Assembly: GCA_964651255.1 (NCBI GenBank)
Contig: CAZYWU010000002.1
Location: 82,038 to 145,638, forward strand
Length of the DNA: 63,601 nucleotides
Source: an uncultured Anaerolineales bacterium
GTDB taxonomy: Bacteria; Chloroflexota; Anaerolineae; UBA1429
Reading direction: 5' to 3'
In this document: positions 1 to 63,601 of the stretch, piece by piece
Position numbering within the stretch: the first letter of the stretch is position 1
How the letters are laid out: each line of letters opens with the position of its first letter
Program-made: the position numbers and the translations under genes
Notes under the pieces: generated by a model
The model's input: the letters and a program-made list of their open reading frames with translations, nothing else
The model's database searches: none
What the model was told of the DNA's origin: nothing

Positions 1-1360
1 GGAGCGCATGGTGATCGCGGCGCCTCCGGAGAACGAGGCACGCCTGCGCGAGATCTGCGATGCTCACTCCGTCGAGATGACCGTCATTGGCACTTTTACA
101 GGCGATGGGCGACTGCACTTGCGGTACGGTGAGAACATCGTTGCGGACCTTTCCATGGCGTTCCTCCACGGCGGTTTGCCGCGCCGGCATCTGACAGCCA
201 CGTGGTCAGCCCCCGCCATCAGCCAGGGACACACAGATGGACTCGCCGGGGACGAGCTGGCTACCTGCCTGCTGGCCATACTATCGGATGCCAACGTCCG
301 CAGTAAGGAGGACGTGATCCGGCGGTATGACCATGAGGTCCAAGGGGGCACAGTGGTCAAGCCGATGGTCGGGACGCGGGCGCATGGCCCCGGCGATGCG
401 GCAGTGATCCGTCCGCTGGACACGTCGGACTCGTGGCAGGGGTTCGCCCTCGGGGCTGCCTTCAACCCCGCCTACGGCGACCTCGATCCATACGCCATGG
501 CCATCTCAGCCATCGACGAGGCTGTGCGCAACATCGTCTGCGTAGGCGCTGATCCCGACCGCACAGCGATTCTGGACAACTTTTGTTGGGGCAATCCGGG
601 CTATCCGGATAGGCTCGGCACACTGGTACGGGCCCTGAAGGGTTGCTATGACGGCGCGATGGCCTATCGCACACCCTTCATATCAGGCAAAGACAGCCTC
701 AACAACGAATACATGGACACAGTGACGGGGCATCAGGTCTCGATACCGCCCTCGCTTTTGATTTCCTCGATCGGCTTGATGGACGATGTGCGCAGCGCGT
801 GCACCCCCGATCTCAAGACAGCGGGCGATGCCATCTACCTGCTCGGCGAGACCAGGCCCGAGTTGGGCGGCAGCCTGTACGCCGCGCTGGGACATGCAGC
901 AGGGTTCGCCCCCCCAGGCCAGGCACCGGCAGGCCCCGCCATCGCGAGAGCCTTGCACCGTGCCATAGTGGCGGGCCTGGTCGCCGCCTGCCACGACTGC
1001 TCCGAGGGAGGCGCAGCCGTCGCTCTCGCAGAGATGGCCATGGCGGGCGACCTGGGTGCGGAGCTGCACGTGGCGTTGATGCCACGATCCTCGCAGCAGG
1101 ATCTCGCCACCGACACGCTGCTATTCTCCGAATCCAACGCTCGCTATCTCGTCGAGGTACGCGAGCCGGATCGACCAGCCTTCGAAGCGGTGTGTGAGGG
1201 CCTGCCCTGTGCCTCCGTTGGGCGAGTTGTCGATGAACAAAGCATCACCGTGTATGGGGCTCAAACAGACAATCCCGAGTTCACACTCTCTCTGGAAGCC
1301 ATCGAGAGGGCCTGGCGAGGGCATATAGCACCCGTGCCCGCCGCGGAGGCGTTGCCATGA
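1..1360 (+). CDS. purL: Phosphoribosylformylglycinamidine synthase subunit PurL, C-terminal part (5'-partial)
   Basis: Frame is open from the window edge (ERMV...). PurL motifs: YDHEVQGGT, DEAVRN, LDNFCWGNP, ISGKDSLNN, HDCSEGG, LFSESNAR. First gene of the pur cluster. Confidence 0.95.
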   Translation, partial: ERMVIAAPPENEARLREICDAHSVEMTVIGTFTGDGRLHLRYGENIVADLSMAFLHGGLPRRHLTATWSAPAISQGHTDGLAGDELATCLLAILSDANVRSKEDVIRRYDHEVQGGTVVKPMVGTRAHGPGDAAVIRPLDTSDSWQGFALGAAFNPAYGDLDPYAMAISAIDEAVRNIVCVGADPDRTAILDNFCWGNPGYPDRLGTLVRALKGCYDGAMAYRTPFISGKDSLNNEYMDTVTGHQVSIPPSLLISSIGLMDDVRSACTPDLKTAGDAIYLLGETRPELGGSLYAALGHAAGFAPPGQAPAGPAIARALHRAIVAGLVAACHDCSEGGAAVALAEMAMAGDLGAELHVALMPRSSQQDLATDTLLFSESNARYLVEVREPDRPAFEAVCEGLPCASVGRVVDEQSITVYGAQTDNPEFTLSLEAIERAWRGHIAPVPAAEALP

Positions 1361-2175
1361 CGCATCCACGCATCCTGATAATGCACGCGCCCGGCACCAA
1401 CCGTGACCGCGAGGCAGCCATGGCGTGTACCGCTGCGGGGGGCATGCCTGAGATCATACACATGAACAGGCTTGTCAGCGGCCAGGTCAAACTGGACGCC
1501 TATCAGATGATCGTCATACCCGGGGGATTCTCCTTTGGCGATGACCTGGGCGCCGGACGGCTCTGGGCGAACGACTTGACCCTCCACCTCCGCCAGGAAC
1601 TGGACGCCTTTGTGGCCAGCGGCAAGCCGGTGATGGGCATATGCAACGGCTTCCAGGTGCTGGTCAAAGCCGGATACCTGCCGGGACCGGCCCCGCTGCA
1701 AACTGCGAGCCTGACCTATAATCGCGGAGGCCACTTTGAGTGTCGCTGGGTACGACTTCGCGCCCTGCCGCAAAGCCCCAGTGTGTTCACACAGGGTTTG
1801 GATCAGGACATCCTTTGTCCCGTTGCCCATGGCGAGGGGCGGCTGGCGCTGCGAGAACCCGGGCAGGCCGCAAGTCTGATTGAGAGCGGCCTGGTGCCTC
1901 TCCGGTACGTGGCAGTGCTGAATCCTGGTGACGAGGATAACGCATCGGCTGACACACCGGTGGAGCCCGTGGCAACCTATCCGCACAACCCTAATGGCTC
2001 ACCGGCGGATATCGCGGCACTCTGCAACGCAGCGGGCAACGTACTCGGGCTGATGCCCCACCCTGAGGATCACATCCATCCGTTCCAGCATCCACGCTGG
2101 TCGCGCGGAGCGACCGGGGGACTGGGGTTGGTGCTCTTTGCCAACGGCGTGCGGGCTGCCAGGGCTTTTGTCTAG
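1357..2175 (+). CDS. purQ: FGAM synthase glutaminase subunit PurQ
   Basis: PGTNRD, GGFSFGD, GICNGFQ (catalytic Cys), AHGEGR, LMPHPE (His-Glu). ATGA overlap with purL. Confidence 0.96.
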   Translation: MTHPRILIMHAPGTNRDREAAMACTAAGGMPEIIHMNRLVSGQVKLDAYQMIVIPGGFSFGDDLGAGRLWANDLTLHLRQELDAFVASGKPVMGICNGFQVLVKAGYLPGPAPLQTASLTYNRGGHFECRWVRLRALPQSPSVFTQGLDQDILCPVAHGEGRLALREPGQAASLIESGLVPLRYVAVLNPGDEDNASADTPVEPVATYPHNPNGSPADIAALCNAAGNVLGLMPHPEDHIHPFQHPRWSRGATGGLGLVLFANGVRAARAFV

Positions 2176-2190
2176 GAGAGTCGCGGTAGC

Positions 2191-3600
2191 ATGACAGAGT
2201 ACAGTCACGACACGTATATCTCGCCCTTTACCTGGCGCTATGGCAGTGACGCCATGCGACAGATCTGGTCACAGCTGCATCAGCGCCGGTTGTGGCGCCG
2301 AGTCTGGGTGGCTCTCGCGAGTGTGCAGGCTGAGGCAGGCCTGGTCACAGAGGCGCAGGTTGAGGACCTGCGTGCCCATCAGGATAACATCGACTGGGAG
2401 CGCGCCCAGGAGCTCGAACGCGACTTGCACCATGATCTCATGGCAGAAGTACGCGCCTACGCGGAGCAGTGTCCCATCGGTGGCGGCATCATTCACCTGG
2501 GCGCGACAAGCATGGACATAGAAGACAACGCAGAAGCGATGCGCATCGTCCAGGCGTTGAGACTGGTGAGACAGGGACTGGTGTCTCTTTTGCTGGCACT
2601 GGTCGAGCGCATGGAGGCCGAGGCCGACACGACGGCCATGGCCTATACGCACATCCAACCCGCTGAGCCGACCACCATCGGCTACCGGCTATCGCAATAT
2701 GCTTACGACCTGCTGTGTGACCTCCAGAGCCTGGATGCGCTGACGGTGTACGGCAAGGGCTTTAAGGGGGCCGTAGGCACCTCTGCTTCATACGCGCACC
2801 TGCTGGAAGGCACGGGCATGAGTTCCGCCGAGATGGAGGAGCGGATCATGCAGCGCCTGGGGCTCACAGCGGTACCCGTGAGCACCCAGACGTACCCGCG
2901 CAAGATGGATTACAGCGTCCTCACCTTGCTGGCAGGCATCGCCGCATCGGCGCACAAATTGGCCCTGGACCTGAGATTGCTCCAGTCGCCGGTGTTTGGC
3001 GAGCTGTCCGAACCCTTTGGCCGGCAGCAGGTCGGCTCGTCAGCGATGCCCTTTAAGCGGAACCCGATCAACGCCGAGAGCATCTGCTCGCTGGCACGAT
3101 ACGTTTCGACGCTTCCTCAGGTCGCCTGGAGCAATGCAGCTCTATCCATGCTCGAGCGCACCCTCGACGATTCGGCGAATAGACGAGCGATTCTGCCCGA
3201 CGCTTTTCTGGCCATCGACGAGATCCTCACGAGGTTGACCCGCATTATCCAGGGGCTACAGATCGGACGTGAGGCGATCGCGCGGAATCTTGCGATCTAT
3301 GGGCCCTTTTCGGCAACCGAGCCACTGCTCATGGAGCTCGTCAAAGCCGGTGCCGACCGGCAGGCGATGCACGAGACGATTCGTCGCTGCAGCATGGCGG
3401 CCTGGGCCGCCATTCAGGCAGGGCAACCGAACCCCTTGATCGATCTGTTGGCTGCAGACGAAAACGTACTGCGATGGCTGCCGGCCGAGACCGTGCGCCG
3501 TGTTCTGGGGCGCGGTGCTGACACTGGCGACGCAGCATCGCGCTGCCTCGCGCTGACCGATCGCATTCGAGACTATACGCGGAAGCGTCCGCCGGCGTGA
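2191..3600 (+). CDS. purB: Adenylosuccinate lyase (ADSL-like subfamily)
   Basis: IHLGATS, YTHIQPA, GSSAMPFKRNP signature; pur operon context. Confidence 0.96.
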   Translation: MTEYSHDTYISPFTWRYGSDAMRQIWSQLHQRRLWRRVWVALASVQAEAGLVTEAQVEDLRAHQDNIDWERAQELERDLHHDLMAEVRAYAEQCPIGGGIIHLGATSMDIEDNAEAMRIVQALRLVRQGLVSLLLALVERMEAEADTTAMAYTHIQPAEPTTIGYRLSQYAYDLLCDLQSLDALTVYGKGFKGAVGTSASYAHLLEGTGMSSAEMEERIMQRLGLTAVPVSTQTYPRKMDYSVLTLLAGIAASAHKLALDLRLLQSPVFGELSEPFGRQQVGSSAMPFKRNPINAESICSLARYVSTLPQVAWSNAALSMLERTLDDSANRRAILPDAFLAIDEILTRLTRIIQGLQIGREAIARNLAIYGPFSATEPLLMELVKAGADRQAMHETIRRCSMAAWAAIQAGQPNPLIDLLAADENVLRWLPAETVRRVLGRGADTGDAASRCLALTDRIRDYTRKRPPA

Positions 3601-3627
3601 GCCGTCAGGGCAAAAGGAGTCATTGAC

Positions 3628-4392
3628 ATGAGCTACAAAACGATGTTCGGAGAGCGCCTCGCGGAGGGCAAGACCAAGATCGTCTACGCCCATCCCACGC
3701 GCCATGACATGGTCTACCTGGTGCACAAGGACCGAATCAGTGCCGGTGATGGTGCCAGAGTCAACGAGGTGCCAGGCAAAGGCGAGCTGGCCTGCCGCAC
3801 GACATCGAACGTTTTTTACGTACTGGAGCAGGAAGGTATCGATACCCACTATGTGGGGCTGGTCGAGCCAGGGGTGAACCTGGTGGTGCGCTGTGAGATG
3901 GTGCCATTGGAAGTAGTGATGCGCCGCATCGCCACCGGGTCGTACCTGAAGCGACATCCCGAAGTCAAAGAGGGACACCGCTTTGACCCGCCCCTGGTAG
4001 AGTTCTTTTTCAAGAGCGATGAGCTGCACGACCCCCTGGTGGATGATGACGAGATCAAACAGATGGGCCTCGCAGAGCAGCGTGAGATCGATGAGATGCG
4101 CCAGACTGGCCGCCGGGTATTCGCGATTTTGGAAAAGGCCTGGGCCGGACAGGGCGTGACCCTGGTGGATCTCAAGATCGAGTTCGGACGCGATACTGAA
4201 GGAACGCTGATGGTGGCTGACGTTATCGATAACGATTCATGGCGGCTCTGGCCTGGCGGGGACAAGAATCGCATGTTGGACAAACAGGTTTACCGCGACA
4301 TGCCCGATGTCACGGACGAGGGCCTGCGCGCGCTCATGAGCAAGTACGCTCAGGTGGCCGCACTTACCGACAAGTTCATCGAGGAAGAGTAG
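3628..4392 (+). CDS. purC: SAICAR synthetase, PAICS/Ade5-type
   Basis: EGKTK, RRIATGS, DLKIEFG, DVIDNDSWRLWP, DKQVYR. SD AAGGAG upstream. Confidence 0.96.
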   Translation: MSYKTMFGERLAEGKTKIVYAHPTRHDMVYLVHKDRISAGDGARVNEVPGKGELACRTTSNVFYVLEQEGIDTHYVGLVEPGVNLVVRCEMVPLEVVMRRIATGSYLKRHPEVKEGHRFDPPLVEFFFKSDELHDPLVDDDEIKQMGLAEQREIDEMRQTGRRVFAILEKAWAGQGVTLVDLKIEFGRDTEGTLMVADVIDNDSWRLWPGGDKNRMLDKQVYRDMPDVTDEGLRALMSKYAQVAALTDKFIEEE

Positions 4393-4425
4393 CGCACGGG
4401 CACCGTAATGTTGCCAGGGGTGAGA

Positions 4426-4938
4426 ATGTCTGGTAGACTAATTATTATAATGGGTTCGCTGGCCGACCGGGATCACGTGAACAAGATCGTGGAGGCGTGC
4501 GCTTCTTTTGGATTGGCAGTTGAGCAACATGTGGCCTCGGCGCACAAGAGCGCCCGCTATCTGCTCGATCTTCTGCAGGCGCAAGAGAACAAGGGCGAAA
4601 ACGTCGTCTATATCACCGTCGCCGGCCGTTCCAACGCTCTGAGCGGTATGGTCGATGCGAACGTCAGCGCCCCGGTGATTGCGTGCCCTCCCATCTCCAG
4701 CGCCTTTGGCGGTGCAGATATCTACTCCTCGTTGCGGATGCCAACCGGAGTTGCCCCTCTGTTGGTGCTCGAACCCACAGCCGCTGCGCTTGCCGCAGCG
4801 AAAATCCTGTCGCAGAGTGATGATGCCCTCCGACAGACCGTGCGAAGGTATCAGGCTTCGCTGACTGAGCAAATCATCCATGACGATGGCGTCCTCGGTC
4901 TGGAGCAGCGTGGATCGGCGGGCGAAAGGACGATATGA
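4426..4938 (+). CDS. purE: AIR carboxylase PurE, class II-like (alternative in-frame ATG at 4408)
   Basis: IIMGS, SAHK, AGRSNAL, PVIACPP, SSLRMP. AGGGG SD-like sequence before ATG 4426. Confidence 0.92.
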   Translation: MSGRLIIIMGSLADRDHVNKIVEACASFGLAVEQHVASAHKSARYLLDLLQAQENKGENVVYITVAGRSNALSGMVDANVSAPVIACPPISSAFGGADIYSSLRMPTGVAPLLVLEPTAAALAAAKILSQSDDALRQTVRRYQASLTEQIIHDDGVLGLEQRGSAGERTI

Positions 4939-6383
4939 CGATTTGTGATTTTGAGCATGCGGACCATCCGCACGAGGAGTGCGGTGTTTTCGGCATCTAT
5001 GCCCCGGGCGAGGCGGTAGCCCGGATAACCTTTTTCGGACTGTTTGCCCTGCAGCATCGCGGCCAGGAGAGCGCCGGCATCGCTGTCACGGACGGCTACA
5101 CAGCGCGACTCCACAAGGACATGGGCCTGGTCACTCAGGTCTTTAACGAGACGAATCTGGCGCCGCTACAGGGCCACATTGCGGTGGGCCATACCCGTTA
5201 CTCCACCGCCGACTCGTCGCGTCCGGTGGCCGCGGGCCCGTTCCTGCTCGAATCGATGGTGGGGCCGATTGCGCTGGCGCACAATGGCAACCTGGTAAAC
5301 ACGGGCGAGTTGCGCCGCAAGCTCTTTGAGCGGGGCGTCGGCCTGGCGTCGAGCTGTGACTCTGAGGTAATCATCCAGATGCTCGCCGGGGCACAGGGCG
5401 ACAATATGGTGGACCGCATCAAAGAGATGATGAGCATGGCCCTGGGGGCTTATTCCCTCACGGTACTCACCCGTGACGCTCTCTATGCGGTACGTGATCC
5501 CTGGGGATTCCGGCCGCTGAGCATGGGGCGACTGAACGGTGGTTGGGTGGTAGCCTCGGAGAGCTGCGCGCTGGAGACCGTGGGTGCACGCGACATCACC
5601 GAGATCGCCCCCGGGTCGATTGTGATGATGGATGCCAGCGGTGCGCGCATCGTTCAGGGACGCAAACCAGAAAAGTCCAGCCTGTGCATCTTTGAGTACA
5701 TCTACTTTGCGCGACCGGACAGCATCATCGACGGCCAGCTGGTTCACGATGTGCGCCAGGAGCTCGGACGCCAGCTGGCCCGAGAGCATCCCGTCGATGC
5801 CGACCTGGTCATGGGTGTTCCGGACTCGGCCACAGCGGCGGCGATTGGCTATGCGCAGGAGGCGGGCATCCCCTTCGGGGAAGGCCTCATCAAGAACCGG
5901 TATATCGGCCGCACGTTCATCCAGCCCGATGATCGCCTCCGCAAGGCCGGCGTCGCACTCAAATTCAACCCGCTGGCACAGGGCCTTAAGGGCAAGCGTC
6001 TGATTGTGGTCGATGACTCGATCGTTCGCGGTAACACAACCGCGCCCGCTGTAGAGCTCCTCAGGCGGGCGGGAGCGCGCGAGGTGCACCTGCGCATTTC
6101 ATCGCCCCCCATCAAGCACCCTTGCTTCATGGGGGTCGATATGGCCACCTACGGTGAGTTGATCGCACATCGCATGACGATCGAGGAGATCAGGCAGCAT
6201 GTTGGCGCCGACACGCTGGGCTACCTCAGCCTTGAGGGTATGATCAAGGCGCTGCACAGACCCAAGGAGCGTTACTGCACAGCCTGTTTCTCTGGAGAAT
6301 ACCCCTTCGAACAAAGGGCGGGCGGCTTTCTGGACAGGGAGATGCAACCCTGTGGCGTGACGGGGAACGCGTCATGCCTGTAA
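4935..6383 (+). CDS. purF: Amidophosphoribosyltransferase (propeptide, Fe-S type)
   Basis: Propeptide then CGVFG, QHRGQESAG, GHTRYST, HNGN, VDDSIVRG, HPCFMG and YCTACF Cys ligands. Confidence 0.97.
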   Translation: MTICDFEHADHPHEECGVFGIYAPGEAVARITFFGLFALQHRGQESAGIAVTDGYTARLHKDMGLVTQVFNETNLAPLQGHIAVGHTRYSTADSSRPVAAGPFLLESMVGPIALAHNGNLVNTGELRRKLFERGVGLASSCDSEVIIQMLAGAQGDNMVDRIKEMMSMALGAYSLTVLTRDALYAVRDPWGFRPLSMGRLNGGWVVASESCALETVGARDITEIAPGSIVMMDASGARIVQGRKPEKSSLCIFEYIYFARPDSIIDGQLVHDVRQELGRQLAREHPVDADLVMGVPDSATAAAIGYAQEAGIPFGEGLIKNRYIGRTFIQPDDRLRKAGVALKFNPLAQGLKGKRLIVVDDSIVRGNTTAPAVELLRRAGAREVHLRISSPPIKHPCFMGVDMATYGELIAHRMTIEEIRQHVGADTLGYLSLEGMIKALHRPKERYCTACFSGEYPFEQRAGGFLDREMQPCGVTGNASCL

Positions 6384-7660
6384 AGGTACTTGTCGTCGGA
6401 TCGGGCGGCAGGGAACACGCGCTGGCGTGGGCACTCAGCCGCTCGCCCCAGCAGACCGAGCTGTACGCTGCCCCGGGCAACGGTGGGACGGCGGCCATTG
6501 CCACCAATGTACCCATCAAGGCGGAGGACGTAGCGGGGATCGTGTCCTTCGCCCGCGACAAAGAGATCGATCTGGTGGTCGTTGGCCCGGAGGCTCCGCT
6601 TGCGCTGGGCCTGGTGGACCAGCTCCAGGCCGCGGGTATCCGCGCCTTCGGGCCGAGCGCAGCCGCCGCGCGTATCGAGGCATCCAAGGCATTCAGCAAG
6701 ACCTTTATGCGCGAACATGGCATCCCGACGGCAGCCTATGGCAATTTCACCGACTATGGCTCCGCCCTATCGTATCTGGACGCTCACCCGGTCCCGATCG
6801 TGCTCAAAGCCGATGGGCTCGCCGCGGGCAAGGGTGTCCTGGTCTGCGAGACAGATGATGAGGCGCGCGATGCCTTGCGAGCGATCATGGTCGACCATCG
6901 CTTTGGCGCCGCCGGGGATCGCGTCGTCATTGAGGAATTCCTGACAGGGCAGGAAGTCTCGGTGCTCGCCTTTTCAGACGGAAAACATGTCGAACCGATG
7001 CTCTTGTCACAGGATCATAAAGCGGCCTACGACGGCGATCGCGGCCCCAACACCGGCGGCATGGGGTGCTATGCTCCTGCGAACATTCTGAACCCGCCGA
7101 TGCTGCAACGTGTCGTCGCTGAGGTCCTGCAGCCGACCGTCGACGGGCTCGCAGCGGCCGGGACGCCCTATGTGGGGGTCCTGTACGCTGGCCTCATGAT
7201 CCAGGACGATGACTTTACTGTGCTCGAGTTCAACTGCCGTTTTGGAGACCCCGAAGCGCAGGTCATTCTACCGCTGCTTGAGACCGATCTGCTCAGTGTC
7301 CTGGAAGCGTGCGTCGCTCAGGAGCTCGATCAGATCGGACTGCGTTGGACGGGCAAAAGCGCCGCCTGCATCGTCCTCGCATCGGGCGGCTACCCGGGTG
7401 ACTATGAGCGCGGGCTGGTCATCGAAGGGCTGGATAGCGTCCCGCAAGGCGACGATCTGATCGTGTTCCATGCAGGAACGCGCCAGGACGGCAAACGCCT
7501 GATCACCGACGGCGGGCGCGTGCTGGGCGTGACTGGCATCGCCGACAACCTGCGGGACGCTCTCTCAAAGGCCTATGCCGCCGCGACGAAAATTCACTGG
7601 CCAGGGATGTTCTACAGGCGCGACATCGGAGCCAAAGGGCTGGCGCAGGAGGGCCGATGA
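6374..7660 (+). CDS. purD: Phosphoribosylamine-glycine ligase
   Basis: GSGGREHAL, APGNGG, KADGLAAGKGV, GPNTGGMG, EFNCRFGDPE, YRRDIG. Confidence 0.98.
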   Translation: MPVKVLVVGSGGREHALAWALSRSPQQTELYAAPGNGGTAAIATNVPIKAEDVAGIVSFARDKEIDLVVVGPEAPLALGLVDQLQAAGIRAFGPSAAAARIEASKAFSKTFMREHGIPTAAYGNFTDYGSALSYLDAHPVPIVLKADGLAAGKGVLVCETDDEARDALRAIMVDHRFGAAGDRVVIEEFLTGQEVSVLAFSDGKHVEPMLLSQDHKAAYDGDRGPNTGGMGCYAPANILNPPMLQRVVAEVLQPTVDGLAAAGTPYVGVLYAGLMIQDDDFTVLEFNCRFGDPEAQVILPLLETDLLSVLEACVAQELDQIGLRWTGKSAACIVLASGGYPGDYERGLVIEGLDSVPQGDDLIVFHAGTRQDGKRLITDGGRVLGVTGIADNLRDALSKAYAAATKIHWPGMFYRRDIGAKGLAQEGR

Positions 7661-8688
7661 CCGGGAACGCATACGCACGGTCAGGAGTAAACATCACCGC
7701 CGGAAACCGGGCTGTCGAGTTGATGGCCGCCTCGGTGCGCTCCACCTACGGTCCCGAGGTCCTGCTGGGTATCGGCGCCTTTGGCGGGCTGTTTGACGCA
7801 TCGCGGCTTCAATCCATGTCCCATCCCGTGCTGGTGGCATCCACCGACGGCGTGGGCACCAAAACGGTCGTCTCCGGTGCGCTGGGGTGCTACGAGCATC
7901 TCGGACGGGACATCGTCAACCACTGTGTCAATGACATCCTGGTACAGGGAGCCGAACCCCTCTTTTTCCTTGATTATGTCGCTTCCCCTCACCTGGACCC
8001 GCAGCTGGTCGCAGAAGTGGTCTCTGGAGTGTCGGCCGCATGCCGGGAAGCGGGCTGTGCCCTCCTGGGTGGCGAGACGGCAGAGATGCCGGGCGTCTAC
8101 GCCCCGGGGCAAATGGATATTGCCGGCACCATTGTGGGCGTTGTCGAACGCGACGAGATCATCGATGGCACCCGGATCGTCGCCGGTGACGCACTCATCG
8201 GGCTGGGCTCACACGGCCTTCATACCAATGGCTTTTCTCTCGTCCGGAGCATATTCTCCGCAGACGACTATGGCAGGTTCAGCGAGGTGCTGGGCTGCTC
8301 GCTGGGAGAGGCCCTGACCAGGCCGCATCGTTCCTATCTTACGTTGGTGCGCGCCATCCGCCGTGTCGCAGACATCAAAGGGCTGGCACACCTCACCGGC
8401 GGGGGCTTTATCGAGAATATCCCCCGCATCCTGCCGCAGGGTCTCGGCGCCCGCATCGATCGCCGCAGCTGGGTAGTGCCCCCGCTCTTCGAGTTGATTC
8501 AAACACACGGCCAGGTAGACGCACTGGAGATGTACCGCGTCTTTAATATGGGGATCGGGATGGTCGTGGTCGTCGCCCCGGAGGACGTGGAAAAAGTACA
8601 GACTGTGGTCGCCAGCGATGCGGGCGAGACTGCGCCCGTCATCGGCGAGATCGTGACCTCTGGCGAGGGGCCACGCGTCACGCTATGA
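7657..8688 (+). CDS. purM: AIR synthetase
   Basis: Y..SGV, TDGVGTK, GGETAEMPG, HTNGFSL, HLTGGG, FNMGIG. Confidence 0.97.
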   Translation: MTGNAYARSGVNITAGNRAVELMAASVRSTYGPEVLLGIGAFGGLFDASRLQSMSHPVLVASTDGVGTKTVVSGALGCYEHLGRDIVNHCVNDILVQGAEPLFFLDYVASPHLDPQLVAEVVSGVSAACREAGCALLGGETAEMPGVYAPGQMDIAGTIVGVVERDEIIDGTRIVAGDALIGLGSHGLHTNGFSLVRSIFSADDYGRFSEVLGCSLGEALTRPHRSYLTLVRAIRRVADIKGLAHLTGGGFIENIPRILPQGLGARIDRRSWVVPPLFELIQTHGQVDALEMYRVFNMGIGMVVVVAPEDVEKVQTVVASDAGETAPVIGEIVTSGEGPRVTL

Positions 8689-9299
8689 ACCATCTGGCTG
8701 TATTCATCTCCGGTACTGGCACCAACCTGCAGGCCATCATCGACGCGATAGAGTCGGGCCGGCTGCCAGACACGCGCATTTCTGTGGTCGTCTCCAACAA
8801 AAAAGCGGCACAAGGCCTGCAGCGCGCACACAGACACAACATCCCGACCATGTACTTGCCTTTTTTGCCGTACCGTCAGCAGGGTTTGTCCAGAGAGGAC
8901 TATGACCGGGATCTCGTGGCGAGACTGAGCGAATACCCCATAGATCTGGTTGTCCTGGCCGGATGGATGCACATCTTTAGTATGGTATTCCTCCAGCACT
9001 ACCCGCGGGTGTTGAACATACACCCCGCTCTGCCTGGCACCTTTCCAGGGACGCATGCCATCGAGGATGCCCTGCGGGCGTTTCAGCGCGGAGAGATCAC
9101 AGAGACCGGTGTGATGGTCCACTGGGTGCCGGACGAGGCTGTCGATAGCGGGCCCGTAGTCATGTCAGAGGTTGTGCCGATTTACCCGCAGGACACACTG
9201 GAAACTCTGGAGGAGCGGATTCACGCTGTGGAGCACGATCTCTACGTACGTGCGATCGCCAGCGTCCTCGGCGTCGAGTTGAACGAACGCCCCGGGTAA
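8685..9299 (+). CDS. purN: GAR formyltransferase
   Basis: ISGTGTNLQAIID, LAGWMHI, NIHPALP, GVMVH, DSGP. Confidence 0.96.
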   Translation: MNHLAVFISGTGTNLQAIIDAIESGRLPDTRISVVVSNKKAAQGLQRAHRHNIPTMYLPFLPYRQQGLSREDYDRDLVARLSEYPIDLVVLAGWMHIFSMVFLQHYPRVLNIHPALPGTFPGTHAIEDALRAFQRGEITETGVMVHWVPDEAVDSGPVVMSEVVPIYPQDTLETLEERIHAVEHDLYVRAIASVLGVELNERPG

Positions 9300-9351
9300 T
9301 ACGGTCAACGAGCATCCCTGGGGCTCTACTTTACAGCACAGGACGGACCGG

Positions 9352-10077
9352 TCAGTTCAGATTCACCGTGCGGCGCAGGATCGCCGAGTGCAAGTCCGAG
9401 GTGCACCGCTCACAGAATCCCCAGCCCCCGGCGCCTTCCTCCAGCGCAAACGCCACCAGTTGATCGAGCGTCTCTGCATGGCGCATGACGCAGCGGTTGG
9501 TGCAATGCATCTCAAGCCCGCGTCGCGACACGTGGACACGTTCATCGAACCGCGGCACTGCGAGGAGATGTCCGAGATGATGCCGCACCAGGCGGGTCAG
9601 CGCCAGCGTCTTGAGCTCCGAGGACTCTAGCGCGCGCAGGCGATAGACGGACATGACCGCCGCACGCTCAGGATAGCTCGTCCCCAGGCTGTAATAGTCA
9701 GCGCGCTTGCGCGCCAACGGAGCCGGCATATCCGTGAGATCATCATCTATGAGGGCCAGATCAAGATGGGGATCAGCCTTCTGCCAGGGCTCATTGCTCA
9801 CCAGTTCCAGGAATTCAGGGGCCACTACGCGATCACTTTCCCCGTCGTAGGTGTTGTCGATGTACCACTGCGTCCCCCAGTAAGGATACTGATCCATCAG
9901 CGAAGGGATAACCCAGTTACCATAGACCTGCACGCGCAGCGGCGGATCGAAAAATACATCAGAACGCCTAAAGTAGAGCCAGTTCAGGGTTTGATATACC
10001 GCCTGAACAAAGACCTCGGCCTCGAGATCGCTCACACCTTGAGACCATGCAAGGGTCAAGGATGAATCCATATCCAT
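9352..10077 (-). CDS. Archaemetzincin-like zinc protein with HHLGH in place of HExxH (start 10077 or 10071)
   Basis: RHHLGHLL...HCTNRCVM...FCERC resembles the archaemetzincin HExxHxxG..CxxxCxM..CxxC pattern. Catalytic Glu codon is CAT (His) at 9577-9579. Confidence 0.65.
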   Translation of the reverse strand: MDMDSSLTLAWSQGVSDLEAEVFVQAVYQTLNWLYFRRSDVFFDPPLRVQVYGNWVIPSLMDQYPYWGTQWYIDNTYDGESDRVVAPEFLELVSNEPWQKADPHLDLALIDDDLTDMPAPLARKRADYYSLGTSYPERAAVMSVYRLRALESSELKTLALTRLVRHHLGHLLAVPRFDERVHVSRRGLEMHCTNRCVMRHAETLDQLVAFALEEGAGGWGFCERCTSDLHSAILRRTVNLN

Positions 10078-10262
10078 CTCTTCCAGTGTAACTGCGGCGT
10101 AGCGGAGCGGGCAACACCTTACCGGCACTGAGCACCAGAGCCATTATGCCACGCTCAAGGGGCTAAGCCAAATGGCGGATATCATAGATTTGGTGTAAGC
10201 TGCGGCGCACGGTAACATATGTCGGCTCGTCAAGCTATCTCTATACCGATCAAGGAGGCAAC

Positions 10263-12674
10263 GTGGCACTCTTTGGCCCTCCCAACATTGACCGTCTGGT
10301 AGCGAACCAGGACATCCCCGGCCTGATCAAGGCCTCCGAGTACGAACACGATGCCGACATCCGACGTCAGGCGTGCGAGGCACTCGGTCTCATGCCGGAC
10401 GAGCAATCGCTCGCCCCACTGATTCGTCGCTTGATCGACAGCGAGTTCGCGGTTCGGGAAGCGGCAGCCAAAGCACTGGGACAGATAGGCGATCCCCGCG
10501 CAATCGACGCTCTTGCGGCCGTTGTCGAAAGCGAGCAAGAAGACCTTTCGCCGGCCGCCATCGAGGCTCTCGGTTATATCGGCACCGCCGAGGCCGTTCC
10601 GACCTTGCTGCTGTGCCTCTCGGATGAGTCCCTGGTTGACGTCGCGGTCGAGGCGCTGTCCCGCACCGGTGCACCCGCGGTGGTGCCGCTGATGGAGATC
10701 ATCAGGAGCAAGGACAGGGACGAAACAATCAAGGCTAACGCCTCCAGAGCGCTGCACGGCATGGCACCACAGGTGGCCTATGATCTTGCGCCTCTGGTGG
10801 GCGACCGCAGAAGCATGGAACGCTTTGTCGCGGCGCGCGCGCTCGGGGAGTTGGGCACCGAGGAAGCAATCTCCGTGCTCGTCACCATGCTCGGCTCCAC
10901 CGATCTGCAGCTCCAGCCTCACGTACTGGCCGCACTGGCACAGATTGGTACCAATGCGACACCCGCGCTGGTAGAGGCACTGGAATCGGAGAGCCGTCTG
11001 CAGCAGAGATCCGCCATCGATGCGCTCGGACGCATCGCTGACCCCATGGCAGCCGGGCCCCTTGCGAAGATCATTGCCGGCGACAATCCTGTCTTGCGCG
11101 ACCTGGCGCTACAGGCCCTGGCACGGATCCCCGACGACGCGGCTTTGGAGTCGATCACCGCCCTTCTGAACGACAACAACTGGTCTGTCCGCCGGCAGGT
11201 GGCAACAGCCCTGGGATTGGCCGGCAGGCGCGACGGCGTCCCTGCATTGCTCCAGCTACTGCGAGACGAAAACCAGGCCGTACGCCGCTCGGCGGCGGCT
11301 TCTCTGAGCCAGGTTGGCTGGCGCCCTAATAACGAGACGGACCCGGTGGCAGCGGCCAGCTACGCTGTAGCCATGGGATACTGGAACCGAATCGAGCAGT
11401 ATGGCGCCGATGCCGTCGCACCGATTCTCGCCTGTTTGGCGGACAACGCCTGGGAACAGCGGCGACAGCCTACAGAGATGCTCGCCAAGATCGGCGAGCC
11501 CGCCGTGGAACCCTGTATCCAGGCGCTCTCAAACCCCGATCGCGGCGTACGCCACTCGGCAGCGTATGCGCTCGGCAAGATCGGTGACACCCGTGCCGTG
11601 CAGCCACTGATTGCCCTGATGTCCGACGGGATCGAGGAAGTACGCGCCACGGCAGCCCGCAGTCTTGGCCAGATCGGTGACCCGGCCGCGATCCCCGTGC
11701 TGGGGGAGCACCTGACCGACGTCCAGGCCGTTCGTGGCCCGGCCGCGGATGCGCTCGTCCGCATTGGGGATGAAGGCACACCCGTCCTCCTGGAGGCGCT
11801 CAAATCCGAGGATGCGGGCGTGCGGGCGATCGTCGCCGATGCTCTGGGAAACACCCACTCACTGGCCGCCGCGAACGCACTGATCGCGCATCTCACAGAT
11901 GATGCAGAGCCTGTGCGTCAGGCCGCCGTACGCGGCCTGGTACACCTGGACGAGGTGGCGATCGAGCCGCTCTATGAGCAGATCGATGCAGAGGACGCCC
12001 TGGTGCGCGTGTCCATCGCGGCGATCTTTGGACAGATTGCCCGTCCAGAGTGCGTTCCGGCGCTCTATACCCTGGTGCGGTCAGCGGACCAACCTGTTCA
12101 GATCGCTGCAGCAGCAGCACTGGAAAAGATCTGGCTCAAGAAGGCGGCCAGCACCGAACCTCTTGAGAACGTCGCTGAAATGTACGTAATGACCTTTACC
12201 GACGCCCCTGAGGACGACGAACTGCAGAGCTGGCTCATCTCTGAGGCCTTCGGCGATCTGACGACCGCGCGTCCGGATCTGCAACGCGTTCACACGCGCA
12301 TCATGGTGGACCAGAGCCGGTTGCACGAGTCACACGAGTCAGCAAAAGCTTACGATTATGCTTACGGCCCGATGTACAACCGGTTCGTTTCATGGATCGA
12401 GGCGGAAGGTGGACTCATCGAGGAATGGGAGAGCCGCTTTTATCACCGGGAGATCAGCACGGCAGACGAGCCGCCGGCGACGCACGTGGTGTTCCTCTAC
12501 TATGCGGCCGGTCCCGAGGAAGAGATGGAAGAGCATCTCGAGCGGGAAACGGACGACGAGGGTGGTGAGGCCGAAGAGACTGGGAAGCCCGGTGCAGCGG
12601 CCCCGGGTGACGAGGCCGAGGATGTCGCCACCGCGGTAGAGGACACTGACGCGGGTGAAACACCAGAGGGGTAG
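10263..12674 (+). CDS. PBS-lyase HEAT-repeat protein with unknown C-terminal domain and acidic tail
   Basis: Many VRxxAAxALGxIGDxxAVxxLIxxL repeats. GTG start with AGGAGG SD. E/D-rich end. Confidence 0.9.
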   Translation: MALFGPPNIDRLVANQDIPGLIKASEYEHDADIRRQACEALGLMPDEQSLAPLIRRLIDSEFAVREAAAKALGQIGDPRAIDALAAVVESEQEDLSPAAIEALGYIGTAEAVPTLLLCLSDESLVDVAVEALSRTGAPAVVPLMEIIRSKDRDETIKANASRALHGMAPQVAYDLAPLVGDRRSMERFVAARALGELGTEEAISVLVTMLGSTDLQLQPHVLAALAQIGTNATPALVEALESESRLQQRSAIDALGRIADPMAAGPLAKIIAGDNPVLRDLALQALARIPDDAALESITALLNDNNWSVRRQVATALGLAGRRDGVPALLQLLRDENQAVRRSAAASLSQVGWRPNNETDPVAAASYAVAMGYWNRIEQYGADAVAPILACLADNAWEQRRQPTEMLAKIGEPAVEPCIQALSNPDRGVRHSAAYALGKIGDTRAVQPLIALMSDGIEEVRATAARSLGQIGDPAAIPVLGEHLTDVQAVRGPAADALVRIGDEGTPVLLEALKSEDAGVRAIVADALGNTHSLAAANALIAHLTDDAEPVRQAAVRGLVHLDEVAIEPLYEQIDAEDALVRVSIAAIFGQIARPECVPALYTLVRSADQPVQIAAAAALEKIWLKKAASTEPLENVAEMYVMTFTDAPEDDELQSWLISEAFGDLTTARPDLQRVHTRIMVDQSRLHESHESAKAYDYAYGPMYNRFVSWIEAEGGLIEEWESRFYHREISTADEPPATHVVFLYYAAGPEEEMEEHLERETDDEGGEAEETGKPGAAAPGDEAEDVATAVEDTDAGETPEG

Positions 12675-12693
12675 CGTCACTCGCCAGAGGGTC

Positions 12694-12727
12694 AAAGGGC
12701 CGTCCCCACAAACAGGGGCGGCCCTTT
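12694..12727. terminator. Bidirectional intrinsic terminator between convergent HEAT and fucI-like genes
   Basis: AAAGGGCCGTCCC / GGGGCGGCCCTTT, 13-bp inverted repeat with one G-U pair. Confidence 0.75.
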
Positions 12728-12739
12728 CGTTGGCCCGTT

Positions 12740-14239
12740 TCAGTGCACCAGCTCCCAGATCGGCACAAGCCTTTCCGCAGCCTCAGGCCCGATAATGACT
12801 GGCGTGATGCCGCTCATCTCGCACAGATAGGTCAGCGCCCGCACCTTGTCGCCCACAGTGCCATGAACGTGGTTGGCAGGGAACAGCGACAGGAACTGCG
12901 CAAAGGAGGCGTGCAGCCGTGCGTGCACATGAGGCCAGGTCGGGTCTGTCTGTGCGTTAACGGCTCTGGCCTGCTCCGGGTCCAATTCGAGACTCTCCCC
13001 CTTGAGGATAGCCATAAAGGGCTTGTCGTCCCACAGGCCGATGCGTGCATAGGTCATGGGACTGGCCTTGGCATTGAACTCTACGGAGGCCCCGCCCGCC
13101 TTGAAGTAGAACTCGAGCGCCGGGTGCAGCGTTATCCGTCGAAAGTTCACCGCCGGATCCATGCTCTGCTCAGCATACCAGCTGGCGTGGTTCCCGGAGT
13201 TGCACCAGTCCCAGAGATCGAGATCGGGGCGATACAGCCGCACATCCATGAACAGTGAAGGCAGCCCCCCCGAGATGTACTTGAGCAGCTGCATGGTGAT
13301 CGCCCCGTTCGAATCGGCCTCTGTAGCGCAGACCGTCGGCTCTTTTGGGCCATACCAGTCGTACGGATCGTTCAACAGCATCTCAGGCACGTCACCCAGG
13401 CAGACATACTCGGTCAGCTCTCGCTGTCCCTTTAGCCCACAAAAGTCGAACCCATGCTCCTTGTTGACAATGTTCATCGCCAGATAGAGGCGCAGTTGTG
13501 TCTTCAAGGTCTCCGGCGTGAGCATCTTGCCATCGTAACGGATACGGTCTCCGAGCAGGCCCTCAAACCATCGCAGGCCCTTTTCGACCTCCGCCTCATC
13601 CACCTGCTGTTCCATCACCTTGGTCAGCAGCAACTGATCTACCTGCTCCGTGGTGCATCCCAACGCCTTGAGCGTAGGCACCAGGTGGAAAAAGCCTGTA
13701 TCCATGCCCATGGATGCCCCACCGTAGAGACCATAAACCTCGTTCCTGATGGTCGTGTAAGCCTCGGCGGCACGAATCCAGTCCAATACGTTCTCGTGAA
13801 CGGCGGGATCATCAATATCCCCCACGATGCGGTGCGTGCGGACACCTGCCTGACGCAGCGCGCCATCGGTCGCCAGCAATCCCACATTGCCGGGGAATTG
13901 CCCGTTGTTGTTGGAGAGGCTGAGCACGGGCACATCACGCCCGACAGAGTTGTAAAATGGCCAGACGAGATACGGAAAGTTCCAGACGCTATAGCACATG
14001 ATCACTATGCGGCAGCCTGCACGACGGAGTTGTTCTCCCACCGCCTGAGCTGTCCGGACCGACTTGATCGTCTCAGATCCCAGCACGACCTCTGGCGCCG
14101 TCCCGTCTACGTTACGCACGCCCTTACGGATGATGTCAGCCCAGCGGTTCAGAACCTGCATATTCAGCTCTTCATTCTGCGCGATCACATGAGGTCGAGC
14201 ATCGTTCATCATTGCGATGCCGATAGGAACTGTACGCAT
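12740..14239 (-). CDS. L-fucose/D-arabinose isomerase family protein
   Basis: ATEADSNG, FMDVR and ANHVH match the FucI Mn-binding Glu/Asp/His segments. SD GGAGG. Substrate not determinable. Confidence 0.8.
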   Translation of the reverse strand: MRTVPIGIAMMNDARPHVIAQNEELNMQVLNRWADIIRKGVRNVDGTAPEVVLGSETIKSVRTAQAVGEQLRRAGCRIVIMCYSVWNFPYLVWPFYNSVGRDVPVLSLSNNNGQFPGNVGLLATDGALRQAGVRTHRIVGDIDDPAVHENVLDWIRAAEAYTTIRNEVYGLYGGASMGMDTGFFHLVPTLKALGCTTEQVDQLLLTKVMEQQVDEAEVEKGLRWFEGLLGDRIRYDGKMLTPETLKTQLRLYLAMNIVNKEHGFDFCGLKGQRELTEYVCLGDVPEMLLNDPYDWYGPKEPTVCATEADSNGAITMQLLKYISGGLPSLFMDVRLYRPDLDLWDWCNSGNHASWYAEQSMDPAVNFRRITLHPALEFYFKAGGASVEFNAKASPMTYARIGLWDDKPFMAILKGESLELDPEQARAVNAQTDPTWPHVHARLHASFAQFLSLFPANHVHGTVGDKVRALTYLCEMSGITPVIIGPEAAERLVPIWELVH

Positions 14240-14339
14240 TGTGTCACCTCCAGTAGGAATCTTGTCGGAACACGAGTCACTGCGATTCTAGGTTTGGCTA
14301 CAGCAGGCGTCAACCCGGATTGGACCCCGGAGGAACCAC

Positions 14340-14368
14340 TTGCGGAGGCCTGTCACGTGTGGTATAAC
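14340..14368 (+). promoter_or_regulatory. sigma70-type promoter of prs
   Basis: TTGCGG-N17-TATAAC with extended -10 TG. Confidence 0.65.
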
Positions 14369-14414
14369 AGCACGGTCTTTGACCAACACAAAGCGCAAGG
14401 AGCATCTCGACGGC

Positions 14415-15395
14415 ATGGATAACGAAGAGAATACCTGGCTGCGGAATAATCTGCGCATCTTTGGGGGCGCTTCGCACCCGGAGCTTGCTCAAGACATCGC
14501 CGAATACCTTCAAGTTCCGCTGTGCGAACACACGACTTCTCGCTTTAGCAACGACAATATGTACGTGCAGCTGCTGGAGAGCGTGCGCAGCAAGGATGTG
14601 GTCATCATCCAATCCTTTTCGCCACCCAACGTGAGCGACAACATCATCGAGCTGCTGATGATGATGAATGCCGCCGCCAGCGCTTCCGCCCGATCCATCC
14701 ATGCCGTTATCCCTTACTATAGTTATGCCCGTTCCGACAAAAAGGACGAGCCCCGCATATCGATCGCAGGGCGCCTGATGGCCGACCTCATCGCAACCGC
14801 GGGAGCAACGCACGTGATGACGATGACGTTGCACTCACCGCAGGTGCATGGCTTTTTCAGCGTGCCTACAGATCACCTCACGGCGCGCCCCGCCTTTGTG
14901 CAGCATTTCCGAAAGCAGGACCTCAGCAACACCGTTGTCGTTTCTCCGGATATCGGCCATGCCAAGCGCGCCACCTCACTGGCCCGCAATCTGGGTGTCG
15001 GCGTTGCCGCCGGCGACAAGACGAGGGTGTCGGACACCGAGGTGGTGCTCAACACCATCATCGGCGATATCAAGGGCAAGGATGTGATCGTCTTTGACGA
15101 CGAGATCGCCACAGGAGGATCGATCATTGCCCTGGTGCAAGCGCTCCGCCACGAGGGCGTGAGGCGCATCACCCTTTCCTGCACCCACGGTGTGTTCTCC
15201 GGCAACGCGATCAATCTGCTGGATGAGCTGGATGTCGCCGAGATTGTGACCACCAACACGGTGCCGATCCCCGAGCACAAACGGCTCCCCAACATGACGG
15301 TCCTCTCAGTGGGGAGTATATTCGGGCAGGCGATACACTGTAACCTCATGGGTCGCTCGGTGGGCCAGCTTTTTGCCTTCTGGCACGAGCAGTAA
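14415..15395 (+). CDS. prs: Ribose-phosphate pyrophosphokinase
   Basis: ESVRSKDV, PYYSYARSDKK, LHSPQVHGFF, VVSPDIG, DDEIATGGS, THGVFS, TNTVP. Confidence 0.95.
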   Translation: MDNEENTWLRNNLRIFGGASHPELAQDIAEYLQVPLCEHTTSRFSNDNMYVQLLESVRSKDVVIIQSFSPPNVSDNIIELLMMMNAAASASARSIHAVIPYYSYARSDKKDEPRISIAGRLMADLIATAGATHVMTMTLHSPQVHGFFSVPTDHLTARPAFVQHFRKQDLSNTVVVSPDIGHAKRATSLARNLGVGVAAGDKTRVSDTEVVLNTIIGDIKGKDVIVFDDEIATGGSIIALVQALRHEGVRRITLSCTHGVFSGNAINLLDELDVAEIVTTNTVPIPEHKRLPNMTVLSVGSIFGQAIHCNLMGRSVGQLFAFWHEQ

Positions 15396-15423
15396 CGATC
15401 GTATACAGCCATCCCAGCGCCAG

Positions 15424-15451
15424 TTGACCCTGTTACCGACGACCCTATAAT
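15424..15451 (+). promoter_or_regulatory. Near-consensus sigma70 promoter of the ychF paralogue
   Basis: TTGACC-N16-TATAAT. Confidence 0.75.
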
Positions 15452-15482
15452 GTCTCTCTGTGGTTCGAATCCGCAGGGAGAC
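15452..15482 (+). promoter_or_regulatory. 12-bp hairpin with TTCGAAT (tRNA T-loop) loop covering the RBS
   Basis: GTCTCTCTGTGG-TTCGAAT-CCGCAGGGAGAC is fully paired (2 G-U). GGGAG lies in the 3' arm; ATG at 15489. Confidence 0.6.
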
Positions 15483-15488
15483 ATTTTC

Positions 15489-16574
15489 ATGCAAATCGCC
15501 CTCATTGGATTGGCTCAATCCGGCAAGACGACGCTGACCACAGCGATGACCAAGGGGCGCGCCGAGACATCCGGCGGGCGTCGCGGTCGCGTGGAGATCA
15601 AAAGCGCGATGGTCGACGTTCCGGATGCGCGAGTCGACCGCCTGACAGAGATGTTCCAGCCTCGCCGTACGGTGTACGCACAGGTGCGCATCGACGACAT
15701 CACCGGCGTGAACCGTGGTACGGCGGCCCAGACGGGCTTTGATGCACAGGTGCTCGATGCTCTCAGCCGGGCCGATGCGCTCATGTTGGTGGCACGCGCT
15801 TTTGAGGACGATACCGTCCCCCACCCCGATGTAACCATCGATCCCGTGCGAGATATCGAGACGATCAATCTCGAGCTGATCATGAGCGATCTGACGATCA
15901 TCGAGCACCGTATCGAAAGAATCGAGGCGCAAATCCCCAAAGCGAGAGCTGATGCGCGGGACCGCTTGTCCGAGGAACTGGGTCTCATGCGACGCCTCGC
16001 GGATGCATTGAGCCGCGGACAGCCGGTACGGTCCGTTGACCAAAGCCCGGAAGAGGAGGTCTTTCTCCGCAGCTTTCAGTTTCTGACGGCTAAGCCTGCT
16101 CTGGTGGTGCTGAACCTGGGAGAAGACGCTGCCCCCTTTGACCCGAACAGGTGGCCCGGCCTTCCTGAGGGCGATCCAGTGCTGGGGATTCGCGCCGCCG
16201 TCGAGAGAGAGATATCCGAGCTACCCGAGGACGAGCAAGCGCTCTTTTTGGAGAGCTACGGCATTGACGAGCCGGGCCTGCATCGGTTGCTGCGGGAGAG
16301 CTACCGGTTGCTCGGCCTCATGTCCTTTTTCACCGTTGGCGAGGACGAAGTGCGAGCCTGGACCGTGCGCCGCGGCGCGAACGCCGTGGAGGCCGCGGGC
16401 GCCATCCACACAGATCTCGCCCGCGGGTTCATTCGCGCCGAAGTGATCAGCTACGAGGACATGCTGGCCTGTGAGACCATGGCTGAGGCTCGCAAGCGCG
16501 GCAAACTTCGCCTCGAGGGTAAGGACTATATCGTGCAGGACGGCGACATCCTGAACATTCGCTTTAACATCTAG
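15489..16574 (+). CDS. YchF/DUF933 family ATPase, divergent paralogue
   Basis: P-loop GLAQSGKTT, DxxG, FLTAKP, SFFTVGEDEVRAW, IHTDLARGFIRAE, EGKDYIVQDGD (TGS-type C-terminus). Confidence 0.9.
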   Translation: MQIALIGLAQSGKTTLTTAMTKGRAETSGGRRGRVEIKSAMVDVPDARVDRLTEMFQPRRTVYAQVRIDDITGVNRGTAAQTGFDAQVLDALSRADALMLVARAFEDDTVPHPDVTIDPVRDIETINLELIMSDLTIIEHRIERIEAQIPKARADARDRLSEELGLMRRLADALSRGQPVRSVDQSPEEEVFLRSFQFLTAKPALVVLNLGEDAAPFDPNRWPGLPEGDPVLGIRAAVEREISELPEDEQALFLESYGIDEPGLHRLLRESYRLLGLMSFFTVGEDEVRAWTVRRGANAVEAAGAIHTDLARGFIRAEVISYEDMLACETMAEARKRGKLRLEGKDYIVQDGDILNIRFNI

Positions 16575-16692
16575 TCGTCCCCCTGCGCCAATTCGGGTAT
16601 ATGCTGGCCACACGCAGCTAGTCTCTGTCGCCAACCGCAACCGATCGAACGGGATGTCAATGGCCGCCGGTTTCTGCCATTGCGCACCGTGC

Positions 16693-16721
16693 TTGCCACG
16701 CCTCGGGCCACGTGCTAGACT
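16693..16721 (+). promoter_or_regulatory. sigma70-type promoter of the ADH-M42-VanW run
   Basis: TTGCCA-N17-TAGACT with TG extension; same hexamers as the tRNA-Arg promoter. Confidence 0.55.
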
Positions 16722-16758
16722 GCCGCCACCATACCCTCTAGTGAACCCGGAGGCTGCC

Positions 16759-17787
16759 ATGCCCGATACGATGATGGCTTCGGTTTGGACAGGCACTCGC
16801 CAGGTAGAATATCGCCAGGTGGAGCGCCCGGCGGTCGGCCCTGGCCAGGTACTTGTCCGCGTGGCCTATGCCGGTATCTGCGGTACCGACCAGATGATTT
16901 ACCTGGGTCTGCACCCGCGTGCGCGCGCCCCGCTCATTATGTCACACGAGTTCGTTGGCACGGTCGTCGAGTCAGACGATCCCCGATTCATCCCAGGGGC
17001 ACCTGTCGCCATCAATCCCTTGCTCTATTGTGGCGCCTGCCCCGCGTGCGTACGCGGTTTGAAGCACATCTGCGAGCATCTCGGATTGGTTGGCATCGAC
17101 CGTGACGGCGGTTTCGCCGAATACTGCGTCGTACCCCAGCACACGGTCCGCCCGCTGCCTGAGAACCTTCCCCTGGTGCAGGCCGCACTCATTGAGCCCC
17201 TCGCCGTGGCCGTACACGCCGTCCACGTATCTGACCTCAAGGTCGGCGACGTGACCGCCGTGTTGGGCGCTGGCCCCGTGGGAATCTTGACCGCACAGGT
17301 GGCACGCCTGGCGGGCGCCAGGCGCGTGCTGGTATCCGAGGTGAGTCCACGTCGCCTGCAGATCGCCCGCGACCTTGCATTTGAGACGATCGATGCCACG
17401 CAAGAGGACACTGTGGCGACGATCATGGTTGCCACCGCCGGCGAGGGCGTGCCCGTCGTCTTTGAGACCGCAGGCGTACAGGCCACGCTGGATCAGGCAT
17501 CCCAGGTGGCGCGGGTACAGGGCCAGATCCTGCAGGTCGGCATGCCCAAGACCGTGCCACACATCGACATCACAGGGCTCCAATTTCGCGAGGTGAGCCG
17601 CAAACCAATCCGGGTCTACCGCGAGTCCGACTTTGACCTGGCGATTGCGCTGGCAGCCGGCGGGAGCCTGGACCTGATCAGGCCAGTGAGCCATGTCCTG
17701 CCCCTGAGAGAGCTCGACCGGGGCATGCAGCTTTCGCATGAAGCCACCGACGCCTGCAAGGTTCTGGTCACACCGGAGGCACAGTAA
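16759..17787 (+). CDS. Zn-dependent (sugar/polyol) alcohol dehydrogenase, MDR family
   Basis: GICGTD, HEFVG, CGACPAC...C structural Zn site, EPLAVA, GAGPVG. SD GGAGG. Confidence 0.9.
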   Translation: MPDTMMASVWTGTRQVEYRQVERPAVGPGQVLVRVAYAGICGTDQMIYLGLHPRARAPLIMSHEFVGTVVESDDPRFIPGAPVAINPLLYCGACPACVRGLKHICEHLGLVGIDRDGGFAEYCVVPQHTVRPLPENLPLVQAALIEPLAVAVHAVHVSDLKVGDVTAVLGAGPVGILTAQVARLAGARRVLVSEVSPRRLQIARDLAFETIDATQEDTVATIMVATAGEGVPVVFETAGVQATLDQASQVARVQGQILQVGMPKTVPHIDITGLQFREVSRKPIRVYRESDFDLAIALAAGGSLDLIRPVSHVLPLRELDRGMQLSHEATDACKVLVTPEAQ

Positions 17788-18893
17788 TGGCCATTCCGAA
17801 CACTGAACATCTCAAAGAGGCCTTACGGACCCGCCTGGCGGCCCTCACAGCTCTGGACGGGGTGTCAGGCCACGAACAGGCCGTCGTGGCCTATCTGAGG
17901 GATGCCTTCACACCGCTTGCGGACGAGGTGCGTGTCGATCACATGGGAAACGTCTACGCGACGCTGCATGGGCAAGGCCGCGCGCCCCACTTGATGCTCG
18001 AGGCACACTCGGATGAGATCGGCGCGATGGTCAAGAGCATCGAGCCGGATGGGTATCTGCGCATCCTGGGTGTTGGGGGCGTCTCACCGGCGATGCTCAC
18101 CGGCCGAAATGTACGCGTGCGTGGCCACCACGGGGTGATCGGCGTCAAATCCGGGCACCTGCAAACGCCGGAGGAACGCAAGCGCGTGGCTGAAGTGCAG
18201 GAACTCTACGTGGACGTCGGCGCCGACACGGCAGCCCAGGTGGCGGCGCTGGGGATTCGTGTAGGCGACGCAGTGGCCTACGACAGCCCGCTCATCAGCT
18301 ATTCTCGCTCTGATCGCGTCTCCGGCAAGGCCATCGACAACCGCATCGGTTGTTCGGTGCTGCTGCAACTGCTCGAGCAGCTGGAACACAGGGCGCCCGC
18401 AGGCACCCTGACCATCGTCATCTCGGTGCAAGAGGAGATCGGTTTGCGGGGTGCTCATGTTGCGGCTTACTCGGTCAACCCCGACTATGCCATCGCCGTC
18501 GACACCTTCATGTCCGGCGACACACCCGATGTGGACTATCATCGGGAGCTCTCGGCAGCCATCGGGCAGGGCCCTGTGCTGCTGTTGGCCAATAGCGCCC
18601 ACATCGGGCACCCGGCGGTGAACCGGTTCTTGCGGCAGGCAGCTCAGGCAGTCGGCGTCACGCTGCAAGAGAGCATGGTCGGACAGGGCATGGCGGCGAC
18701 AGACGCCGGAGCCATCCATCTCGCGCGCTCGGGCATCCCCACCGCAGGCCTCAGTCTGGCACGACGGTACTCGCACACTCCGATCTGTACCCTTGATCTT
18801 AACGATGCCGCCGAGGCCGTGTTGGTGTTGCACAGGTTTGTTGACAGCATGGAACAGCACGCCGACCTCAGCTTTTTCGCGGACGAGCGGTGA
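17787..18893 (+). CDS. M42 family metallopeptidase
   Basis: AHSDEIG, KAIDNRIG, VQEEIGLRGA, AVD, RYSHTP. Confidence 0.9.
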   Translation: MAIPNTEHLKEALRTRLAALTALDGVSGHEQAVVAYLRDAFTPLADEVRVDHMGNVYATLHGQGRAPHLMLEAHSDEIGAMVKSIEPDGYLRILGVGGVSPAMLTGRNVRVRGHHGVIGVKSGHLQTPEERKRVAEVQELYVDVGADTAAQVAALGIRVGDAVAYDSPLISYSRSDRVSGKAIDNRIGCSVLLQLLEQLEHRAPAGTLTIVISVQEEIGLRGAHVAAYSVNPDYAIAVDTFMSGDTPDVDYHRELSAAIGQGPVLLLANSAHIGHPAVNRFLRQAAQAVGVTLQESMVGQGMAATDAGAIHLARSGIPTAGLSLARRYSHTPICTLDLNDAAEAVLVLHRFVDSMEQHADLSFFADER

Positions 18894-20788
18894 CCATGCC
18901 CGTTCCTGGCCAGCGCGAGACCTGGCCGGTGCGCCTCCTGCTGGGCCTGGGGCTGACGCTGGCAACGTTGCTCATGATAGCGGGGCTCGCCCTGCTGGGC
19001 TATGGCTACTATTACAGCGACAGGATCCTGCCCGGCCTGAGCGTCCAGCATGTCCCTGTGGGCGGTTTGTCGCGACAGCAGGCTCTTTTAAGGCTGGAAG
19101 AGGCGCTGGTGGTTCAGGAGTTACCCTATGTGCGACTGGAGGGCGAGGATCAGGCCTGGATCTATTCCACGGCTACGCTGGGCGGGTCCCTCGATCTCAA
19201 AGGCGCAGTGGAACAGGCGTGGCGTATCGGACGGGGAGAGATCTTTAGGTGGGATCTGGTCACACGCGCCCGGTTGCTCTGGCGTGGCTACAATATCGTG
19301 CCGGCCTTTCAGCTCGAACCCGGCTTGAGCCTTGAGCCACTCCGCCGGATCGCCCTGCAGACCGGCACCCCGCCCCGCCGGGCGCAGGTATGGGTAGCCG
19401 GACTGGATGTGAATAACAGCGACGCGCAGACGGGCCGGGATCTCGACATCGCGGCAGCACAGGCAGCCATTGTGGCCGCAGTACGTGAGGCGCTTGGCGT
19501 GTCGTCCTGGAACGACGAGCCCCGCTGGCACCTGTTGCTGGGAGACAGCGCCCCCCGCACCGGCCATTTTCCCGTGGACCCGATACCCGTCACTCTCACC
19601 TTTATCGACTTGAACCCCGAGATGGCCGAGGTCAGCGCAGCCTACGGACGCGCGGCGACGATCCTCAGCGCGCCAGTGACCCTGTGGTACGAGGAACCGG
19701 CAGCCGACGGCAGAGCGGAGATAGTACGAAGAACCTGGGCCGTCGATCGTTCTACGCTGGCTGACTGGTTGATTATGTCCAGTGCCGCTGGTGGATCGGT
19801 CACTCCGGAAGTAACGGTAGACCGCGACGCACTCGACAGCTTTGTTGCGAACCTGGCTGCGCAGATCGATCGCCCTGCCCGCCAGGGCCGCTTTCATTAC
19901 GAGCCCGAAGCCGCTCTGCTAACTCCAGTAGTGCCCGAGCAGACTGGACGCAGCCTCGATGTGCAGCGCACGGTCGATCTCCTCGAGCAGGCCTGCCTCA
20001 GTGACTCCCAGCGTAGCATCGAACTACCGGTGACCATTACCGATCCCCCGGTCACGTTGGCTCAGCTGGAGGCGATGCTCCCGCTCGACCTGATCAGCAC
20101 AGGAGAGACCAGCTTTGCAGGCTCCGATGAGGCGCGCCTGCACAACATCTCGCTGGCCACAGCCCGACTGCATGGCGTTGCCGTTGGCGCAAACAGCCGC
20201 TTTTCTTTCGTGGAGCACGTCGGACAGGTCACCATTGCGAGCGGCTACACCGAGGGATGGGTCATTACCGGAGGGGAAACTGTACTGGGCCCCGGAGGCG
20301 GCGTCTGCCAGGTAGGGACCACTTTCTTCAGGGCAGCCTTCTGGGGCGGCTATCCGATCGTCGAGCGGACACCGCACGCGTACCGCGTCTCATGGTACGA
20401 GCCTCCCGTGGGGCTGGACGCTGCCGTCTTTACACCCTATGTGGATATCAAATTCGATAACGATCAGGGTACCCCGATTCTGATCCAGACCGAGGTCGAT
20501 CGGGCCTCGGGCAAGCTATACTTTCGGTTCTATGGCCGGTCGCCCAATCGCAAGGTGACCCTAGAAGGGCCCATTCTGGGCGCTACAACGCCCGCAGGGG
20601 ATCCGGTGATCGAGATCGATCCCTCGCTGGCGCCGGGCCAGCGGGTGCAGGTGGAGACCGCACGTGACGGCATCACCGTGACTGTGTACAGGGTCATCGA
20701 GGTTGACGGCACGGTCGTCTCGCGGGAAGAGTTCTTGAGCGAATACGAGCCGTGGCCCGCCCGCTACCGAGAGGGGCCACAGCAGTAG
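18890..20788 (+). CDS. VanW family protein with N-terminal TM, PG-binding-like regions and C-terminal G5-like domain
   Basis: N-terminal hydrophobic anchor; R..NI.LA...L.G, FSF, GGGVCQVGTTFF, ERTPH; C-terminal G..V...R.I...G pattern. Confidence 0.85.
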   Translation: MTMPVPGQRETWPVRLLLGLGLTLATLLMIAGLALLGYGYYYSDRILPGLSVQHVPVGGLSRQQALLRLEEALVVQELPYVRLEGEDQAWIYSTATLGGSLDLKGAVEQAWRIGRGEIFRWDLVTRARLLWRGYNIVPAFQLEPGLSLEPLRRIALQTGTPPRRAQVWVAGLDVNNSDAQTGRDLDIAAAQAAIVAAVREALGVSSWNDEPRWHLLLGDSAPRTGHFPVDPIPVTLTFIDLNPEMAEVSAAYGRAATILSAPVTLWYEEPAADGRAEIVRRTWAVDRSTLADWLIMSSAAGGSVTPEVTVDRDALDSFVANLAAQIDRPARQGRFHYEPEAALLTPVVPEQTGRSLDVQRTVDLLEQACLSDSQRSIELPVTITDPPVTLAQLEAMLPLDLISTGETSFAGSDEARLHNISLATARLHGVAVGANSRFSFVEHVGQVTIASGYTEGWVITGGETVLGPGGGVCQVGTTFFRAAFWGGYPIVERTPHAYRVSWYEPPVGLDAAVFTPYVDIKFDNDQGTPILIQTEVDRASGKLYFRFYGRSPNRKVTLEGPILGATTPAGDPVIEIDPSLAPGQRVQVETARDGITVTVYRVIEVDGTVVSREEFLSEYEPWPARYREGPQQ

Positions 20789-20831
20789 AGGTGGACCCTC
20801 TGTCGCACAAGACCAGATAGGAGCAAGTGCC

Positions 20832-21929
20832 ATGGCACTGCAACTGGGACTGGTGGGACTGCCCAATGTTGGCAAGACTACCCTGTTCAACGCTCTAACA
20901 CGCGCCGGCGCGATGGTTGCCAGCTATCCCTTTACCACCATCGACCCCAATGTGGGGGTTGTACCTGTCCCTGACCCCCGCCTTGACCGCATTGCAGAGA
21001 TCATCGCTCCCCAGGAAGTGGTGCCCGCTAGTATGCGCGTGGTGGACATCGCCGGACTGGTGCGTGGCGCCAATACTGGAGAAGGCCTTGGCAACCAGTT
21101 CCTCTCGCACATTCGGGCCGTCGACGCGATCGCCATGGTGGTGCGCTGTTTTGAGAGCGGCGAGGTAGCACATGTAACCGAGGTCCTGGATCCGATAGAG
21201 GATATCGAGACCGTACAGCTGGAGTTGATCCTGTCTGACCTGGCGCTGCTGGAAAGACACATGGAGCGCGTTCAGACAAGGGCCAAGGCTGCACCCCGCG
21301 AATACGCCCACGAGATCGCCGCGCTGGATAGCATCGCCTATCGTCTACAGAGTGGACAATGGCTTCAAAAGGAGACGCTGGACGAACACGAGATTCAGGC
21401 AATCGCCGGATTGGACCTTCTGACGATCAAACCGCTGATCTATGTCGCTAACGTTGACGAGCATAACCTGCCCGACGGTGGCGCACTGGCGTCCAGGGTC
21501 AGCAGTTACGCCGCTGCCCATGGCAGTCCCTGTGTGATCGTGTGTGCCCAGGTAGAGGCAGACCTGGCGGAGTTCCCGCCTGAAGAGGCCGCCCTCCTGG
21601 CACAGGAGATGGGGATTGGGGTTGGCGGGCTCCGGCAGCTGATTGCTGTGGGGTATCGTACGCTCGACTATATCACCTTCTTTACTACCACCGGAGAAAA
21701 GCAGGTACGCGCCTGGGAGCTCCAGCGGGGCAAAACCGCCCTCGATGCTGCCGCCCGTGTGCACTCTGACCTGGCTCGTGGATTCATCCGGGCCGAAGTG
21801 GTCAGCTTCGCTGCGCTGGACAGGGTCGGCTCAATCGCGCGTGCCCGCGAACAGGGGCTGCTCCGTCTTGAGGGACGCGACTATGTGGTCGAGGATGGCG
21901 ACATCATCCACATCCGGTTCGCGCTCTAG
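20832..21929 (+). CDS. ychF: Redox-regulated ATPase YchF (canonical)
   Basis: GLPNVGKTT, YPFTTIDPN, DIAGLVRGA, GEGLGNQFL, NVDE, GFIRAEVV, EGRDYVVEDGD. Confidence 0.95.
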   Translation: MALQLGLVGLPNVGKTTLFNALTRAGAMVASYPFTTIDPNVGVVPVPDPRLDRIAEIIAPQEVVPASMRVVDIAGLVRGANTGEGLGNQFLSHIRAVDAIAMVVRCFESGEVAHVTEVLDPIEDIETVQLELILSDLALLERHMERVQTRAKAAPREYAHEIAALDSIAYRLQSGQWLQKETLDEHEIQAIAGLDLLTIKPLIYVANVDEHNLPDGGALASRVSSYAAAHGSPCVIVCAQVEADLAEFPPEEAALLAQEMGIGVGGLRQLIAVGYRTLDYITFFTTTGEKQVRAWELQRGKTALDAAARVHSDLARGFIRAEVVSFAALDRVGSIARAREQGLLRLEGRDYVVEDGDIIHIRFAL

Positions 21930-23149
21930 TTCTCACCCGCACTCCAGTGAAATGACACCTGCTCTGCCCGCGAGCTGAGCGCGACTGGCGCTGCACTGTC
22001 CGAAACATCGACGAGCCGAACCGTCCAGGAATACCAGCCCTCCGCCCCAAAAGTGACAACGTGCTGGCGCTCTCGCGTCATGGTCCTTGCCTCCGGTTCA
22101 CCACCGGGCGGCTGAAGCAGCACCTCAAAGCGTTCGTCGGGCCCGAGCTCAGCCATCCATTCCCAGACGAGCGCCACCTCTGAACCCGTGATACGCGCGC
22201 CATTGTACGGTGCCACCAGCTCCGGGGGTGAATAGACAAAGCTCTGCTCAGAGCCCTCCAACTCGCTCACGACTGGAGTCAGTCCTGCGGTGGGCGTCGG
22301 CTCTGGGAAAAAGTAGAGCTGAAGATACCCGGGCAGCGCGGTCAGATCGATCCGAGTGCCGGTCGCCCAGACTGAGACCAGCACCGCCACCAGCGCGATG
22401 AGACCGGCTACAAGTACCGGTGACGCACCTTCGCGTCGCATGCGCGGCTTTACTACGGGGGCTGGCTCGATTTCTGAGCGTGCCGGTTCGGGAACCTCCG
22501 GCACCGGGGAGATCTGGGCAAAGCGAATGGCCATCAACGGCGTGTCAGCGCCAACGCGACCGGTCCGCTCCAACGAACGTGCTGCCGCCCCTGCCGATTT
22601 GGCCTGGCGCGCAACCCGCGAGAGGGCCCCTGCGCTGATCTTGTCTGCTGCGGACCTGTTCGTGAGCAGCATCAGATCTCCCTTGACCACGCGCCAGACG
22701 GTTGAATATAGCGCCGGTATCTGTCCGGCGCCCGGGTGCTCCGTGAGGGAGACGCGAAAGCCCCTCTGACTGGCGAGCGGGTCAAAAAGATCGCGCACCA
22801 CGCTGTAACGCGCCAGGCGCACAACGGCCTCAGCGCTTCCGACGATGTACACATCCAACCCGCGCTGAACCGCGAGAAGTGGAACCCGGCTATGCAGATC
22901 CGCATGATCGCGATAGGCTTGCGACAGGCTATGCAATAGCGTCGGTATGGCGTCAAAGGAACGACTGCCGTAATAGTCGCGGCAGATCCAGGCGAGCGCC
23001 TGAGGATCCGCATTTTCCGTTGCCAGCAGAATCAGGCGACCCTTGCGCTGCACCAGCAACGGATCGAGATCCTGGCACAGATCCTCCACGGATACCTGTA
23101 GCGTGTGTGCGCCGTATCCCACCTCTGTAGACTGGCTGTCCAACATCAT
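21926..23149 (-). CDS. Membrane-anchored protein with degenerate PP2C-like N-domain and extracytoplasmic beta domain
   Basis: Spacing of ED / GRLILLATEN / RDYY / GDLMLLTNR / GADT mirrors PP2C motifs but without the metal-binding Asp residues. One TM (VLVAGLIALVAVLVSVW), then a PTPT linker. Confidence 0.55.
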   Translation of the reverse strand: MMLDSQSTEVGYGAHTLQVSVEDLCQDLDPLLVQRKGRLILLATENADPQALAWICRDYYGSRSFDAIPTLLHSLSQAYRDHADLHSRVPLLAVQRGLDVYIVGSAEAVVRLARYSVVRDLFDPLASQRGFRVSLTEHPGAGQIPALYSTVWRVVKGDLMLLTNRSAADKISAGALSRVARQAKSAGAAARSLERTGRVGADTPLMAIRFAQISPVPEVPEPARSEIEPAPVVKPRMRREGASPVLVAGLIALVAVLVSVWATGTRIDLTALPGYLQLYFFPEPTPTAGLTPVVSELEGSEQSFVYSPPELVAPYNGARITGSEVALVWEWMAELGPDERFEVLLQPPGGEPEARTMTRERQHVVTFGAEGWYSWTVRLVDVSDSAAPVALSSRAEQVSFHWSAGEN

Positions 23150-23188
23150 CCCTTCAGCACCAGGTAATTCACGTTGACTCGGACGCTG

Positions 23189-25213
23189 TCATTCCTGCAC
23201 AGGGATCAGGACGCTGACAGGGACGCGATAAAGCCCTCCACTGGTACTCACCCAGAGGCTATCGTTACCATCATTCAGCACATGCTCCGCACCGGGAAGG
23301 TCGACATAGGCCCAGTCGGCCTCCTCTGGCTGCCGTCGGGAGAGGCCGGCACGCGTGGCCATCCATAGATCACCGCTGGGTCCAACCGAGACATCGCGCA
23401 TATCCATGTCGCGCAGCCCCCCACCGGTGCTTTCGACGGTGAACCGGGTCCAACGGCCGTCGGGCCTGTGTCGCGCCAATCCACTGGCCGTGGCCACCCA
23501 GACGTTTCCATCACTATCGATGCTCAAGCCGCGCACGTCATCGCTGAGCAGCCCATTGTCCCTGGTGAACAGCGTTTGCGCCCCATCCGGCGCCAGGTGC
23601 AGCAGCCCTGCAGCAGTCGCTACCCATGTGCCTCCCAGGGGATCGACCAGCACAGCACGCGGGTGAGACCCGGTCGCAGTCAGGATGTCGCTCTGCTCCT
23701 GTAGCGTCTGCCCGTCGTGCAGCAGCAGCTTGCCGTCGGTGGTCAGCACCCTCACGTCACCATCGGGGCCAAAAGCGGCCGAGGAAACACCCGGGATCTC
23801 ATAGACAACGGGGTCCAGGCCTCTTCTGCCAATCGGCTGCAGCCCCTCGGCCGTTGCAGCCCACACTTGCCCGGCTCCGTCTACTCCCAACCATGCGACC
23901 GCGACGTCTGTGGCCAGCTCAGTGGTCCCCTCCTGATCGATCCACGAGACACCTCTCGGCGTGGCAACGAACACCGCCCCGCTCGAATCTATGGCCAATC
24001 CTGTGATACGGTTGTCTGGCAGGGGCGAAGGCACCTCCCACGGTCCCTCGAGAGACTCGGACTCCGGGTCCAGGCGCCAGAGGCCGGTCTGGCTGCCAAT
24101 CCAAAGAAAACCCTCGTCATCTCTGGCAAAGCATAGCACGGTAACGCCATCGACAGCGAGGGCGTGAAATCGGCGTTGCGGCGCATGATAGCTGAGCATA
24201 TCCCGCCCGGCCACCCAGAGCGTGCCATCCGCGAGAATCTCCAGCGCGTGCGAGCGCGACGGTATGGCCGGATTGATGTCTGGCAGGTGGCCCTCCCAGC
24301 GCTGGTCGACGGGATCAAACCGGATCAATCCCCCGCGCTCCTTGCCAGCAAAGGTCATCCAGAGTGTGCCCTCCGCATCGACAGCGATGTCGGTAACGTC
24401 CTCAGCCGTCTCGATCTCTGAGAAGAAAGTATGGTCCTGCCACCACAGCTCGCCCTCTTCCGCATAGGCGATGCCATCGCCAACCGCCCAGACTCGCCCG
24501 GCACTGGAGATGCCCACAAACCGGTTGCCTGGCGTCAGCCCGTTGTCGGTGCCATAGACGCGCCATCGCGCCCCGTCGTAGGCCTCCACCTGGCCATCCA
24601 GCCTGGGTTGCCACAGCCAACCGCTCTCCGGCCGGTTGACCCACATCCGAGGGTGAGTACGCTCCGAGTTGAGTAGAGCACTGTATTCACTGCTCACTGC
24701 TTCGCGCCGGCTGGCATAGTGGACCCAACCGCCATCGAGGCGCACCGTATACCCGTCCACGTCAGCATAGCTCACCCACAGCCTGCCCTGATTGTCTACA
24801 GCCAGCCCCTGCACGGCTTGTGACGGCAGTCCGTCCTGCATCCCATAGATGCGATAGTCACCGCCCGGGGTCCAGGCGACCAGACCGCCATAGGTCGCCG
24901 CCCACAGGATGCCGCCGTTCATGACCGCATCATGAATGCTGTTGGGATTGGACCAGTATTGCACGCTATTGGCAACCAGGTCCAGGCGATTCGCCGGGGT
25001 CTCCGTCTCTTGCGGCAGCGCGCCCAACGTCGGGACGGGTGTCCCCGTCGGGCGCGCCAGAGGTGTAGCTGTTCTGACGGCCCGAGTCACAGATGGCGCG
25101 GTCGGCGTTGGCTGCTCGATCCAATAGGCGTTACACCCCATACTGCACGCAGCAATCGCGAGCAGAGCAGTGGCGAGTAACAACCGATGGGGGTAAGAGG
25201 CTGAGCTTTTCAT
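23189..25213 (-). CDS. Putative lipoprotein with two-component-regulator-type beta-propeller repeats
   Basis: Signal peptide with candidate lipobox Cys (LAIAAC or SMGC), PT-rich linker, repeated GLPS/GLLSDDV..L.ID..G..W.AT..GL. No kinase domain. Confidence 0.8.
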   Translation of the reverse strand: MKSSASYPHRLLLATALLAIAACSMGCNAYWIEQPTPTAPSVTRAVRTATPLARPTGTPVPTLGALPQETETPANRLDLVANSVQYWSNPNSIHDAVMNGGILWAATYGGLVAWTPGGDYRIYGMQDGLPSQAVQGLAVDNQGRLWVSYADVDGYTVRLDGGWVHYASRREAVSSEYSALLNSERTHPRMWVNRPESGWLWQPRLDGQVEAYDGARWRVYGTDNGLTPGNRFVGISSAGRVWAVGDGIAYAEEGELWWQDHTFFSEIETAEDVTDIAVDAEGTLWMTFAGKERGGLIRFDPVDQRWEGHLPDINPAIPSRSHALEILADGTLWVAGRDMLSYHAPQRRFHALAVDGVTVLCFARDDEGFLWIGSQTGLWRLDPESESLEGPWEVPSPLPDNRITGLAIDSSGAVFVATPRGVSWIDQEGTTELATDVAVAWLGVDGAGQVWAATAEGLQPIGRRGLDPVVYEIPGVSSAAFGPDGDVRVLTTDGKLLLHDGQTLQEQSDILTATGSHPRAVLVDPLGGTWVATAAGLLHLAPDGAQTLFTRDNGLLSDDVRGLSIDSDGNVWVATASGLARHRPDGRWTRFTVESTGGGLRDMDMRDVSVGPSGDLWMATRAGLSRRQPEEADWAYVDLPGAEHVLNDGNDSLWVSTSGGLYRVPVSVLIPVQE

Positions 25214-25265
25214 CCCAACATCGTAGCCAAGACACACGCCACCTGCAACTCGAGCAACTGACGCG

Positions 25266-26219
25266 TTACGGTGCCGCCAGAACGCGGGCGGGGTTTTCGA
25301 TCAGAAGCGTTTCCATGGTCCGGCTGTTCACGCCCGCCGCACGCAGCGCGGGCAAAAAATCGTCCATCAAAGCGGTCATGGGTCGGATCTGCCCGCCAGC
25401 AGGCTCGCCGACGTGATACCAGCCTGCATCCTGCGAGATCAGTAACTGCCTCTCAAAGCCACGATCCAGCATCTCGACAAGGAGCGCGACATGTCGCTCT
25501 ATCGGCGACCAGCCAATGCTGTCGTATTCGAGCCAGACGCCACGCTCCAGCAATGCCTGGTGCGTATCGAGCACCTGCCTCCATTCCTGATGCGCCGGGT
25601 TCACGTCTGCGCCGATCTGATCCGCATGTGCGACGATGTACTTGTTCGGGTTCATGCCGTGCGCCTCGATGAGATCCAGACTCTGTTGCGCTGCCTGAGC
25701 ATCGCCCGTGTGCGCCATCACCGCGAGTCCTGTATCCATATGCGTGATTGCAGCCGCCCGCACGATGGTCTCTTGCACAGGTAACAGCACACCGGGATTG
25801 ACAGCGATCTTGATCAACCCCGGCCGAATACTCGTCTCGTCTATACCATCGATGAACTCGCGAACCCAGCGCTGTGCCAACCGTGCAGGCTCGCTAGCAA
25901 AAACCCACTCTGGCAGGTAAGGCTCTTTGTAAAAGCCCGTGTTGGTGACAATCTGCAGGCCAGCCGCCGTACTGAGTTTGCGTAACAGCTCCGGATCTCG
26001 ACCCAGATAGGCGGGAGTGCACTCCACCAGTGTGCTGACCCCCTGCCGGACGATCGCCTGCAGATAGGGAAGCATCACGGTGGCCACCTCGGAACGGTTC
26101 CAGCGGTGTGGCCCTGTAACAGCCGCACCGCCGAAATCCACCATCACATGCTCGTGCATCAATGTGGTCCCCAGGCGCTCCGGCGCGACCGGACCACTGA
26201 CTGTGTAGATCCTGCTCAT
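25266..26219 (-). CDS. Phosphotriesterase-family amidohydrolase
   Basis: TLMHEH, VECTP..LGRD, TNTG, IKIA (carbamylated Lys), HTG, AHAD, ISQDAG. Confidence 0.9.
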   Translation of the reverse strand: MSRIYTVSGPVAPERLGTTLMHEHVMVDFGGAAVTGPHRWNRSEVATVMLPYLQAIVRQGVSTLVECTPAYLGRDPELLRKLSTAAGLQIVTNTGFYKEPYLPEWVFASEPARLAQRWVREFIDGIDETSIRPGLIKIAVNPGVLLPVQETIVRAAAITHMDTGLAVMAHTGDAQAAQQSLDLIEAHGMNPNKYIVAHADQIGADVNPAHQEWRQVLDTHQALLERGVWLEYDSIGWSPIERHVALLVEMLDRGFERQLLISQDAGWYHVGEPAGGQIRPMTALMDDFLPALRAAGVNSRTMETLLIENPARVLAAP

Positions 26220-26242
26220 ATCCCTTTTCCGTCGTGAGAGAA

Positions 26243-28357
26243 TCAGCCCGTGACTGCGAAACGTCCTGTGACAAAGGGCGCCCCGCCAGGCTGCGGCTGC
26301 CCGCCACCTGCGGAAATCGTAAAGGTTCCCGGCTCAACAACAGCATTCCCCTCATCATCGTATGCCGCCAGCTGTCGGCGCCCGATGGTAAAGCCCACTC
26401 TCCGGGACTCGCCGGGCTCCAGATGCACGCGCTCAAACCCCACCAAACTGCGCAGCGGAACCGGATATGCAGACTCATCGTGACTCAGATAGACCTGGAC
26501 GACCTCATCACCGGGCATAGTTCCCGTATTGCGCACACGGACGCTGACATTCACTGCTTGTCCGGCGCCGACAGAGGAGCTCACCTCCAGATCGCTGTAG
26601 GCAAAGGTCGTATAGGACAGACCGTGGCCAAAGGGATACAGAGGCTCCTCCTTCAAGAACCTGTAGGTACGACCCTGCATGGCATAGTCCTCCAGTGGCG
26701 GGAGCTGCTCCACACCGGTGTAGAACGTCACCGGCAGGCGGCCGGCTGGATTGTACTCACCAAAGAGCACTTCTCCGATGGCGGTGCCGCCCTCCTCGCC
26801 CGGATACCAGGCCTCGAGGATGGCTTGTGCGTTCTCCTTGGCCCAGTTCACCGCCAGCGCACTGCCGTTCAGCAGGATCACAACGAGCGGCTTGCCCGTG
26901 GCCGCAACGGTCCTGAGCAGCGACTCTTGCACAGCCGGCAGGTCGATATCGGGGCGATCGGCCCACTGTTTCTCCGGACTCTCCTCTCCCTCCACCAACT
27001 GCGAGATACCGACGCAGGCCACGATGACGTCGGCACTGCTGGCCGCCGCAACCGCCGCCTCAAAACCACTTTCGTCGGGATCCAGTAGCGCACTGCCTTG
27101 CGCATACGCGACGGTTCCATTGTGACGCATCGCCGCAGCACGGATACCCTCCAGCGGCGTCACCGAACGAGAGGGCGTTCCGGAATAGTTCCCAAGGAGC
27201 ACCTCAGCGTCATCGGCGTTGGGGCCGATGACGGCGATCTTGAGCCCCTCTTGCAGAGGCAACGCACCCCCATCGTTCTTGAGCAGCACCATCGATTGGC
27301 GAGCGACCTCCAAAGCCAGGGCCCTGTGCTCCGCGCAATCGTTGACGCTATAGGGGATGCGGGTATAGGGAACCATCTCCGGCGGATCGAACATGCCCAG
27401 GCGCATGCGCGTAAGCATCAACCTGCGGACCGACCGGTCGATGGTCGCCTCGTCGATATAGCCCTGCTCAACAGCGCCGAGCAGGTAAAGATAGGCCTCG
27501 CCGCAGTTGAGATCGCAACCGGCCTTGACGGCCATGGCCACGCCCTCTTCCGGGCCGCTGGCCACCTTGTGATGCAGCCAGATATCGCGGATCGCCCAGC
27601 AGTCCGACGTCACGTGCCCGTCAAAGTCCCACTCACCGCGCAAGATATCCACCAGCAGGGTTTCGCTGGCGCAACAGGGCTCGCCATTGGTCCGGTTATA
27701 GGCGCCCATCACCGCTTCCACCTTGGCTTCCCTGACCAGCGCCTCAAAGGCCGGCAGGTAGGTCTCGCGCATATCACGGGGACTGGCGATCGCGTTAAAG
27801 TGGTGCCGCTCGGCCTCAGGGCCGCTGTGCACGGCATAGTGTTTGGCGGTGGCAGCCACCTTGAGATACCTGGGGTGATCTCCCTGGAGGCCCTCCACCA
27901 GCGCCACGCCCATGCGGCTCGTCAGGAAGGGATCCTCTCCGTAAGTCTCCTGGCCGCGTCCCCAGCGGGGATCGCGGAAGATGTTGATATTGGGGGTCCA
28001 GAAAGTAAGTCCCTTGTAGATCCCCCGATCGCCCTGGCGCACGAACTCATGATGCTTTGCCCGGGCCTCATCGGAGGTCGCAATCGCCATACGCTTGATC
28101 AAGCTGGTGTTCCAGGTCGCTGCCATGCCAATTGCCTGAGGGAATACCGTCGCCACGCCCGCCCTTGCGACACCGTGCAGACACTCGTTCCACCAGTTAT
28201 AGGAGGGGATACCCAGACGTTCTATCTCCGGCGCGTCGTGGACCATCTGCGACACTTTTTCCTGCAGTGTCATGCGAGACACGAGATCGTCTGCTCGCTC
28301 CTCAAAGGAACGTTTGGGATCGAGATACAGCGGCGTGCTCGTATTATTGCCTGCCAT
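26243..28357 (-). CDS. GH3 beta-xylosidase/beta-glucosidase
   Basis: WWNECLHG, FWTPNIN, RDPRWGRGQETYGEDP, KHYAVH, VTSDC nucleophile, C-terminal Fn3-like domain. Confidence 0.93.
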   Translation of the reverse strand: MAGNNTSTPLYLDPKRSFEERADDLVSRMTLQEKVSQMVHDAPEIERLGIPSYNWWNECLHGVARAGVATVFPQAIGMAATWNTSLIKRMAIATSDEARAKHHEFVRQGDRGIYKGLTFWTPNINIFRDPRWGRGQETYGEDPFLTSRMGVALVEGLQGDHPRYLKVAATAKHYAVHSGPEAERHHFNAIASPRDMRETYLPAFEALVREAKVEAVMGAYNRTNGEPCCASETLLVDILRGEWDFDGHVTSDCWAIRDIWLHHKVASGPEEGVAMAVKAGCDLNCGEAYLYLLGAVEQGYIDEATIDRSVRRLMLTRMRLGMFDPPEMVPYTRIPYSVNDCAEHRALALEVARQSMVLLKNDGGALPLQEGLKIAVIGPNADDAEVLLGNYSGTPSRSVTPLEGIRAAAMRHNGTVAYAQGSALLDPDESGFEAAVAAASSADVIVACVGISQLVEGEESPEKQWADRPDIDLPAVQESLLRTVAATGKPLVVILLNGSALAVNWAKENAQAILEAWYPGEEGGTAIGEVLFGEYNPAGRLPVTFYTGVEQLPPLEDYAMQGRTYRFLKEEPLYPFGHGLSYTTFAYSDLEVSSSVGAGQAVNVSVRVRNTGTMPGDEVVQVYLSHDESAYPVPLRSLVGFERVHLEPGESRRVGFTIGRRQLAAYDDEGNAVVEPGTFTISAGGGQPQPGGAPFVTGRFAVTG

Positions 28358-28522
28358 GATTTGCCTCCGTCGACTTTCGTGAGCGGTACGGGTACTGCAG
28401 GGAGTATACAACGGGTGACGGGCAGTGACCACTAGCGGGAGTACCTCCAGGCAGCACCAGGGCACATCGCATTCACCTGACGCAACACCCTATTCACTCT
28501 TTCCTGACTGATTCCCTGGTAC

Positions 28523-28550
28523 TTGACGCCCCCCGGCTTTTCCCTATGAT
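28523..28550 (+). promoter_or_regulatory. sigma70-type promoter of pckG
   Basis: TTGACG-N16-TATGAT, about 185 nt upstream of the ATG. Confidence 0.65.
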
Positions 28551-28737
28551 CCAAGTGGTGTAGGTTGCGACCAGGCGCCTCCGCGCGCTTTCATACGTTG
28601 TGGCGGCATCACACGGCGAACGGGCGACTCCGTTGCGTCGGGCCCTGCAGCCTTGCCATGAGCGTTGTGAGACGCAGGGGCCCTGACCCCTGCCAGACTA
28701 TCGGGATCCGTCAAGAGTGTAGAGGAGGAAGCAGCAG

Positions 28738-30525
28738 ATGTCCTACGTCGTACAGCATGAAGGCCTGAAAAAGTGGGTCCAAGAAGTGGCTGACATGACC
28801 CAGCCAGACGATATCTACTGGTGCGACGGCACCAAGGAGGAATACGACCGGCTTATGGCCGAGGCTGTGGCGGGCGGCGCAGCCATCCCGGTTACCAAGC
28901 GTCCCAACAGCTTCCTCTTTCGCTCTGACCCCAGCGATGTAGCCCGTGTCGAGGACCGGACCTTCATCAGCACCACACTAAAAGAAGATGCCGGCCCGAC
29001 TAATAACTGGATCGCGCCCGACGAGCTCAAGGCAACACTCACCGAGCTGTCTACCGGCTGTATGAAGGGCCGCACGATGTACGTGATCCCCTTCTCCATG
29101 AGCCCGCTGGATTCCCCGATGGCCAAGATCGGCATTGAGATCACTGACAGCATCTACGTTGTGACCAACATGCACATCATGACACGCGTTGGCACCAAAG
29201 TGATAGAGGCCCTGGGCACCGATGGCGAGTACACGCCTTGTTTCCATTCTGTAGGCGCCCCGCTCGCTGAGGGTGAGAAAGACGTGCCATGGCCATGCGC
29301 ACCGATGGAGAAAAAGTACATTAGCCACTTCCCTGAAGAGAACCTGATCTGGTCTTTTGGTTCCGGCTATGGAGGCAACGCTCTGCTGGGCAAAAAGTGC
29401 TTTGCGCTGCGCATCGCCTCTGCACAGGCCAAGCGCGAGGGCTGGATGGCAGAGCACATGCTTATCCTGCGCTTTATCAGCCCCGAGGGCAAGCAATATC
29501 ACATTGCTGCCGCCTTTCCGTCAGCCTGCGGCAAGACCAACCTGGCCATGATCATTCCCACCATCGAAGGCTGGAAAGCCGAGTGCCTGGGCGATGACAT
29601 CGCCTGGATGAAGATCGGACCCGATGGCCGGCTCTACGCCATCAACCCGGAATCTGGGTTCTTTGGTGTGGCGCCGGGCACGTCCCACGATTCGAACCCG
29701 GCTGCGATGGACACCCTCGATAAGAACATCATCTTCACCAACTGCGCGCTGACCGATGACGGCGATATATGGTGGGAAGGCTTCGATGGCCCAACACCGC
29801 AGCACCTGATTGACTGGAAAGGTAACGATTGGACCCCGGAGAGCAAGGTTCCGGCCGCAAACCCGAACGCGCGCTTTACCGCGCCTGCGGCGCAGTGTCC
29901 GGTGATCTCGCCCGACTGGGAGGCCCCTCAGGGCGTGCCGATCGACATTCTCGTCTTTGGTGGTCGCCGCACGACGCTTGTTCCCCTCTTGATGGAGTCC
30001 TTTGACTGGGATCATGGTGTACTCCTGGGCGCTACTGCCAGCTCTGAAACCACCGCTGCCAACATTGGTGCCGTGGGGAACGTCCGCCGTGACCCGTTCG
30101 CGATGACACCCTTCTGCGGCTACAACATGGGTGACTATTTTGGGCACTGGCTCGAGATGGGCGACCGGCTGGGCGACAAGGCTCCCCGAATCTTTTACGT
30201 CAACTGGTTCCGCAAGGATGCCGAAGGACACTGGATGTGGCCGGGCTTTGGCGACAACAGCCGGGCTCTGAAGTGGATGTGCGATCGCCTCGAGGGCAAG
30301 GTAGAGGCTCGCGAGACGCCCATCGGTCTGCTGCCCTACAAAGAGGATCTCGACCTCAAGGGCATCGAAAAGTACGAGCAGTACCTGGACGAGCTACTGA
30401 GCGTGGACGTGGAAGGCTGGAAGGCTGAGATGCCCGGCATCGTGGCCTATATGGACCGCTTTGGAGATCGTCTGCCCCCGCGCATCAAGGTACAGCTCGA
30501 TAAACTGCAGGAACGTCTTGGCTAG
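28738..30525 (+). CDS. pckG: Phosphoenolpyruvate carboxykinase (GTP)
   Basis: [66 protein letters not shown]. Confidence 0.97.
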
Positions 30526-30550
30526 CTAACAGCCAGGTCTCTGGCAATCA

Positions 30551-30587
30551 AGGAGGCTACCGGCCGTAGAGTGACCGGTAGCCTCCT
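30551..30587 (+). terminator. Hairpin downstream of pckG
   Basis: AGGAGGCTACCGG / CCGGTAGCCTCCT, perfect 13-bp inverted repeat; no clear U-tract. Confidence 0.65.
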
Positions 30588-30608
30588 GGCTCATATGACG
30601 GGAGTATC

Positions 30609-30818
30609 ATGGAAGAGCAACCTCACATCCGCCTTGATCAGTTTCTCAAGGTCGTGGGCCTGGTCAAGTCAGGCGGCGAGGCCAAGTACTTGATCCAGCA
30701 TGGAGAGGTTCTGCTGAACGGTGAGGTTGAGACACACCGGTCAAAGAAACTGCACGCCGGCGACATAGTCGTGCTCGGTGACTATGAGGTCACTGTAGAG
30801 CTTGATCCAGAGGCCTGA
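30609..30818 (+). CDS. S4-domain RNA-binding protein (YaaA/YbcJ-like)
   Basis: IRLDQFLK..G...SGGEAK..I..G.V..NGEVET.R.KKL..GD. Confidence 0.9.
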   Translation: MEEQPHIRLDQFLKVVGLVKSGGEAKYLIQHGEVLLNGEVETHRSKKLHAGDIVVLGDYEVTVELDPEA

Positions 30819-31291
30819 TCGTGCGCAGAGCTGGCCGTCCCGGGTTCGTTCGTCAGGCTGCACCCCATATACAGCCGGTCACCCATATCCTGCTTGACCA
30901 GAAACCCGCTGTTTGCATACAACTGCATGGCCCGCGTGTTAGACTTGGTCACGTTCAGCGTGATCTCGCGCCGGCGCTTGACCCGGGCCATCCTGATCGC
31001 ATCCTCCACGAGTTCACGACCGACTCCCTGGCCCCAGTAAGCCTCTGCAACCTGCAGATGGCGAATGTGGGCGCGTTCGCGTCCCACACGCCAGTCCAGC
31101 CAGAGCCAACCGACAAGCTCCTGGCCCTCTTCATAGACGTAGACGTCCCCGCCCGGCGCGGATCGCTCCAGGGCGTGTCGAAAAGCACTTTCCACGAAAG
31201 GCTCTCCGGGGAAATTGATTCGCCAGCTCTGACGCTGCATCGCGAGCAAAGCCGAATAGTCTCGCCTGAGATCAACAGCACGTCTTTCCAT
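30782..31291 (-). CDS. GNAT family N-acetyltransferase
   Basis: V...YWGQGVG acetyl-CoA motif; L.V..SN..A..LY...GF. Confidence 0.85.
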   Translation of the reverse strand: MERRAVDLRRDYSALLAMQRQSWRINFPGEPFVESAFRHALERSAPGGDVYVYEEGQELVGWLWLDWRVGRERAHIRHLQVAEAYWGQGVGRELVEDAIRMARVKRRREITLNVTKSNTRAMQLYANSGFLVKQDMGDRLYMGCSLTNEPGTASSAHDQASGSSSTVTS

Positions 31292-31299
31292 CGACTGGC

Positions 31300-32433
31300 C
31301 TAGGCAAAGAGCTTGGTTCCGGGTTTGAGATAGCGCTCCGCAGCCTCCATATTGAGCTCTACCCCCAGCCCTGGCCGATCCGTCAGCGTAATGGCACCAT
31401 TCTGAATCAGCGGCGGGTCCGCAAGCACCAACTCATGCCAGTGCGGGCGCTCAAGCCAATGCCATTCGAGCACCAGAAAGTTCGGTACGGCAGCGCAGCA
31501 GTGCGCAGATGCCACAGTGCCCAACGGGCCGCAGACGTTGTGAGGCGCCATGGGGATGTAGTAGACCTCAGCCATCGCAGCGATCTTTTTCCCCTCAGAC
31601 AGCCCGCAGCACTTGGGCAGGTCGGGCATGATGATGTCAACCGCCTGTTTCTCCAACAGATCGCGAAAACCCCAGCGCAGGAACAGATTCTCGCCCGCGC
31701 AGATGGGCGTGCGCGTGGCATTCTTGACTTGACGCATCGCATCCACGTTCTCGGGCGGCACGGGCTCCTCGAGCCACATCAGATCATACGGTTCGAGAGC
31801 CTGCGCGATGCGCGCCCCGGAGCTGGTGTCGTACCGCCCGTGTAGATCCATCGCCAGATCGATATGTGGACCCAGGGCCTCACGCACCGCGGCGACCTTC
31901 TCGACCATCGCGTCCAACTCGCGGCGGCTCACCGTATGGTTAAAGGGGTCTTTCTTGGCCGGGCTCTGCATATCGTCGAGATCGAACTTGAGGGCATCAA
32001 AGCCCATGTCCGCCACCTCGCGCGCCTTGGCCGCGTTAGCCGCGGGAGAATCATCGCCGCCTGCGTGACAGTCGGCATAGAGCCTGACAGAATCCCTGAA
32101 CTTGCCCCCCAGCAACGCATAGACTGGCAGACCCACTGCGCGCCCTGCCAGATCCCAGAGAGCGATCTCGATGCCCGTCAGGGCCGTCACAAAGTTGCCG
32201 GCCATCGCGCCATCGAATACACGGGCGCGGCGCATCTTTTCATAGAGCCGGTCCACGTTCATCGGGTCCTCGCCGATGATCAGGCTGCCCAGCGCCCCGA
32301 TGATCTGCTGGATACCAGCGCCCCCGTGAATACATTCTCCGGTGCCCGTAACCCCGGTGTCCGTGGCAATGCGCACAAAGCAGTTCCAGCCATGTCCCCG
32401 GACCTCACCCGTACGGATCTCTGTGATCTTCAT
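31300..32433 (-). CDS. Mandelate racemase/muconate lactonizing enzyme family (probable acid-sugar dehydratase)
   Basis: IEIALWDLAG, KFD, DLHG, LEEP, GEN, PHN, LE. Confidence 0.9.
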   Translation of the reverse strand: MKITEIRTGEVRGHGWNCFVRIATDTGVTGTGECIHGGAGIQQIIGALGSLIIGEDPMNVDRLYEKMRRARVFDGAMAGNFVTALTGIEIALWDLAGRAVGLPVYALLGGKFRDSVRLYADCHAGGDDSPAANAAKAREVADMGFDALKFDLDDMQSPAKKDPFNHTVSRRELDAMVEKVAAVREALGPHIDLAMDLHGRYDTSSGARIAQALEPYDLMWLEEPVPPENVDAMRQVKNATRTPICAGENLFLRWGFRDLLEKQAVDIIMPDLPKCCGLSEGKKIAAMAEVYYIPMAPHNVCGPLGTVASAHCCAAVPNFLVLEWHWLERPHWHELVLADPPLIQNGAITLTDRPGLGVELNMEAAERYLKPGTKLFA

Positions 32434-32506
32434 CCATCCTCCCGGCAGCAGCTTCAGGAACCGATGCTACGCACCGTCACGGCGACTGTCAAACTCACTC
32501 TCAAAC

Positions 32507-33313
32507 TCACTCGCCGGACTCGCCGACAAGCCACCGCTCCTCAAGTCGTCCCAGGGTCCCATCCGCGGAGAGGCTGGCGAGCGCCGCATCGATCTCCCTG
32601 GCCAGCGCCGGCGAATCGGCACGCACAGCGATCACATACGGGTCCACCGTCAGCGGCTCACCGGCGATCCGCACCCGGCCTGTCGCTGTCAGAGCGAGAG
32701 CGTCAATGCGATCGCAGACCAGAGCCGATGCTCGACCATCCTGCAGGGCAGCGGCGGCTCCAGTGAGATCATTCAGTGCGAGAATCTCCACGCCCAGCCC
32801 GCTGTCGCGATTGAGCCGGCTCAGCGATGCATGACCCTCAGCGCCGAGCTCCACCGCTACCACTTTGCCCGATAGATCAGACGCCGTCTCGATGCTGTCA
32901 TCAGCAGCCAGCACTACAATTACCTGCCCACCGGCAACATAGGGCCTCGAATAGATGACATCGCGCGTCAATAACGCATCATAGGGAAGGGCCGAGAGTA
33001 TCAGATCAGCCTTGTGCGCAAAAAGCGCGTCGTACAGTCCATCGAAAGCGACATTGACAAAGGCGACCTCCAGCCCCCAGCGGCCTGCGATAGCACGGGC
33101 CAGGTCGGCGTCCAGACCATGATACATGCCCTGGTCATCCACCCACTCAAAGGGCGGGTAGGCCGCGTCCATCGCCACGCGCACGATGCCCGTTGCGTTG
33201 ATCTGCTGCCAGGCATCCTCCCGTGAGACCCGTTGGCGATCCAGCAGAACGGCAAAGAGCACAGCCAGCAAGACGCCGGCCACAACGCCAATCCGCGTCA
33301 CCCTGGCGGACAC
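32507..33313 (-). CDS. Amino-acid-type ABC substrate-binding protein (family 3)
   Basis: N-terminal TM; YPPFE, GLDADLARAIA, FDGL..AL...K.DLI.SAL, YSRPY, DLSGK.VAV. Confidence 0.88.
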   Translation of the reverse strand: MSARVTRIGVVAGVLLAVLFAVLLDRQRVSREDAWQQINATGIVRVAMDAAYPPFEWVDDQGMYHGLDADLARAIAGRWGLEVAFVNVAFDGLYDALFAHKADLILSALPYDALLTRDVIYSRPYVAGGQVIVVLAADDSIETASDLSGKVVAVELGAEGHASLSRLNRDSGLGVEILALNDLTGAAAALQDGRASALVCDRIDALALTATGRVRIAGEPLTVDPYVIAVRADSPALAREIDAALASLSADGTLGRLEERWLVGESGE

Positions 33314-34479
33314 TAGGGCGCCTCCAACAGAAACTCAAAGGGCTCGCCACGGGCATAGCGTGCCAGCTCGGTATAGATGGGCCTCGGGATAAAATCGGGC
33401 GTCACAAAGGTGAACTGATCCTGATAGGTGCGCTGCGCCACGGGGAAACGGAAAACCCAGAGGCAAATGGCCTCGCACCACTCCCAGTCATGCAAAGCGA
33501 TCTCGTAGGCATCGACAGTGTAGCGGATGCGAAGATAAGGGCTCACCGCCCTGGTCCAACGCGGGTGGTCGTTCCAGCCCCCCTCAGTAACATACGCCAG
33601 CTTATCCCCGTCACCATTAGCAACCATGATCTCTCGCAGCAACTCGATCCGCCGAAAGTTGATGCGATCCAGCGCTGGCGGATCATCGGCGGGAAATGTA
33701 AAACCATAGGCATGCATCGCGAGACCGTCAAAATACGGGGCAGCCCCCGCGTCATACATCGCCTGCAGATAGAGCAAGTCATCCATGCCCCACTCGCTTC
33801 CCGCAGGCGCCATTGTGGGCGCGAGACCAGCGGCAAGGACCTGGATCTCTGGCGCTACCGCTTTGATCGCCTCATAGCTCTGGCGAAGCAACTCGGTGTA
33901 ACCCGCGGGATCCGGGATCCGATAGCCCCATTCAAAAGCGAGGTTGGGCTCGTTCCAGATGATGATGTGGTTGATGCGCCCACGATAGCGCTCCGCAAAA
34001 GCCCCCACGAAACGGGCATATTGGACAAAGCTCTCTTCGGGCAGATACCTGGCCGTGGTTTCGGGCGGGCGTGCCCACTCGGGCACATAGTCGATCCGGG
34101 CAATGATCGTCAAACCCTGTGCCACGGCGTGATCTACGATGAGATCGGCATGCCTCCAGTCATAGCGTCCCTCGCTCGGCTCGCAGTACGCCCAGGGAAA
34201 ATACTCGACGATCCAGGGTGCGCCCATCTCGCGGACCATTTGCAGGTTACGCTGGATTTTCCACTCCTCAACCTCGTCCGTCAGGCGGGTGTGCACCCCC
34301 ATCTTGTGATTACGCGTCACCACCTCTTGAGGGGCGCCGATCAAGACCAGGCGTTTGGTGGGTGCACTCAGCAGAAGGATCATCCCGAACAGAACAACTG
34401 CTCGGGCTATCCACCTGATCTCCACATGGCGCCAGATGCGCCACCGTCCGGCAGGGGGTCGTATTGCCATGCGCTTCAT
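33313..34479 (-). CDS. Clan GH-A (GH5/GH39-like) glycoside hydrolase with N-terminal anchor (start 34470 or 34479)
   Basis: IWNEPN (acid/base), MHAY, VTEGGW (nucleophile). Shares base 33313 with the SBP start. Confidence 0.78.
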   Translation of the reverse strand: MKRMAIRPPAGRWRIWRHVEIRWIARAVVLFGMILLLSAPTKRLVLIGAPQEVVTRNHKMGVHTRLTDEVEEWKIQRNLQMVREMGAPWIVEYFPWAYCEPSEGRYDWRHADLIVDHAVAQGLTIIARIDYVPEWARPPETTARYLPEESFVQYARFVGAFAERYRGRINHIIIWNEPNLAFEWGYRIPDPAGYTELLRQSYEAIKAVAPEIQVLAAGLAPTMAPAGSEWGMDDLLYLQAMYDAGAAPYFDGLAMHAYGFTFPADDPPALDRINFRRIELLREIMVANGDGDKLAYVTEGGWNDHPRWTRAVSPYLRIRYTVDAYEIALHDWEWCEAICLWVFRFPVAQRTYQDQFTFVTPDFIPRPIYTELARYARGEPFEFLLEAP

Positions 34480-34492
34480 CTTGTGCTAGACT
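34464..34492 (+). promoter_or_regulatory. sigma70-type promoter of tRNA-Arg
   Basis: TTGCCA-N17-TAGACT with TG extension, ending 9 nt before the tRNA. Confidence 0.65.
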
Positions 34493-34501
34493 CTGGGCCG
34501 T

Positions 34502-34577
34502 GCCCCAGTAGCTCAGAGGATAGAGCAGAGGTTTCCTAAACCTTGTGCCGGGGGTTCAACTCCCTCCTGGGGCACCA
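34502..34577 (+). tRNA. tRNA-Arg(CCT)
   Basis: Acceptor GCCCCAG/CTGGGGC, D arm GCTC/GAGC, anticodon loop TTCCTAA, T loop TTCAACT, encoded CCA; 76 nt. Confidence 0.97.
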
Positions 34578-34724
34578 AACCCCATCCACCATCTGAGCCT
34601 CCCGATATTAGCATCGATATCCATCGCAGACCAGACGCGCTGCGCAGCTGCGCCCCGCGAGCTTGCCCTGCCGCCCCAACTCCGAGTAGAATGCAGACCA
34701 GGATCGTCACGCGATTGCCTTGTG

Positions 34725-35060
34725 ATGGTTCGATCTCGGACTCTCGACAAGTCCAGCATTCTGCAGGCACTGGCCCAGGGGCACTTTAGCGGCACGGGGC
34801 CAGTCATTGAGGAACTCACAGTCGTGACATCACACCATGGCCAGCGGGAGCTTCACGTGCGTTGCAGCCCGTGCCAGCAGATCATCTTTTATGCTGTGGA
34901 TTCGCGCGGGCAGCGGTTTGTTGCCGCTTCCGGTGATCGTGTGACCCATGCACGCCTGTCCATTCAGCCCGAGCAGATCTATGTCCGGGTAGAGTGTCGC
35001 GACCACGGGTCAGGCTGTGCCTGGAGCAATCCTGTGTATGTCACTGATGTCGTGAGCTAG
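34725..35060 (+). pseudogene. C-terminal fragment (or standalone domain) of a PHP/CehA-McbA-type metallohydrolase
   Basis: MVRS..LD..SIL.AL..GHF..TGP ... YVRVEC.D..GCAWSNP matches the C-terminus of such hydrolases. No N-terminal PHP His motifs upstream. Confidence 0.5.
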
Positions 35061-35146
35061 CTGCACCGCCTGCCCTTGCAGGGATCACGTAAAAAACGAC
35101 GGCAACGGGACACATACCTCGTCACTTAACACAGGGAGCGAGAACT

Positions 35147-35776
35147 ATGGAACCTCTACTACAGGGTGTCACGTGGCTTGGCCACGCCAGTTTTCGTATC
35201 GTCACGGACAGGGTGATATACATCGACCCATGGCAGCTGGCCGGAGGGCCGGCTGCCGACCTGATCCTCGTGACTCATGGACACGGCGATCACCTCTCCG
35301 TCAGTGACATTGCGCTGGTCAGCGGGCCAGAGACCCAGATCCTGTGCCCTCCCGAGTGCTTACCGCAACTGGAAGGGCGACAGGTATCCGCCGTTCGGCC
35401 AGGAGATCAACTGCAGGTCAAGGATGTCCGCATAGAGGTAGTCCCTGCCTACAACACGGACAAGCCAAACCATCCTCGATCGGCCGGCCATGTGGGGTAT
35501 GTCATCGAGACCGGTGGCCGCAGGTTCTACCACGCGGGCGACACCGATCTCATCCCCGAGATGGACCATATCTCCTGCGATGTCGCCTTTCTCCCCATGG
35601 GCGGCACATACACGATGAACGCCGAACAGGCAGCACAGGCAGCGGAGCGCATTGCGCCCAAGATCGTCGTGCCGATGCATTGGGGACGACTGGTGGGTAC
35701 CCAAAAGGACGTGGAGCGCCTCGGCAGGCTGATGCCGAAGGGTGTGCGTCTGGCGGTGATGGCGCCTGAGCACTGA
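35147..35776 (+). CDS. MBL-fold metallo-hydrolase (UlaG/Lactamase_B_3-like)
   Basis: WLGHASF, IDPW, THGHGDH, GY, HAGDT, PMHW. Confidence 0.9.
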   Translation: MEPLLQGVTWLGHASFRIVTDRVIYIDPWQLAGGPAADLILVTHGHGDHLSVSDIALVSGPETQILCPPECLPQLEGRQVSAVRPGDQLQVKDVRIEVVPAYNTDKPNHPRSAGHVGYVIETGGRRFYHAGDTDLIPEMDHISCDVAFLPMGGTYTMNAEQAAQAAERIAPKIVVPMHWGRLVGTQKDVERLGRLMPKGVRLAVMAPEH

Positions 35777-35779
35777 CCG

Positions 35780-36841
35780 GTGACCGGTATGCTCACCCTG
35801 GATGGGAGCGCCGGCGAAGGTGGCGGGCAGATCCTGCGGACGGCACTCTGCCTCTCTGCCCTGCAGCAGCGCCCCATCGCCATCGCGCATATTCGCGCTG
35901 GTCGCCGGCCGCCCGGACTGGCGCCTCAGCATCTTGCCGCAGTGCGCGCCATGCAGCAGCTCTGCGACGCCGAGGTATCGGGCGCGACACTCGGGTCACA
36001 ACAACTCCTGTTTGCTCCTCGGCGGCCTGCGAAACCGGGAGCGTATGACCTCGATATCCCCGCGCTGGCGGGCACGCCCAGCGCCGGATCGGTGACGCTG
36101 CTTTTACAGACGATCCTGTTGCCGCTGGCACTACAGGGTGACAAGCCCTCCAGCCTTACCATCACCGGGGGCACGCACGTCCGATGGAGTCCGTGCTACC
36201 AGTACCTGACCGAGGTCTACCTGCCCGTACTGGAGCAGATCGGCATCCGCTGCACCGCCGAACTGGGCGCATGGGGCTGGTACCCCGAAGGCCGGGGGAC
36301 GCTGCATGCCAACATACAGCCCGCGGCGCCGTCATCGCTGCGTGGAGTGGAATTGGTGAGCAGAGGTGCGCTGGTTGGCGTATGGGGGCTCTCAGCAGCC
36401 TCCAACCTGCCAGCACACATTATCGAGAGGCAGCGTGCGCAACTCGAGGTACGCCTGCGGTCACGGCACATCAAACCAGACATGCACAGCCTGGATGCAC
36501 CGGCGATGGGCAAGGGAACGCTCGTGTTCATCGCGGCGCAGTATGAGCGGATCACGGCGGGTTTCACGGCCTATGGGCGGCTACGCTACCCTGCTGAGCG
36601 GGTTGCAGACGATGCCTTTGAGGCCTTTGAGGCCTACCGCCGCACCAAAGCGGCCCTCGACCCGCACCTCGCCGACCAGATCATCGTGCCCCTGGCACTG
36701 GCGAACGGTGATAGCCATATCGCCACCAGCCACATTACCGCGCATACACAGACCGTGGCCTGGCTCACGCAGCACTTTACCGAGCGCACGATCGAGGTAC
36801 GCGGAACGCCCGGAGCACCCGGCGAAATCGTCATCACCTAG
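35780..36841 (+). CDS. rtcA: RNA 3'-terminal phosphate cyclase
   Basis: LDGS.GEGGGQILRTAL, IRAGR..PGL..QHL, GGTHV.WSP, GWYP.G.G, DPHLADQ (catalytic His). Confidence 0.95.
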   Translation: MTGMLTLDGSAGEGGGQILRTALCLSALQQRPIAIAHIRAGRRPPGLAPQHLAAVRAMQQLCDAEVSGATLGSQQLLFAPRRPAKPGAYDLDIPALAGTPSAGSVTLLLQTILLPLALQGDKPSSLTITGGTHVRWSPCYQYLTEVYLPVLEQIGIRCTAELGAWGWYPEGRGTLHANIQPAAPSSLRGVELVSRGALVGVWGLSAASNLPAHIIERQRAQLEVRLRSRHIKPDMHSLDAPAMGKGTLVFIAAQYERITAGFTAYGRLRYPAERVADDAFEAFEAYRRTKAALDPHLADQIIVPLALANGDSHIATSHITAHTQTVAWLTQHFTERTIEVRGTPGAPGEIVIT

Positions 36842-36847
36842 ACCGGG

Positions 36848-37363
36848 CTAGTGATAGCGATCCACCCGGAAGCGGTATAACCGGTAGGGCTCATGGGGCT
36901 CGATCCAGGCCTTGCGCAAAGCAATATCCACCTGCTCTTCCGGTGTGTCGATACCTTCCAGATCAGGCAAAAGCAGCCCGCGACGGCTGCCCCGTTCGAC
37001 AATCACCCCATAGATGCGCGGGTCCAGATCCTCAAGGCCCGCAACGCGTTCCGGGACCCCGAGCACATCGACGGAGATCTCCAGATCGTCCAGTTCATCG
37101 GCACGCACAGGCGGAAAGCGCGGATCGCGAGTGGCGGCGCTGATCGCATTCTGGATGATCTCGTGCTCCAGGTCTCCGTACACGTTTTCAATCGTCCCGA
37201 TGCAGCCCCGCAACTGACCGTGCTTGTGCAGCGACACAAAAGCGCCCGCTCGTTTCTTGCCAAGATCGCCCAGTGCTCCGGTGGCCTCGATAGTGCGCCT
37301 GTGCCGGACATACTCCTCGATCGCTCGTCTCGCCAATTGCACCAGAGGATGCTCAGTCTTCAT
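36848..37363 (-). CDS. AMMECR1-domain protein (AmmeMemoRadiSam protein A)
   Basis: [31 protein letters not shown]. Confidence 0.9.
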
Positions 37364-38378
37364 AGGAATCCTCCGCCTCGCTTTGATCCGGGGACAGCTC
37401 TTGCCCGGATAAATACGGCGACCAGGCCTCAAGCACGCTGAAGAGCTCTCCTGTGCTCTCTGCTGCCAGCAGCGCTGGCCGCACTGTCGTCGCATCATGC
37501 AGCCCCTGAACGTACCGCACCACATGTTTGCGAAACAACACAATCCCCAACGGCTCGCCGTAGAGGCGAGACATCCACAGCGCGTGGCGCCGGATCACGG
37601 CCAGGCGCTCCGGGTAACTGACTGTGTCGATCGACCGCCCGTCAAAGATCCAGGGATTGCCCACCGCACCGCGCCCCACCATCACGCCGTCACAGCCGGT
37701 CATTTCTCGCATACGATCGGCGTCCGCAGGAGAACGTACGTCCCCGTTGCCAATCACAGGAACAGAGACCGCAGCCTTGACCTCCGCGATCGCTCCCCAG
37801 TCCGCGACGCCACTGTATTGCTGCGCGCGCGTGCGCCCGTGCACAGCGATCGCGGCGATGCCATTGTCCTCCAGGCGGCGCGCCACCTCCAGATAGTTGC
37901 GCGAGGATGCGTCCCAGCCCAGCCGAATCTTGCCCGTTACCGGCACAGGCAATGCCTCGGTCAGCGTGCGCACCAGGCGGGCGATTCGTGTCGGCTCGCA
38001 CAGGAGCGCAGCCCCACGCCCGCCGCTGGTCACCCGACGCGCAGGACACCCCATGTTCAGATCGATCATGTCCGGCTGTTGCTGCATCACGTGCTCTGCT
38101 GCCTCCAGAAGCGACCGCTCATCGGCGCCCAGCAGCTGCACCGCAACCGGGCGTTCGCACTCTAGAAACTCGGACAGCCGCTCTGTACGCACACCCCCAT
38201 GGGTTACCGCCACGTCCGTAGTGCAGGGCGTATAACTCAGCGCCGATCCGTGCTCCCGGCAGATCACCCGGAACGGCAGATCGGAAAATCCGGCCATCGG
38301 AGCCAGGATCAATCTCCCGTGCACCGGCACCGGCCCGATACGAAAGGCAACGGGACTCGGCTGCTGTGCCGCCGTCAC
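37353..38378 (-). CDS. dusB: tRNA-dihydrouridine synthase B-like
   Basis: LAPMAG, DLNMGCP (catalytic Cys), [31 protein letters not shown]. Confidence 0.92.
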
Positions 38379-39520
38379 CGGGACGTACGCCTCCCGCCGC
38401 CGGCCACCATGGTGCGCATCAAATCCCTGACCTCGCCCTTGGTGATGATCGGCAGATCGAACATCAGCGTCTGCTTGAGCGCAGTGGCTGCATCACCCAC
38501 GAGGACACCCTTTTCCAGACGGCGGAACGGGTCCGATTCGGTAAGGAAGCCATAGTAGAATCCAGCATTCCACGTGTCGCCCCCGCCCAGGCGATCCCAC
38601 AAGGTGATGCTCAATATCGCGGGCGAACGGAAAAAGTTGCCGTCCTTGTCCATCGCGGCCGATTCCCAGCGATGCGCCTCAAAGCTGTCAGGATAGCGGA
38701 TCGTCAGGCCGACGACGCTGACCCCGAAGCGGTCCAGCAGCGCTGACATAAAAGTTCGCAACTCCTCATCATCCAGCCGTTCCAGATCGCCGTTGATGAT
38801 CGCGGCGGGTTCGAGGCCGCCCGCCCCCATGCCATAGAGCTCGGCCATGTCTTCGATCGTGGTGATCAGCACATCGACATGCTGCAAAACCGGCCCCAGC
38901 GTGTCAACGGCCTCACCCCTGGACCAGAGCGTGCTGCGGTAGTTACAGTCCAACCCCAGCAGACAGCCATCAGGGCGCGCAGCAAGGGCCTCCTCAAACG
39001 TTTCGAGACAGTAGTTGCGCTCGTAACCGCTGTGCCTTGCCAGACCGAAGGTGATCCCGGATGTGTGCAACAGCCTGCTATGAGCGAGAACGGATGCCCA
39101 ATCCACCATGCCAGCGCCCAGCCTGCTGGCTGCAGAATACATGCGTTGATACCAGCCCACGCCCCGGCGCGGAGTCCGTCCCAACTCATAGAGATACCGG
39201 CCGATCGGCTCTGTGCGCGGCGCCCACACCAGATGCGAGGTGTCGACGCCCTGAGCGCGAGCGATGTCGCGCACCGCCCACCCGTAAGGATTGTCTGGGA
39301 CCCTCGTCACAAACGCTGTTCTCAGGCCAAGCCGGGCCAGGGCGATCGCGAGCGTGTACTCGCTGCCCGCCATGGAGATGTGCACCGTTCTGGCCCGCTC
39401 CAGTCGCTCGTCGTCAGCGGGCGTGTCGCGCACCATGACCTCTCCAAAGGTCACGAGCGCGGGCTCCGTACCAAACGCGGAGAGGTCATCCGCAACGATG
39501 TCATAGTCCAGAGCGCCCAT
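38375..39520 (-). CDS. PfkB-family sugar kinase (KDG kinase-like)
   Basis: TFGEVM, AGSE, LHTSGIT, DCNYR..LW, DRLGGGD. Confidence 0.88.
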   Translation of the reverse strand: MGALDYDIVADDLSAFGTEPALVTFGEVMVRDTPADDERLERARTVHISMAGSEYTLAIALARLGLRTAFVTRVPDNPYGWAVRDIARAQGVDTSHLVWAPRTEPIGRYLYELGRTPRRGVGWYQRMYSAASRLGAGMVDWASVLAHSRLLHTSGITFGLARHSGYERNYCLETFEEALAARPDGCLLGLDCNYRSTLWSRGEAVDTLGPVLQHVDVLITTIEDMAELYGMGAGGLEPAAIINGDLERLDDEELRTFMSALLDRFGVSVVGLTIRYPDSFEAHRWESAAMDKDGNFFRSPAILSITLWDRLGGGDTWNAGFYYGFLTESDPFRRLEKGVLVGDAATALKQTLMFDLPIITKGEVRDLMRTMVAGGGRRTSR

Positions 39521-39667
39521 GGCACCTCCATCCGTATCAGTGTATTGAGTCTAGCCAGACCAGCGCGCACGGTCAAGCCTTGCCCCGGCTGCCTCCGGCT
39601 CCTTGCTTGATCGTATCACCGGCTGCGGCTAGAATGGCGATACGACTCGATATATGGAGACGACATC

Positions 39668-40726
39668 ATGCCCGTGGAAACCATGACCTCTCGCGAACGC
39701 TGGCAGGCAGTACTGGAGCATCGCCTGCCTGACCGTGTCCCCACGGACTACTGGACCACCGACGAGGCACACAGTCGCCTCAAGTCGTATCTCGGCATCG
39801 CGGATGACGAGGTGCTGTACGAGACGCTCCATATCGACCGGCCCTTTACCGTCAGCCCGCGCTACGTCGGCCCCCCGCTGCCAGTGGATGAGGACGTATA
39901 TGGCATCCGCTACCGGCTTGTAGACTATGGTGCGGGCGTCTATCGAGAGGCGATCACCAATCCGCTGGCGACGTACACCTCAGTGGCGGAGATTGAGCAA
40001 AACTACCGCTGGCCGAGCCCGGAATGGTGGAGTTACGACCATCTTCCGGCTCAGATACGCGGGCATGAGCGGTCACCGATACGCGGAGGAGGGTCTGAAC
40101 CGTTTTTGACCTATAAGGATTTGCGCGGCGATGAGCAGGCTTATATGGATCTCATCCTGTATCCAGAAATCGTACACTATTGCCTGGACAGGCTCTTTGA
40201 GCTCGCCTACCAGAATACGCTGCGTATCTATGAGGCCATTCCCGGCCAGGTCATGATCACCTACATCGCTGAAGATATGGGCAGCCAGTCGAGCCTTTTG
40301 TTTTCGCCATCCCAGATACGCACATTTCTGTTGCCGCGCATGGCAAGAATGATGGACCTGGCGCATCAGGCGGGAGCCTACGTATTTTTCCACAGCGATG
40401 GTGCGGTGCGCCCGATTCTGCCCGACATGATCGCGACGGGCATCGACGTACTGAACCCCATCCAGTGGCGCTGCGACGGGATGGATAGGTCGGGTCTCAA
40501 AGCTGATTTTGGAGACCAGATCGTCCTGCATGGTGCCGTCGACAACCAGCAGACGCTCCCCTTTGGGACGGTTCAAGACGTCCGCAGCGAGGTCATCGAA
40601 AACATAGAGATTCTCGGCGCAGGCGGCGGTTATATCCTGGCCCCGTGCCACAACATCCAGGCGATCACCCCTCCAGAGAACACCATCGCCATGTACAAAG
40701 AGGCCTTTGCCTCAGGCTGGTACTAG
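39668..40726 (+). CDS. Uroporphyrinogen decarboxylase-family (MtaA/CmuA-like) protein
   Basis: PDRVP, ED.GSQ..LL.SP, FHSDG, GID.LNP.Q, G.VD.Q..LP.GT, GYILAPCHNIQ. Confidence 0.85.
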   Translation: MPVETMTSRERWQAVLEHRLPDRVPTDYWTTDEAHSRLKSYLGIADDEVLYETLHIDRPFTVSPRYVGPPLPVDEDVYGIRYRLVDYGAGVYREAITNPLATYTSVAEIEQNYRWPSPEWWSYDHLPAQIRGHERSPIRGGGSEPFLTYKDLRGDEQAYMDLILYPEIVHYCLDRLFELAYQNTLRIYEAIPGQVMITYIAEDMGSQSSLLFSPSQIRTFLLPRMARMMDLAHQAGAYVFFHSDGAVRPILPDMIATGIDVLNPIQWRCDGMDRSGLKADFGDQIVLHGAVDNQQTLPFGTVQDVRSEVIENIEILGAGGGYILAPCHNIQAITPPENTIAMYKEAFASGWY

Positions 40727-40751
40727 TTCCGTACCCCGGAGGTCGCTGAAT

Positions 40752-41357
40752 ATGTATATCGGACGTTTCGTACTCGCAGGCCGCACACCATCTGGCCGTC
40801 CCTTTCTGGGGTACCGCGTGTCATCCCGTTCCTTTCCCAATCGCAGAATACTGCTGACAGCAGATGCGGCCGTCGTGCTGCCTACCGCCGACGCACCAGC
40901 CAGTGACAATCCGTACATCGCCTATCACTGCATGCGCACGCACGGCACCACAACGGTTGTCGCCAACGGCAGTCATGTTGACCCCATTATCGAAAAGGTC
41001 GCGGCGGGGTATCCGCTGCGCGATGCCCTCGCCCTGTCCCTTTTCGCACTGGACTATGAACATGACAGCTACAATACCCCACGAATCGCGGCGGCCTGGG
41101 GACAGGAACTGGCTTATCTCGCGATCATTACGCCAACCATCCTGGCAGTCCAGAGTGTCGAGCCACTGCCTGGAACGGCCATGTTGATCTCCACTTATGA
41201 GCTGGTTGAGCCAACGCCGGTCAAGATCACAGGTGAGACTGCGCAGGACCTCGCCATGGCAATTCACACCTTGCCTTACGAGCATCCGGTCGCTTCTCTC
41301 GCCACCCTGCTTGGCAACCCGAACGACTCTGCCGTGCTGGGCGCCGACAGCCTCTGA
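40752..41357 (+). CDS. purO: Archaeal-type IMP cyclohydrolase PurO
   Basis: 201 aa; MYIGRF, YRVSSRSFPNR, NPYIAY.C, NGSH, DYEHDSYNTPRIAA match the methanogen PurO family as recalled. Confidence 0.88.
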   Translation: MYIGRFVLAGRTPSGRPFLGYRVSSRSFPNRRILLTADAAVVLPTADAPASDNPYIAYHCMRTHGTTTVVANGSHVDPIIEKVAAGYPLRDALALSLFALDYEHDSYNTPRIAAAWGQELAYLAIITPTILAVQSVEPLPGTAMLISTYELVEPTPVKITGETAQDLAMAIHTLPYEHPVASLATLLGNPNDSAVLGADSL

Positions 41358-41455
41358 GCGTGCACACTCAAGCCGAATAGCCGCTTGCCCTGATCCAGAC
41401 GCTGACGATGGTCGGCAGGCGGAGCCCTGACCGGTTTGTCGCCGCCTCGACTCGA

Positions 41456-41464
41456 TGGTACAAT
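41456..41464 (+). promoter_or_regulatory. Extended -10 element upstream of carD
   Basis: TGGTACAAT; the same ATGGTACAATAA occurs upstream of secA on the minus strand. Confidence 0.55.
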
Positions 41465-41703
41465 AAGGGGGTATCGATACTTGTACCTGTCGGGAAACGC
41501 ACAAGAGGTCCTGCGCAGCCACATCACAGAATGATGTGGATTCCGTGCAACACAGACCAGCGGTGCGAGAACGATCTCGTTTAGCACTGCGCCCCGCACG
41601 CACCCCAGCCAACCTCAAGCGTGTCAGGGCCCGGCAAGGCGGCAATGACGCCAGAGCCTCTACAAGAACAAGCCACAGCGGTTCACTGTACCAGGAGGCG
41701 TGT

Positions 41704-42222
41704 ATGTATATGTATGAGATCGGCAGCCGAGTCGTCCATCCCTGCTATGGTGCGGGGGTTGTGGTTCGAATCCAGGAAAAGAGCATCGGCGACACCGTCC
41801 ATGCCTATTATGTCATCGACACCGTGTCGCGTCCCATGCAGCTCATGGTTCCCGTCGAGCGTGCTGAGGAAGTTGCACTGCGGCCGGTGGGCAAAGTCGA
41901 GGAACTGCGAGAGTGCCTGTATCTCTGTCAGGATCCTCCACAGGATGAAGACATCAACAAAGACCTGCGCGCCCGTCAGGCCCTGATGCGCGAGCAGCTC
42001 AAGTCGGGAGTCTTTGGCGATATCGTCGAGATCGCAAGAATGCTGTATTTCATGAACAGCAAGCGCCCTCTGGGAACCATCGACAGGCAGCTCTTTGACC
42101 AGGGCAAGGACTTTATCGCGGGCGAACTCGCTCTGGCTTGTGACCTGCAGATCGAGGACGCCAAGCAAGAGATCGAAGACCTGCTCATGGCCATGCTGAA
42201 ACCTGCCCAGGAAGAGCAGTAG
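41704..42222 (+). CDS. carD: CarD family transcriptional regulator
   Basis: YEIG..VVHP.YGAG.V..I, L.VP......LR, L.SG....I.EI.R.L. SD AGGAGG. Confidence 0.88.
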   Translation: MYMYEIGSRVVHPCYGAGVVVRIQEKSIGDTVHAYYVIDTVSRPMQLMVPVERAEEVALRPVGKVEELRECLYLCQDPPQDEDINKDLRARQALMREQLKSGVFGDIVEIARMLYFMNSKRPLGTIDRQLFDQGKDFIAGELALACDLQIEDAKQEIEDLLMAMLKPAQEEQ

Positions 42223-42235
42223 AGCAAGGCGCCGC

Positions 42236-42259
42236 CGGGCCGGCCGAATAGCCGGCCCG
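42236..42259 (+). terminator. GC-rich hairpin after carD
   Basis: CGGGCCGGC-CGAATA-GCCGGCCCG, followed by a weak TTCCCGTT tract. Confidence 0.5.
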
Positions 42260-42360
42260 TTCCCGTTCCGCTCTGCACTGCTTGCGTTCCGCCCTCTGCC
42301 GGCCTATATTCACCCCGGTTGTCCGCGCCCGCGCTCGAATCAGATACCAGCGAGGCTCGC

Positions 42361-43707
42361 ATGGATCAGACTCTTGCTATGCTAAACGATCTGAATGCTG
42401 ATCAGCGTTTGTTGGCGCTTGAGCAGCTCGCCCGCCGCGAGGGCTGGCAGGGCCAGGTGACGCCCGTATCGGATCCGCTCAAGATTAACCTGCATGCCCA
42501 TACCATCTTCTCGTATAACGGCTATGGCTACTCACCTGCGTACCTGGCCTGGCTGGCGCGCCGCGACGGCTGGTATGCGTTGGGCACCGTAGATTTCGAT
42601 GTACTGGACAGTGTGGACGAATGTCTCGCGGCCAGTACACAATGCGGCATACGCGGCACCGCCGGCTTTGAGACCAGGGTTTGTGTGCCCGACCGAGCGG
42701 GCGTCGTCTTTAACTCGCCGGGGGAGCCGGGCGTGATGTACTTTGTCGGCATGGGGTTTGCCAGCGGCACGCCTGCCACCCAGGCAGCTCCCATAATCGA
42801 TGATCTACGCGCCAGGGCCCAGTCCAGAAACCGGCAGATGATTGCGCGCATTAATGCTTATATGGCCCCTGTCGCCATTGACTATGAGCAGGATGTCCTG
42901 CCCCTGACGCCGAGCGGCAACGCGACGGAACGGCACATCCTCATCGCCTATGATGCAGCCGCGCGCAAGCTCTATCCCGGCCGATCTGATCTCCTGAACT
43001 TCTGGAGCGACAAGCTTGGGCTGTCCGTGGAGGCTGTGGACGCCTTCCTGACAGACACGCCGTTCCCTCACGACACCATTCGTGCCAAGTTGATGAAGCA
43101 GGGAGGGCCCGGATACATGGCGCCCACACCTGATAGTTTTCCCCCTCTTGAGGACGCCATCGCGGCAACCGAGGCGTGCGGCGCCCTGCCCTGCTACCCA
43201 TTTGTGGACGGCACAAGCACCGGCGAGCAGGACATGCGTGCTCTGTTGGCTGACCTTGTCTCGCGTGGCATCGTCGCCATGGTCCTCATTCCCGACCGTA
43301 ACTGGAATGTCCCGGATGCTGCTCGTTCCCAGGATCTCGTTCAGCGCATGAATGCTGCGCTGGCAGCCGCCGACGAACTCGACCTGCCGGTATTCATCGG
43401 CACAGAGATGAACAAGCCAGGGCAGTTGCTCATAGACGATCTGAGCGTTCCTGCGCTGCATGTACACAGCGAGCAGTTCAAGCGCGGCGCAGACATGCTA
43501 TGGGCTCACACTGTGCTGCAGCGTCATCATGGTCTTGGATTCCAGAGCGCCTGGGCAAGGGCGCAGCTACCCTCGCGAGCCGAGCGGGCGCGCCTGTACA
43601 CCAGGCTCGGCAGTCTGCTTTCTCCGACGGACGGCAGTGTGGACAAAGCAGCTGCCCTGCTCCGCTCTGTCGATCTGAGGTCGGCTGTGGATATCCTGAA
43701 TGGCTAG
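42361..43707 (+). CDS. PHP-like domain hypothetical protein
   Basis: NLHAHT.FS, G.VDFD, GFETRV; no stronger assignment possible. Confidence 0.6.
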   Translation: MDQTLAMLNDLNADQRLLALEQLARREGWQGQVTPVSDPLKINLHAHTIFSYNGYGYSPAYLAWLARRDGWYALGTVDFDVLDSVDECLAASTQCGIRGTAGFETRVCVPDRAGVVFNSPGEPGVMYFVGMGFASGTPATQAAPIIDDLRARAQSRNRQMIARINAYMAPVAIDYEQDVLPLTPSGNATERHILIAYDAAARKLYPGRSDLLNFWSDKLGLSVEAVDAFLTDTPFPHDTIRAKLMKQGGPGYMAPTPDSFPPLEDAIAATEACGALPCYPFVDGTSTGEQDMRALLADLVSRGIVAMVLIPDRNWNVPDAARSQDLVQRMNAALAAADELDLPVFIGTEMNKPGQLLIDDLSVPALHVHSEQFKRGADMLWAHTVLQRHHGLGFQSAWARAQLPSRAERARLYTRLGSLLSPTDGSVDKAAALLRSVDLRSAVDILNG

Positions 43708-43749
43708 TCAAACACCCCTGTCCACAGGAAAGCACAAGGACTGAGCTGG

Positions 43750-46407
43750 ATGGCTCCCCCTTCTCTAATCACGCCTATCCGTCAGCAGTACCTGGACGTT
43801 AAACGCAACTATCCCGACGCCATCGTTTTTTTCCGGCTCGGCGACTTTTACGAGACCTTTGACGCAGATGCGCACGTGGTGGCCGAGCAGCTCGATATTG
43901 TCCTGACGTCACGCAATGTGGCCAAAGGCCAGCGGGTCCCGATGGCAGGCGTTCCGCATCACGCCGCTGAGGGCTATATTGCCAAGCTCATCGAGCAGGG
44001 CTTTAAGGTTGCCATCTGTGAGCAGATGGGCGACGAACCCATCAACGGGCTGGTGCCTCGGCAGGTAGTGCGCGTGGTGACCCCAGGGACCGTGATGGAA
44101 GCAGGGTTGTTGCCCGACAAGCGCAATAACTACCTCGTCAGTGTTGTACGAGACACCCATAGTATCGGCGTAGCGTATGTGGACATCTCTACCGGTGAAA
44201 TGGCAACTACTCAGTTCGCCGACTCCGACGGCCAGGCGCTCGTTCGGGAGTTGGATCGTTTGTCACCGGCAGAGGTAATCGTCAGTGACGGGGGGCAGCC
44301 TTGCTATGATCAGGGAACTGCTCATACGGCCGAGGCACACCGGCGTTATCCCGAGCTGGCAACACTCAGTGCGGCCGTCACTTTGTACGATGCGTGGCGC
44401 TTTGAGTACGGCAACAGCCGGCAGGCGCTCCTGGAGCAGTTCCGGGTTGAGACCCTGGCAGGCTTTGGCTGCGAAGACCTGCCGCTCGCGACACAGGCGG
44501 CCGGTGTCCTCGTTCAGTACCTGAAAGAGCACTCCTCTGGCGCGCTGGCCCAACTGGACACCCTCTCCACCTATTCGACCGACTCTTTCATGGCGCTGGA
44601 TATCTCGACCCGGCGCAACCTCGAACTGGTCGAGACTTTGCGTGACCGGACTCTCAAGGGCTCCCTCCTCTGGGTGTTGGATCACACCCTCACGCCCATG
44701 GGCGGCCGGCTGTTGCGACAATGGATCACCCAGCCACTCCTGGACCGCGCCCAGTTGGAGCAGCGGCAGTCTGCCGTTGAGGCCTGCCTGCAGAGCGCCA
44801 CGCACAGAGCAGCCTTGCGGGACATCCTGCGCGGCTTTGGAGACCTGGTACGCCTCTGTAATAGAGTCGTCCAGGGCATTGCCTCACCGCGCGACCTCCA
44901 GGGATTGCACGCCGCCCTGCTGCGCAGTGCAGAGCTCAAGGCAGCCCTCAGCGCTCTTGTTGCCCAGGTCCAGATGCCAGGGACAACCGAGCCCTTCCCG
45001 ATCGATCCGCAGGCCATCGACCCCTGCGAGGAGGCGGCCCGCTGGATCGAGGAGGCTATCGTGGACGATCCCCCTGCGGTGGTCGGAGGAGGACGGATGA
45101 TCCGCGCGGGTTACTCGCGCGAGCGCGACGGCATCGACGCCTCTGTCGCCGAGGCGCGTCGCTGGGTCGCCAGCTTGGAGGCCGCTGAGCGCTCGCGTAC
45201 AGGCATCAAGAGTCTCAAGGTGGGGTTCAACAAGGTATTTGGCTACTATATCGAGATCACCCGCTCCAACACCGACGCCGTGCCCGCCGAGTACATCCGC
45301 AAACAGACCCTGGTCAACGCTGAGCGCTATATCACCCCCGAGCTAAAGGAACGCGAGTCTCTGATCCTCCATGCCGAGGAGCGGGCCCAGGAGCTTGAGG
45401 CGGAGCTCTACAACGAACTGCTCGAACGTCTGCGTAACATCTCTGATCGGATCCGCGCCACAGCCACCGCCGTGGCGCATGTGGATGTATATCTGGCCCT
45501 TGCGCAGGCGGCCGCCGAATACGACTATGTGCGACCGGAGATGGGCGACGACAGAAGGATTGTTCTCAAGGCAGCTCGCCATCCCGTCGTGGAACGGACA
45601 CTGCCCTCGGGCAGCTTTGTGCCCAACGATGTTATGCTGGACACGGATCAGGCTATCCATTTGATCACCGGCCCCAACATGAGCGGAAAATCGACCTACC
45701 TGAGAATGGTGGCCTTGATCACGCTGATGGCCCAGATTGGATCATTTGTGCCGGCGGAGAGCGCCCACATTGGTCTGGTCGACCGTATCTTTAGCCGTGT
45801 CGGCGCGCAGGATGAGATCGCGTCCGGACAGAGCACCTTTATGGTGGAGATGGTCGAGCTCGCCAACATCCTGAACCATGCCACAGAACGCAGCCTGCTC
45901 ATCCTGGACGAGATCGGCCGCGGAACCAGCACCTACGACGGCATCTCTATCGCCTGGGCGGTGGTCGAGTACCTGCACAATCACCCCGGGCTGTGCCCGC
46001 GCACCCTCTTTGCCACCCACTACCATGAACTGACCGAGCTGGAGGCTTTCCTGCCTCACGTACACAACGAGAACGTCGCCGTACACTCGCAGGGCGATCA
46101 GGTCGTCTTTACGCACTTTATCGTCCCCGGAGGCGCGGACAGGAGCTATGGCATTCATGTGGCCGAGATGGCCGGGCTGCCGCGTGCCGTTGTCAGCCGT
46201 GCCCGCGAGATACTCAGCGATCTCGAAGGATCAGCCCGTCGCGTACCCGTTGCCTCTGGCGCCGCCATCATCAAAGTGCGGCAGCTTTCACTTTTGCCGG
46301 ACACTAACCCCGCCCTCGAGGCCCTGCGCGAGCTCAAGGTCGATGAGCTATCCCCGCTGGAGGCGCTGAACAGGCTGGCAGAGCTCCAGCGCCTGGCCAG
46401 GGGATGA
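43750..46407 (+). CDS. mutS: DNA mismatch repair protein MutS
   Basis: FFRLGDFYETF, PMAGVP, GPNMSGKSTY, GQSTFMVEM, DEIGRGTST, FATHYHEL, SYGIHVA. Confidence 0.98.
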   Translation: MAPPSLITPIRQQYLDVKRNYPDAIVFFRLGDFYETFDADAHVVAEQLDIVLTSRNVAKGQRVPMAGVPHHAAEGYIAKLIEQGFKVAICEQMGDEPINGLVPRQVVRVVTPGTVMEAGLLPDKRNNYLVSVVRDTHSIGVAYVDISTGEMATTQFADSDGQALVRELDRLSPAEVIVSDGGQPCYDQGTAHTAEAHRRYPELATLSAAVTLYDAWRFEYGNSRQALLEQFRVETLAGFGCEDLPLATQAAGVLVQYLKEHSSGALAQLDTLSTYSTDSFMALDISTRRNLELVETLRDRTLKGSLLWVLDHTLTPMGGRLLRQWITQPLLDRAQLEQRQSAVEACLQSATHRAALRDILRGFGDLVRLCNRVVQGIASPRDLQGLHAALLRSAELKAALSALVAQVQMPGTTEPFPIDPQAIDPCEEAARWIEEAIVDDPPAVVGGGRMIRAGYSRERDGIDASVAEARRWVASLEAAERSRTGIKSLKVGFNKVFGYYIEITRSNTDAVPAEYIRKQTLVNAERYITPELKERESLILHAEERAQELEAELYNELLERLRNISDRIRATATAVAHVDVYLALAQAAAEYDYVRPEMGDDRRIVLKAARHPVVERTLPSGSFVPNDVMLDTDQAIHLITGPNMSGKSTYLRMVALITLMAQIGSFVPAESAHIGLVDRIFSRVGAQDEIASGQSTFMVEMVELANILNHATERSLLILDEIGRGTSTYDGISIAWAVVEYLHNHPGLCPRTLFATHYHELTELEAFLPHVHNENVAVHSQGDQVVFTHFIVPGGADRSYGIHVAEMAGLPRAVVSRAREILSDLEGSARRVPVASGAAIIKVRQLSLLPDTNPALEALRELKVDELSPLEALNRLAELQRLARG

Positions 46408-48887
46408 AACGACAGAGACTGACTGCGCCGCTCTGCGCCCTGCTGGCCATTGTCATCGCCAGTGGTGTGCTGTGGGTCGTGAACCCTGAGCGAACCCGCA
46501 GGGGCATTGTGCAGGACCGTGCCACCCGCACCACCGCCGTACTGCAACCCGGCGTCACGCTTAGCCAGACCTTTACATCCCACGAGAATGGCCTCCAGGC
46601 GATCGCGCTCAAGCCGGCCATGGATGGCATGGCGCTCCCAGAGGTAACCCGGATGAGTTTGGTGCTGGAGCCTCTCGCAGGCGCGCCAAACGACGCGATC
46701 CGCATGGGCATCTCCCCCGTGCATCTCTCGCCAGACGGTACCCTCGTCGTTCGCTTTGCACCCCTGGAGGGCTCCAGGTCGACCCGGTACCAGCTGTCGC
46801 TGTCCTGTCCGAAAGGTTGCGGCTTTGGCCTGGCGGCATCCCGGCATGACAGCCTCGCGGAGGGCGAGTTAAGCGAGAACGGCGTCGCAGTCGACGGGGA
46901 CCTCTGGCTGACCACGTACTATTCCCAGACCTATCGAGACGTGGTGGCCGCTCTGCCAGGGATGCTGAGTCGTTGGTTACCAGGTCTACTGGCCGCCATC
47001 CTCCTGCTCTTTGGCCCGGGACTCGCCGGAACCCTGCTGCTGCTCGATGGCCGTCACAGTCAGCCGGCTGAGGCTCTGGGCCTGGCATTGGCCCTGAGCA
47101 TGGCGTTCTGGCCGTTGATGCTTCTCTGGATGAGCACCCTCCAGCTTGCCATGAGCGCATCGTGGGCATGGGCTATCACAGCCGGGTCGGTGCTCGTTGC
47201 GGCGGTCAGCGGGATGCGACGGATGGGCCAGCCGATACCCTCTCGCGTGGCCCCATGGGATGCGCCGCAGATCACGCTCATGATCATCACTCTGCTGGCT
47301 GTATTGCTCCGCCTGATCCAGGCCAGGGAATTGCTGGTACCCGCCTGGGTAGATTCAGTGCATCATACCATGCTGACTTCTCTCATCGTGGAGAAGGGCG
47401 TCATCCCGGTAAGCGGAGCGCCGTATATGGAGGCAGATGCGCTTCATTACCACTTTGGCTTTCATGCCCTGGGTGCCGTGCTCAGCTGGCTTGCCGATCT
47501 GCGCCCGGATCAGAGTGTACTGCTGATGGGACAGCTGCTGTCCGGCCTGGCTGGACTGCCTCTCTATGGGCTGGTGAATGCACTGGCACCGGCTTCCGGA
47601 GACCATCAGTCCCTGCCATGGCGCTGGGCCGGTGTGATTGCGGCCGCAGTGCCTGCCTTTCTGACCTATATGCCGGCCTACTGTGTCAGCTGGGGACGTT
47701 ATACACAGCTGGCCGGACTGGTCATGCTGCCGGCGCTGATGGCTCTGTCCCTTCAGCTGGTGACGTCGCCCCGGCGCAAGAAAGCAACGCTCACGCTCGC
47801 CTTTCTGGCAGCCGGACTGGCCCTCACCCACTATCGTATCCTGTTCTACTACGCCCTGCTGTGGCCAGCCTGCGCTCTCGTGGCCGCCGCTGGCGGCCTG
47901 GGCCCCCGGCGGGGCCTGCGCGCGATGCTGAATACAGCTCGGCAGGCGATCCGGTGCGCGGCACCCGCGCTGATCCTTATCGGACCGTGGGCACTGCATA
48001 TTGTAAAGAGCGCTCTGATTCCGAGGGCAGATCTGTACGGATCCTGGCTGGCCCCCCCGGGCATCGACACAGCACTTCCCGCAACGTTGCTGCACGCAGG
48101 GAACACGGAGTGGGTCCTGATACTGGCCGGCGCGGGCCTGATAGTTGCCGTCCTGCGCAGACGGGGGCCTGTCGCGCTGATTGGACTCTGGAGCGCTATC
48201 TGTCTGCTCGTGTCAGATCCTGGTATCGTGGGACTGCCAGGCTCCTGGTTTGTCCACGGCACCAGCGCGTTCATCAGCTATTGGTTGCCCGCCGGCGTGC
48301 TCATTGGCACGCTGGCCGCCGACCTGTTGTGGCTGCCTGCAACGCGTCTCTCCAGTCGAATTGCGAGAAGTGCGATCGGGATAGCACCGGTTCTCCTGGC
48401 CGGCTCCCTGGCCGCCGGAGCAACCCTGGCTCTCTGGTACCAGTCGGACGTGGTGAACTCGCAGACGGTGCTGCTGCAAGCGACGGATGTGCCCGCCATA
48501 GACTGGGCCAAGGAGCATCTGCCAGAGGACAGCCTGACGCTGGTAAACACAGAGCCGTGGCAGGCCGGGATGCCCCTGGGCTCTGATGCGGGGTGGTGGC
48601 TACCCTACCTCGCCGGGCGTACCGTAACGTTCCCTTCCGTGCTCGTTTCCCAGGGTAACGAGGAATACCGCATCAAGACCATGGATCTGGCTGAGGCCGT
48701 GATGCAATCCCAGGATCTGACATCTCCCACCTTTATCGCGGGCCTGGCCAGTGCTGGAGTCACGCACCTGTTCGTGGGGACGCGCGGGGGGCCCCTGCAA
48801 CCGGAGAGGCTCGATGATCCGCATTATGTCGAGCTTTACCGTTACGGCCCGACACGGATCTACCGGTTGGATGCAGACATCCACTGA
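46404..48887 (+). CDS. Multi-pass membrane protein, GT-C/DUF6541-like, with N-terminal extracellular domain
   Basis: About 12 or more hydrophobic segments; PAWVDSVHH, YHFGFH, WGRYTQL; soluble C-terminal domain. ATGA overlap with mutS. Confidence 0.6.
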   Translation: MKRQRLTAPLCALLAIVIASGVLWVVNPERTRRGIVQDRATRTTAVLQPGVTLSQTFTSHENGLQAIALKPAMDGMALPEVTRMSLVLEPLAGAPNDAIRMGISPVHLSPDGTLVVRFAPLEGSRSTRYQLSLSCPKGCGFGLAASRHDSLAEGELSENGVAVDGDLWLTTYYSQTYRDVVAALPGMLSRWLPGLLAAILLLFGPGLAGTLLLLDGRHSQPAEALGLALALSMAFWPLMLLWMSTLQLAMSASWAWAITAGSVLVAAVSGMRRMGQPIPSRVAPWDAPQITLMIITLLAVLLRLIQARELLVPAWVDSVHHTMLTSLIVEKGVIPVSGAPYMEADALHYHFGFHALGAVLSWLADLRPDQSVLLMGQLLSGLAGLPLYGLVNALAPASGDHQSLPWRWAGVIAAAVPAFLTYMPAYCVSWGRYTQLAGLVMLPALMALSLQLVTSPRRKKATLTLAFLAAGLALTHYRILFYYALLWPACALVAAAGGLGPRRGLRAMLNTARQAIRCAAPALILIGPWALHIVKSALIPRADLYGSWLAPPGIDTALPATLLHAGNTEWVLILAGAGLIVAVLRRRGPVALIGLWSAICLLVSDPGIVGLPGSWFVHGTSAFISYWLPAGVLIGTLAADLLWLPATRLSSRIARSAIGIAPVLLAGSLAAGATLALWYQSDVVNSQTVLLQATDVPAIDWAKEHLPEDSLTLVNTEPWQAGMPLGSDAGWWLPYLAGRTVTFPSVLVSQGNEEYRIKTMDLAEAVMQSQDLTSPTFIAGLASAGVTHLFVGTRGGPLQPERLDDPHYVELYRYGPTRIYRLDADIH

Positions 48888-48893
48888 CGCTCG

Positions 48894-50813
48894 CTAGGAT
48901 TGCTCCTGAGCGTCCCGCTCCATCTGTACCAGCGTTTCGGCCACCTGATCGATAGCCACACGCTGTTTGCGGTAATAGTCCGATTCACTCACGGCCAGAC
49001 GCCGAACCACGTCTTGAATCTTGTATCCCTGAACAAAGCGCAGATCGAGGATATTGTACACCAGCCACTCCGCCGAGGTCATGGAACGGGGCCCCTCGGG
49101 TTTGAGTCGCTCAATCGCCTCGTGAAGCACAGCACGCATCGCCTTGACGGGCACATTGTCATTCTCTGGCATGGCCCGCTGCACGGCATGCAACTTCCGC
49201 AACTCGCTCTGCGTCAGTTTCGGTCCGCCCCACAGCTGAGTGAGCGCCTCCTTGACCATCTGTGAAAAGTCAGGTGAGTGAACCGGGCTCGTCTCTAGCG
49301 AAGCCAGAGCCTCTTCGCTGACACTGAACGGGCTGGAACGCCAGCCCTGAATCTGGTCGAGTTCATCGTCGAGAGTCTGCACCAGAGCAAACACCTGCTG
49401 CTGCAGGCGCATATCTTCGAGCGCCATCTCAGCGCGCCGCACCAGACCGTGGGCGGCATCGATCTGCTCGCGGGTATAGTCAGCGGCCAGATTCGCTGCC
49501 CTGAAACCCAGAATACCTGTGACCGACTGGTCCGAACGGCTCCGGAGAGGGAGAAGGAGATGCCCATCGCTGGTCACAAAGTCCTCATTCGCAAGGGAGC
49601 CCTCGCCCCGGCTCTCTGCCAGGTCCTGCACCAATTGGGGCAACGAGGCCTGCTCCAGAAAGGCTTCAGCAGCCGCACGGGAACCAGAAAAGACCCTGAT
49701 TCGCAGGTCTTCATCCTGCACGGTCACCACAAAGCCAGAGGGGGCGCGCAGCACCTCGCAGAGAGCAACCAGCGTGTTCTCCAGCAGCTGTTGCAGGTCC
49801 GTCGATGTAAGCAGACGCTGGTCCAGTGACTGCAGCCAGGAGATCTCTTGTCGGTCTTTGCGATAGATCAGCCTGTCCAGCGCCGGTTTGGCAAGACTGA
49901 TGACCACTTGGAGAGCTACAACCGCACCCGCTACCGCAATGACCATGATGGTATCTCGTGGCAATCCGAGGATCTCCGGCACATGCGGGATGCTTAGCAT
50001 GATGACTACGACGACGATGGCCACTGCCGTGCCACGCATCAAAAAGTGCAGCAGCTGGTGCTTGACCACACGATCGGGGAGCAAGACCCCCTGATAGGCC
50101 ACCGTATACGCGATCACGATCGTCATCACAGCGATCGCGACGTTACCTGCCAGCGTGACCAGCATAACCACGAGCGAGGCGACACTGCCGATGACGAGGG
50201 GGAGCAACAGGTAGGGAAGGACACCAACGGTCGGCGCCAGAATGGCGATCATCAGGTACCCCATGCGCCGGCGCGAAGTAGAGGTCAGACATGCGTTACG
50301 TGCTCTGGTGATGTTGGTCCAGCCCACAACGCACGTCAGCGTATAATAGGCCACTGATAGCCAGAACAGGGCGCCGGGCACAAGGGTGTAACGAGACTGT
50401 ACTTGCTCCACGCCCGTAAAAAGCAGATCTGAGGAGGCCGCCATGGCGACAGCCGCGGCACTGGCCAGATAAGCAGTATAAACACTCAAGCGGCGGAGAC
50501 GAGAGGCATGCCCTGTGGAGCTCAGTACCGCATCGGAGAAATGCAGATATGCCGCCGGGACAAAGATAATCCCCGCCCATTGTACTCGCAGCCAGAGATA
50601 CGCCGCATCGGCGGTCGCCCCACCATTCAAGGTGAGCTCGACGACATAAACGAGCGTCACAAAAGCGACCATCGCGCAAAAAGCACGCGCCACCGGGCTC
50701 TTCCAGTTGTGCGTCAGAATGTAGACGAACAAAGAAAAGCCGATGATGACGTTGGCAGATGCGAGCAGCAGATTGCTGAACGCTACGATGGATTCGAGAG
50801 AAATTCCAGACAT
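48894..50813 (-). CDS. Membrane sensor: HisKA_7TM-like N-domain, GAF-like domain, C-terminal sigma4-like HTH; no kinase domain
   Basis: About 9 TM segments, LDRLIYR junction, GAF-like segment, C-terminal ILDLRFVQGYKIQDVVRRLAVSESDYYRKQ. No H-box or N/G1/F/G2 boxes. Confidence 0.7.
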   Translation of the reverse strand: MSGISLESIVAFSNLLLASANVIIGFSLFVYILTHNWKSPVARAFCAMVAFVTLVYVVELTLNGGATADAAYLWLRVQWAGIIFVPAAYLHFSDAVLSSTGHASRLRRLSVYTAYLASAAAVAMAASSDLLFTGVEQVQSRYTLVPGALFWLSVAYYTLTCVVGWTNITRARNACLTSTSRRRMGYLMIAILAPTVGVLPYLLLPLVIGSVASLVVMLVTLAGNVAIAVMTIVIAYTVAYQGVLLPDRVVKHQLLHFLMRGTAVAIVVVVIMLSIPHVPEILGLPRDTIMVIAVAGAVVALQVVISLAKPALDRLIYRKDRQEISWLQSLDQRLLTSTDLQQLLENTLVALCEVLRAPSGFVVTVQDEDLRIRVFSGSRAAAEAFLEQASLPQLVQDLAESRGEGSLANEDFVTSDGHLLLPLRSRSDQSVTGILGFRAANLAADYTREQIDAAHGLVRRAEMALEDMRLQQQVFALVQTLDDELDQIQGWRSSPFSVSEEALASLETSPVHSPDFSQMVKEALTQLWGGPKLTQSELRKLHAVQRAMPENDNVPVKAMRAVLHEAIERLKPEGPRSMTSAEWLVYNILDLRFVQGYKIQDVVRRLAVSESDYYRKQRVAIDQVAETLVQMERDAQEQS

Positions 50814-50829
50814 ACCACCCTGGACTTGC

Positions 50830-51627
50830 TCACCACGCCGACCCTGATAGAAGCAAGGCGGCATAATACACGGCCGGAGCCACGAACAGGAGACTATCGA
50901 TGCGATCAAGCATCCCGCCGTGGCCCGGGATCAGTGTGCCCGAGTCCTTGGCGCCCGCCTGGCGCTTGATCACCGACTCGGCGAGGTCGCCCAGCGTTGC
51001 GGCGGTGACCAACACCAGCCCAAGTACTATACCCTGCCAGTGGCCCAGGTCCAATCCAAAGCGCGCGATGGCCCAGACAGAGGTGATTCCAAAGATCAGC
51101 CCTCCACCGACGCCCTCCCAGGACTTGGCCGGGCTGATGGCATGGGCCAGTTTTCGCTTTCCCAGGCGGCTGCCCAGCCAGTATGCTCCGGTATCGCTGA
51201 TCCAGGTACCGAGGAGCGCGAGCGCGACCCAGATCAAGCCATTGTCCAGCGCACGAAGAGAGACAAAATGCGCCAGCCCCAGACCGATGTACAGGCTTGC
51301 AACGGTCACGCCCCAGCTCTCCAGAGATCCCTCGCGGTTATGATGAAAGATCTCGACCGTGAGGCTTACGGCCGCCAGAAAAAAGACCGCCGGACGAAGA
51401 ATACCTTGCCCGGCAAGCTGGGCATCGAGCACCGCCAGCAAGACAAAGATCAGGCTCGCGACGGTCGTTGGGCGCAACCCAACCGACCGTGCGAGAGTAC
51501 AGTATTCCAGTGTGGCCAGCACACCGGCCAGAGCCAATCCGCCAGCGAGATACCAACCACCGAGATAGACCAGCAACGCAACGAGAGGTATCAGAACTGC
51601 AGCACTCAAGACTCGCTTTGTCAGCAC
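50830..51627 (-). CDS. cdsA: Phosphatidate cytidylyltransferase
   Basis: SDTGAY..G..LGK.KL...ISP.KSWEG, GDL.ES..KR..G.KDSG.LIPGHGG.LDRIDS. GTG start with GAGGAGG. Confidence 0.95.
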   Translation of the reverse strand: MLTKRVLSAAVLIPLVALLVYLGGWYLAGGLALAGVLATLEYCTLARSVGLRPTTVASLIFVLLAVLDAQLAGQGILRPAVFFLAAVSLTVEIFHHNREGSLESWGVTVASLYIGLGLAHFVSLRALDNGLIWVALALLGTWISDTGAYWLGSRLGKRKLAHAISPAKSWEGVGGGLIFGITSVWAIARFGLDLGHWQGIVLGLVLVTAATLGDLAESVIKRQAGAKDSGTLIPGHGGMLDRIDSLLFVAPAVYYAALLLSGSAW

Positions 51628-51661
51628 TGACAGCCTCCTCAGGTGCGCCAGCGATACCAAG

Positions 51662-52405
51662 TCAGGACGTCTTTTCCAGACCGCCAAAGCGGCGGTGTCG
51701 CGACTGAAATGCCTGAATCGCCCGTATCAGCTCCGTGCGATCGAAATCGGGCCAAAGCGTCGGTGTCGAGTAAAACTCTGCATAGGCCGCCTGCCAGATC
51801 ATAAAGTTGCTCAGGCGCATCTCTCCTGCCGTCCGGATGATCAGATCAGGGTCAGGCTGATCGGCGGTGGAGAGGTGAGCAGAGATCGTTTCCTCATCGA
51901 TATCCTCGGGCCTGATGCCGGCCCGTACGATCTCCCGCACCGCATCGACGATGTCCGCTCTACCGCCATAGTTGAACGCAACGTTCACCGTCATGGCAGT
52001 ATTGTTGCGTGTCTTTTCCTCAGCAGCTTCTATGGCCCGCGCCAGAGATCGGTCGAGCTCGGCGCGACGTCCGAGTATGCGCACGCGCACGCCTCTCTGG
52101 TCGAGTTCGTCAATCTCGCGCTGCAAGAAATTCCGTGCGAGCATCATGAGGGCACGCACTTCTGGTCGTGGCCGTGACCAGTTCTCCGTCGAAAAGGCGT
52201 ACACGGTGACGGTGTGAATGCTCAGATCGCCAGCAGCTTGAAGTACGGCCCTGAGATTCTCCGCGCCCGCCCTGTGGCCCTCCGTGCGCGGCAAACCGCG
52301 TGCTTGCGCCCAGCGACCGTTCCCGTCCATGATGATACCTACGTGGGCAGGCATACGGTCAGGATTCAGATCCAGGGCGCCCTCAGTGCGAGTCTCGGAA
52401 CTCAC
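51662..52405 (-). CDS. uppS: Undecaprenyl diphosphate synthase
   Basis: HVGIIMDGNGRWA, YAFSTENW, NYGGR, DPDLIIRT.GE.RLSNF..WQ. Confidence 0.97.
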   Translation of the reverse strand: MSSETRTEGALDLNPDRMPAHVGIIMDGNGRWAQARGLPRTEGHRAGAENLRAVLQAAGDLSIHTVTVYAFSTENWSRPRPEVRALMMLARNFLQREIDELDQRGVRVRILGRRAELDRSLARAIEAAEEKTRNNTAMTVNVAFNYGGRADIVDAVREIVRAGIRPEDIDEETISAHLSTADQPDPDLIIRTAGEMRLSNFMIWQAAYAEFYSTPTLWPDFDRTELIRAIQAFQSRHRRFGGLEKTS

Positions 52406-52962
52406 TAGAACTCCATGATCTCGGCCTGCTTTTGCTCGCCGAGTTCGTCTGCCCTGGCGATATACTCATCGGTCAGCGACTGGAGATCTTCCCTGGCCTT
52501 GAAATAGTCGTCTTCAGAGATCTCTCCCTCTTTTTCCAGATCCGTCAGAGACTTGAGTGCGTCGCGCCGCAGGTTGCGGATGGCCACACGCGCCTCTTCC
52601 GTGCGGCGGTTCACGAGCCGTGCGAGATCGTGCCGTCGCTCATCGGTCAGCGGAGGAACGGACAGCCGGATGATCCTGCCATCATTGTTGGGCGTGAGAC
52701 CCAGATCAGACTTTAGTATGGCCCGCTCGATCGCACTCAGGGTGCTAACATCCCACGGCCGAATGGTGATCAAGCGAGGTTCTGGAACTGCTACGGTGGC
52801 CATCTGGTTCAGCGGCAGAACGCTGTCGTAGGCTTCAACGCGGATGCGATCGAGGAGCGCGGGCGATGCCCGGCCGGTGCGGATGCCTGTCAGATCCGAG
52901 CGCAGAGCCGTAATGGCCTTTTCCATGCGCTCTTCAGCATCGAGCAAAATCTCATCAATCAC
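52405..52962 (-). CDS. frr: Ribosome recycling factor
   Basis: IRTGRA.P.LLD, PNNDG, P.LT.ERR, R.AIRN.RRDA. GTG start with GAGGAGG. Confidence 0.97.
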   Translation of the reverse strand: MIDEILLDAEERMEKAITALRSDLTGIRTGRASPALLDRIRVEAYDSVLPLNQMATVAVPEPRLITIRPWDVSTLSAIERAILKSDLGLTPNNDGRIIRLSVPPLTDERRHDLARLVNRRTEEARVAIRNLRRDALKSLTDLEKEGEISEDDYFKAREDLQSLTDEYIARADELGEQKQAEIMEF

Positions 52963-53055
52963 TGTTTCGCCTCCTCGGATTATGTTACTGCTCATGAGCC
53001 CGTGTGCCAACTGTCGGCACAGCGCTCCCCCCGAGGGCAGGTGACCTCTACCCCT

Positions 53056-54466
<1,411 letters not shown>

Positions 54467-54504
54467 GGTCGTGTATCCTCTCGATATATATAGTCTCTAG
54501 CGAA

Positions 54505-54529
54505 AAGCCGGGAACAGGGCCCCCGGCTT
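54505..54529 (-). terminator. Attenuator/terminator hairpin between rpsB and tsf
   Basis: AAGCCGGG / CCCGGCTT stem, followed by TT on the minus strand. Confidence 0.6.
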
Positions 54530-54561
54530 GATCATCAGCCTATGTGCCTGCTCACGAACCA

Positions 54562-55443
54562 CTACAGTTCGGAATCGTCCTCGCTGTCATCATCATCCAC
54601 GATGATGATATCTTCCTCATCCTCGTCAGCCATGTCTACAACCGGACGTGCCGCGCGTGTCTCGGGGCCGTCGTACTCGTCTTCGTACTCGGCGTAAGAG
54701 TCCGGTGCGTAGCGATCATGGACAGAGACCTCTCCACCCTCTTCCGCCATTACGATGCCGCGCATCTGCTGTCCTTCGATCACGGCGTCCGCCACAGTGG
54801 ACATGATAAGCAGGATAGCACGGATAGCGTCATCGTTCGAGGGAATGATATAGTCGATCGGTTCCGGATCGCAGTTCGTATCCACCATCGCGATGACCGG
54901 GATATCCAGGCGATTCGCCTCCTTCACAGCGATGTCCTCAGTGCTCACGTCGGCGATAATGAGGGCATCTGGAAGCTGGTTCAGATTTCGCAGGCCGCCG
55001 AGCCGGCGATGCAATCGCGAGAGTTCACGCGAGAGCATGGTGGCTTCTTTCTTCGGAAGGCGATCCCAGTCTCCTCGCTCCCGTCGCCTCTCCAGCTCCA
55101 GCATATATTCGATCCGGGCCCGGATCGTCGTAAAGTTTGTGAGGGTACCGCCCAGCCAGCGTTGTGCCACGTAGGGCATGCCACAACGCTCCGCCTGCTC
55201 GCGCACACTGTCCTGGGCCTGGCGCTTGGTGCCTACAAAGATCACCGTTCCGCCCTCGGCGGCGATGTCACGGACAACCTCATAGGACCGTTCCAGTGCC
55301 TGAATGGTCTGCTGCAGATCGATAATGTGGATCCCATTGCGCTCGGTAAAGATGTAAGGGCGCATCTTGGGATTCCACCGGCGGCTTCGATGCCCAAAAT
55401 GGACACCAGCCTCCAGCAACTGCTTCATCGTCACAACCGGCAT
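54562..55443 (-). CDS. rpsB: 30S ribosomal protein S2 with acidic tail
   Basis: [44 protein letters not shown]. Confidence 0.98.
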
Positions 55444-55531
55444 GCTTCCTCCTCGTTGGTCCGTCCGCCTCTGCTGCCTGCGCATTACACCGGCCAGGCC
55501 GGCACGAGTCTCTCACTACAGAAGCGTGTTT
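55444..55531 (-). promoter_or_regulatory. rpsB (S2) autoregulatory leader-like structure
   Basis: Minus strand: ACAC-GCTTCTG ... CAGAGGCG form an 8-bp stem with an inner GCCGGC/GCCGGT hairpin, then ...CCAAC-GAGGAGG. Resembles the rpsB leader (ACACAC / GGAGGC..AAC). Confidence 0.65.
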
Positions 55532-55573
55532 GATAATGTGGGCGCACTTGCTGCCAGGCACACCCAAGTAACT

Positions 55574-55635
55574 ACTATATCACGAGAACCAGCCATTCGC
55601 AAATAGTTGAGTAGCACTCCTACCTGTGATATACT
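55574..55635. promoter_or_regulatory. Divergent extended -10 promoters for rpsB and the Trm112 operon
   Basis: GTGATATAGT on minus (55574-55583) and GTGATATACT on plus (55626-55635). Confidence 0.5.
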
Positions 55636-55724
55636 CCTGGGCGTTCCATGCACGATAGCCAGTCCTCAGCAGCCGCGCAGAGGCGCAGATCCGGCAAAGC
55701 ATATCCCATCATCGTGGAGGCGAC

Positions 55725-55931
55725 ATGTTAAGTGAGGAGCTTTTGGCCATTCTCGCCTGTCCTGCCTGCAAGACGGCGGTAACGCTCAAGCACGATCGCT
55801 GGCTTGTGTGCCAGAATCCGGAGTGCGGCCGCAAGTACCCGATCAAGGACGGTATCCCGATTATGCTGATCGAGGAAGGCGACAAGTATGTCAAGGTCTC
55901 CGAGGATGACCTGCAGTCTATTGAGATCTAG
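55725..55931 (+). CDS. Trm112-like (YcaR family) protein
   Basis: LL.ILACP.CK, L.C...C.R.YPI.DGIPIML. SD GGAGG. Confidence 0.9.
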   Translation: MLSEELLAILACPACKTAVTLKHDRWLVCQNPECGRKYPIKDGIPIMLIEEGDKYVKVSEDDLQSIEI

Positions 55932-55941
55932 TTCAACCGGC

Positions 55942-57096
55942 TTGAGCAAGGCCGGCCGCGTTACCGTTATTGCACTGATTCTCCTGCTGCTTTTGGCCCC
56001 GGCCGCTGATCCCGTTCTGGCGCAATCCGGCTGGCAGGTCCTCGACACGCGGGTCAGCGCCAGCTTTGCTGATAGCCTCGATGTCGCTCTGCGCGTGAGG
56101 CACGACGAGCCTATTGTCGATGTCATCCTGTTCTATGGGCGCGCGGGTGATCGCCTTGTCCGCCGCATCTATCCCCCCTTTACGCCGGGAACTGAGGTCA
56201 CTATGGACTATAGCGAGCCTCTCTACGCCGGCCAGTTTGCTCCCGGAACGGAATTGCGTGTCTGGTGGCGGCTCACAGATGCCACTGGCGAGGCTTTCGA
56301 CACAATCGTAGAGACGATCCGCTATGTCGACGACTCCCACGACTGGGAGTCCCTTGAGGGCGAGAACGTCACGCTCTACTATTACGACGTACGTCAATCC
56401 CGCGCCGCAGAGTGGCTGGACGAGGCGGAACGCGCTCTGGACAGGATACAGTCTGACCTTGGAATATCCCTGGTTTCTCCCGTCGACATTTACGTCTATC
56501 GCAACGAAAGCGACATGAGCGCCGCCTTTGCGACACGCAGCGACGACTATGACGCGCGGGTAACGACCCTCGGTGTAGCGGTGGACGAAGATACCCTGAT
56601 CCTTCTCGGGTCACAGAGCGACCTCGAGCTCACCATGGCCCACGAGCTCAGCCATATCGTCGTCGGCATGGCCACCGACAATCCGTATGCCGGACTACCG
56701 CGCTGGCTCGACGAGGGCCTGGCGATGCGGGCGGAAGGCGAACTTCCCCGGCAGAACGCACTGGCGCTCGAGCTCGGCATTGCCCGAGACGAGCTACTGT
56801 CGGTGCGCTCCATGACCAGCTACAGCGGGCGAGTCGACCAGGTAGATCTCTTTTACGGAGAGTGCTACTCGGTCGTGACCTTTATGATCGAGACCTATGG
56901 CAGGGAGAAGATGACCGAGCTCCTGCAGGTCTTTGCAGAAGGCACAAGCCAGCATGACGCGCTAGAGCGCGTCTACGGCTTGACTATTGAGGAGCTGGAT
57001 GCGCGCTGGCGCATCAGCCTCGGTCTAGAACCAAGGTCATCCCTCGATTGGATGCCATTGTTCGCCGGATATGCCCCGGCGCATTGTCCCTGCTGA
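55942..57096 (+). CDS. Secreted peptidase MA-like gluzincin (start uncertain; ORF open from 55888)
   Basis: Signal peptide, beta-rich N-domain, HELSH...WLDEGLA. Confidence 0.8.
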   Translation: MSKAGRVTVIALILLLLLAPAADPVLAQSGWQVLDTRVSASFADSLDVALRVRHDEPIVDVILFYGRAGDRLVRRIYPPFTPGTEVTMDYSEPLYAGQFAPGTELRVWWRLTDATGEAFDTIVETIRYVDDSHDWESLEGENVTLYYYDVRQSRAAEWLDEAERALDRIQSDLGISLVSPVDIYVYRNESDMSAAFATRSDDYDARVTTLGVAVDEDTLILLGSQSDLELTMAHELSHIVVGMATDNPYAGLPRWLDEGLAMRAEGELPRQNALALELGIARDELLSVRSMTSYSGRVDQVDLFYGECYSVVTFMIETYGREKMTELLQVFAEGTSQHDALERVYGLTIEELDARWRISLGLEPRSSLDWMPLFAGYAPAHCPC

Positions 57097-57950
57097 TGCC
57101 AGAACTGCCCGAGGTCGAGTCCATCCGGCAGGGCCTGAACGCGGCTCTGCCCGGGCAAGTGATCAACCATGTGGAGATCCGATGGCCTGGCGTTGTGGCG
57201 ACCCATACCGCGGACGCCTTCCAGCAGGCCATCGAGGGATTGCGCTTTGGTCCCATCGGGCGCAGGGGCAAGTACTTGATCCTCTCTCTTCCCCCATACG
57301 ATCTGGTCATCCACCTTCGCATGACCGGACGTCTCTATGTGTGTGAGAGCGCCCTGCCCGACTGGGAGACCCATCCTCACGTGCGGGCGGTGTTTACCCT
57401 GGCAGGGGGCGGCAGACTGTATATGCACGACCTGCGGAAATTCGGACGGATGTATCTGGTCGCCGACGCCAATAGCATCATCGAAACACTCGGCCCGGAG
57501 CCTCTGGACAGCGCGTTCTCCGCCGAACGGCTGGGCCAGATCCTGAGCCGGCATCATCGCCAGATCAAGCCCCTCCTGTTGGACCAGCACACGGTCGCGG
57601 GCCTGGGCAACATCTATGTAGATGAGTCGCTCTGGCTCGCCGGCCTGCACCCAATGAGGAACTCGGATTCGCTGACTGGTGCTGAAATCACGGCGCTGCA
57701 TCAGGCCATTCGCAACGTTCTGAGCGCCGCGGTCGCGCATGGCGGCACCACTGTGCGTGACTATCGCGGGGCAGATGACGAGCGGGGCACGCACCAGTTC
57801 TCGCTCGCCGTCTACGGACGCACCAATCAGCCCTGCCCTCGCTGCGGCACCTTCATCACCCGTATGGTGGTGGGACAACGGGGCACCCATGTCTGCCCCA
57901 CGTGCCAGCCCTTGCCTGAAGTGCAGGAGGTGAACGATGGAGAGCCATAG
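57096..57950 (+). CDS. mutM: Formamidopyrimidine-DNA glycosylase
   Basis: MPELPEVE, RRGKY, HLRMTG, D.RKFG, GLGNIY.DE, CPRCG..CPTCQ zinc finger. Confidence 0.97.
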   Translation: MPELPEVESIRQGLNAALPGQVINHVEIRWPGVVATHTADAFQQAIEGLRFGPIGRRGKYLILSLPPYDLVIHLRMTGRLYVCESALPDWETHPHVRAVFTLAGGGRLYMHDLRKFGRMYLVADANSIIETLGPEPLDSAFSAERLGQILSRHHRQIKPLLLDQHTVAGLGNIYVDESLWLAGLHPMRNSDSLTGAEITALHQAIRNVLSAAVAHGGTTVRDYRGADDERGTHQFSLAVYGRTNQPCPRCGTFITRMVVGQRGTHVCPTCQPLPEVQEVNDGEP

Positions 57951-58797
57951 TCAGGAGAGCCTGCACGCCGCGCTCACGGAGATGAAAGCGAGCGCCTTGG
58001 AACAGCCGCCCATCCTGTCACTGGCCGCCACGGCTCAGATGGCTGCACAGTATGGACAGAGCCGGCGCGACGTCGAGATCGCCGCCCTTAGGGCCGGCAT
58101 CCTGCCCGGGCGCTATCAGCGCAACCACGGCACCGTGGGCTGGGAGGGACAGATCCGGCTGCTGCAAGCGACAGTGGCGGTCGTCGGCGCCGGAGGGCTG
58201 GGAGGCTGGATCATCGAGGGCCTGGCTCGCATGGGGATCGGCCATCTGATCGTCATCGACGGAGATGTGTTTGAGGAGAACAACCTGAACCGGCAGGCAG
58301 GCTGTACCGAGTCGACCCTGGGGCGCGCCAAGGCGCAGGTGCTCGCCGAACGGATAGGGCAGGTCAATCTTGCCACCACCGTCACGCCCCATGTGACCTG
58401 GCTGACTGAGCGTAACGGGCACGAGCTGCTGGAGGGCGCGCAGATCGTGGTGGATGCACTGGATTCACTGGCCGCCCGCATGACCCTGCAGGAGATAGCC
58501 AGAGATATGCAGGTGCCGCTGGTACACGGTGCCATCGCGGGCTACACCGGCCAAGTCACCATCGTGTTTCCGGACGATCCGGGGCTCGCCAGCATCTACG
58601 GTCCCGGGCCCTATCCAGAGCACGGCATCGAGACGACGCTGGGGAATCCCACAGCAACGCCGATGATGGTTGCGGCCTGGCAGATACAGCAGGTGGTAAA
58701 ATACGTGATCGGCAGCACAGAGGGCCTGTTACGTAACCGGCTTCTGATATTGGACGCCCAGGCCGGAGATACCCTCCTCCTCGTGCTCGGCAATTAG
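57937..58797 (+). CDS. HesA/MoeB/ThiF family adenylyltransferase
   Basis: RY.RN...GQ..L, VGAGGLG, DGD.FE..NLNRQ, KA, VDALDS. No CxxC zinc motifs. Confidence 0.85.
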   Translation: MESHSQESLHAALTEMKASALEQPPILSLAATAQMAAQYGQSRRDVEIAALRAGILPGRYQRNHGTVGWEGQIRLLQATVAVVGAGGLGGWIIEGLARMGIGHLIVIDGDVFEENNLNRQAGCTESTLGRAKAQVLAERIGQVNLATTVTPHVTWLTERNGHELLEGAQIVVDALDSLAARMTLQEIARDMQVPLVHGAIAGYTGQVTIVFPDDPGLASIYGPGPYPEHGIETTLGNPTATPMMVAAWQIQQVVKYVIGSTEGLLRNRLLILDAQAGDTLLLVLGN

Positions 58798-58849
58798 CCT
58801 GCCTGCACGTCACCAGAGGCGCCGCAGGGGCTCGCGCTCCAGGACGCGC

Positions 58850-61753
58850 TCACGTGCCTTTACGCCGCCCACCGCTGGCTACTGGCTGGGCCTGAGCAGC
58901 CGCCTGCTCCGGCGTCAGCCCCTTGGGCAGGCAGCATTGCTTGTACTTTTTGCCACTGCCGCAGGGACAGGGATCGTTGCGCCCCACCCGGGCCGAGGCA
59001 CGCCTCTGCCGCTGCTTCTCTGACGACGCAGAAGCCGAGCTGGAGCCCGAGTAACTCAGCCGTTGACGTGGCGCAGGTTCGCGGCGCGCGACCTGGATAT
59101 TGAGCACATAGTGCGCCACGTCGCTCTGGATGTCCTGCATCAGCTGCTCAAAGGCCTGATACGCCTCACGCTTGTATTCCACCAGCGGATTGCGCTGGCC
59201 GACCGCGCGCAGCCCGATGCCATTCCGCAGCTCGTCCAGCGCAGTCAGGTGCCGTATCCAGCGGGTGTCGATCACGCGCAGCATGAGCAGGCGCTCCATC
59301 TGGCGCATCGCATCGGCCCCCAGTTCCGCTTCTCGCGCGTCGTATTGCGCTCGCGCCAGCTCAACGACCTGATCCTCGATCTCGGCGCTGGTCATGTCTT
59401 TCCAGGTTGCGACCGAGTGCGTTAGCGGAAGGCCGACGATGCGATCGATGGCATCGTGCAGGCCGGCAAGGTCCCAGTCCTCCTCGTAGCCTCCCGTCGC
59501 CGCCCGCACCGTCCGACGCAGCTCATCCTCGAGGATGCCCAGAATGAACGGTTTGAGGTTGGACTCGCTCAGCACCAGCCGGCGCTGCTCGTAGATCACC
59601 TGACGCTGCTGGTTCAGGACATCGTCGTACTCGAGGAGATGCTTGCGCATGTCAAAGTTGTGCCCCTCGACGCGCTGTTGCGCACTCTCGATCGCCCTGT
59701 TGACCATGGCGTGCTCCAGAGGCAGGTCCTCTTCAACACCCAGTTGATCCATAATCCGTGCCACCGATGGCCCGCCAAACCGGACCATCAGATCATCCTG
59801 TAAAGAAACGAAAAACCGTGAAGAGCCAGGGTCCCCCTGGCGGCCGGCACGACCGCGCAGCTGGTTGTCGATGCGGCGTGCCTCATAGCGCTCAGTGCCG
59901 ATGACGTGCAGCCCACCGGCCGCAAGGACAATATCACGATTGGCGGCGACCTGAGCCTGGGCTTCGGCGAGCGCCGCTTCCCATACACCGGGCTCGAGCG
60001 ATTGAAGGTCCTTGCCCTGATGCCTGAGGGCCTCGCGCGCCAGGCCCTCGGCATTGCCGCCGAGCAGGATGTCCACGCCACGACCTGCCATATTGGTAGC
60101 GATGGTGACCGCCCCCGGCTGACCAGCCTGAGCGATGATCACAGCCTCGCGCTCGTGATACTTGGCATTCAGCACCTGATGCTTGATGCCGCGACGCGTC
60201 AGCATGCTGGACAACATCTCGGAAGTCTCGATGGCCAGCGTGCCCACCAGAACCGGCTGGTTCTTTTCGTGGCACGCCTCGATCTCCTCGACGACCTTGC
60301 GGAACTTGACCTCTGGCGTTTTGTAGATCACATCGGCGTGATCCACGCGGATCATCGGTTTGTGGGTCGGGATCACGAGGACTTCGAGATTGTAGATCTG
60401 CGAGAACTCTTCCGCCTCTGTCTCGGCCGTACCCGTCATACCTGACAGGCGCCGGTACATCCGGAAAAAGTTCTGGAAAGTGATCGTAGCCAGCGTCAGA
60501 CTCTCGCGCTGGACCCGCACATTCTCCTTGGCCTCGATCGCCTGGTGCAGGCCCTCCGAGTAGCGGCGCCCATGCATCAGGCGTCCCGTGAACTCATCTA
60601 CGATGATCACGTTGCCATCAGAGACGACATAGTCTCTGTCCCGCTGGAAGAGAGCCCTGGCCTTGAGCGCGTTCTCCAGATAGGGAGTCAGTTCATAGTG
60701 CTCCGGAGCGTACAGGTTATCGATGCCCAGCGCACGCTCCACCTTGTTGATCCCATCATCGGTAATGGTGGCCATAGTGCGCTTCTCGTCGATCGTATAG
60801 TCGACGCCCTCTTGCAGCCGACTGACGATCTGAGCGAAACGGCGATACTGGTCCGTAGATTCCTCGGCCGGCGCAGAGATGATCAACGGCGTGCGGGCTT
60901 CGTCGATCAGGATGTTGTCGACCTCGTCCACGATGGCAAAATAGAGCTCGCGCTGCACGCGGCTCTCAAGATCCACCGCCATGTTATCCCGCAGATAGTC
61001 AAAGCCGAACTCGTTATTGGTCCCGTAGGTGATGTCCGCCTCGTACGCCTCGCGCCGGGCGCAAGGCCGCAGATTCAGATAGCGGTCATCGGAGGCCGGA
61101 TAGTGCGGGTCGTAGAGAAATGAACCCATGGCGGGATTCTCACCCATCGACTGGATGACACCCACCGATAGACCCAGGAGGTGATACACCGGGCCCATCC
61201 ATTGAGCGCCCACTTTGGACAGGTAGTCATTGGGGGTTACGAGGTGTGCTCCGCGGCCGGTAAGCGCGGCAAGATACAGAGGCAGCGTCGCAACCAGCGT
61301 CTTGCCCTCGCCGGTCTTCATCTCTGCGATCATGTTCCTGTGCAAAACGATGCCGCCCAGCATCTGTTCGTCAAAGTGACGCAAGCCGATCGTCCGAACA
61401 CTGGCCTCACGGACAGCCGCAAAGGCCTCCGGAAGGATCGCATCCAGCTCCACCCGCTCCCGCTGATCCAGGTCTTTTTCGAGCTCCTCGATCTCCAGGC
61501 GCAGGGTGCGGCGGCGGTCGTCGTCCGTCTCGGTGTCCAGCTCCGCCTGAAGGCTCTGCAAACGCGTTCTCGTCGCACGCGTAGCCTCAGCGATCCGCTC
61601 TCGATAGCGATCGGTCAACTGGTGAAGCTCCGGATCGCTTTTCGCCTGCATCTGCGGCTCGAGCGCATTGATCTGTAGAACGATTGGCTGCAGTTTCTTG
61701 ATCTCGCGCTCATTTGGATCACCAAAGATCGCTTTGGTCAATTTCGCTAACAT
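58850..61753 (-). CDS. secA: Preprotein translocase ATPase SecA
   Basis: EMKTGEGKTL, TNNEFGFDYLRDN, VDEVDNILIDEARTPLIIS, ATNMAGRG, QLRGRAGRQGDPG, SEC-C RNDPCPCGSGKKYKQC. Confidence 0.98.
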   Translation of the reverse strand: MLAKLTKAIFGDPNEREIKKLQPIVLQINALEPQMQAKSDPELHQLTDRYRERIAEATRATRTRLQSLQAELDTETDDDRRRTLRLEIEELEKDLDQRERVELDAILPEAFAAVREASVRTIGLRHFDEQMLGGIVLHRNMIAEMKTGEGKTLVATLPLYLAALTGRGAHLVTPNDYLSKVGAQWMGPVYHLLGLSVGVIQSMGENPAMGSFLYDPHYPASDDRYLNLRPCARREAYEADITYGTNNEFGFDYLRDNMAVDLESRVQRELYFAIVDEVDNILIDEARTPLIISAPAEESTDQYRRFAQIVSRLQEGVDYTIDEKRTMATITDDGINKVERALGIDNLYAPEHYELTPYLENALKARALFQRDRDYVVSDGNVIIVDEFTGRLMHGRRYSEGLHQAIEAKENVRVQRESLTLATITFQNFFRMYRRLSGMTGTAETEAEEFSQIYNLEVLVIPTHKPMIRVDHADVIYKTPEVKFRKVVEEIEACHEKNQPVLVGTLAIETSEMLSSMLTRRGIKHQVLNAKYHEREAVIIAQAGQPGAVTIATNMAGRGVDILLGGNAEGLAREALRHQGKDLQSLEPGVWEAALAEAQAQVAANRDIVLAAGGLHVIGTERYEARRIDNQLRGRAGRQGDPGSSRFFVSLQDDLMVRFGGPSVARIMDQLGVEEDLPLEHAMVNRAIESAQQRVEGHNFDMRKHLLEYDDVLNQQRQVIYEQRRLVLSESNLKPFILGILEDELRRTVRAATGGYEEDWDLAGLHDAIDRIVGLPLTHSVATWKDMTSAEIEDQVVELARAQYDAREAELGADAMRQMERLLMLRVIDTRWIRHLTALDELRNGIGLRAVGQRNPLVEYKREAYQAFEQLMQDIQSDVAHYVLNIQVARREPAPRQRLSYSGSSSASASSEKQRQRRASARVGRNDPCPCGSGKKYKQCCLPKGLTPEQAAAQAQPVASGGRRKGT

Positions 61754-61824
61754 CGATGCGAGCCCCCTAAACTATTATGTAAAACACCCTGTCAACCATG
61801 GGTGATTCTTCAGCATACCCTGTT

Positions 61825-61833
61825 ATTGTACCA
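61825..61833 (-). promoter_or_regulatory. Extended -10 element upstream of secA
   Basis: TGGTACAAT on the minus strand, about 70 nt before the ATG. Confidence 0.5.
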
Positions 61834-61870
61834 TAAAGCCTCGCGGGCCCACATCTGGGCGGCGGTGCAC

Positions 61871-61900
61871 AAAGAAGAGTCCGGCACAGGTGCCGGACTC
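61871..61900 (-). terminator. Intrinsic terminator of the decarboxylase operon
   Basis: GAGTCCGGCA / TGCCGGACTC 10-bp stem, followed by TTCTTT on the minus strand. Confidence 0.8.
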
Positions 61901-61935
61901 AGATTCAGCAGGTTCGTTACTGTGCGGGCGAGATA

Positions 61936-63051
61936 CTAGCCCAGCAGTGCCAGGACAACCCCTCCAGCCATAACCGAGGCGATCTGGCCGGCTGTGTTCG
62001 AGGCCATCGCGTGCATGAGCAAAAAGTTGGTGGGATCCTCCTGCTGGCCGACCTTTTGCACTACCCGAGCGGACATCGGAAAGGCCGAGATACCACAGGC
62101 GCCAAGCAACGGATTGATCTTGCCACCGGAAAAGACCTTCATCAGCTTGCCAAAGAGCGTGCCTGCGGCTGTATCCAGGATAAAGGCCACCAGACCCATG
62201 GCAATGATGAGCAGAGTCTCGGGGCGCAGGAACTTGTCCGCCACCATGGTGGATCCAATGGTGATGCCAAGGAACGTGGTGACGAGGTTGGCCAGTTCGT
62301 TCTGGGCCGTCTGGCTGATCCGCTCCACCACACCCGCCTCGCGCACCAGGTTACCGAACATCAGCATGCCGATTAGAGGCGTCGCCTCGGGCGCGATCAA
62401 ACCGGCCACCACGGTGACCACGATCGGGAACAGTATCCGGGTGACCCTGGACGTAGGACGCGAGGTATAGGGCATCTTGATCCGTCGTTCCTGCTGTGTC
62501 GTCAGCAGCCTCATCACCGGAGGCTGAATGATCGGAACCAGCGACATGTAGGAATAAGCGGCCACTGTGATCGGTGCAACCAGGTTAGGCGCCAGCTCGG
62601 ACGCCACAAAGATGGATGTTGGGCCGTCCGCGGCGCCAATGATGCCAATGGAAGCCGCTTCGTTGATGCTGAAACCAAACAGTGTCGCCACGAGTAGCGT
62701 GCCGAAAATGCCAAACTGCGCCGCGGCGCCAAATAGCGCATAGCGCGGGTTCTCCAAAAGAGGGCCAAAGTCCGTCATCGCGCCGATGCCGATAAAAACC
62801 AGGCTGGGGAAGAGCTCGCTCTCGATGCCCACGTCATAGAGCAATTTGAGCAAGCCGCCCTCATCCACCATGCCCGTATTCGGGATATTCGCCAGAATGC
62901 ACCCCAAACCGATGGGAAGCAGGAGCAGGGGCTCGTATTCGTACCTGATGGCCAGCCAGATCAATAGACCGCCGACCGCCATCATCACGATGCTGCCCCA
63001 GGTGAGGCCCATCACGCCCTTGAGCAAAGACTGAAGTGAACCCAGGTCCAT
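61936..63051 (-). CDS. Na+-translocating decarboxylase beta subunit (OadB/MmdB/GcdB)
   Basis: EPLLLLPIG.G, GAMTDFGPLL, IGIIGAADGPT, AAYSYMSLVPIIQPP, ISAFPMSAR, HAM..N.AG. Confidence 0.95.
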   Translation of the reverse strand: MDLGSLQSLLKGVMGLTWGSIVMMAVGGLLIWLAIRYEYEPLLLLPIGLGCILANIPNTGMVDEGGLLKLLYDVGIESELFPSLVFIGIGAMTDFGPLLENPRYALFGAAAQFGIFGTLLVATLFGFSINEAASIGIIGAADGPTSIFVASELAPNLVAPITVAAYSYMSLVPIIQPPVMRLLTTQQERRIKMPYTSRPTSRVTRILFPIVVTVVAGLIAPEATPLIGMLMFGNLVREAGVVERISQTAQNELANLVTTFLGITIGSTMVADKFLRPETLLIIAMGLVAFILDTAAGTLFGKLMKVFSGGKINPLLGACGISAFPMSARVVQKVGQQEDPTNFLLMHAMASNTAGQIASVMAGGVVLALLG

Positions 63052-63067
63052 GCTGATTTCTCCTCCC

Positions 63068-63520
63068 CTAGCCTATGGTCACGAGAGGAGCATCGTTCGC
63101 GACGGTCTGACCCACTTGCACATGGACTGCCTTGACGGTGCCGGCCGCCGTTGCGCTGATGGGCATCTCCATCTTCATGGCCTCCAGCGTGCAGACAATA
63201 TCACCCCGCTGGATGGCCTGACCGACTGTCACCAGAACAGACAAGATCTTGCCTGGCATCGGAGCCACAACGACCTCACCGGACACCGAACCTACAGGTG
63301 CGGTCTCCACGACAGGCTCGGCAGGGGCTTCGGACACTGCAGCAGGAGTCGCCGTCGCGGCTGCCGCCGGAGCAGCAGGTGCGACGGGACTGGCGGCTGC
63401 CTCGCTGAAACTCACCGACCTGGGCACACCATTGACCACCACGCTAACCGGCGACCGCGACACGTCGCCAACTTCGACAATAAAAGTCTGTCCATCAATA
63501 ACGAGCTCAAGTGTTGCCAC
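63068..63520 (-). CDS. Biotin carboxyl carrier protein (MmdC/GcdC-like)
   Basis: Ala/Pro-rich linker; APMPGKI, EAMKME (biotinylated Lys). Confidence 0.93.
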   Translation of the reverse strand: MATLELVIDGQTFIVEVGDVSRSPVSVVVNGVPRSVSFSEAAASPVAPAAPAAAATATPAAVSEAPAEPVVETAPVGSVSGEVVVAPMPGKILSVLVTVGQAIQRGDIVCTLEAMKMEMPISATAAGTVKAVHVQVGQTVANDAPLVTIG

Positions 63521-63532
63521 AGTTCCCCTCCC

Positions 63533-63601
63533 TTACTGCATCGATGAAAGCCGGCCCTGGCTCTTCCAGTTTCCGGTGCCAGGATCAATACTGAGCACGG
63601 T
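63533..63601 (-). CDS. 3' end of probable OadG/MmdD-like small subunit (partial)
   Basis: ...TVLSIDPGTGNWKSQGRLSSMQ*; W...GR C-terminal motif and position before the biotin carrier gene. Confidence 0.5.
   Translation of the reverse strand, partial: TVLSIDPGTGNWKSQGRLSSMQ

Follow-up and report, generated by a model that had tools for sequence, protein, structure and literature searches.

Predicted PAICS-type purC and class II purE, very probably separate cistrons in an Anaerolineae purine operon

The window analyzed here, meaning the whole stretch of DNA, spans 63.6 kb from an Anaerolineae (Chloroflexota) bacterium, and all coordinates are positions within it unless a relative is named. Its first part carries a run of codirectional purine biosynthesis genes, with the following features:

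8..9299, + strand: compact pur operon, according to NCBIfam assignments, spacings, and overlaps
8-1360, + strand: purL, truncated at the window edge
1357-2175, + strand: purQ (NCBIfam)
2191-3600, + strand: purB (NCBIfam)
3628..4392, + strand: purC, 254-aa open reading frame, predicted PAICS-type SAICAR synthetase
4390-4392, + strand: purC stop codon TAG, after ...DKFIEEE, read as a genuine terminator
4393..4425, + strand: intergenic spacer of 33 nt, read as untranslated
4416-4423, + strand: Shine-Dalgarno (SD)-like AGGGGTGA, inside the purC/purE spacer
4426..4938, + strand: purE, 170 aa, predicted class II (AIR carboxylase type), stop codon at 4936-4938
4935..4938, + strand: ATGA overlap of the purE stop and the purF start
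4935-6383, + strand: purF (NCBIfam)
6374-7660, + strand: purD (NCBIfam)
7657-8688, + strand: purM (NCBIfam)
8685-9299, + strand: purN (NCBIfam)

The order purC, then purE, is the domain order of PAICS (SAICAR synthetase followed by AIR carboxylase), as an earlier note on this DNA had pointed out. The same note had remarked that purC ends in ...DKFIEEE-TAG and that its frame continues open into purE, and this description is exact: past the TAG, the purC frame reads RTGTVMLPGVR and then MSGRLIIIMGS, the start of PurE, with no second stop, and the purC ATG at 3628 and the purE ATG at 4426 are 798 nt, or 266 codons, apart. Immediately 5' of the latter ATG stands CCAGGGGTGAGA. The SD-like AGGGGTGA is separated from it by 2 nt (GA), and the AGGGG core of this motif by 5 nt. 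A second in-frame ATG lies upstream, at 4408, and is less likely to be the purE start. A scan for promoters and terminators yielded nothing stronger than weak consensus matches; two of them, sigma-70-like, fall at positions 4411-4448, in the spacer and the beginning of purE, against 0.5 expected from shuffled sequence, and could represent a possible internal promoter. Beyond the operon, at 10263-12674, the window encodes an 803-aa HEAT-repeat protein with several matches to NblB and to CpcE/CpcF-type phycobilisome lyase/degradation repeats, in an Anaerolineae host that is apparently non-phototrophic.

The E. coli purC, purE, and purK sequences were retrieved and aligned as real comparators. 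PurC and PurE of the window are 30 to 32% identical to their E. coli counterparts. The best PDB matches of PurC are the SAICAR-synthetase domains of PAICS, namely, those of Bombyx mori (4ja0; 1.6e-64) and human (2h31; 2.8e-61), and free-standing PurCs match more weakly in the same search (1.5e-44 for M. jannaschii and 2e-28 for E. coli). Bit scores show the same separation, with 221 and 210 to PAICS versus at most 155 to other PurCs. In the alignment, window PurC carries the motif ADVIDNDSWRLWP and a DKQVYRD tail, and the E. coli counterpart of the motif is GDEFSPDGSRLWD. Both marks by which we recognize the PAICS type, a DVIDNDSWR(L/I)WP motif and a DKQ(V/S)YR tail, are present in window PurC, and PAICS-type PurCs form a clade with 100% neighbor-joining (NJ) bootstrap. 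PDB ranking, motifs, and clade agree and support the assignment of this protein as a predicted PAICS-type SAICAR synthetase.

For PurE, the class II enzyme of T. denticola heads the PDB ranking (3rg8; 1.4e-40), followed by PAICS (5.6e-26) and class I proteins (about 1e-12). The match to 3rg8 scores 142 bits and pairs residues 5-157 of one protein with residues 5-157 of the other. We aligned the motifs with those of T. denticola, human, E. coli, and one Chloroflexota class I PurE. Window PurE has SAHK, AGRSNALSG, ACPP, and SSLRMP, at places where E. coli PurE, 30% identical overall, has SAHR, AGGAAHLPG, GVP, and SIVQMP. In an NJ tree that includes T. denticola and class I sequences, the class II clade is separated from class I with 100% bootstrap. 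Similarity, class-specific motifs, and the tree support a putative class II PurE, that is, an AIR carboxylase (EC 4.1.1.21). The subtype assignments of the earlier note have held up for both proteins: the motifs that it quoted are found in both, and the E. coli counterparts that it gave agree with the real E. coli sequence, which shows GDEFSPDGSRLWD, SAHR, AGGAAHL, PVLGVP, and SIVQMP.

The E. coli-type system, with its own PurC and a class I PurE/PurK pair, takes the same steps from AIR to CAIR to SAICAR. The class I route requires PurK and ATP and proceeds via N5-CAIR. With E. coli PurK as a tblastn query (E ≤ 0.01), no homologue was detected anywhere in the 63.6-kb window, and none was found within 3 kb of any class II purE locus. 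In two other Chloroflexota loci, L108 and L143, purK directly follows a class I purE. In these two (at about 3446-5501 and 1564-3208, respectively) and in two further Chloroflexota metagenome contigs, L105 and L155, purC is of the PAICS type and purE is of class I, its product sharing 65 to 66% identity with the E. coli protein; PAICS-type PurC accordingly occurs with either class of PurE. Members of the Chloroflexia, Ktedonobacteria, and Thermomicrobiales mostly lack a purE within 3 kb of purC.

Both window proteins fall under the equivalog cutoffs of the corresponding NCBIfam models. PurC reaches 180.7 bits (3.9e-53) against a purC cutoff of 189.9, and PurE reaches 124.9 bits against a purE cutoff of 149.6, so automatic pipelines give them loose names. 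Fused bacterial relatives are likewise named simply "AIR carboxylase family protein" or "SAICAR synthase." Annotation has a gap where the subfamilies of PAICS-type PurC and class II PurE belong.

From the frame shared across the TAG, the earlier note had proposed that the pair is a recently broken bacterial PAICS, an ancestor-like pair poised for fusion, or a gene read through its amber codon. As inferences from the frame, these proposals are not supported by a comparison with the rest of the window and with related loci, in which frames and spacers vary, TAG is common, and neighboring genes are in frame as well. At the base composition of the window (61% G+C), the stop probability is 0.029 per codon, which gives a joint probability of about 0.24 for a downstream gene being in frame with zero stops over 11 codons. 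Two junctions just upstream have the same layout. Namely, purQ runs past a single TGA and ESRGS into purB (15 nt; 2173-2190), and purB runs past a single TGA and AVRAKGVID into purC (27 nt; 3598-3627), so that the starts at 1357, 2191, 3628, and 4426 all fall in a single common frame. Among the codirectional gene pairs of the window with a positive spacer, 7 of 16 are in frame, and none of these seven has an extra stop. TAG terminates 20 of 50 crude gene calls in the window. The in-frame, single-stop arrangement of purC and purE is no more than chance would produce, and the frame is incidental.

We then scored every purC/purE junction in at least 160 loci, drawn from the species representatives of GTDB and from JGI/ENA metagenomes; junction statistics refer to the 42 of them in which purC is followed directly by a class II purE. 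The closest 100-plus PurC homologues, all 249 to 261 aa long, come from Anaerolineae and other Chloroflexota, and the nearest genome (L003), an Anaerolineae MAG from an anaerobic membrane bioreactor, is 97% identical. At the 42 junctions, spacers range from -4 nt (an ATGA overlap) to 210 nt, and all three stop codons occur. The purC genes of relatives end within a few residues of the same point, with TAA, TGA, or TAG, and their translated spacers have nothing in common. Variable frames and spacers in relatives belong to what the earlier note had itself named as evidence against readthrough or fission. An SD-like motif lies within 20 nt of the purE start in 40 of the 42, and the MSGRL start of window PurE fits the M-x-G-[RK]-[VL] starts of its relatives. 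The SD-like site to which the earlier note had drawn attention is present in the window, and its recurrence in relatives favors independent initiation of purE.

Frames at the 42 junctions are distributed 21:9:12, or about 17:7-9:11 after near-identical loci are merged, and the nonredundant distribution gives a chi-square p of 0.11 to 0.25. Frame 0 is found in 17 of 35 to 37 nonredundant lineages (one-sided binomial p of 0.04 to 0.08, uncorrected for phylogeny); this mild excess may be a weak historical signal. We dropped frame enrichment as evidence, given that the nonredundant frame-0 share is near the 7 of 16 seen for unrelated pairs in the window. An enrichment among loci with at least 68% PurC identity was dropped as well, its threshold having been picked post hoc and the lineages being related.

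TAG together with frame 0 is confined to the immediate clade, consisting of L003 and L083 with spacers of 33 nt and L004 with a spacer of 24 nt. The next sister lineages (L084, L011, and L015), whose spacers measure 748, 106, and 173 nt, are out of frame or have multiple stops. If the TAG arose by a recent nonsense mutation in a fused gene, or if programmed or leaky amber readthrough yields a functional fused PAICS-like protein, the common frame, the single TAG followed by C, and the survival of the frame through a 9-nt indel in L004 would all find an explanation, and the would-be linker, at about 20 residues, would be only slightly above real ones (7 to 16 residues). Several observations make this very improbable. 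The fused homologues all have at most 58% identity in the PurC domain, while closer homologues are about 254 aa long; the split state is common to all 39 Anaerolineae-type lineages, with variable frames; and the frame-0 relatives L007, L009, and L045 have two stops. The spacer itself points the same way. Between the window and L003, substitutions at codon positions 1/2/3 number 9/6/50 in purC and 11/9/41 in purE, and 1/3/1 in the spacer, against 20/15/91 for the two genes together (Fisher p of 0.027); since it lacks a third-position bias, the spacer is not evolving as coding sequence, and its peptide is unconserved. TAG is a frequent terminator here, and within the window no readthrough signal turned up: ARAGORN gave tRNA-Arg(CCT) alone, with no tRNA-CUA; the Rfam scan returned nothing at the junction, or anywhere other than the tRNA; and the fold of the junction RNA is not more stable than those of shuffled sequences (z-score of 0.24). 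Overall, programmed readthrough or recoding would be marked by a frame and an open spacer kept among relatives and by coding-type conservation past the stop, and the related loci do not show this pattern. Trace near-cognate readthrough of TAG-C may occur.

An assembly or sequencing error that created the TAG in a truly fused gene, for which the shared frame is the one argument, can practically be dismissed, as the identical TAG or C terminus recurs in independent assemblies: the position is the same in L003 (a GTDB MAG), L083 (an ENA sediment metagenome), and L004, and the related protein P0001 terminates at ...FIEEE, like window purC. Very probably, then, purC and purE are two separate cistrons of one Anaerolineae purine operon and are translated separately. 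The two activities would accordingly reside on two polypeptides, rather than on one as in PAICS.

Fused forms of the same pair exist in bacteria, in which P0007 (413 aa) and P0101 (434 aa) are encoded within bacterial-style pur operons. When P0007 served as the query, PF01259 and PF00731 occurred together in 116 of the 120 best clusters, at a length of about 424 aa, and insect PAICS scores in the range of the bacterial fused clusters. Named sources of the fused clusters are Armatimonadota, Eremiobacterota, Ca. Binatus, Dormibacterota, Acidoferrales, and Patescibacteria. In Ca. Tumulicola (Eremiobacterota), purB and purL flank the fused purCE gene on a scaffold of 1.96 Mb. The gene order there (L168/L169, 4583-13275) is purB, purCE, purL, purQ, an unknown gene, a purS-like gene, and two DUF1246/DUF1297 genes; we take the last two to be PurP-like, that is, an archaeal-type FAICAR synthetase, which would be unusual in a bacterium. 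Since fused purC-purE genes are widespread in bacteria, the window holds the split version of a module that is largely bacterial. When the earlier note spoke of a split animal PAICS, it was right in that both subtypes are PAICS-like, but "animal" was too narrow. In the searchable literature, we found no papers that deal with PurC-PurE fusions of bacteria or with a Chloroflexota PurC of the PAICS type.

One transition between the two states is documented. Fused P0007 is sister to split P0237 (locus L165) with 95% bootstrap, and their DNA differs by a 2-nt indel at the ATGA purC/purE overlap (L001, 2330-2430, versus L165, 4705-4805). The transition is a frameshifting indel and not the gain or loss of an in-frame stop. 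In the P0237 lineage (L165, 2529-3998), guaB, encoding IMP dehydrogenase, lies between purM and purC of the pur operon.

The direction in which the module evolved was addressed with distance-based NJ trees with bootstrap for PurC, PurE, and the concatenated PurC and PurE, rooted with three standard PurCs, four class I PurEs, and E. coli alone, respectively. According to the PurC and concatenated trees, split Chloroflexota form one clade, with 57 to 60% bootstrap, nested among fused clades, and fused genes alone make up the earliest branches. The split Chloroflexota pair might accordingly descend from an ancestral fused purCE that broke at the base of the lineage, a scenario in which the present frame is no relic. 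Fused genes in several other bacterial lineages agree with it, and the P0007/L165 pair proves that such transitions happen. Yet the deep nodes have 12 to 60% bootstrap and the outgroups are small, and the PurE-only tree instead sets free-standing forms, T. denticola included, apart from most fused ones, with P0007 and P0101 basal. We regard such a deep fission as rather doubtful. The reverse scenario, in which the split state is ancestral, fusions arose repeatedly, and the window preserves an ancestor-like condition, seems to us similarly doubtful. Standard PurC and class I PurE always come from two genes, which makes the split state ancestral at some depth, and the P0007 fusion has a split sister with genes that overlap by ATGA, the difference between the two being a 2-nt indel. 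However, that sole documented case arose at an ATGA overlap and not by losing an in-frame stop, the in-frame state is nothing special within the pur operon, and the topology, though weak, favors a fused ancestor inside the PAICS-type clade.

Among characterized proteins, the class II PurE of T. denticola, an AIR carboxylase (Tranchimand et al. 2011, as cited in PMC10484210), is the closest to window PurE. Both are free-standing proteins of about 160 to 170 aa that share SAHK, AGRSNALSG, ACPP, and SSLRMPxG, and T. denticola PurE groups with the free-standing class II PurEs of Chloroflexota in the NJ tree. Window PurE differs by an extra C-terminal tail of 13 residues. Animal PAICS (human 2h31 and Bombyx mori 4ja0) has the same domain subtypes in the same order, with matches of 1e-61 to 1e-64 for PurC and 1e-25 to 1e-26 for PurE. 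However, it is one polypeptide of 425 aa, whereas in the window a stop, a spacer, and an SD-like site stand between two cistrons. The animal enzyme also has a 6-residue insertion in its SAICAR-synthetase domain (around residues 150-160 of human PAICS, within ...AAKFCFAGLL...) that is absent from every aligned bacterial form, fused or split. The bacterial fused proteins (P0007, P0101, and P0121-P0235) share the domain subtypes and the pur-operon context and are 47 to 52% identical to the hypothetical readthrough product of the window. Their linkers are 7 to 16 residues long, and all but P0007 fall in clades of their own, away from the split pair of Anaerolineae.

Our preferred explanation, separate translation of the two cistrons, would work as follows. 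Translation of purC stops at the TAG at 4390, as conservation and stop-codon usage show, and purE would start independently at the ATG at 4426 from AGGGGTGA, to judge from the conserved start and the SD-like motifs of relatives. From its homology and motifs, PurE is expected to carboxylate AIR directly with CO2, yielding CAIR without PurK or ATP; PurC, by homology, would then join aspartate to CAIR at the expense of ATP to give SAICAR. The pair would represent a bacterial PurC/class II PurE module, of which Anaerolineae consistently have the split form, and many other bacterial phyla, like animals, the fused one.

PAICS consists of an octameric PurE core decorated by PurC dimers and channels CAIR. 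Previous work noted class II PurE and eukaryote-like PurC in some archaea (PMC3261824), called the PurCE fusion "common in eukaryotes" (PMC3261824), and treated it as eukaryotic (PMC3261824 and PMC10484210). In our trees, eukaryotic PAICS forms a clade whose sister is a fused bacterial clade of the Armatimonadota type, with 79% NJ bootstrap. A broader reading, which we offer as a speculation with the odds rather against it, is that the module as a whole is bacterial in origin, animal PAICS included; that PurC and PurE of Anaerolineae form a noncovalent channelling complex; and that fusion and fission recur through small indels at the junction. Under this reading, the sister position of eukaryotic PAICS to a fused bacterial clade implies a bacterial origin of the animal enzyme.

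What the window adds by itself is an annotation point. Bacterial class II PurE has been known since the work on T. denticola (cited in PMC10484210), and public databases already contain the fused and split proteins, with generic names. The host organism probably carboxylates AIR to CAIR directly and without ATP. This type of PurE has been argued to be advantageous only at high CO2 (PMC3261824), which fits the CO2-rich anaerobic habitat of the closest relatives. The wider interest comes from the relatives and not from the coincidence of frame. Since uncultured bacterial phyla are rich in PAICS-type purC-purE fusions and the split form pervades the Chloroflexota, the origin of animal PAICS becomes testable by proper phylogenetics, and the natural split and fused variants could be used to ask whether fusion matters for CAIR channelling.

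Follow-up and report, generated by a model that had tools for sequence, protein, structure and literature searches.

A conserved RNA hairpin joined to the promoter of a ychF paralogue in Anaerolineae: a candidate device for limiting translation to the gene's own transcripts

We analyzed the leader of ychF-A, a gene for a YchF paralogue, within a window of 63,601 nucleotides from an uncultured Anaerolineales bacterium. The ribosome-binding site (RBS) of this gene lies in a hairpin that directly adjoins the −10 box of the gene's own promoter, and both are conserved in relatives. On balance, we consider it somewhat probable that the hairpin is a conserved cis-acting RNA element around the ychF-A RBS, fused to the gene's own sigma-A-type promoter, and that only read-through RNA buries the Shine-Dalgarno (SD) sequence. 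The hairpin would then be conserved because it pairs the RBS with the bases just after the −10 box. With an anti-SD segment lying between the −10 box and the transcription start, translatable mRNA would come from the gene's own promoter only. If true, this would represent a compact natural "translational insulator" between the adjacent, co-oriented genes prs and ychF-A, and one of the few inferred promoter/leader architectures for a poorly studied class.

The upstream gene, prs (ribose-phosphate diphosphokinase), is an open reading frame at positions 14340–15395 of the + strand (TIGR01251, 334.7 bits); its start in the gene calls of relatives is later, corresponding to 14415 here. The co-oriented ychF-A follows at 15489–16574 of the + strand and encodes 361 aa (TIGR00092, 302.4 bits; alignment to the profile starts at residue 4). 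Its start, MQIALIGL from the ATG at 15489, was conserved among relatives; an in-frame ATG at 15450 was not. Because both genes are on the + strand, the term "divergent", which the first-pass annotation had applied to ychF, can refer only to sequence divergence and does not hold as orientation. As for the promoter, the −35 hexamer TTGACC (15424–15429, + strand) and the −10 hexamer TATAAT (15446–15451, + strand) are separated by 16 nt and together match the consensus at 11 of 12 positions. Inspection of the sequence at this locus showed no hairpin between the prs stop codon and this promoter. The second ychF paralogue is preceded by a 43-nt spacer containing neither promoter nor hairpin, so there is no shared ychF leader.

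The hairpin directly adjoins the −10 hexamer and occupies 15452–15482 of the + strand. Its 5′ arm, GTCTCTCTGTGG (15452–15463), lies over the discriminator and start-site region, and the first 8 nt of this arm form a pyrimidine-rich anti-SD strand. The loop TTCGAAT (15464–15470), which is T-loop-like in this genome only, is followed by the 3′ arm, CCGCAGGGAGAC (15471–15482), which includes the SD sequence GGGAG at 15476–15480. The tail ATTTTC (15483–15488, + strand) is both a short U tract and the spacer between the SD and the ATG. The stem comprises 12 pairs, two of which are U·G, and the pairing continues 3 bp further into the −10 box (AAT/ATT). The first description of the sequence, including its caution about this extension, was therefore accurate. 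The 105-nt intergenic RNA was predicted to fold at −32.5 kcal/mol with a z-score of −3.7, and none of 200 shuffles folded as well; the hairpin itself was predicted at −21 kcal/mol. Among the curated RNA families of Rfam 15, the best matches were at chance level (17.5 bits versus a gathering score of 48) and did not cover the hairpin. Elsewhere in the genome, neither the arms nor the combination of TATAAT plus GNCTC with a hairpin after it recurred. A repeated element or a regulon was rejected as an explanation, the arms being single-copy in the genome. Hairpins adjoining a −10 box were not enriched genome-wide: at offsets of 0–3, approximately 4–7 were observed against approximately 5 expected among 245 promoter-like sites. 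This comparison used an exact hairpin-start profile, as a crude profile of the first paired base in minimum-free-energy folds had been uninformative. Only two other candidates with the same design were found among ~250 promoter-proximal gene starts.

The leader was then compared with its orthologues. The comparison set comprised 18 distinct orthologous leaders from two Anaerolineae genera, namely this one and 17 others. Close relatives were obtained by genome search, together with homologous proteins traced to their encoding contigs; a related-locus search of metagenome and genome contigs returned nothing above 56% identity. As observed, TATAAT was invariant and touched the stem in all 18 leaders, GGAG lay inside the 3′ arm in all 18, and the distance from the −10 box to the ATG was 37 nt in most of them. 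The −35 hexamer was TTGACC or of the TTGCAG type in all genus-level relatives, with the 16-nt spacer kept. Right after TATAAT, the anti-SD strand showed the consensus GNCTCYYY, which pairs with the GGAG-containing SD strand. The consensus stem of the genus consisted of an 11-bp core plus the 3 bp into the −10 box.

Because a MAFFT alignment of the 18 leaders shifted the 3′ arms of the two genera by one column relative to each other, pairs were counted on arms fixed at the ends of the stem. Paired cells made up 96.3% of the basal 8 bp, compared to 82.8% in shuffles, the percentage being inflated because the arms for this counting test were picked by best pairing. When the partner strand was slid, pairing dropped to 48–68%. 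The covariation score of the basal 8 bp was 0.55 versus 0.26, a value reached by none of 500 shuffles. Covariance analysis of orthologous leaders, which the first-pass annotation had proposed as a check, thus revealed a covarying basal stem, with compensatory change on both sides at 5 of the 8 pairs; basal pair 2, for instance, was seen as U-A, G-C, and A-U. The covarying sequences represent only two or three clades, with approximately 5–7 independent compensatory events. The wobble pairs were U·G on the + strand, with a single exception in leader L205, and would be C·A mismatches if read on the other strand, which argues for selection on the sense RNA.

The same substitutions bear on the alternative that the palindrome acts as DNA, as the operator of a dimeric repressor over the ychF-A promoter start site, which we regard as very improbable. 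An inverted repeat over +1 to +31 of a strong promoter does occupy the classical operator position. However, the bases of the half-sites covary (GT..AC, GG..CC, GA..TC, AT..AT) instead of being conserved, and the two U·G pairs among the 12 in the window would be half-site mismatches as DNA. Furthermore, the half-site spacing shifts by 2 bp between the genera, in which the stem-loop is 31 and 33 nt long, and the arms are single-copy in the genome.

The position of the transcription start determines which RNAs would contain the complete stem. Holoenzymes of the sigma-70 type start transcription ~7–9 nt downstream of the −10 box. In a class-wide set of 48 leaders, position 8 after the −10 box was a pyrimidine in 38 and position 9 was a G in 33; the leader hairpins of five other genera begin 1–3 nt from position 7. 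From the promoter geometry, this Y8-G9 step, and the leader hairpins of the other genera, we infer a start at ~15458–15460, within the 5′ arm. The SD was predicted to be almost fully paired in the long RNA, with an unpaired probability of 0.00 here and not exceeding 0.02 in any of the 17 long RNAs. For RNAs starting at +7 or +9, the predicted value was ~0.3 (range 0.0–0.9), and in 3 of 17 relatives the SD of the short RNA was still predicted to be paired, via other structures.

Under the reading that we favor, polymerase at the gene's own promoter would start at 15458–15460, inside the 5′ strand, so that the resulting mRNA would lack the anti-SD segment and its SD would be freer. This mRNA would carry only a 4–6-bp apical hairpin at its extreme 5′ end, likely as a 5′-end stabilizer. 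Transcripts arriving from upstream, from prs in this genome, would carry both strands and form the 12–15-bp hairpin; because the SD would be buried in it, ychF-A would remain untranslated from such RNA. We infer both the existence of the read-through RNA and this translational consequence. A promoter-choice translational switch had been suggested from the sequence of this leader at the outset, and the comparison strengthens it in part: conservation of the promoter goes along with that of the SD-burying stem and the pairs covary, while the start site and the read-through are predicted.

Alternatively, the whole hairpin could be part of ychF-A's own mRNA and serve as a constitutive or signal-responsive translational operator, with temperature, a protein, the ribosome, or YchF as the signal. 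We judge this distinctly unlikely. It would require either that transcription starts nearer to the −10 box than we predict or that the main promoter lies further upstream; a start within 1–2 nt of TATAAT would make the hairpin a constitutive 5′-UTR repressor. The covariation extends to positions 1–2 directly 3′ of TATAAT; therefore, some functional RNA must contain these positions, and the own-promoter transcript should not, a point that would suit such an operator. It would also be consistent with the predicted complete burial of the SD in any RNA with the 5′ arm, and SD-sequestering 5′-UTR stems are common, as in IS200 (PMC4513863). Nevertheless, the TTGACC-16-TATAAT arrangement is kept in every relative, which sets the start ~7–9 nt downstream, and the same position is indicated by the Y8-G9 step as well as by the leader hairpins in other genera. 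In addition, with 12–15 bp and −21 to −25 kcal/mol the stem exceeds the stability expected of a typical thermometer, and no Rfam family matched.

We also considered the hairpin as mainly an intrinsic terminator or 3′-end protector of prs, with the overlap of promoter and SD due to the short spacer. This explanation is unlikely in our judgment, although several features are in line with it. The hairpin is the first stable one 3′ of the prs stop codon, its −21 kcal/mol fold is followed by AUUUUC, relative L203 has UUUUUUCC, and the tRNA-Ser terminator of this genome likewise has only 4 U. However, the corresponding tails are GTTCTT, TCTATCT, and GTTT within the genus and CCGT, TCGT, AGGT, and TACC in the sister genus; ATTTGC and ATGT occurred as further tails among the relatives. 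A terminator scan made no call at the site, where A + UUUU + C is below its criterion of 5 T in 8. Moreover, the SD is always in the 3′ arm and the 5′ arm always begins from the −10 box, neither of which a terminator needs. The hairpin was also kept in L209 and L210, in which a gene other than prs lies upstream, and in L207 and L213, in which prs is already followed by a terminator-like hairpin of its own upstream of the promoter. Judging from these leaders, the hairpin is tied to ychF and not to prs. Because the U tract lacks conservation, a terminator role, which had been raised for this site, is possible for this genus alone. Here, the hairpin and AUUUUC may also stop, or stabilize at the 3′ end, part of the prs mRNA. 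Such a role is compatible with promoter-dependent exposure of the SD, to which it may add in this genus.

The tip of the hairpin in the window, G-UUCGAAU-C (15463–15471), fits the T-loop consensus (G)UUCNANN(C) and is a full match to GUUCNANNC. This consensus is needed by both TruB and Pus4, and consensus stem-loops can be modified by TruB in vitro (PMC13492117). Like a tRNA T-arm or minihelix and the GUUCNANNC targets of TruB/Pus4, the structure has a 7-nt UUCGAAU loop closed by G-C on a 12-bp (7+5) stem, followed by a 3′ A. From this likeness, the first-pass annotation had proposed a tRNA T-arm/minihelix mimic. The proposal was not borne out, as the loop proved unconserved in relatives, the very result that had been named beforehand as speaking against it. 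The first loop base was T in none of the 17 other distinct leaders and C in every genus-level relative, off the TruB/Pus4 consensus. Even the closest relatives, whose YchF is 95–96% identical, carry the loop CTCGAAT, and others carry CTTGAAC, GCTCGATAG, GCTCTGAAG, GCTCCACAG, or CACA. Since C leads the loop in every genus-level relative, T15464 is a derived C-to-T change. The minihelix geometry of 12 bp plus 7 nt, present in the window as described, was likewise shared by no leaders other than those of the closest clade and L204; elsewhere in the genus the stem is 11 bp and the loop 9 nt, and in the sister genus a stem of 8 bp is combined with an internal loop and an unrelated tip.

Further comparisons with tRNAs were similarly negative. 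Unlike tRNA-like structures, the hairpin has no CCA, its 3′ tail being AUUUUC, and no D/T-loop partner, and the consensus is lost in every relative. ARAGORN called no tRNA at the hairpin, its sole call in the window being a tRNA-Arg at 34502, and Rfam gave nothing tRNA-like there, even with E-values up to 10. The genome yielded 37 tRNAs, none of which had acceptor or T-stem sequence in common with the hairpin. A tRNA remnant or att site was rejected on these grounds, as the stems match no resident tRNA and both ARAGORN and Rfam are silent. The 2.36-Mb genome contains 16 copies of the sequence GGTTCGAATCC, 13 in tRNA genes and 3 elsewhere (this site and two within coding sequence). Approximately one non-tRNA copy is expected by chance, so the 11-mer alone is unremarkable; what stands out is its placement on the tip of a 12-bp stem. 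A functional acceptor–T-arm minihelix mimic, recognized by TruB, TrmA, RNase P/Z, or similar enzymes and controlling a ribosome-associated ATPase, is therefore extremely improbable. Compared across these leaders, the TTCGAAT loop is a single derived C-to-T change with no conserved role. A tRNA-mimic claim would have been striking; it fails in the comparison with close relatives, and one base change is enough to turn the tip of a 12-bp stem into a perfect T-loop. There is a very slim chance that, in this one lineage, the change gave the ychF-A mRNA a true GUUCGAAUC T-arm at its extreme 5′ end, which TruB and/or TrmA bind or modify as a recent exaptation. If true, it would be a young, species-specific tie between tRNA-modifying enzymes and a ribosome-associated ATPase, and not the conserved function.

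The ychF-A leader resembles several known systems. With Rho-independent terminators that overlap a downstream promoter or RBS, it shares a stable hairpin and a short U run (AUUUUC) after a co-oriented gene; it differs in that the U tract is weak and unconserved, and in that the SD and the −10 box, not terminator rules, constrain the arms. Hairpins of the ompA type are 5′-terminal stabilizing stem-loops of bacterial mRNAs. Similarly, the predicted ychF-A mRNA starts with a 4–6-bp hairpin without unpaired 5′ nucleotides, as do the leaders of other genera, but a stabilizing role accounts for the apical stem only and not for the covarying basal 8 bp. SD-sequestering 5′-UTR stems, such as that of IS200 tnpA (PMC4513863), and RNA thermometers share with ychF-A an SD paired to an upstream pyrimidine-rich anti-SD, and in each the closed stem would block binding of the 30S subunit. 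However, the IS200-type stems lie entirely in their own 5′ UTR, whereas the ychF-A stem is cut by the predicted start site and is far more stable than typical RNA thermometers. The scheme proposed here is the same as that of the fold-back inhibition of read-through transcripts of IS10 (Davis, Simons and Kleckner 1985, pmid 2416461, as cited in PMC13181058). According to that account, in IS10/Tn10, and analogously in the protection of IS50 and other insertion-sequence transposases from external promoters, an inverted repeat spans the gene's own start, as is predicted here. Transcripts from outside hold both arms of the IS10 repeat and bury the RBS, and those from the internal promoter, without the 5′ arm, are translated. 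As cited there, the IS10 mechanism was shown genetically, whereas that of ychF-A is drawn from comparative sequence alone. The two also differ in that the 5′ arm of ychF-A begins right where the −10 box ends, and in that the gene concerned is a chromosomal, housekeeping-type gene downstream of prs, encoding a YchF paralogue and not a transposase. A housekeeping-type gene of Anaerolineae thus appears to use a trick known from insertion sequences.

We re-read positions 15200-15700 of the window, and every letter that the first-pass annotation had reported for the promoter, hairpin, tail and ATG was matched. The ORFs on either side are prs upstream and a YchF-family protein (ychF-A, 15489-16574) downstream, both on the + strand of contig C2 in a 2.36-Mb genome of 55 contigs, which the names borne by close homologues mark as an Anaerolineae (Chloroflexota) MAG. 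On this strand, the −35 hexamer TTGACC (15424-15429) and the −10 hexamer TATAAT (15446-15451) are separated by 16 nt and scored 11/12 in a promoter scan. The −10 box adjoins the 5′ arm of the hairpin (GTCTCTCTGTGG, 15452-15463), which is followed by the loop TTCGAAT (15464-15470), the 3′ arm CCGCAGGGAGAC (15471-15482), the tail ATTTTC and the ATG at 15489. AAT/ATT pairing lengthens the hairpin to 15 bp, and the predicted fold of the intergenic RNA (−32.5 kcal/mol; z-score −3.7) was equaled by 0 of 200 shuffles. An in-frame ATG inside TATA-ATG (15450-15452) stretched the ychF ORF call to 374 aa; this ATG is not kept in relatives (e.g., TATAATATC in locus L013), and the YchF family profile alignment starts from the ATG at 15489. 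A second, canonical ychF (20832-21929) is located ~5 kb downstream on the same strand, behind a 43-nt spacer with no leader comparable to that of ychF-A. The two paralogues are 39% identical; ychF-A begins MQIALIGLAQSGKTT, and its paralogue carries the canonical GLPNVGKT. Both were found in many family- and class-level genomes, often on one contig.

Orthologous loci were collected from four same-genus genomes with many family- and class-level genomes, from metagenome and genome collections, which yielded distant relatives only, and from contigs encoding the nearest homologues in a protein collection. Pooling gave 18 distinct leaders with a common architecture: a −35 of TTGACC or TTGCAG type, a 16-nt spacer, an invariant (CC)TATAAT, and, in most, 37 nt from the −10 box to the ATG. 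In all 18, the stem starts at the first base past TATAAT and GGAG lies within the 3′ arm. For two sister-genus loci (L014 and L016), the ATG at which the tblastn match begins is internal; the true start is probably the in-frame ATG lying 15 nt further upstream, which gives back the 37-nt distance and normal Shine-Dalgarno (SD) spacing. The covariance analysis that the first-pass annotation had proposed was then run on an arm-anchored alignment. Basal pairs 3-5 (C-G, U-A, C-G), which hold the SD core, are invariant. The others vary: pair 1 is G-C, once A-U; pair 2 U-A, G-C or A-U; pair 6 U·G, C-G or U-A; pair 7 C-G or U-A; and pair 8 U-A, C-G or U·G. The basal stem thus covaries, with two-sided changes in five of the eight pairs, 96.3% of cells paired vs. 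82.8% in shuffles, and a covariation score of 0.55 vs. 0.26, reached by 0 of 500 shuffles, in leaders that come from few clades and whose arms were picked by best pairing. Shifting the 3′ strand by 1-3 columns reduced pairing to 48-68%.

With a single exception (L205), the wobbles are U·G on the + strand, and the stem-loop measures 31 or 33 nt depending on the genus. These features point to the sense RNA as the level of selection and disfavor a protein-binding DNA palindrome. The hairpin may also act as a terminator for prs, as the first-pass annotation had allowed, or as its 3′-stabilizer. Such a role is possible in this genus, where tails such as AUUUUC in the window and UUUUUUCC in L203 occur; however, most relatives lack a U tract, and the hairpin is kept behind a URO-D-family gene (L209), behind a distant upstream gene (L210), and where prs has its own terminator-like hairpin before the promoter (L207 and L213). 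Judged from these comparisons, termination or 3′-stabilization does not appear to be the conserved function. In several genera other than that of the window (L033, L035 and L031), the ychF-A leader carries a strong hairpin with a U run behind it (e.g., ...GGAGCCGGGCTTTTTGTG or ...GGCAACTCTGTTATTTTG), which looks like a transcription attenuator in the 5′ UTR.

The hairpin had also been proposed to mimic a tRNA T-arm/minihelix. ARAGORN found only a tRNA-Arg at 34502 in the window and nothing at the hairpin, and an Rfam search of 15300-15600 returned nothing meaningful, even at E up to 10. None of the 37 ARAGORN tRNA genes of the whole genome has the acceptor strands GTCTCTC/GGGAGAC or the T stem TGTGG/CCGCA, so the hairpin is not a deleted copy or att remnant of a resident tRNA. 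The 11-mer GGTTCGAATCC occurs 16 times genome-wide, with ~1 expected by chance in 4.7 Mb of two-stranded sequence; 13 copies are within tRNA genes (one truncated by a contig end), and the other three are the hairpin and two sites within coding sequence without a hairpin. The latter, at 41763-41773 (apparently coding) and in contig C23, look like chance occurrences. Among orthologous leaders, the loop reads CTCGAAT in four sequence sets with 95-96% identical YchF, and CTTGAAC, GCTCGATAG, GCTCTGAAG, GCTCCACAG or CACA in other relatives; in the sister genus, the basal stem is 8 bp long, an internal loop is present and the tip is unrelated. Because the first loop base is C in all genus-level relatives, the T at 15464 is derived, by a transition. 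Both TruB and Pus4 need the consensus GUUCNANNC (PMC13492117), which the relatives' GCUCGAAUC fails. In the RNAalifold consensus of the genus leaders, a core of 11 bp is prolonged by 3 bp into the −10 box and the tip is variable, so the 12-bp, 7-nt geometry is clade-specific. Judged by loop conservation, the measure that the annotation itself had set, the mimic is refuted, and its survival as a species-specific exaptation is very improbable.

Transcription from a sigma-70-type promoter is expected to start ~7-9 nt past the −10 box, which would place the ychF-A start at 15458-15460. Of 48 distinct ychF-A leaders across the class, 38 have a pyrimidine at position 8 past the −10 box and 33 have G at position 9; no other feature downstream of the box is as conserved as this Y-R step. 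The leader hairpins of five other genera start 1-3 nt from position 7, which fits a 5′-terminal stabilizing stem-loop. Class-level loci, including L017-L040, show a pyrimidine-rich discriminator, a conserved T-T-G (Y8-G9) and a hairpin starting there, probably a start site with its 5′-terminal stabilizing stem across Anaerolineae. If this start is right, mRNA from the gene's own promoter would lack 5′-arm positions 1-6 (or 1-8). Pairs 1-2 covary although they would be absent from that mRNA, so the full stem must then matter in RNA arriving from upstream. The predicted unpaired probability of the SD was ≤0.02 in 17 of 17 long RNAs and had a median of ~0.3 (range 0.0-0.9) in RNAs starting at +7 or +9, which fits the full stem acting in upstream-derived RNA. 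Some genera (L020, L032, L027 and L031) have a prs-ychF-A gap of only ~12-40 nt with no promoter or hairpin, implying a simple operon; in L020 and L032 the gap is 12-20 nt, and co-transcription of prs and ychF in the lineage is therefore plausible.

In the mechanism proposed here, a form of the promoter-choice switch of the first-pass annotation, read-through RNA from prs, or whichever gene lies upstream, would fold the full hairpin and bury the SD, whereas the own transcript could not form it and would keep a small 5′-terminal hairpin. The covarying SD-burying stem and the freer SD predicted in short RNAs uphold this proposal in part, and we infer its start site, read-through and translational effect. 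We consider it the best-supported explanation, by a little over even chances; its main rivals are a constitutive 5′-UTR operator and the partial terminator role. The arms occur nowhere else in the genome, and its 245 promoter-like sites show no enrichment of hairpins that begin at a −10 box. Of ~250 gene starts that combine an SD with a promoter-like site within 120 nt, a stem that begins at the −10 box and buries the SD occurs at two more, both on the minus strand: TAGAAT-CCTCCT-N9-AGGAGG-N5-ATG near 24317 of contig C4 (TAGAAT-CCTCCT-ACGTGAATC-AGGAGG-CGATT-ATG), and in contig C42 a −10-like box followed by an anti-SD strand pairing with the SD. These genes may share the design, in numbers too small for a rule. 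The logic proposed for the ychF-A leader is the same as that of IS10 fold-back inhibition (Davis, Simons and Kleckner 1985, pmid 2416461, cited in PMC13181058), and it is akin to SD-sequestering stems such as that of IS200 (PMC4513863).

Follow-up and report, generated by a model that had tools for sequence, protein, structure and literature searches.

Archaeal-type IMP cyclohydrolase PurO encoded in an Anaerolineae genome apart from a pur cluster without purH

Known PurO enzymes and the product of the window purO gene

Archaeal PurO is an IMP cyclohydrolase of demonstrated activity that complemented an E. coli purH2 mutant (PMC6797443). Methanogens, among them M. thermautotrophicus (PurO MTH1020; PDB 1KUU, 2NTK, 2NTL, 2NTM) and M. 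jannaschii (MJ0626), have a formate/ATP-dependent PurP; halobacterial purO (Brown et al. 2011; Cruz et al. 2019) belongs to folate users that combine PurO with a PurH1/PurV-type transformylase and carry a purV-purN fusion. For bacteria, Cruz et al. 2019 described 22 purO genes, the products of which form a clade ~74% divergent from archaeal PurOs (PMC6486802). Ser24 and Tyr56 are 100% conserved in archaeal PurOs only; in the bacterial type, Tyr56 is usually replaced and Ser24 is variable (PMC6486802). Bacterial purO is anticorrelated with purH and is usually paired with purV, a gene for a standalone AICARFT. Both purV and purO are present in 19 of the 22 purO-bearing bacteria and in Halobacteria, and purH is found alongside purO in 3–4 of the 22 bacterial genomes (PMC6486802). 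The bacterial type, known from Firmicutes, Actinobacteria, Spirochaetes, Fibrobacteres and Epsilonproteobacteria, replaces the cyclohydrolase domain of PurH while the standalone PurV is kept; it has neither the YRVSSRSFPNR nor the NPY signature, and its gene often lies inside the pur operon. The same reaction is catalyzed by PurJ, the standalone MGS-like IMP cyclohydrolase domain of PurH, which has an unrelated fold and sequence and is thus an analogue of PurO.

We analyzed a 63.6-kb stretch of DNA (the window), in which a preliminary description had recognized a 201-aa ORF as an archaeal-type PurO and a nine-gene pur cluster as lacking purH. Features are listed in Table 1, with positions counted from the first letter of the window.

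Table 1. Genes and signals of the window considered in the text
Feature	Position	Strand	Evidence
pur cluster of nine genes, ending at purN, without purH, purJ or purV	8..9299	+	NCBIfam scan, tblastn negative
purL' (C-terminal 450 aa, cut by window start)	8-1360	+	
purQ	1357-2175	+	
purB	2191-3600	+	
purC	3628-4392	+	
purE	4408-4938	+	
purF	4935-6383	+	
purD	6374-7660	+	
purM	7657-8688	+	
purN	8685-9299	+	
prs (ribose-phosphate pyrophosphokinase), PRPP supply to the pathway	14340..15395	+	PF13793, PF14572
Sigma-70-like promoter candidate TTGATC-17-TAGAAT, upstream of the URO-D-like gene	39607..39635	+	Consensus scan only, weak
URO-D/MtaA-fold gene, 352 aa, probably co-transcribed with purO	39668..40726	+	PF01208, AF2 fold, gene order
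GGAGG Shine-Dalgarno, 9 nt before the purO ATG, within the 25-nt gap after the upstream gene	40738..40742	+	Read from sequence
purO, archaeal-type (Ntn-fold) IMP cyclohydrolase, 201 aa + stop	40752..41357	+	HMM, fold and residue evidence

The intact 201-codon ORF contains MYIGRF, YRVSSRSFPNR, NPYIAY, NGSH and DYEHDSYNTPRIAA, that is, every motif quoted in the preliminary description. Since MYIGRF opens all homologues and the GGAGG precedes it, the ATG at 40752 is the real start. In the HMM comparison of the archaeal with the bacterial family that had been proposed for this ORF, the PurO equivalog models were passed: the purO product scored 210.9 bits (E 1e-62) against TIGR01922 'purO_arch' and 225.3 bits (E 5e-67) against NF003167 of NCBIfam, which have curated cutoffs of 158.35 and 150, respectively. 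Pfam PF07826 matched residues 1–186 with 193 bits (E 5e-57; cutoff 28.1), and PDB 1kuu/2ntk aligned to residues 1–184 with an E value of 4e-39. The NCBI and JGI pipelines already name Anaerolineae homologues of the product 'IMP cyclohydrolase'. No purine or ZTP riboswitch or other regulatory RNA was found near purO. Judged from its sequence, the ORF encodes a genuine PurO-type IMP cyclohydrolase, for which catalysis is predicted.

The AF2 model of the window PurO (pLDDT 88) matched 2NTK, 1KUU and 2NTM in Foldseek with TM values of 0.84–0.86 and an rmsd of 2.6–2.8 A; further matches were Ntn hydrolases only, with TM values of 0.5 or less. The window protein thus has the Ntn-type fold in common with M. 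thermautotrophicus PurO (TM 0.86), and it belongs to the same equivalog family as this enzyme and MJ0626, with the same length and ~46% identity. Kang et al. reportedly proposed in 2007 a catalytic Arg, Glu and Tyr for PurO together with 13–14 contact residues. Residue matches were judged here against archaeal conservation and not against the published list of substrate contacts. In an alignment of 48 named archaeal PurOs, 48 columns reach at least 95% conservation; the window PurO has the same residue in 46 of them, and every conserved Arg, Glu and Tyr among these columns is kept. The two departures are N60H, private to the window PurO, and K105H, common to the whole Chloroflexota clade; these and a URO-D-like gene neighbor are among the differences from the methanogen PurOs, with which the motifs YRVSSRSFPNR, NPYIAY, NGSH and DYE..NTPRIAA are shared. 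The archaeal-type Ser24, Ser26, Asn54 and Tyr56, positions named in PMC6486802, are also common to both. The best explanation is that the window PurO would bind its substrate and catalyze the reaction with the residues that the M. thermautotrophicus enzyme uses, and from family identity, fold and residue conservation we infer that it is enzymatically active.

In identity, the window PurO stands at 46–47% to the PurOs of Methanobacteriales and Halobacteria and at only 25% to the bacterial-type PurO encoded in the pur operon of a related locus (L172). Because the archaeal residues are kept and the identities differ in this way, the protein is an archaeal-type PurO in a bacterium, and the type assignment of the preliminary description is upheld. 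The traits of the bacterial type are not those of the window protein, which retains both Ser24 and Tyr56 and has archaeal-level identity; PF07826 and the presumed reaction are common to the two, as is the logic of replacing the PurH cyclohydrolase domain, but the window purO lies outside the pur operon. The searchable literature holds no mention of archaeal-type PurO in Chloroflexi and, as far as it shows, no report of an assay of any archaeal-type PurO from a bacterium. The locus thus adds one more lineage, and a new sequence type as well, to a bacterial pathway variant described already in 2019 (PMC6486802).

Distribution and origin of the Chloroflexota PurOs

The PurO family is small: in a set of 1.84 billion representatives, it accounts for 283 clusters (50% identity, E up to 1e-3). 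When one genome per GTDB species was scanned, archaeal-type PurO was found at 55–86% identity in 31 Chloroflexota/Anaerolineae genomes (at least 31 species). The next matches, at 43–50%, were from Halobacteria, Methanocellales, Methanosarcinales and two Lentisphaeria/Victivallales MAGs. The PurOs of these two MAGs (L046 9570-10202; L054 10001-10594) are 96% identical to each other, 52% identical to that of M. thermautotrophicus and 47% identical to the window PurO, and by sequence the MAGs appear to represent another bacterial lineage that has archaeal-type PurO independently.

A phylogeny, which had been proposed together with the HMM search, gave a divided answer: neighbor-joining placed the Chloroflexota PurOs in a single clade with 96% bootstrap, but gave neither a supported position of this clade nor a stable root. 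Halobacteria have the highest mean identity to the clade (47%) and stand beside it in the point-estimate tree with 12% bootstrap; the root, unstable with one bacterial-type outgroup, was placed on the stem of the Chloroflexota in 81 of 200 replicates. Of the earlier claim of a horizontally acquired archaeal enzyme, the archaeal sequence type therefore stands, and an archaeal origin is plausible.

Given this root position and the 12% support, an old bacterial lineage of archaeal-type PurO is possible. The Chloroflexota PurOs would then not derive from archaea: they would have been inherited vertically from an ancient PurO already present before archaea and bacteria diverged, as in the model of Cruz et al., or the gene would have passed from bacteria to archaea. 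The composition agrees with this explanation, since the GC, GC3 and codon usage of purO are inside the range of the neighboring genes and show no recent transfer. Several results speak against it. The type is confined to part of the Anaerolineae and the two Lentisphaeria MAGs, whereas it occurs in many euryarchaeal orders; the Chloroflexota clade is about as close to the archaeal PurOs as these are to one another (mean identity of 42–47% to each archaeal order, against 44–49% among the archaeal orders), yet the PurO in a related bacterial pur operon is at the 25% given above. In addition, the residues reported as 100% conserved in archaeal PurOs only are present, and related Chloroflexota clusters use purJ instead. 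We regard a non-archaeal origin as unlikely. It is plausible that the ancestor of an Anaerolineae sub-clade acquired purO once, in ancient times, with a euryarchaeon as the most parsimonious, presumed donor.

Cruz et al. reasoned that lateral transfer from archaea would give archaeal-like similarity, which was not seen in their 22 bacterial PurOs (PMC6486802). The Chloroflexota clade and the two Lentisphaeria MAGs show that archaeal-like pattern, which qualifies their proposal that 'PurO predates the domain split'.

Purine genes of the window and of related clusters

The nine-gene pur cluster is real (window 1-9299), as is the absence of purH from it, and purJ, purV and purP are absent as well. 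In the entire 63.6-kb window, tblastn with E. coli PurH and with the PurV and PurJ of loci L113 and L118 found no PurH, PurJ or PurV, and Pfam scans of the other long ORFs of the window gave no PF02142, PF01808 or PurP, in agreement with the earlier expectation that the transformylase is encoded outside the window. Contigs carrying the exact PurQ of the window were sought for the region upstream of purL, and none is on record. The cluster lies upstream of purO at a distance of 31 kb. Outside the window, purO is likewise found apart from the pur cluster, with no pur neighbor in 31 of 31 Chloroflexota loci, and in 82 loci tblastn detected no purH, purJ or purV in the 10 kb flanking purO on each side. 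The window purN is a standalone gene of 204 aa, unlike the purV-purN fusion of Halobacteria. Two minor points concern the cluster itself: purK and purS are not visible in it (purL is truncated at the window start, and purS may lie upstream), and the window PurE, PurC and PurQ score just under the NCBIfam equivalog cutoffs.

A metagenome scan around PurN revealed that clusters of the same order (purL-Q-B-C-E-F-D-M-N) with 62–96% identity all end at purN, whereas those at 54–58% identity (L111, L113 and L118) continue past it. In L118, purN is followed by a standalone purJ and then secA; in L113, by purJ plus purV; and in L111, by a truncated purJ/purH. More distant pur clusters have a full purH or a purV-purN-purJ arrangement. 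With the PurV of L113 as query, we found at least 120 clusters of 415–416-aa PF01808-only PurV proteins, 76–84% identical, in Anaerolineae, Thermoflexales and Chloroflexota MAGs. PurV of this type adjoins purJ on the long contigs L170, L171 and L174 and stands at the end of the pur operon with bacterial-type purO in L172; among the at least 120 matches listed at 76–84% identity, none was on a PurO-bearing contig. Based on these purJ and purV arrangements, a split purH is the norm in this Anaerolineae group, and the PurV family works with alternative cyclohydrolases. Since the window host is a bacterium with folates, PurV is expected as the partner of its PurO rather than the PurP of methanogens. 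The contrast between the clusters ending at purN and the relatives with purJ(-purV), together with the widespread PurV, makes it most likely that PurO displaced PurJ and that its partner PurV is encoded elsewhere.

Some further observations were made on these clusters. The L172 operon (1-11251; GCA_040961635.1, JBFOMZ010000235.1) consists of purL, a 352-aa ORF, purQ, purC, bacterial-type purO, purE, purF, a purD-purM fusion (780 aa), purN and purV (416 aa), with no visible purB; its 352-aa ORF has no Pfam match, and the suspicion, raised by the identical length, that it is a homologue of the URO-D-like protein was rejected, the two being unrelated. NCBI calls several AICARFT-only proteins of 415–420 aa (PF01808, without MGS/IMPCH; P0396, P0509, P0510 and P0512) 'IMP cyclohydrolase'; by their domain content, this is probably a misnomer, and they should be named AICAR formyltransferases (PurV). 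The present name hides the real division of labor. The Anaerolineae PurV has the motif KHNNPSG where E. coli PurH has KHxNPCG. The purV gene of L113 (2478-3728) contains one in-frame stop after ...NCLNILR, probably an assembly error or a pseudogene, its homologues being uninterrupted at 415–416 aa. Contigs from digester runs gave dozens of partial matches to purJ and purV, which, coming from mixed communities, carry no attribution to the window organism.

If a full-length purH or purJ were present outside the window, PurO would be redundant and would serve as an accessory or back-up cyclohydrolase. The DNA read amounts to 63.6 kb with the pur cluster cut inside purL, purO is unlinked to the pur genes, and the 3–4 bacterial genomes with both purH and purO (PMC6486802) are a precedent. 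However, the position after purN that distant relatives keep for purJ/purH has been lost from the same-order clusters of the PurO sub-clade, strong purifying selection has acted on purO in at least 31 species, and the anticorrelation of purO with purH is the published general pattern (PMC6486802). Redundancy therefore seems improbable to us. From the 63.6 kb read and the related clusters, we infer that the host genome probably contains purV and has neither purJ nor purH elsewhere.

Taken as a whole, we consider it probable that PurO closes the purine ring in this organism, that it displaced PurJ, that its partner PurV is encoded elsewhere, and that the gene goes back to one old entry from a euryarchaeon. 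According to this model, purO would be translated from its own Shine-Dalgarno, probably from one transcript with the URO-D-like gene 25 nt upstream, and its product would convert FAICAR to IMP and water in an Anaerolineae bacterium of anaerobic digesters. The preceding formylation of AICAR would be carried out by the 416-aa, folate-dependent standalone PurV from outside the window. The replacement of PurJ by PurO would be a non-orthologous displacement in a lineage in which purH was already split. The purO gene would have entered this lineage a single time in the distant past, and a euryarchaeon is its most probable source. The patchwork of the last two purine steps thus appears to be extended, with PurJ, bacterial-type PurO or archaeal-type PurO used within one phylum, and at least PurJ and bacterial-type PurO appear to work alongside the same conserved standalone PurV. 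Tools that judge pathway completeness by purH only will wrongly call the abundant digester Anaerolineae purine auxotrophs.

The URO-D/MtaA-fold neighbor and other genes of the window

The conserved URO-D-like neighbor is the only truly unexplained part of the locus. In 29 of the 31 Chloroflexota loci, a gene of this kind lies 15–109 bp upstream of purO on the same strand (loci among L003-L032, L084 and L173), and its product is more conserved (66–94% identity) than PurO while the remaining synteny decays. The URO-D/MtaA superfamily includes folate- and corrinoid-dependent transferases such as MetE and MtaA. The window protein matches PF01208 with 69 bits over residues 137–344 only (the C-terminal 60%) and the MtaA/CmuA models of NCBIfam with 17–47 bits (cutoffs 235–600), falling well short of every NCBIfam cutoff, and its AF2 model (pLDDT 91.5) has a TM of ~0.65 to MtaA and uroporphyrinogen decarboxylases, the best matches in the PDB, and ~0.5 to MetE. 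The zinc site of MtaA is H-x-C...C, and at its position the aligned URO-D-like proteins have H242-S-D244 ... C327-H328, which is invariant in 26 homologues. By sequence and model, the 352-aa protein qualifies as a remote member of the URO-D/MtaA superfamily only.

The URO-D-like gene is preceded by a Shine-Dalgarno and the promoter candidate of Table 1. A consensus scan found no promoter-like site in the 25-nt gap to purO, which holds the Shine-Dalgarno alone; the next promoter-like site follows purO. The arrangement suggests that the two genes are probably co-transcribed. Metatranscriptome contigs were sparse, too few to address co-transcription or to give robust purO expression.

This linkage leads to the question of whether PurO was recruited to another reaction, connected to one or more URO-D/MtaA-fold genes, and is not a purine cyclohydrolase. 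The close upstream neighbor in 29 of 31 loci, the second paralogue downstream in 6 loci and the missing pur neighbors of purO fit such a recruitment. Against it, nearly all positions conserved in archaea are unchanged, reported substrate contacts included, and the scores exceed the equivalog cutoffs. Furthermore, two members of the Chloroflexota PurO sub-clade (L029 and L033) have no URO-D neighbor, and URO-D-like homologues of 67% identity stand alone, without purO, in Latescibacterota and Abditibacteriales. A recruitment is very improbable. Based on the stand-alone homologues and the PurOs without this neighbor, a functional link between the two proteins is possible and not required. Little credence can be given to the more specific idea that the URO-D/MtaA-fold protein is the partner of PurO, as a new C1-transfer enzyme that would make FAICAR from AICAR or supply the C1 donor in place of PurV; in its favor are the folate- and corrinoid-dependent transferases of the superfamily and the fact that, among the PurV matches listed, none could be tied to a genome with archaeal-type PurO.

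Six loci (L010 10789-11532; L020 10816-11556; L024, L026, L027; L173 1182-1925) have the second URO-D-family paralogue at a distance of ~200 bp downstream of purO, which is sandwiched between the two. Over 109 aa, the two paralogues share ~39% identity. The window has no second paralogue, and the gene after purO there is carD.

An artefact, in which an archaeal fragment was mis-assembled or mis-binned into a bacterial contig, has nothing in its favor beyond the archaeal-type sequence itself and is rejected, since purO is flanked by bacterial housekeeping genes of a single contig and this arrangement was seen again in independent assemblies and in at least 20 sequencing runs of several studies. 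The housekeeping genes (prs, pckG, rtcA, dus, carD, mutS, cdsA, uppS, frr, pyrH, tsf, fpg and secA, by Pfam) bear out the bacterial host named in the preliminary description. The nearest relatives of the window are Anaerolineae MAGs, the closest of which keep its synteny, and the locus was found in anaerobic-digester, bioreactor and sludge metagenomes of several studies.

Other features of the window were noted in passing. A tRNA-Arg (CCT) at 34502-34577 (+) is overlapped by a 171-aa ORF (34545-35060) with no Pfam match, which is probably not a gene. Two YchF-type GTPase paralogues (15450-16574 and 20832-21929, +) occur within 6 kb; in the first, Pfam recognizes the C-terminal YchF domain and the TGS domain only. 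The pur cluster is followed by a 258-aa ORF without Pfam match (9352-10128, -) and an 803-aa HEAT-repeat (PBS-lyase-like) protein (10263-12674, +), both 94–95% conserved in the close relative L085; the 258-aa ORF recurs after purN in L093, L099, L102 and L103 at 45–54%.
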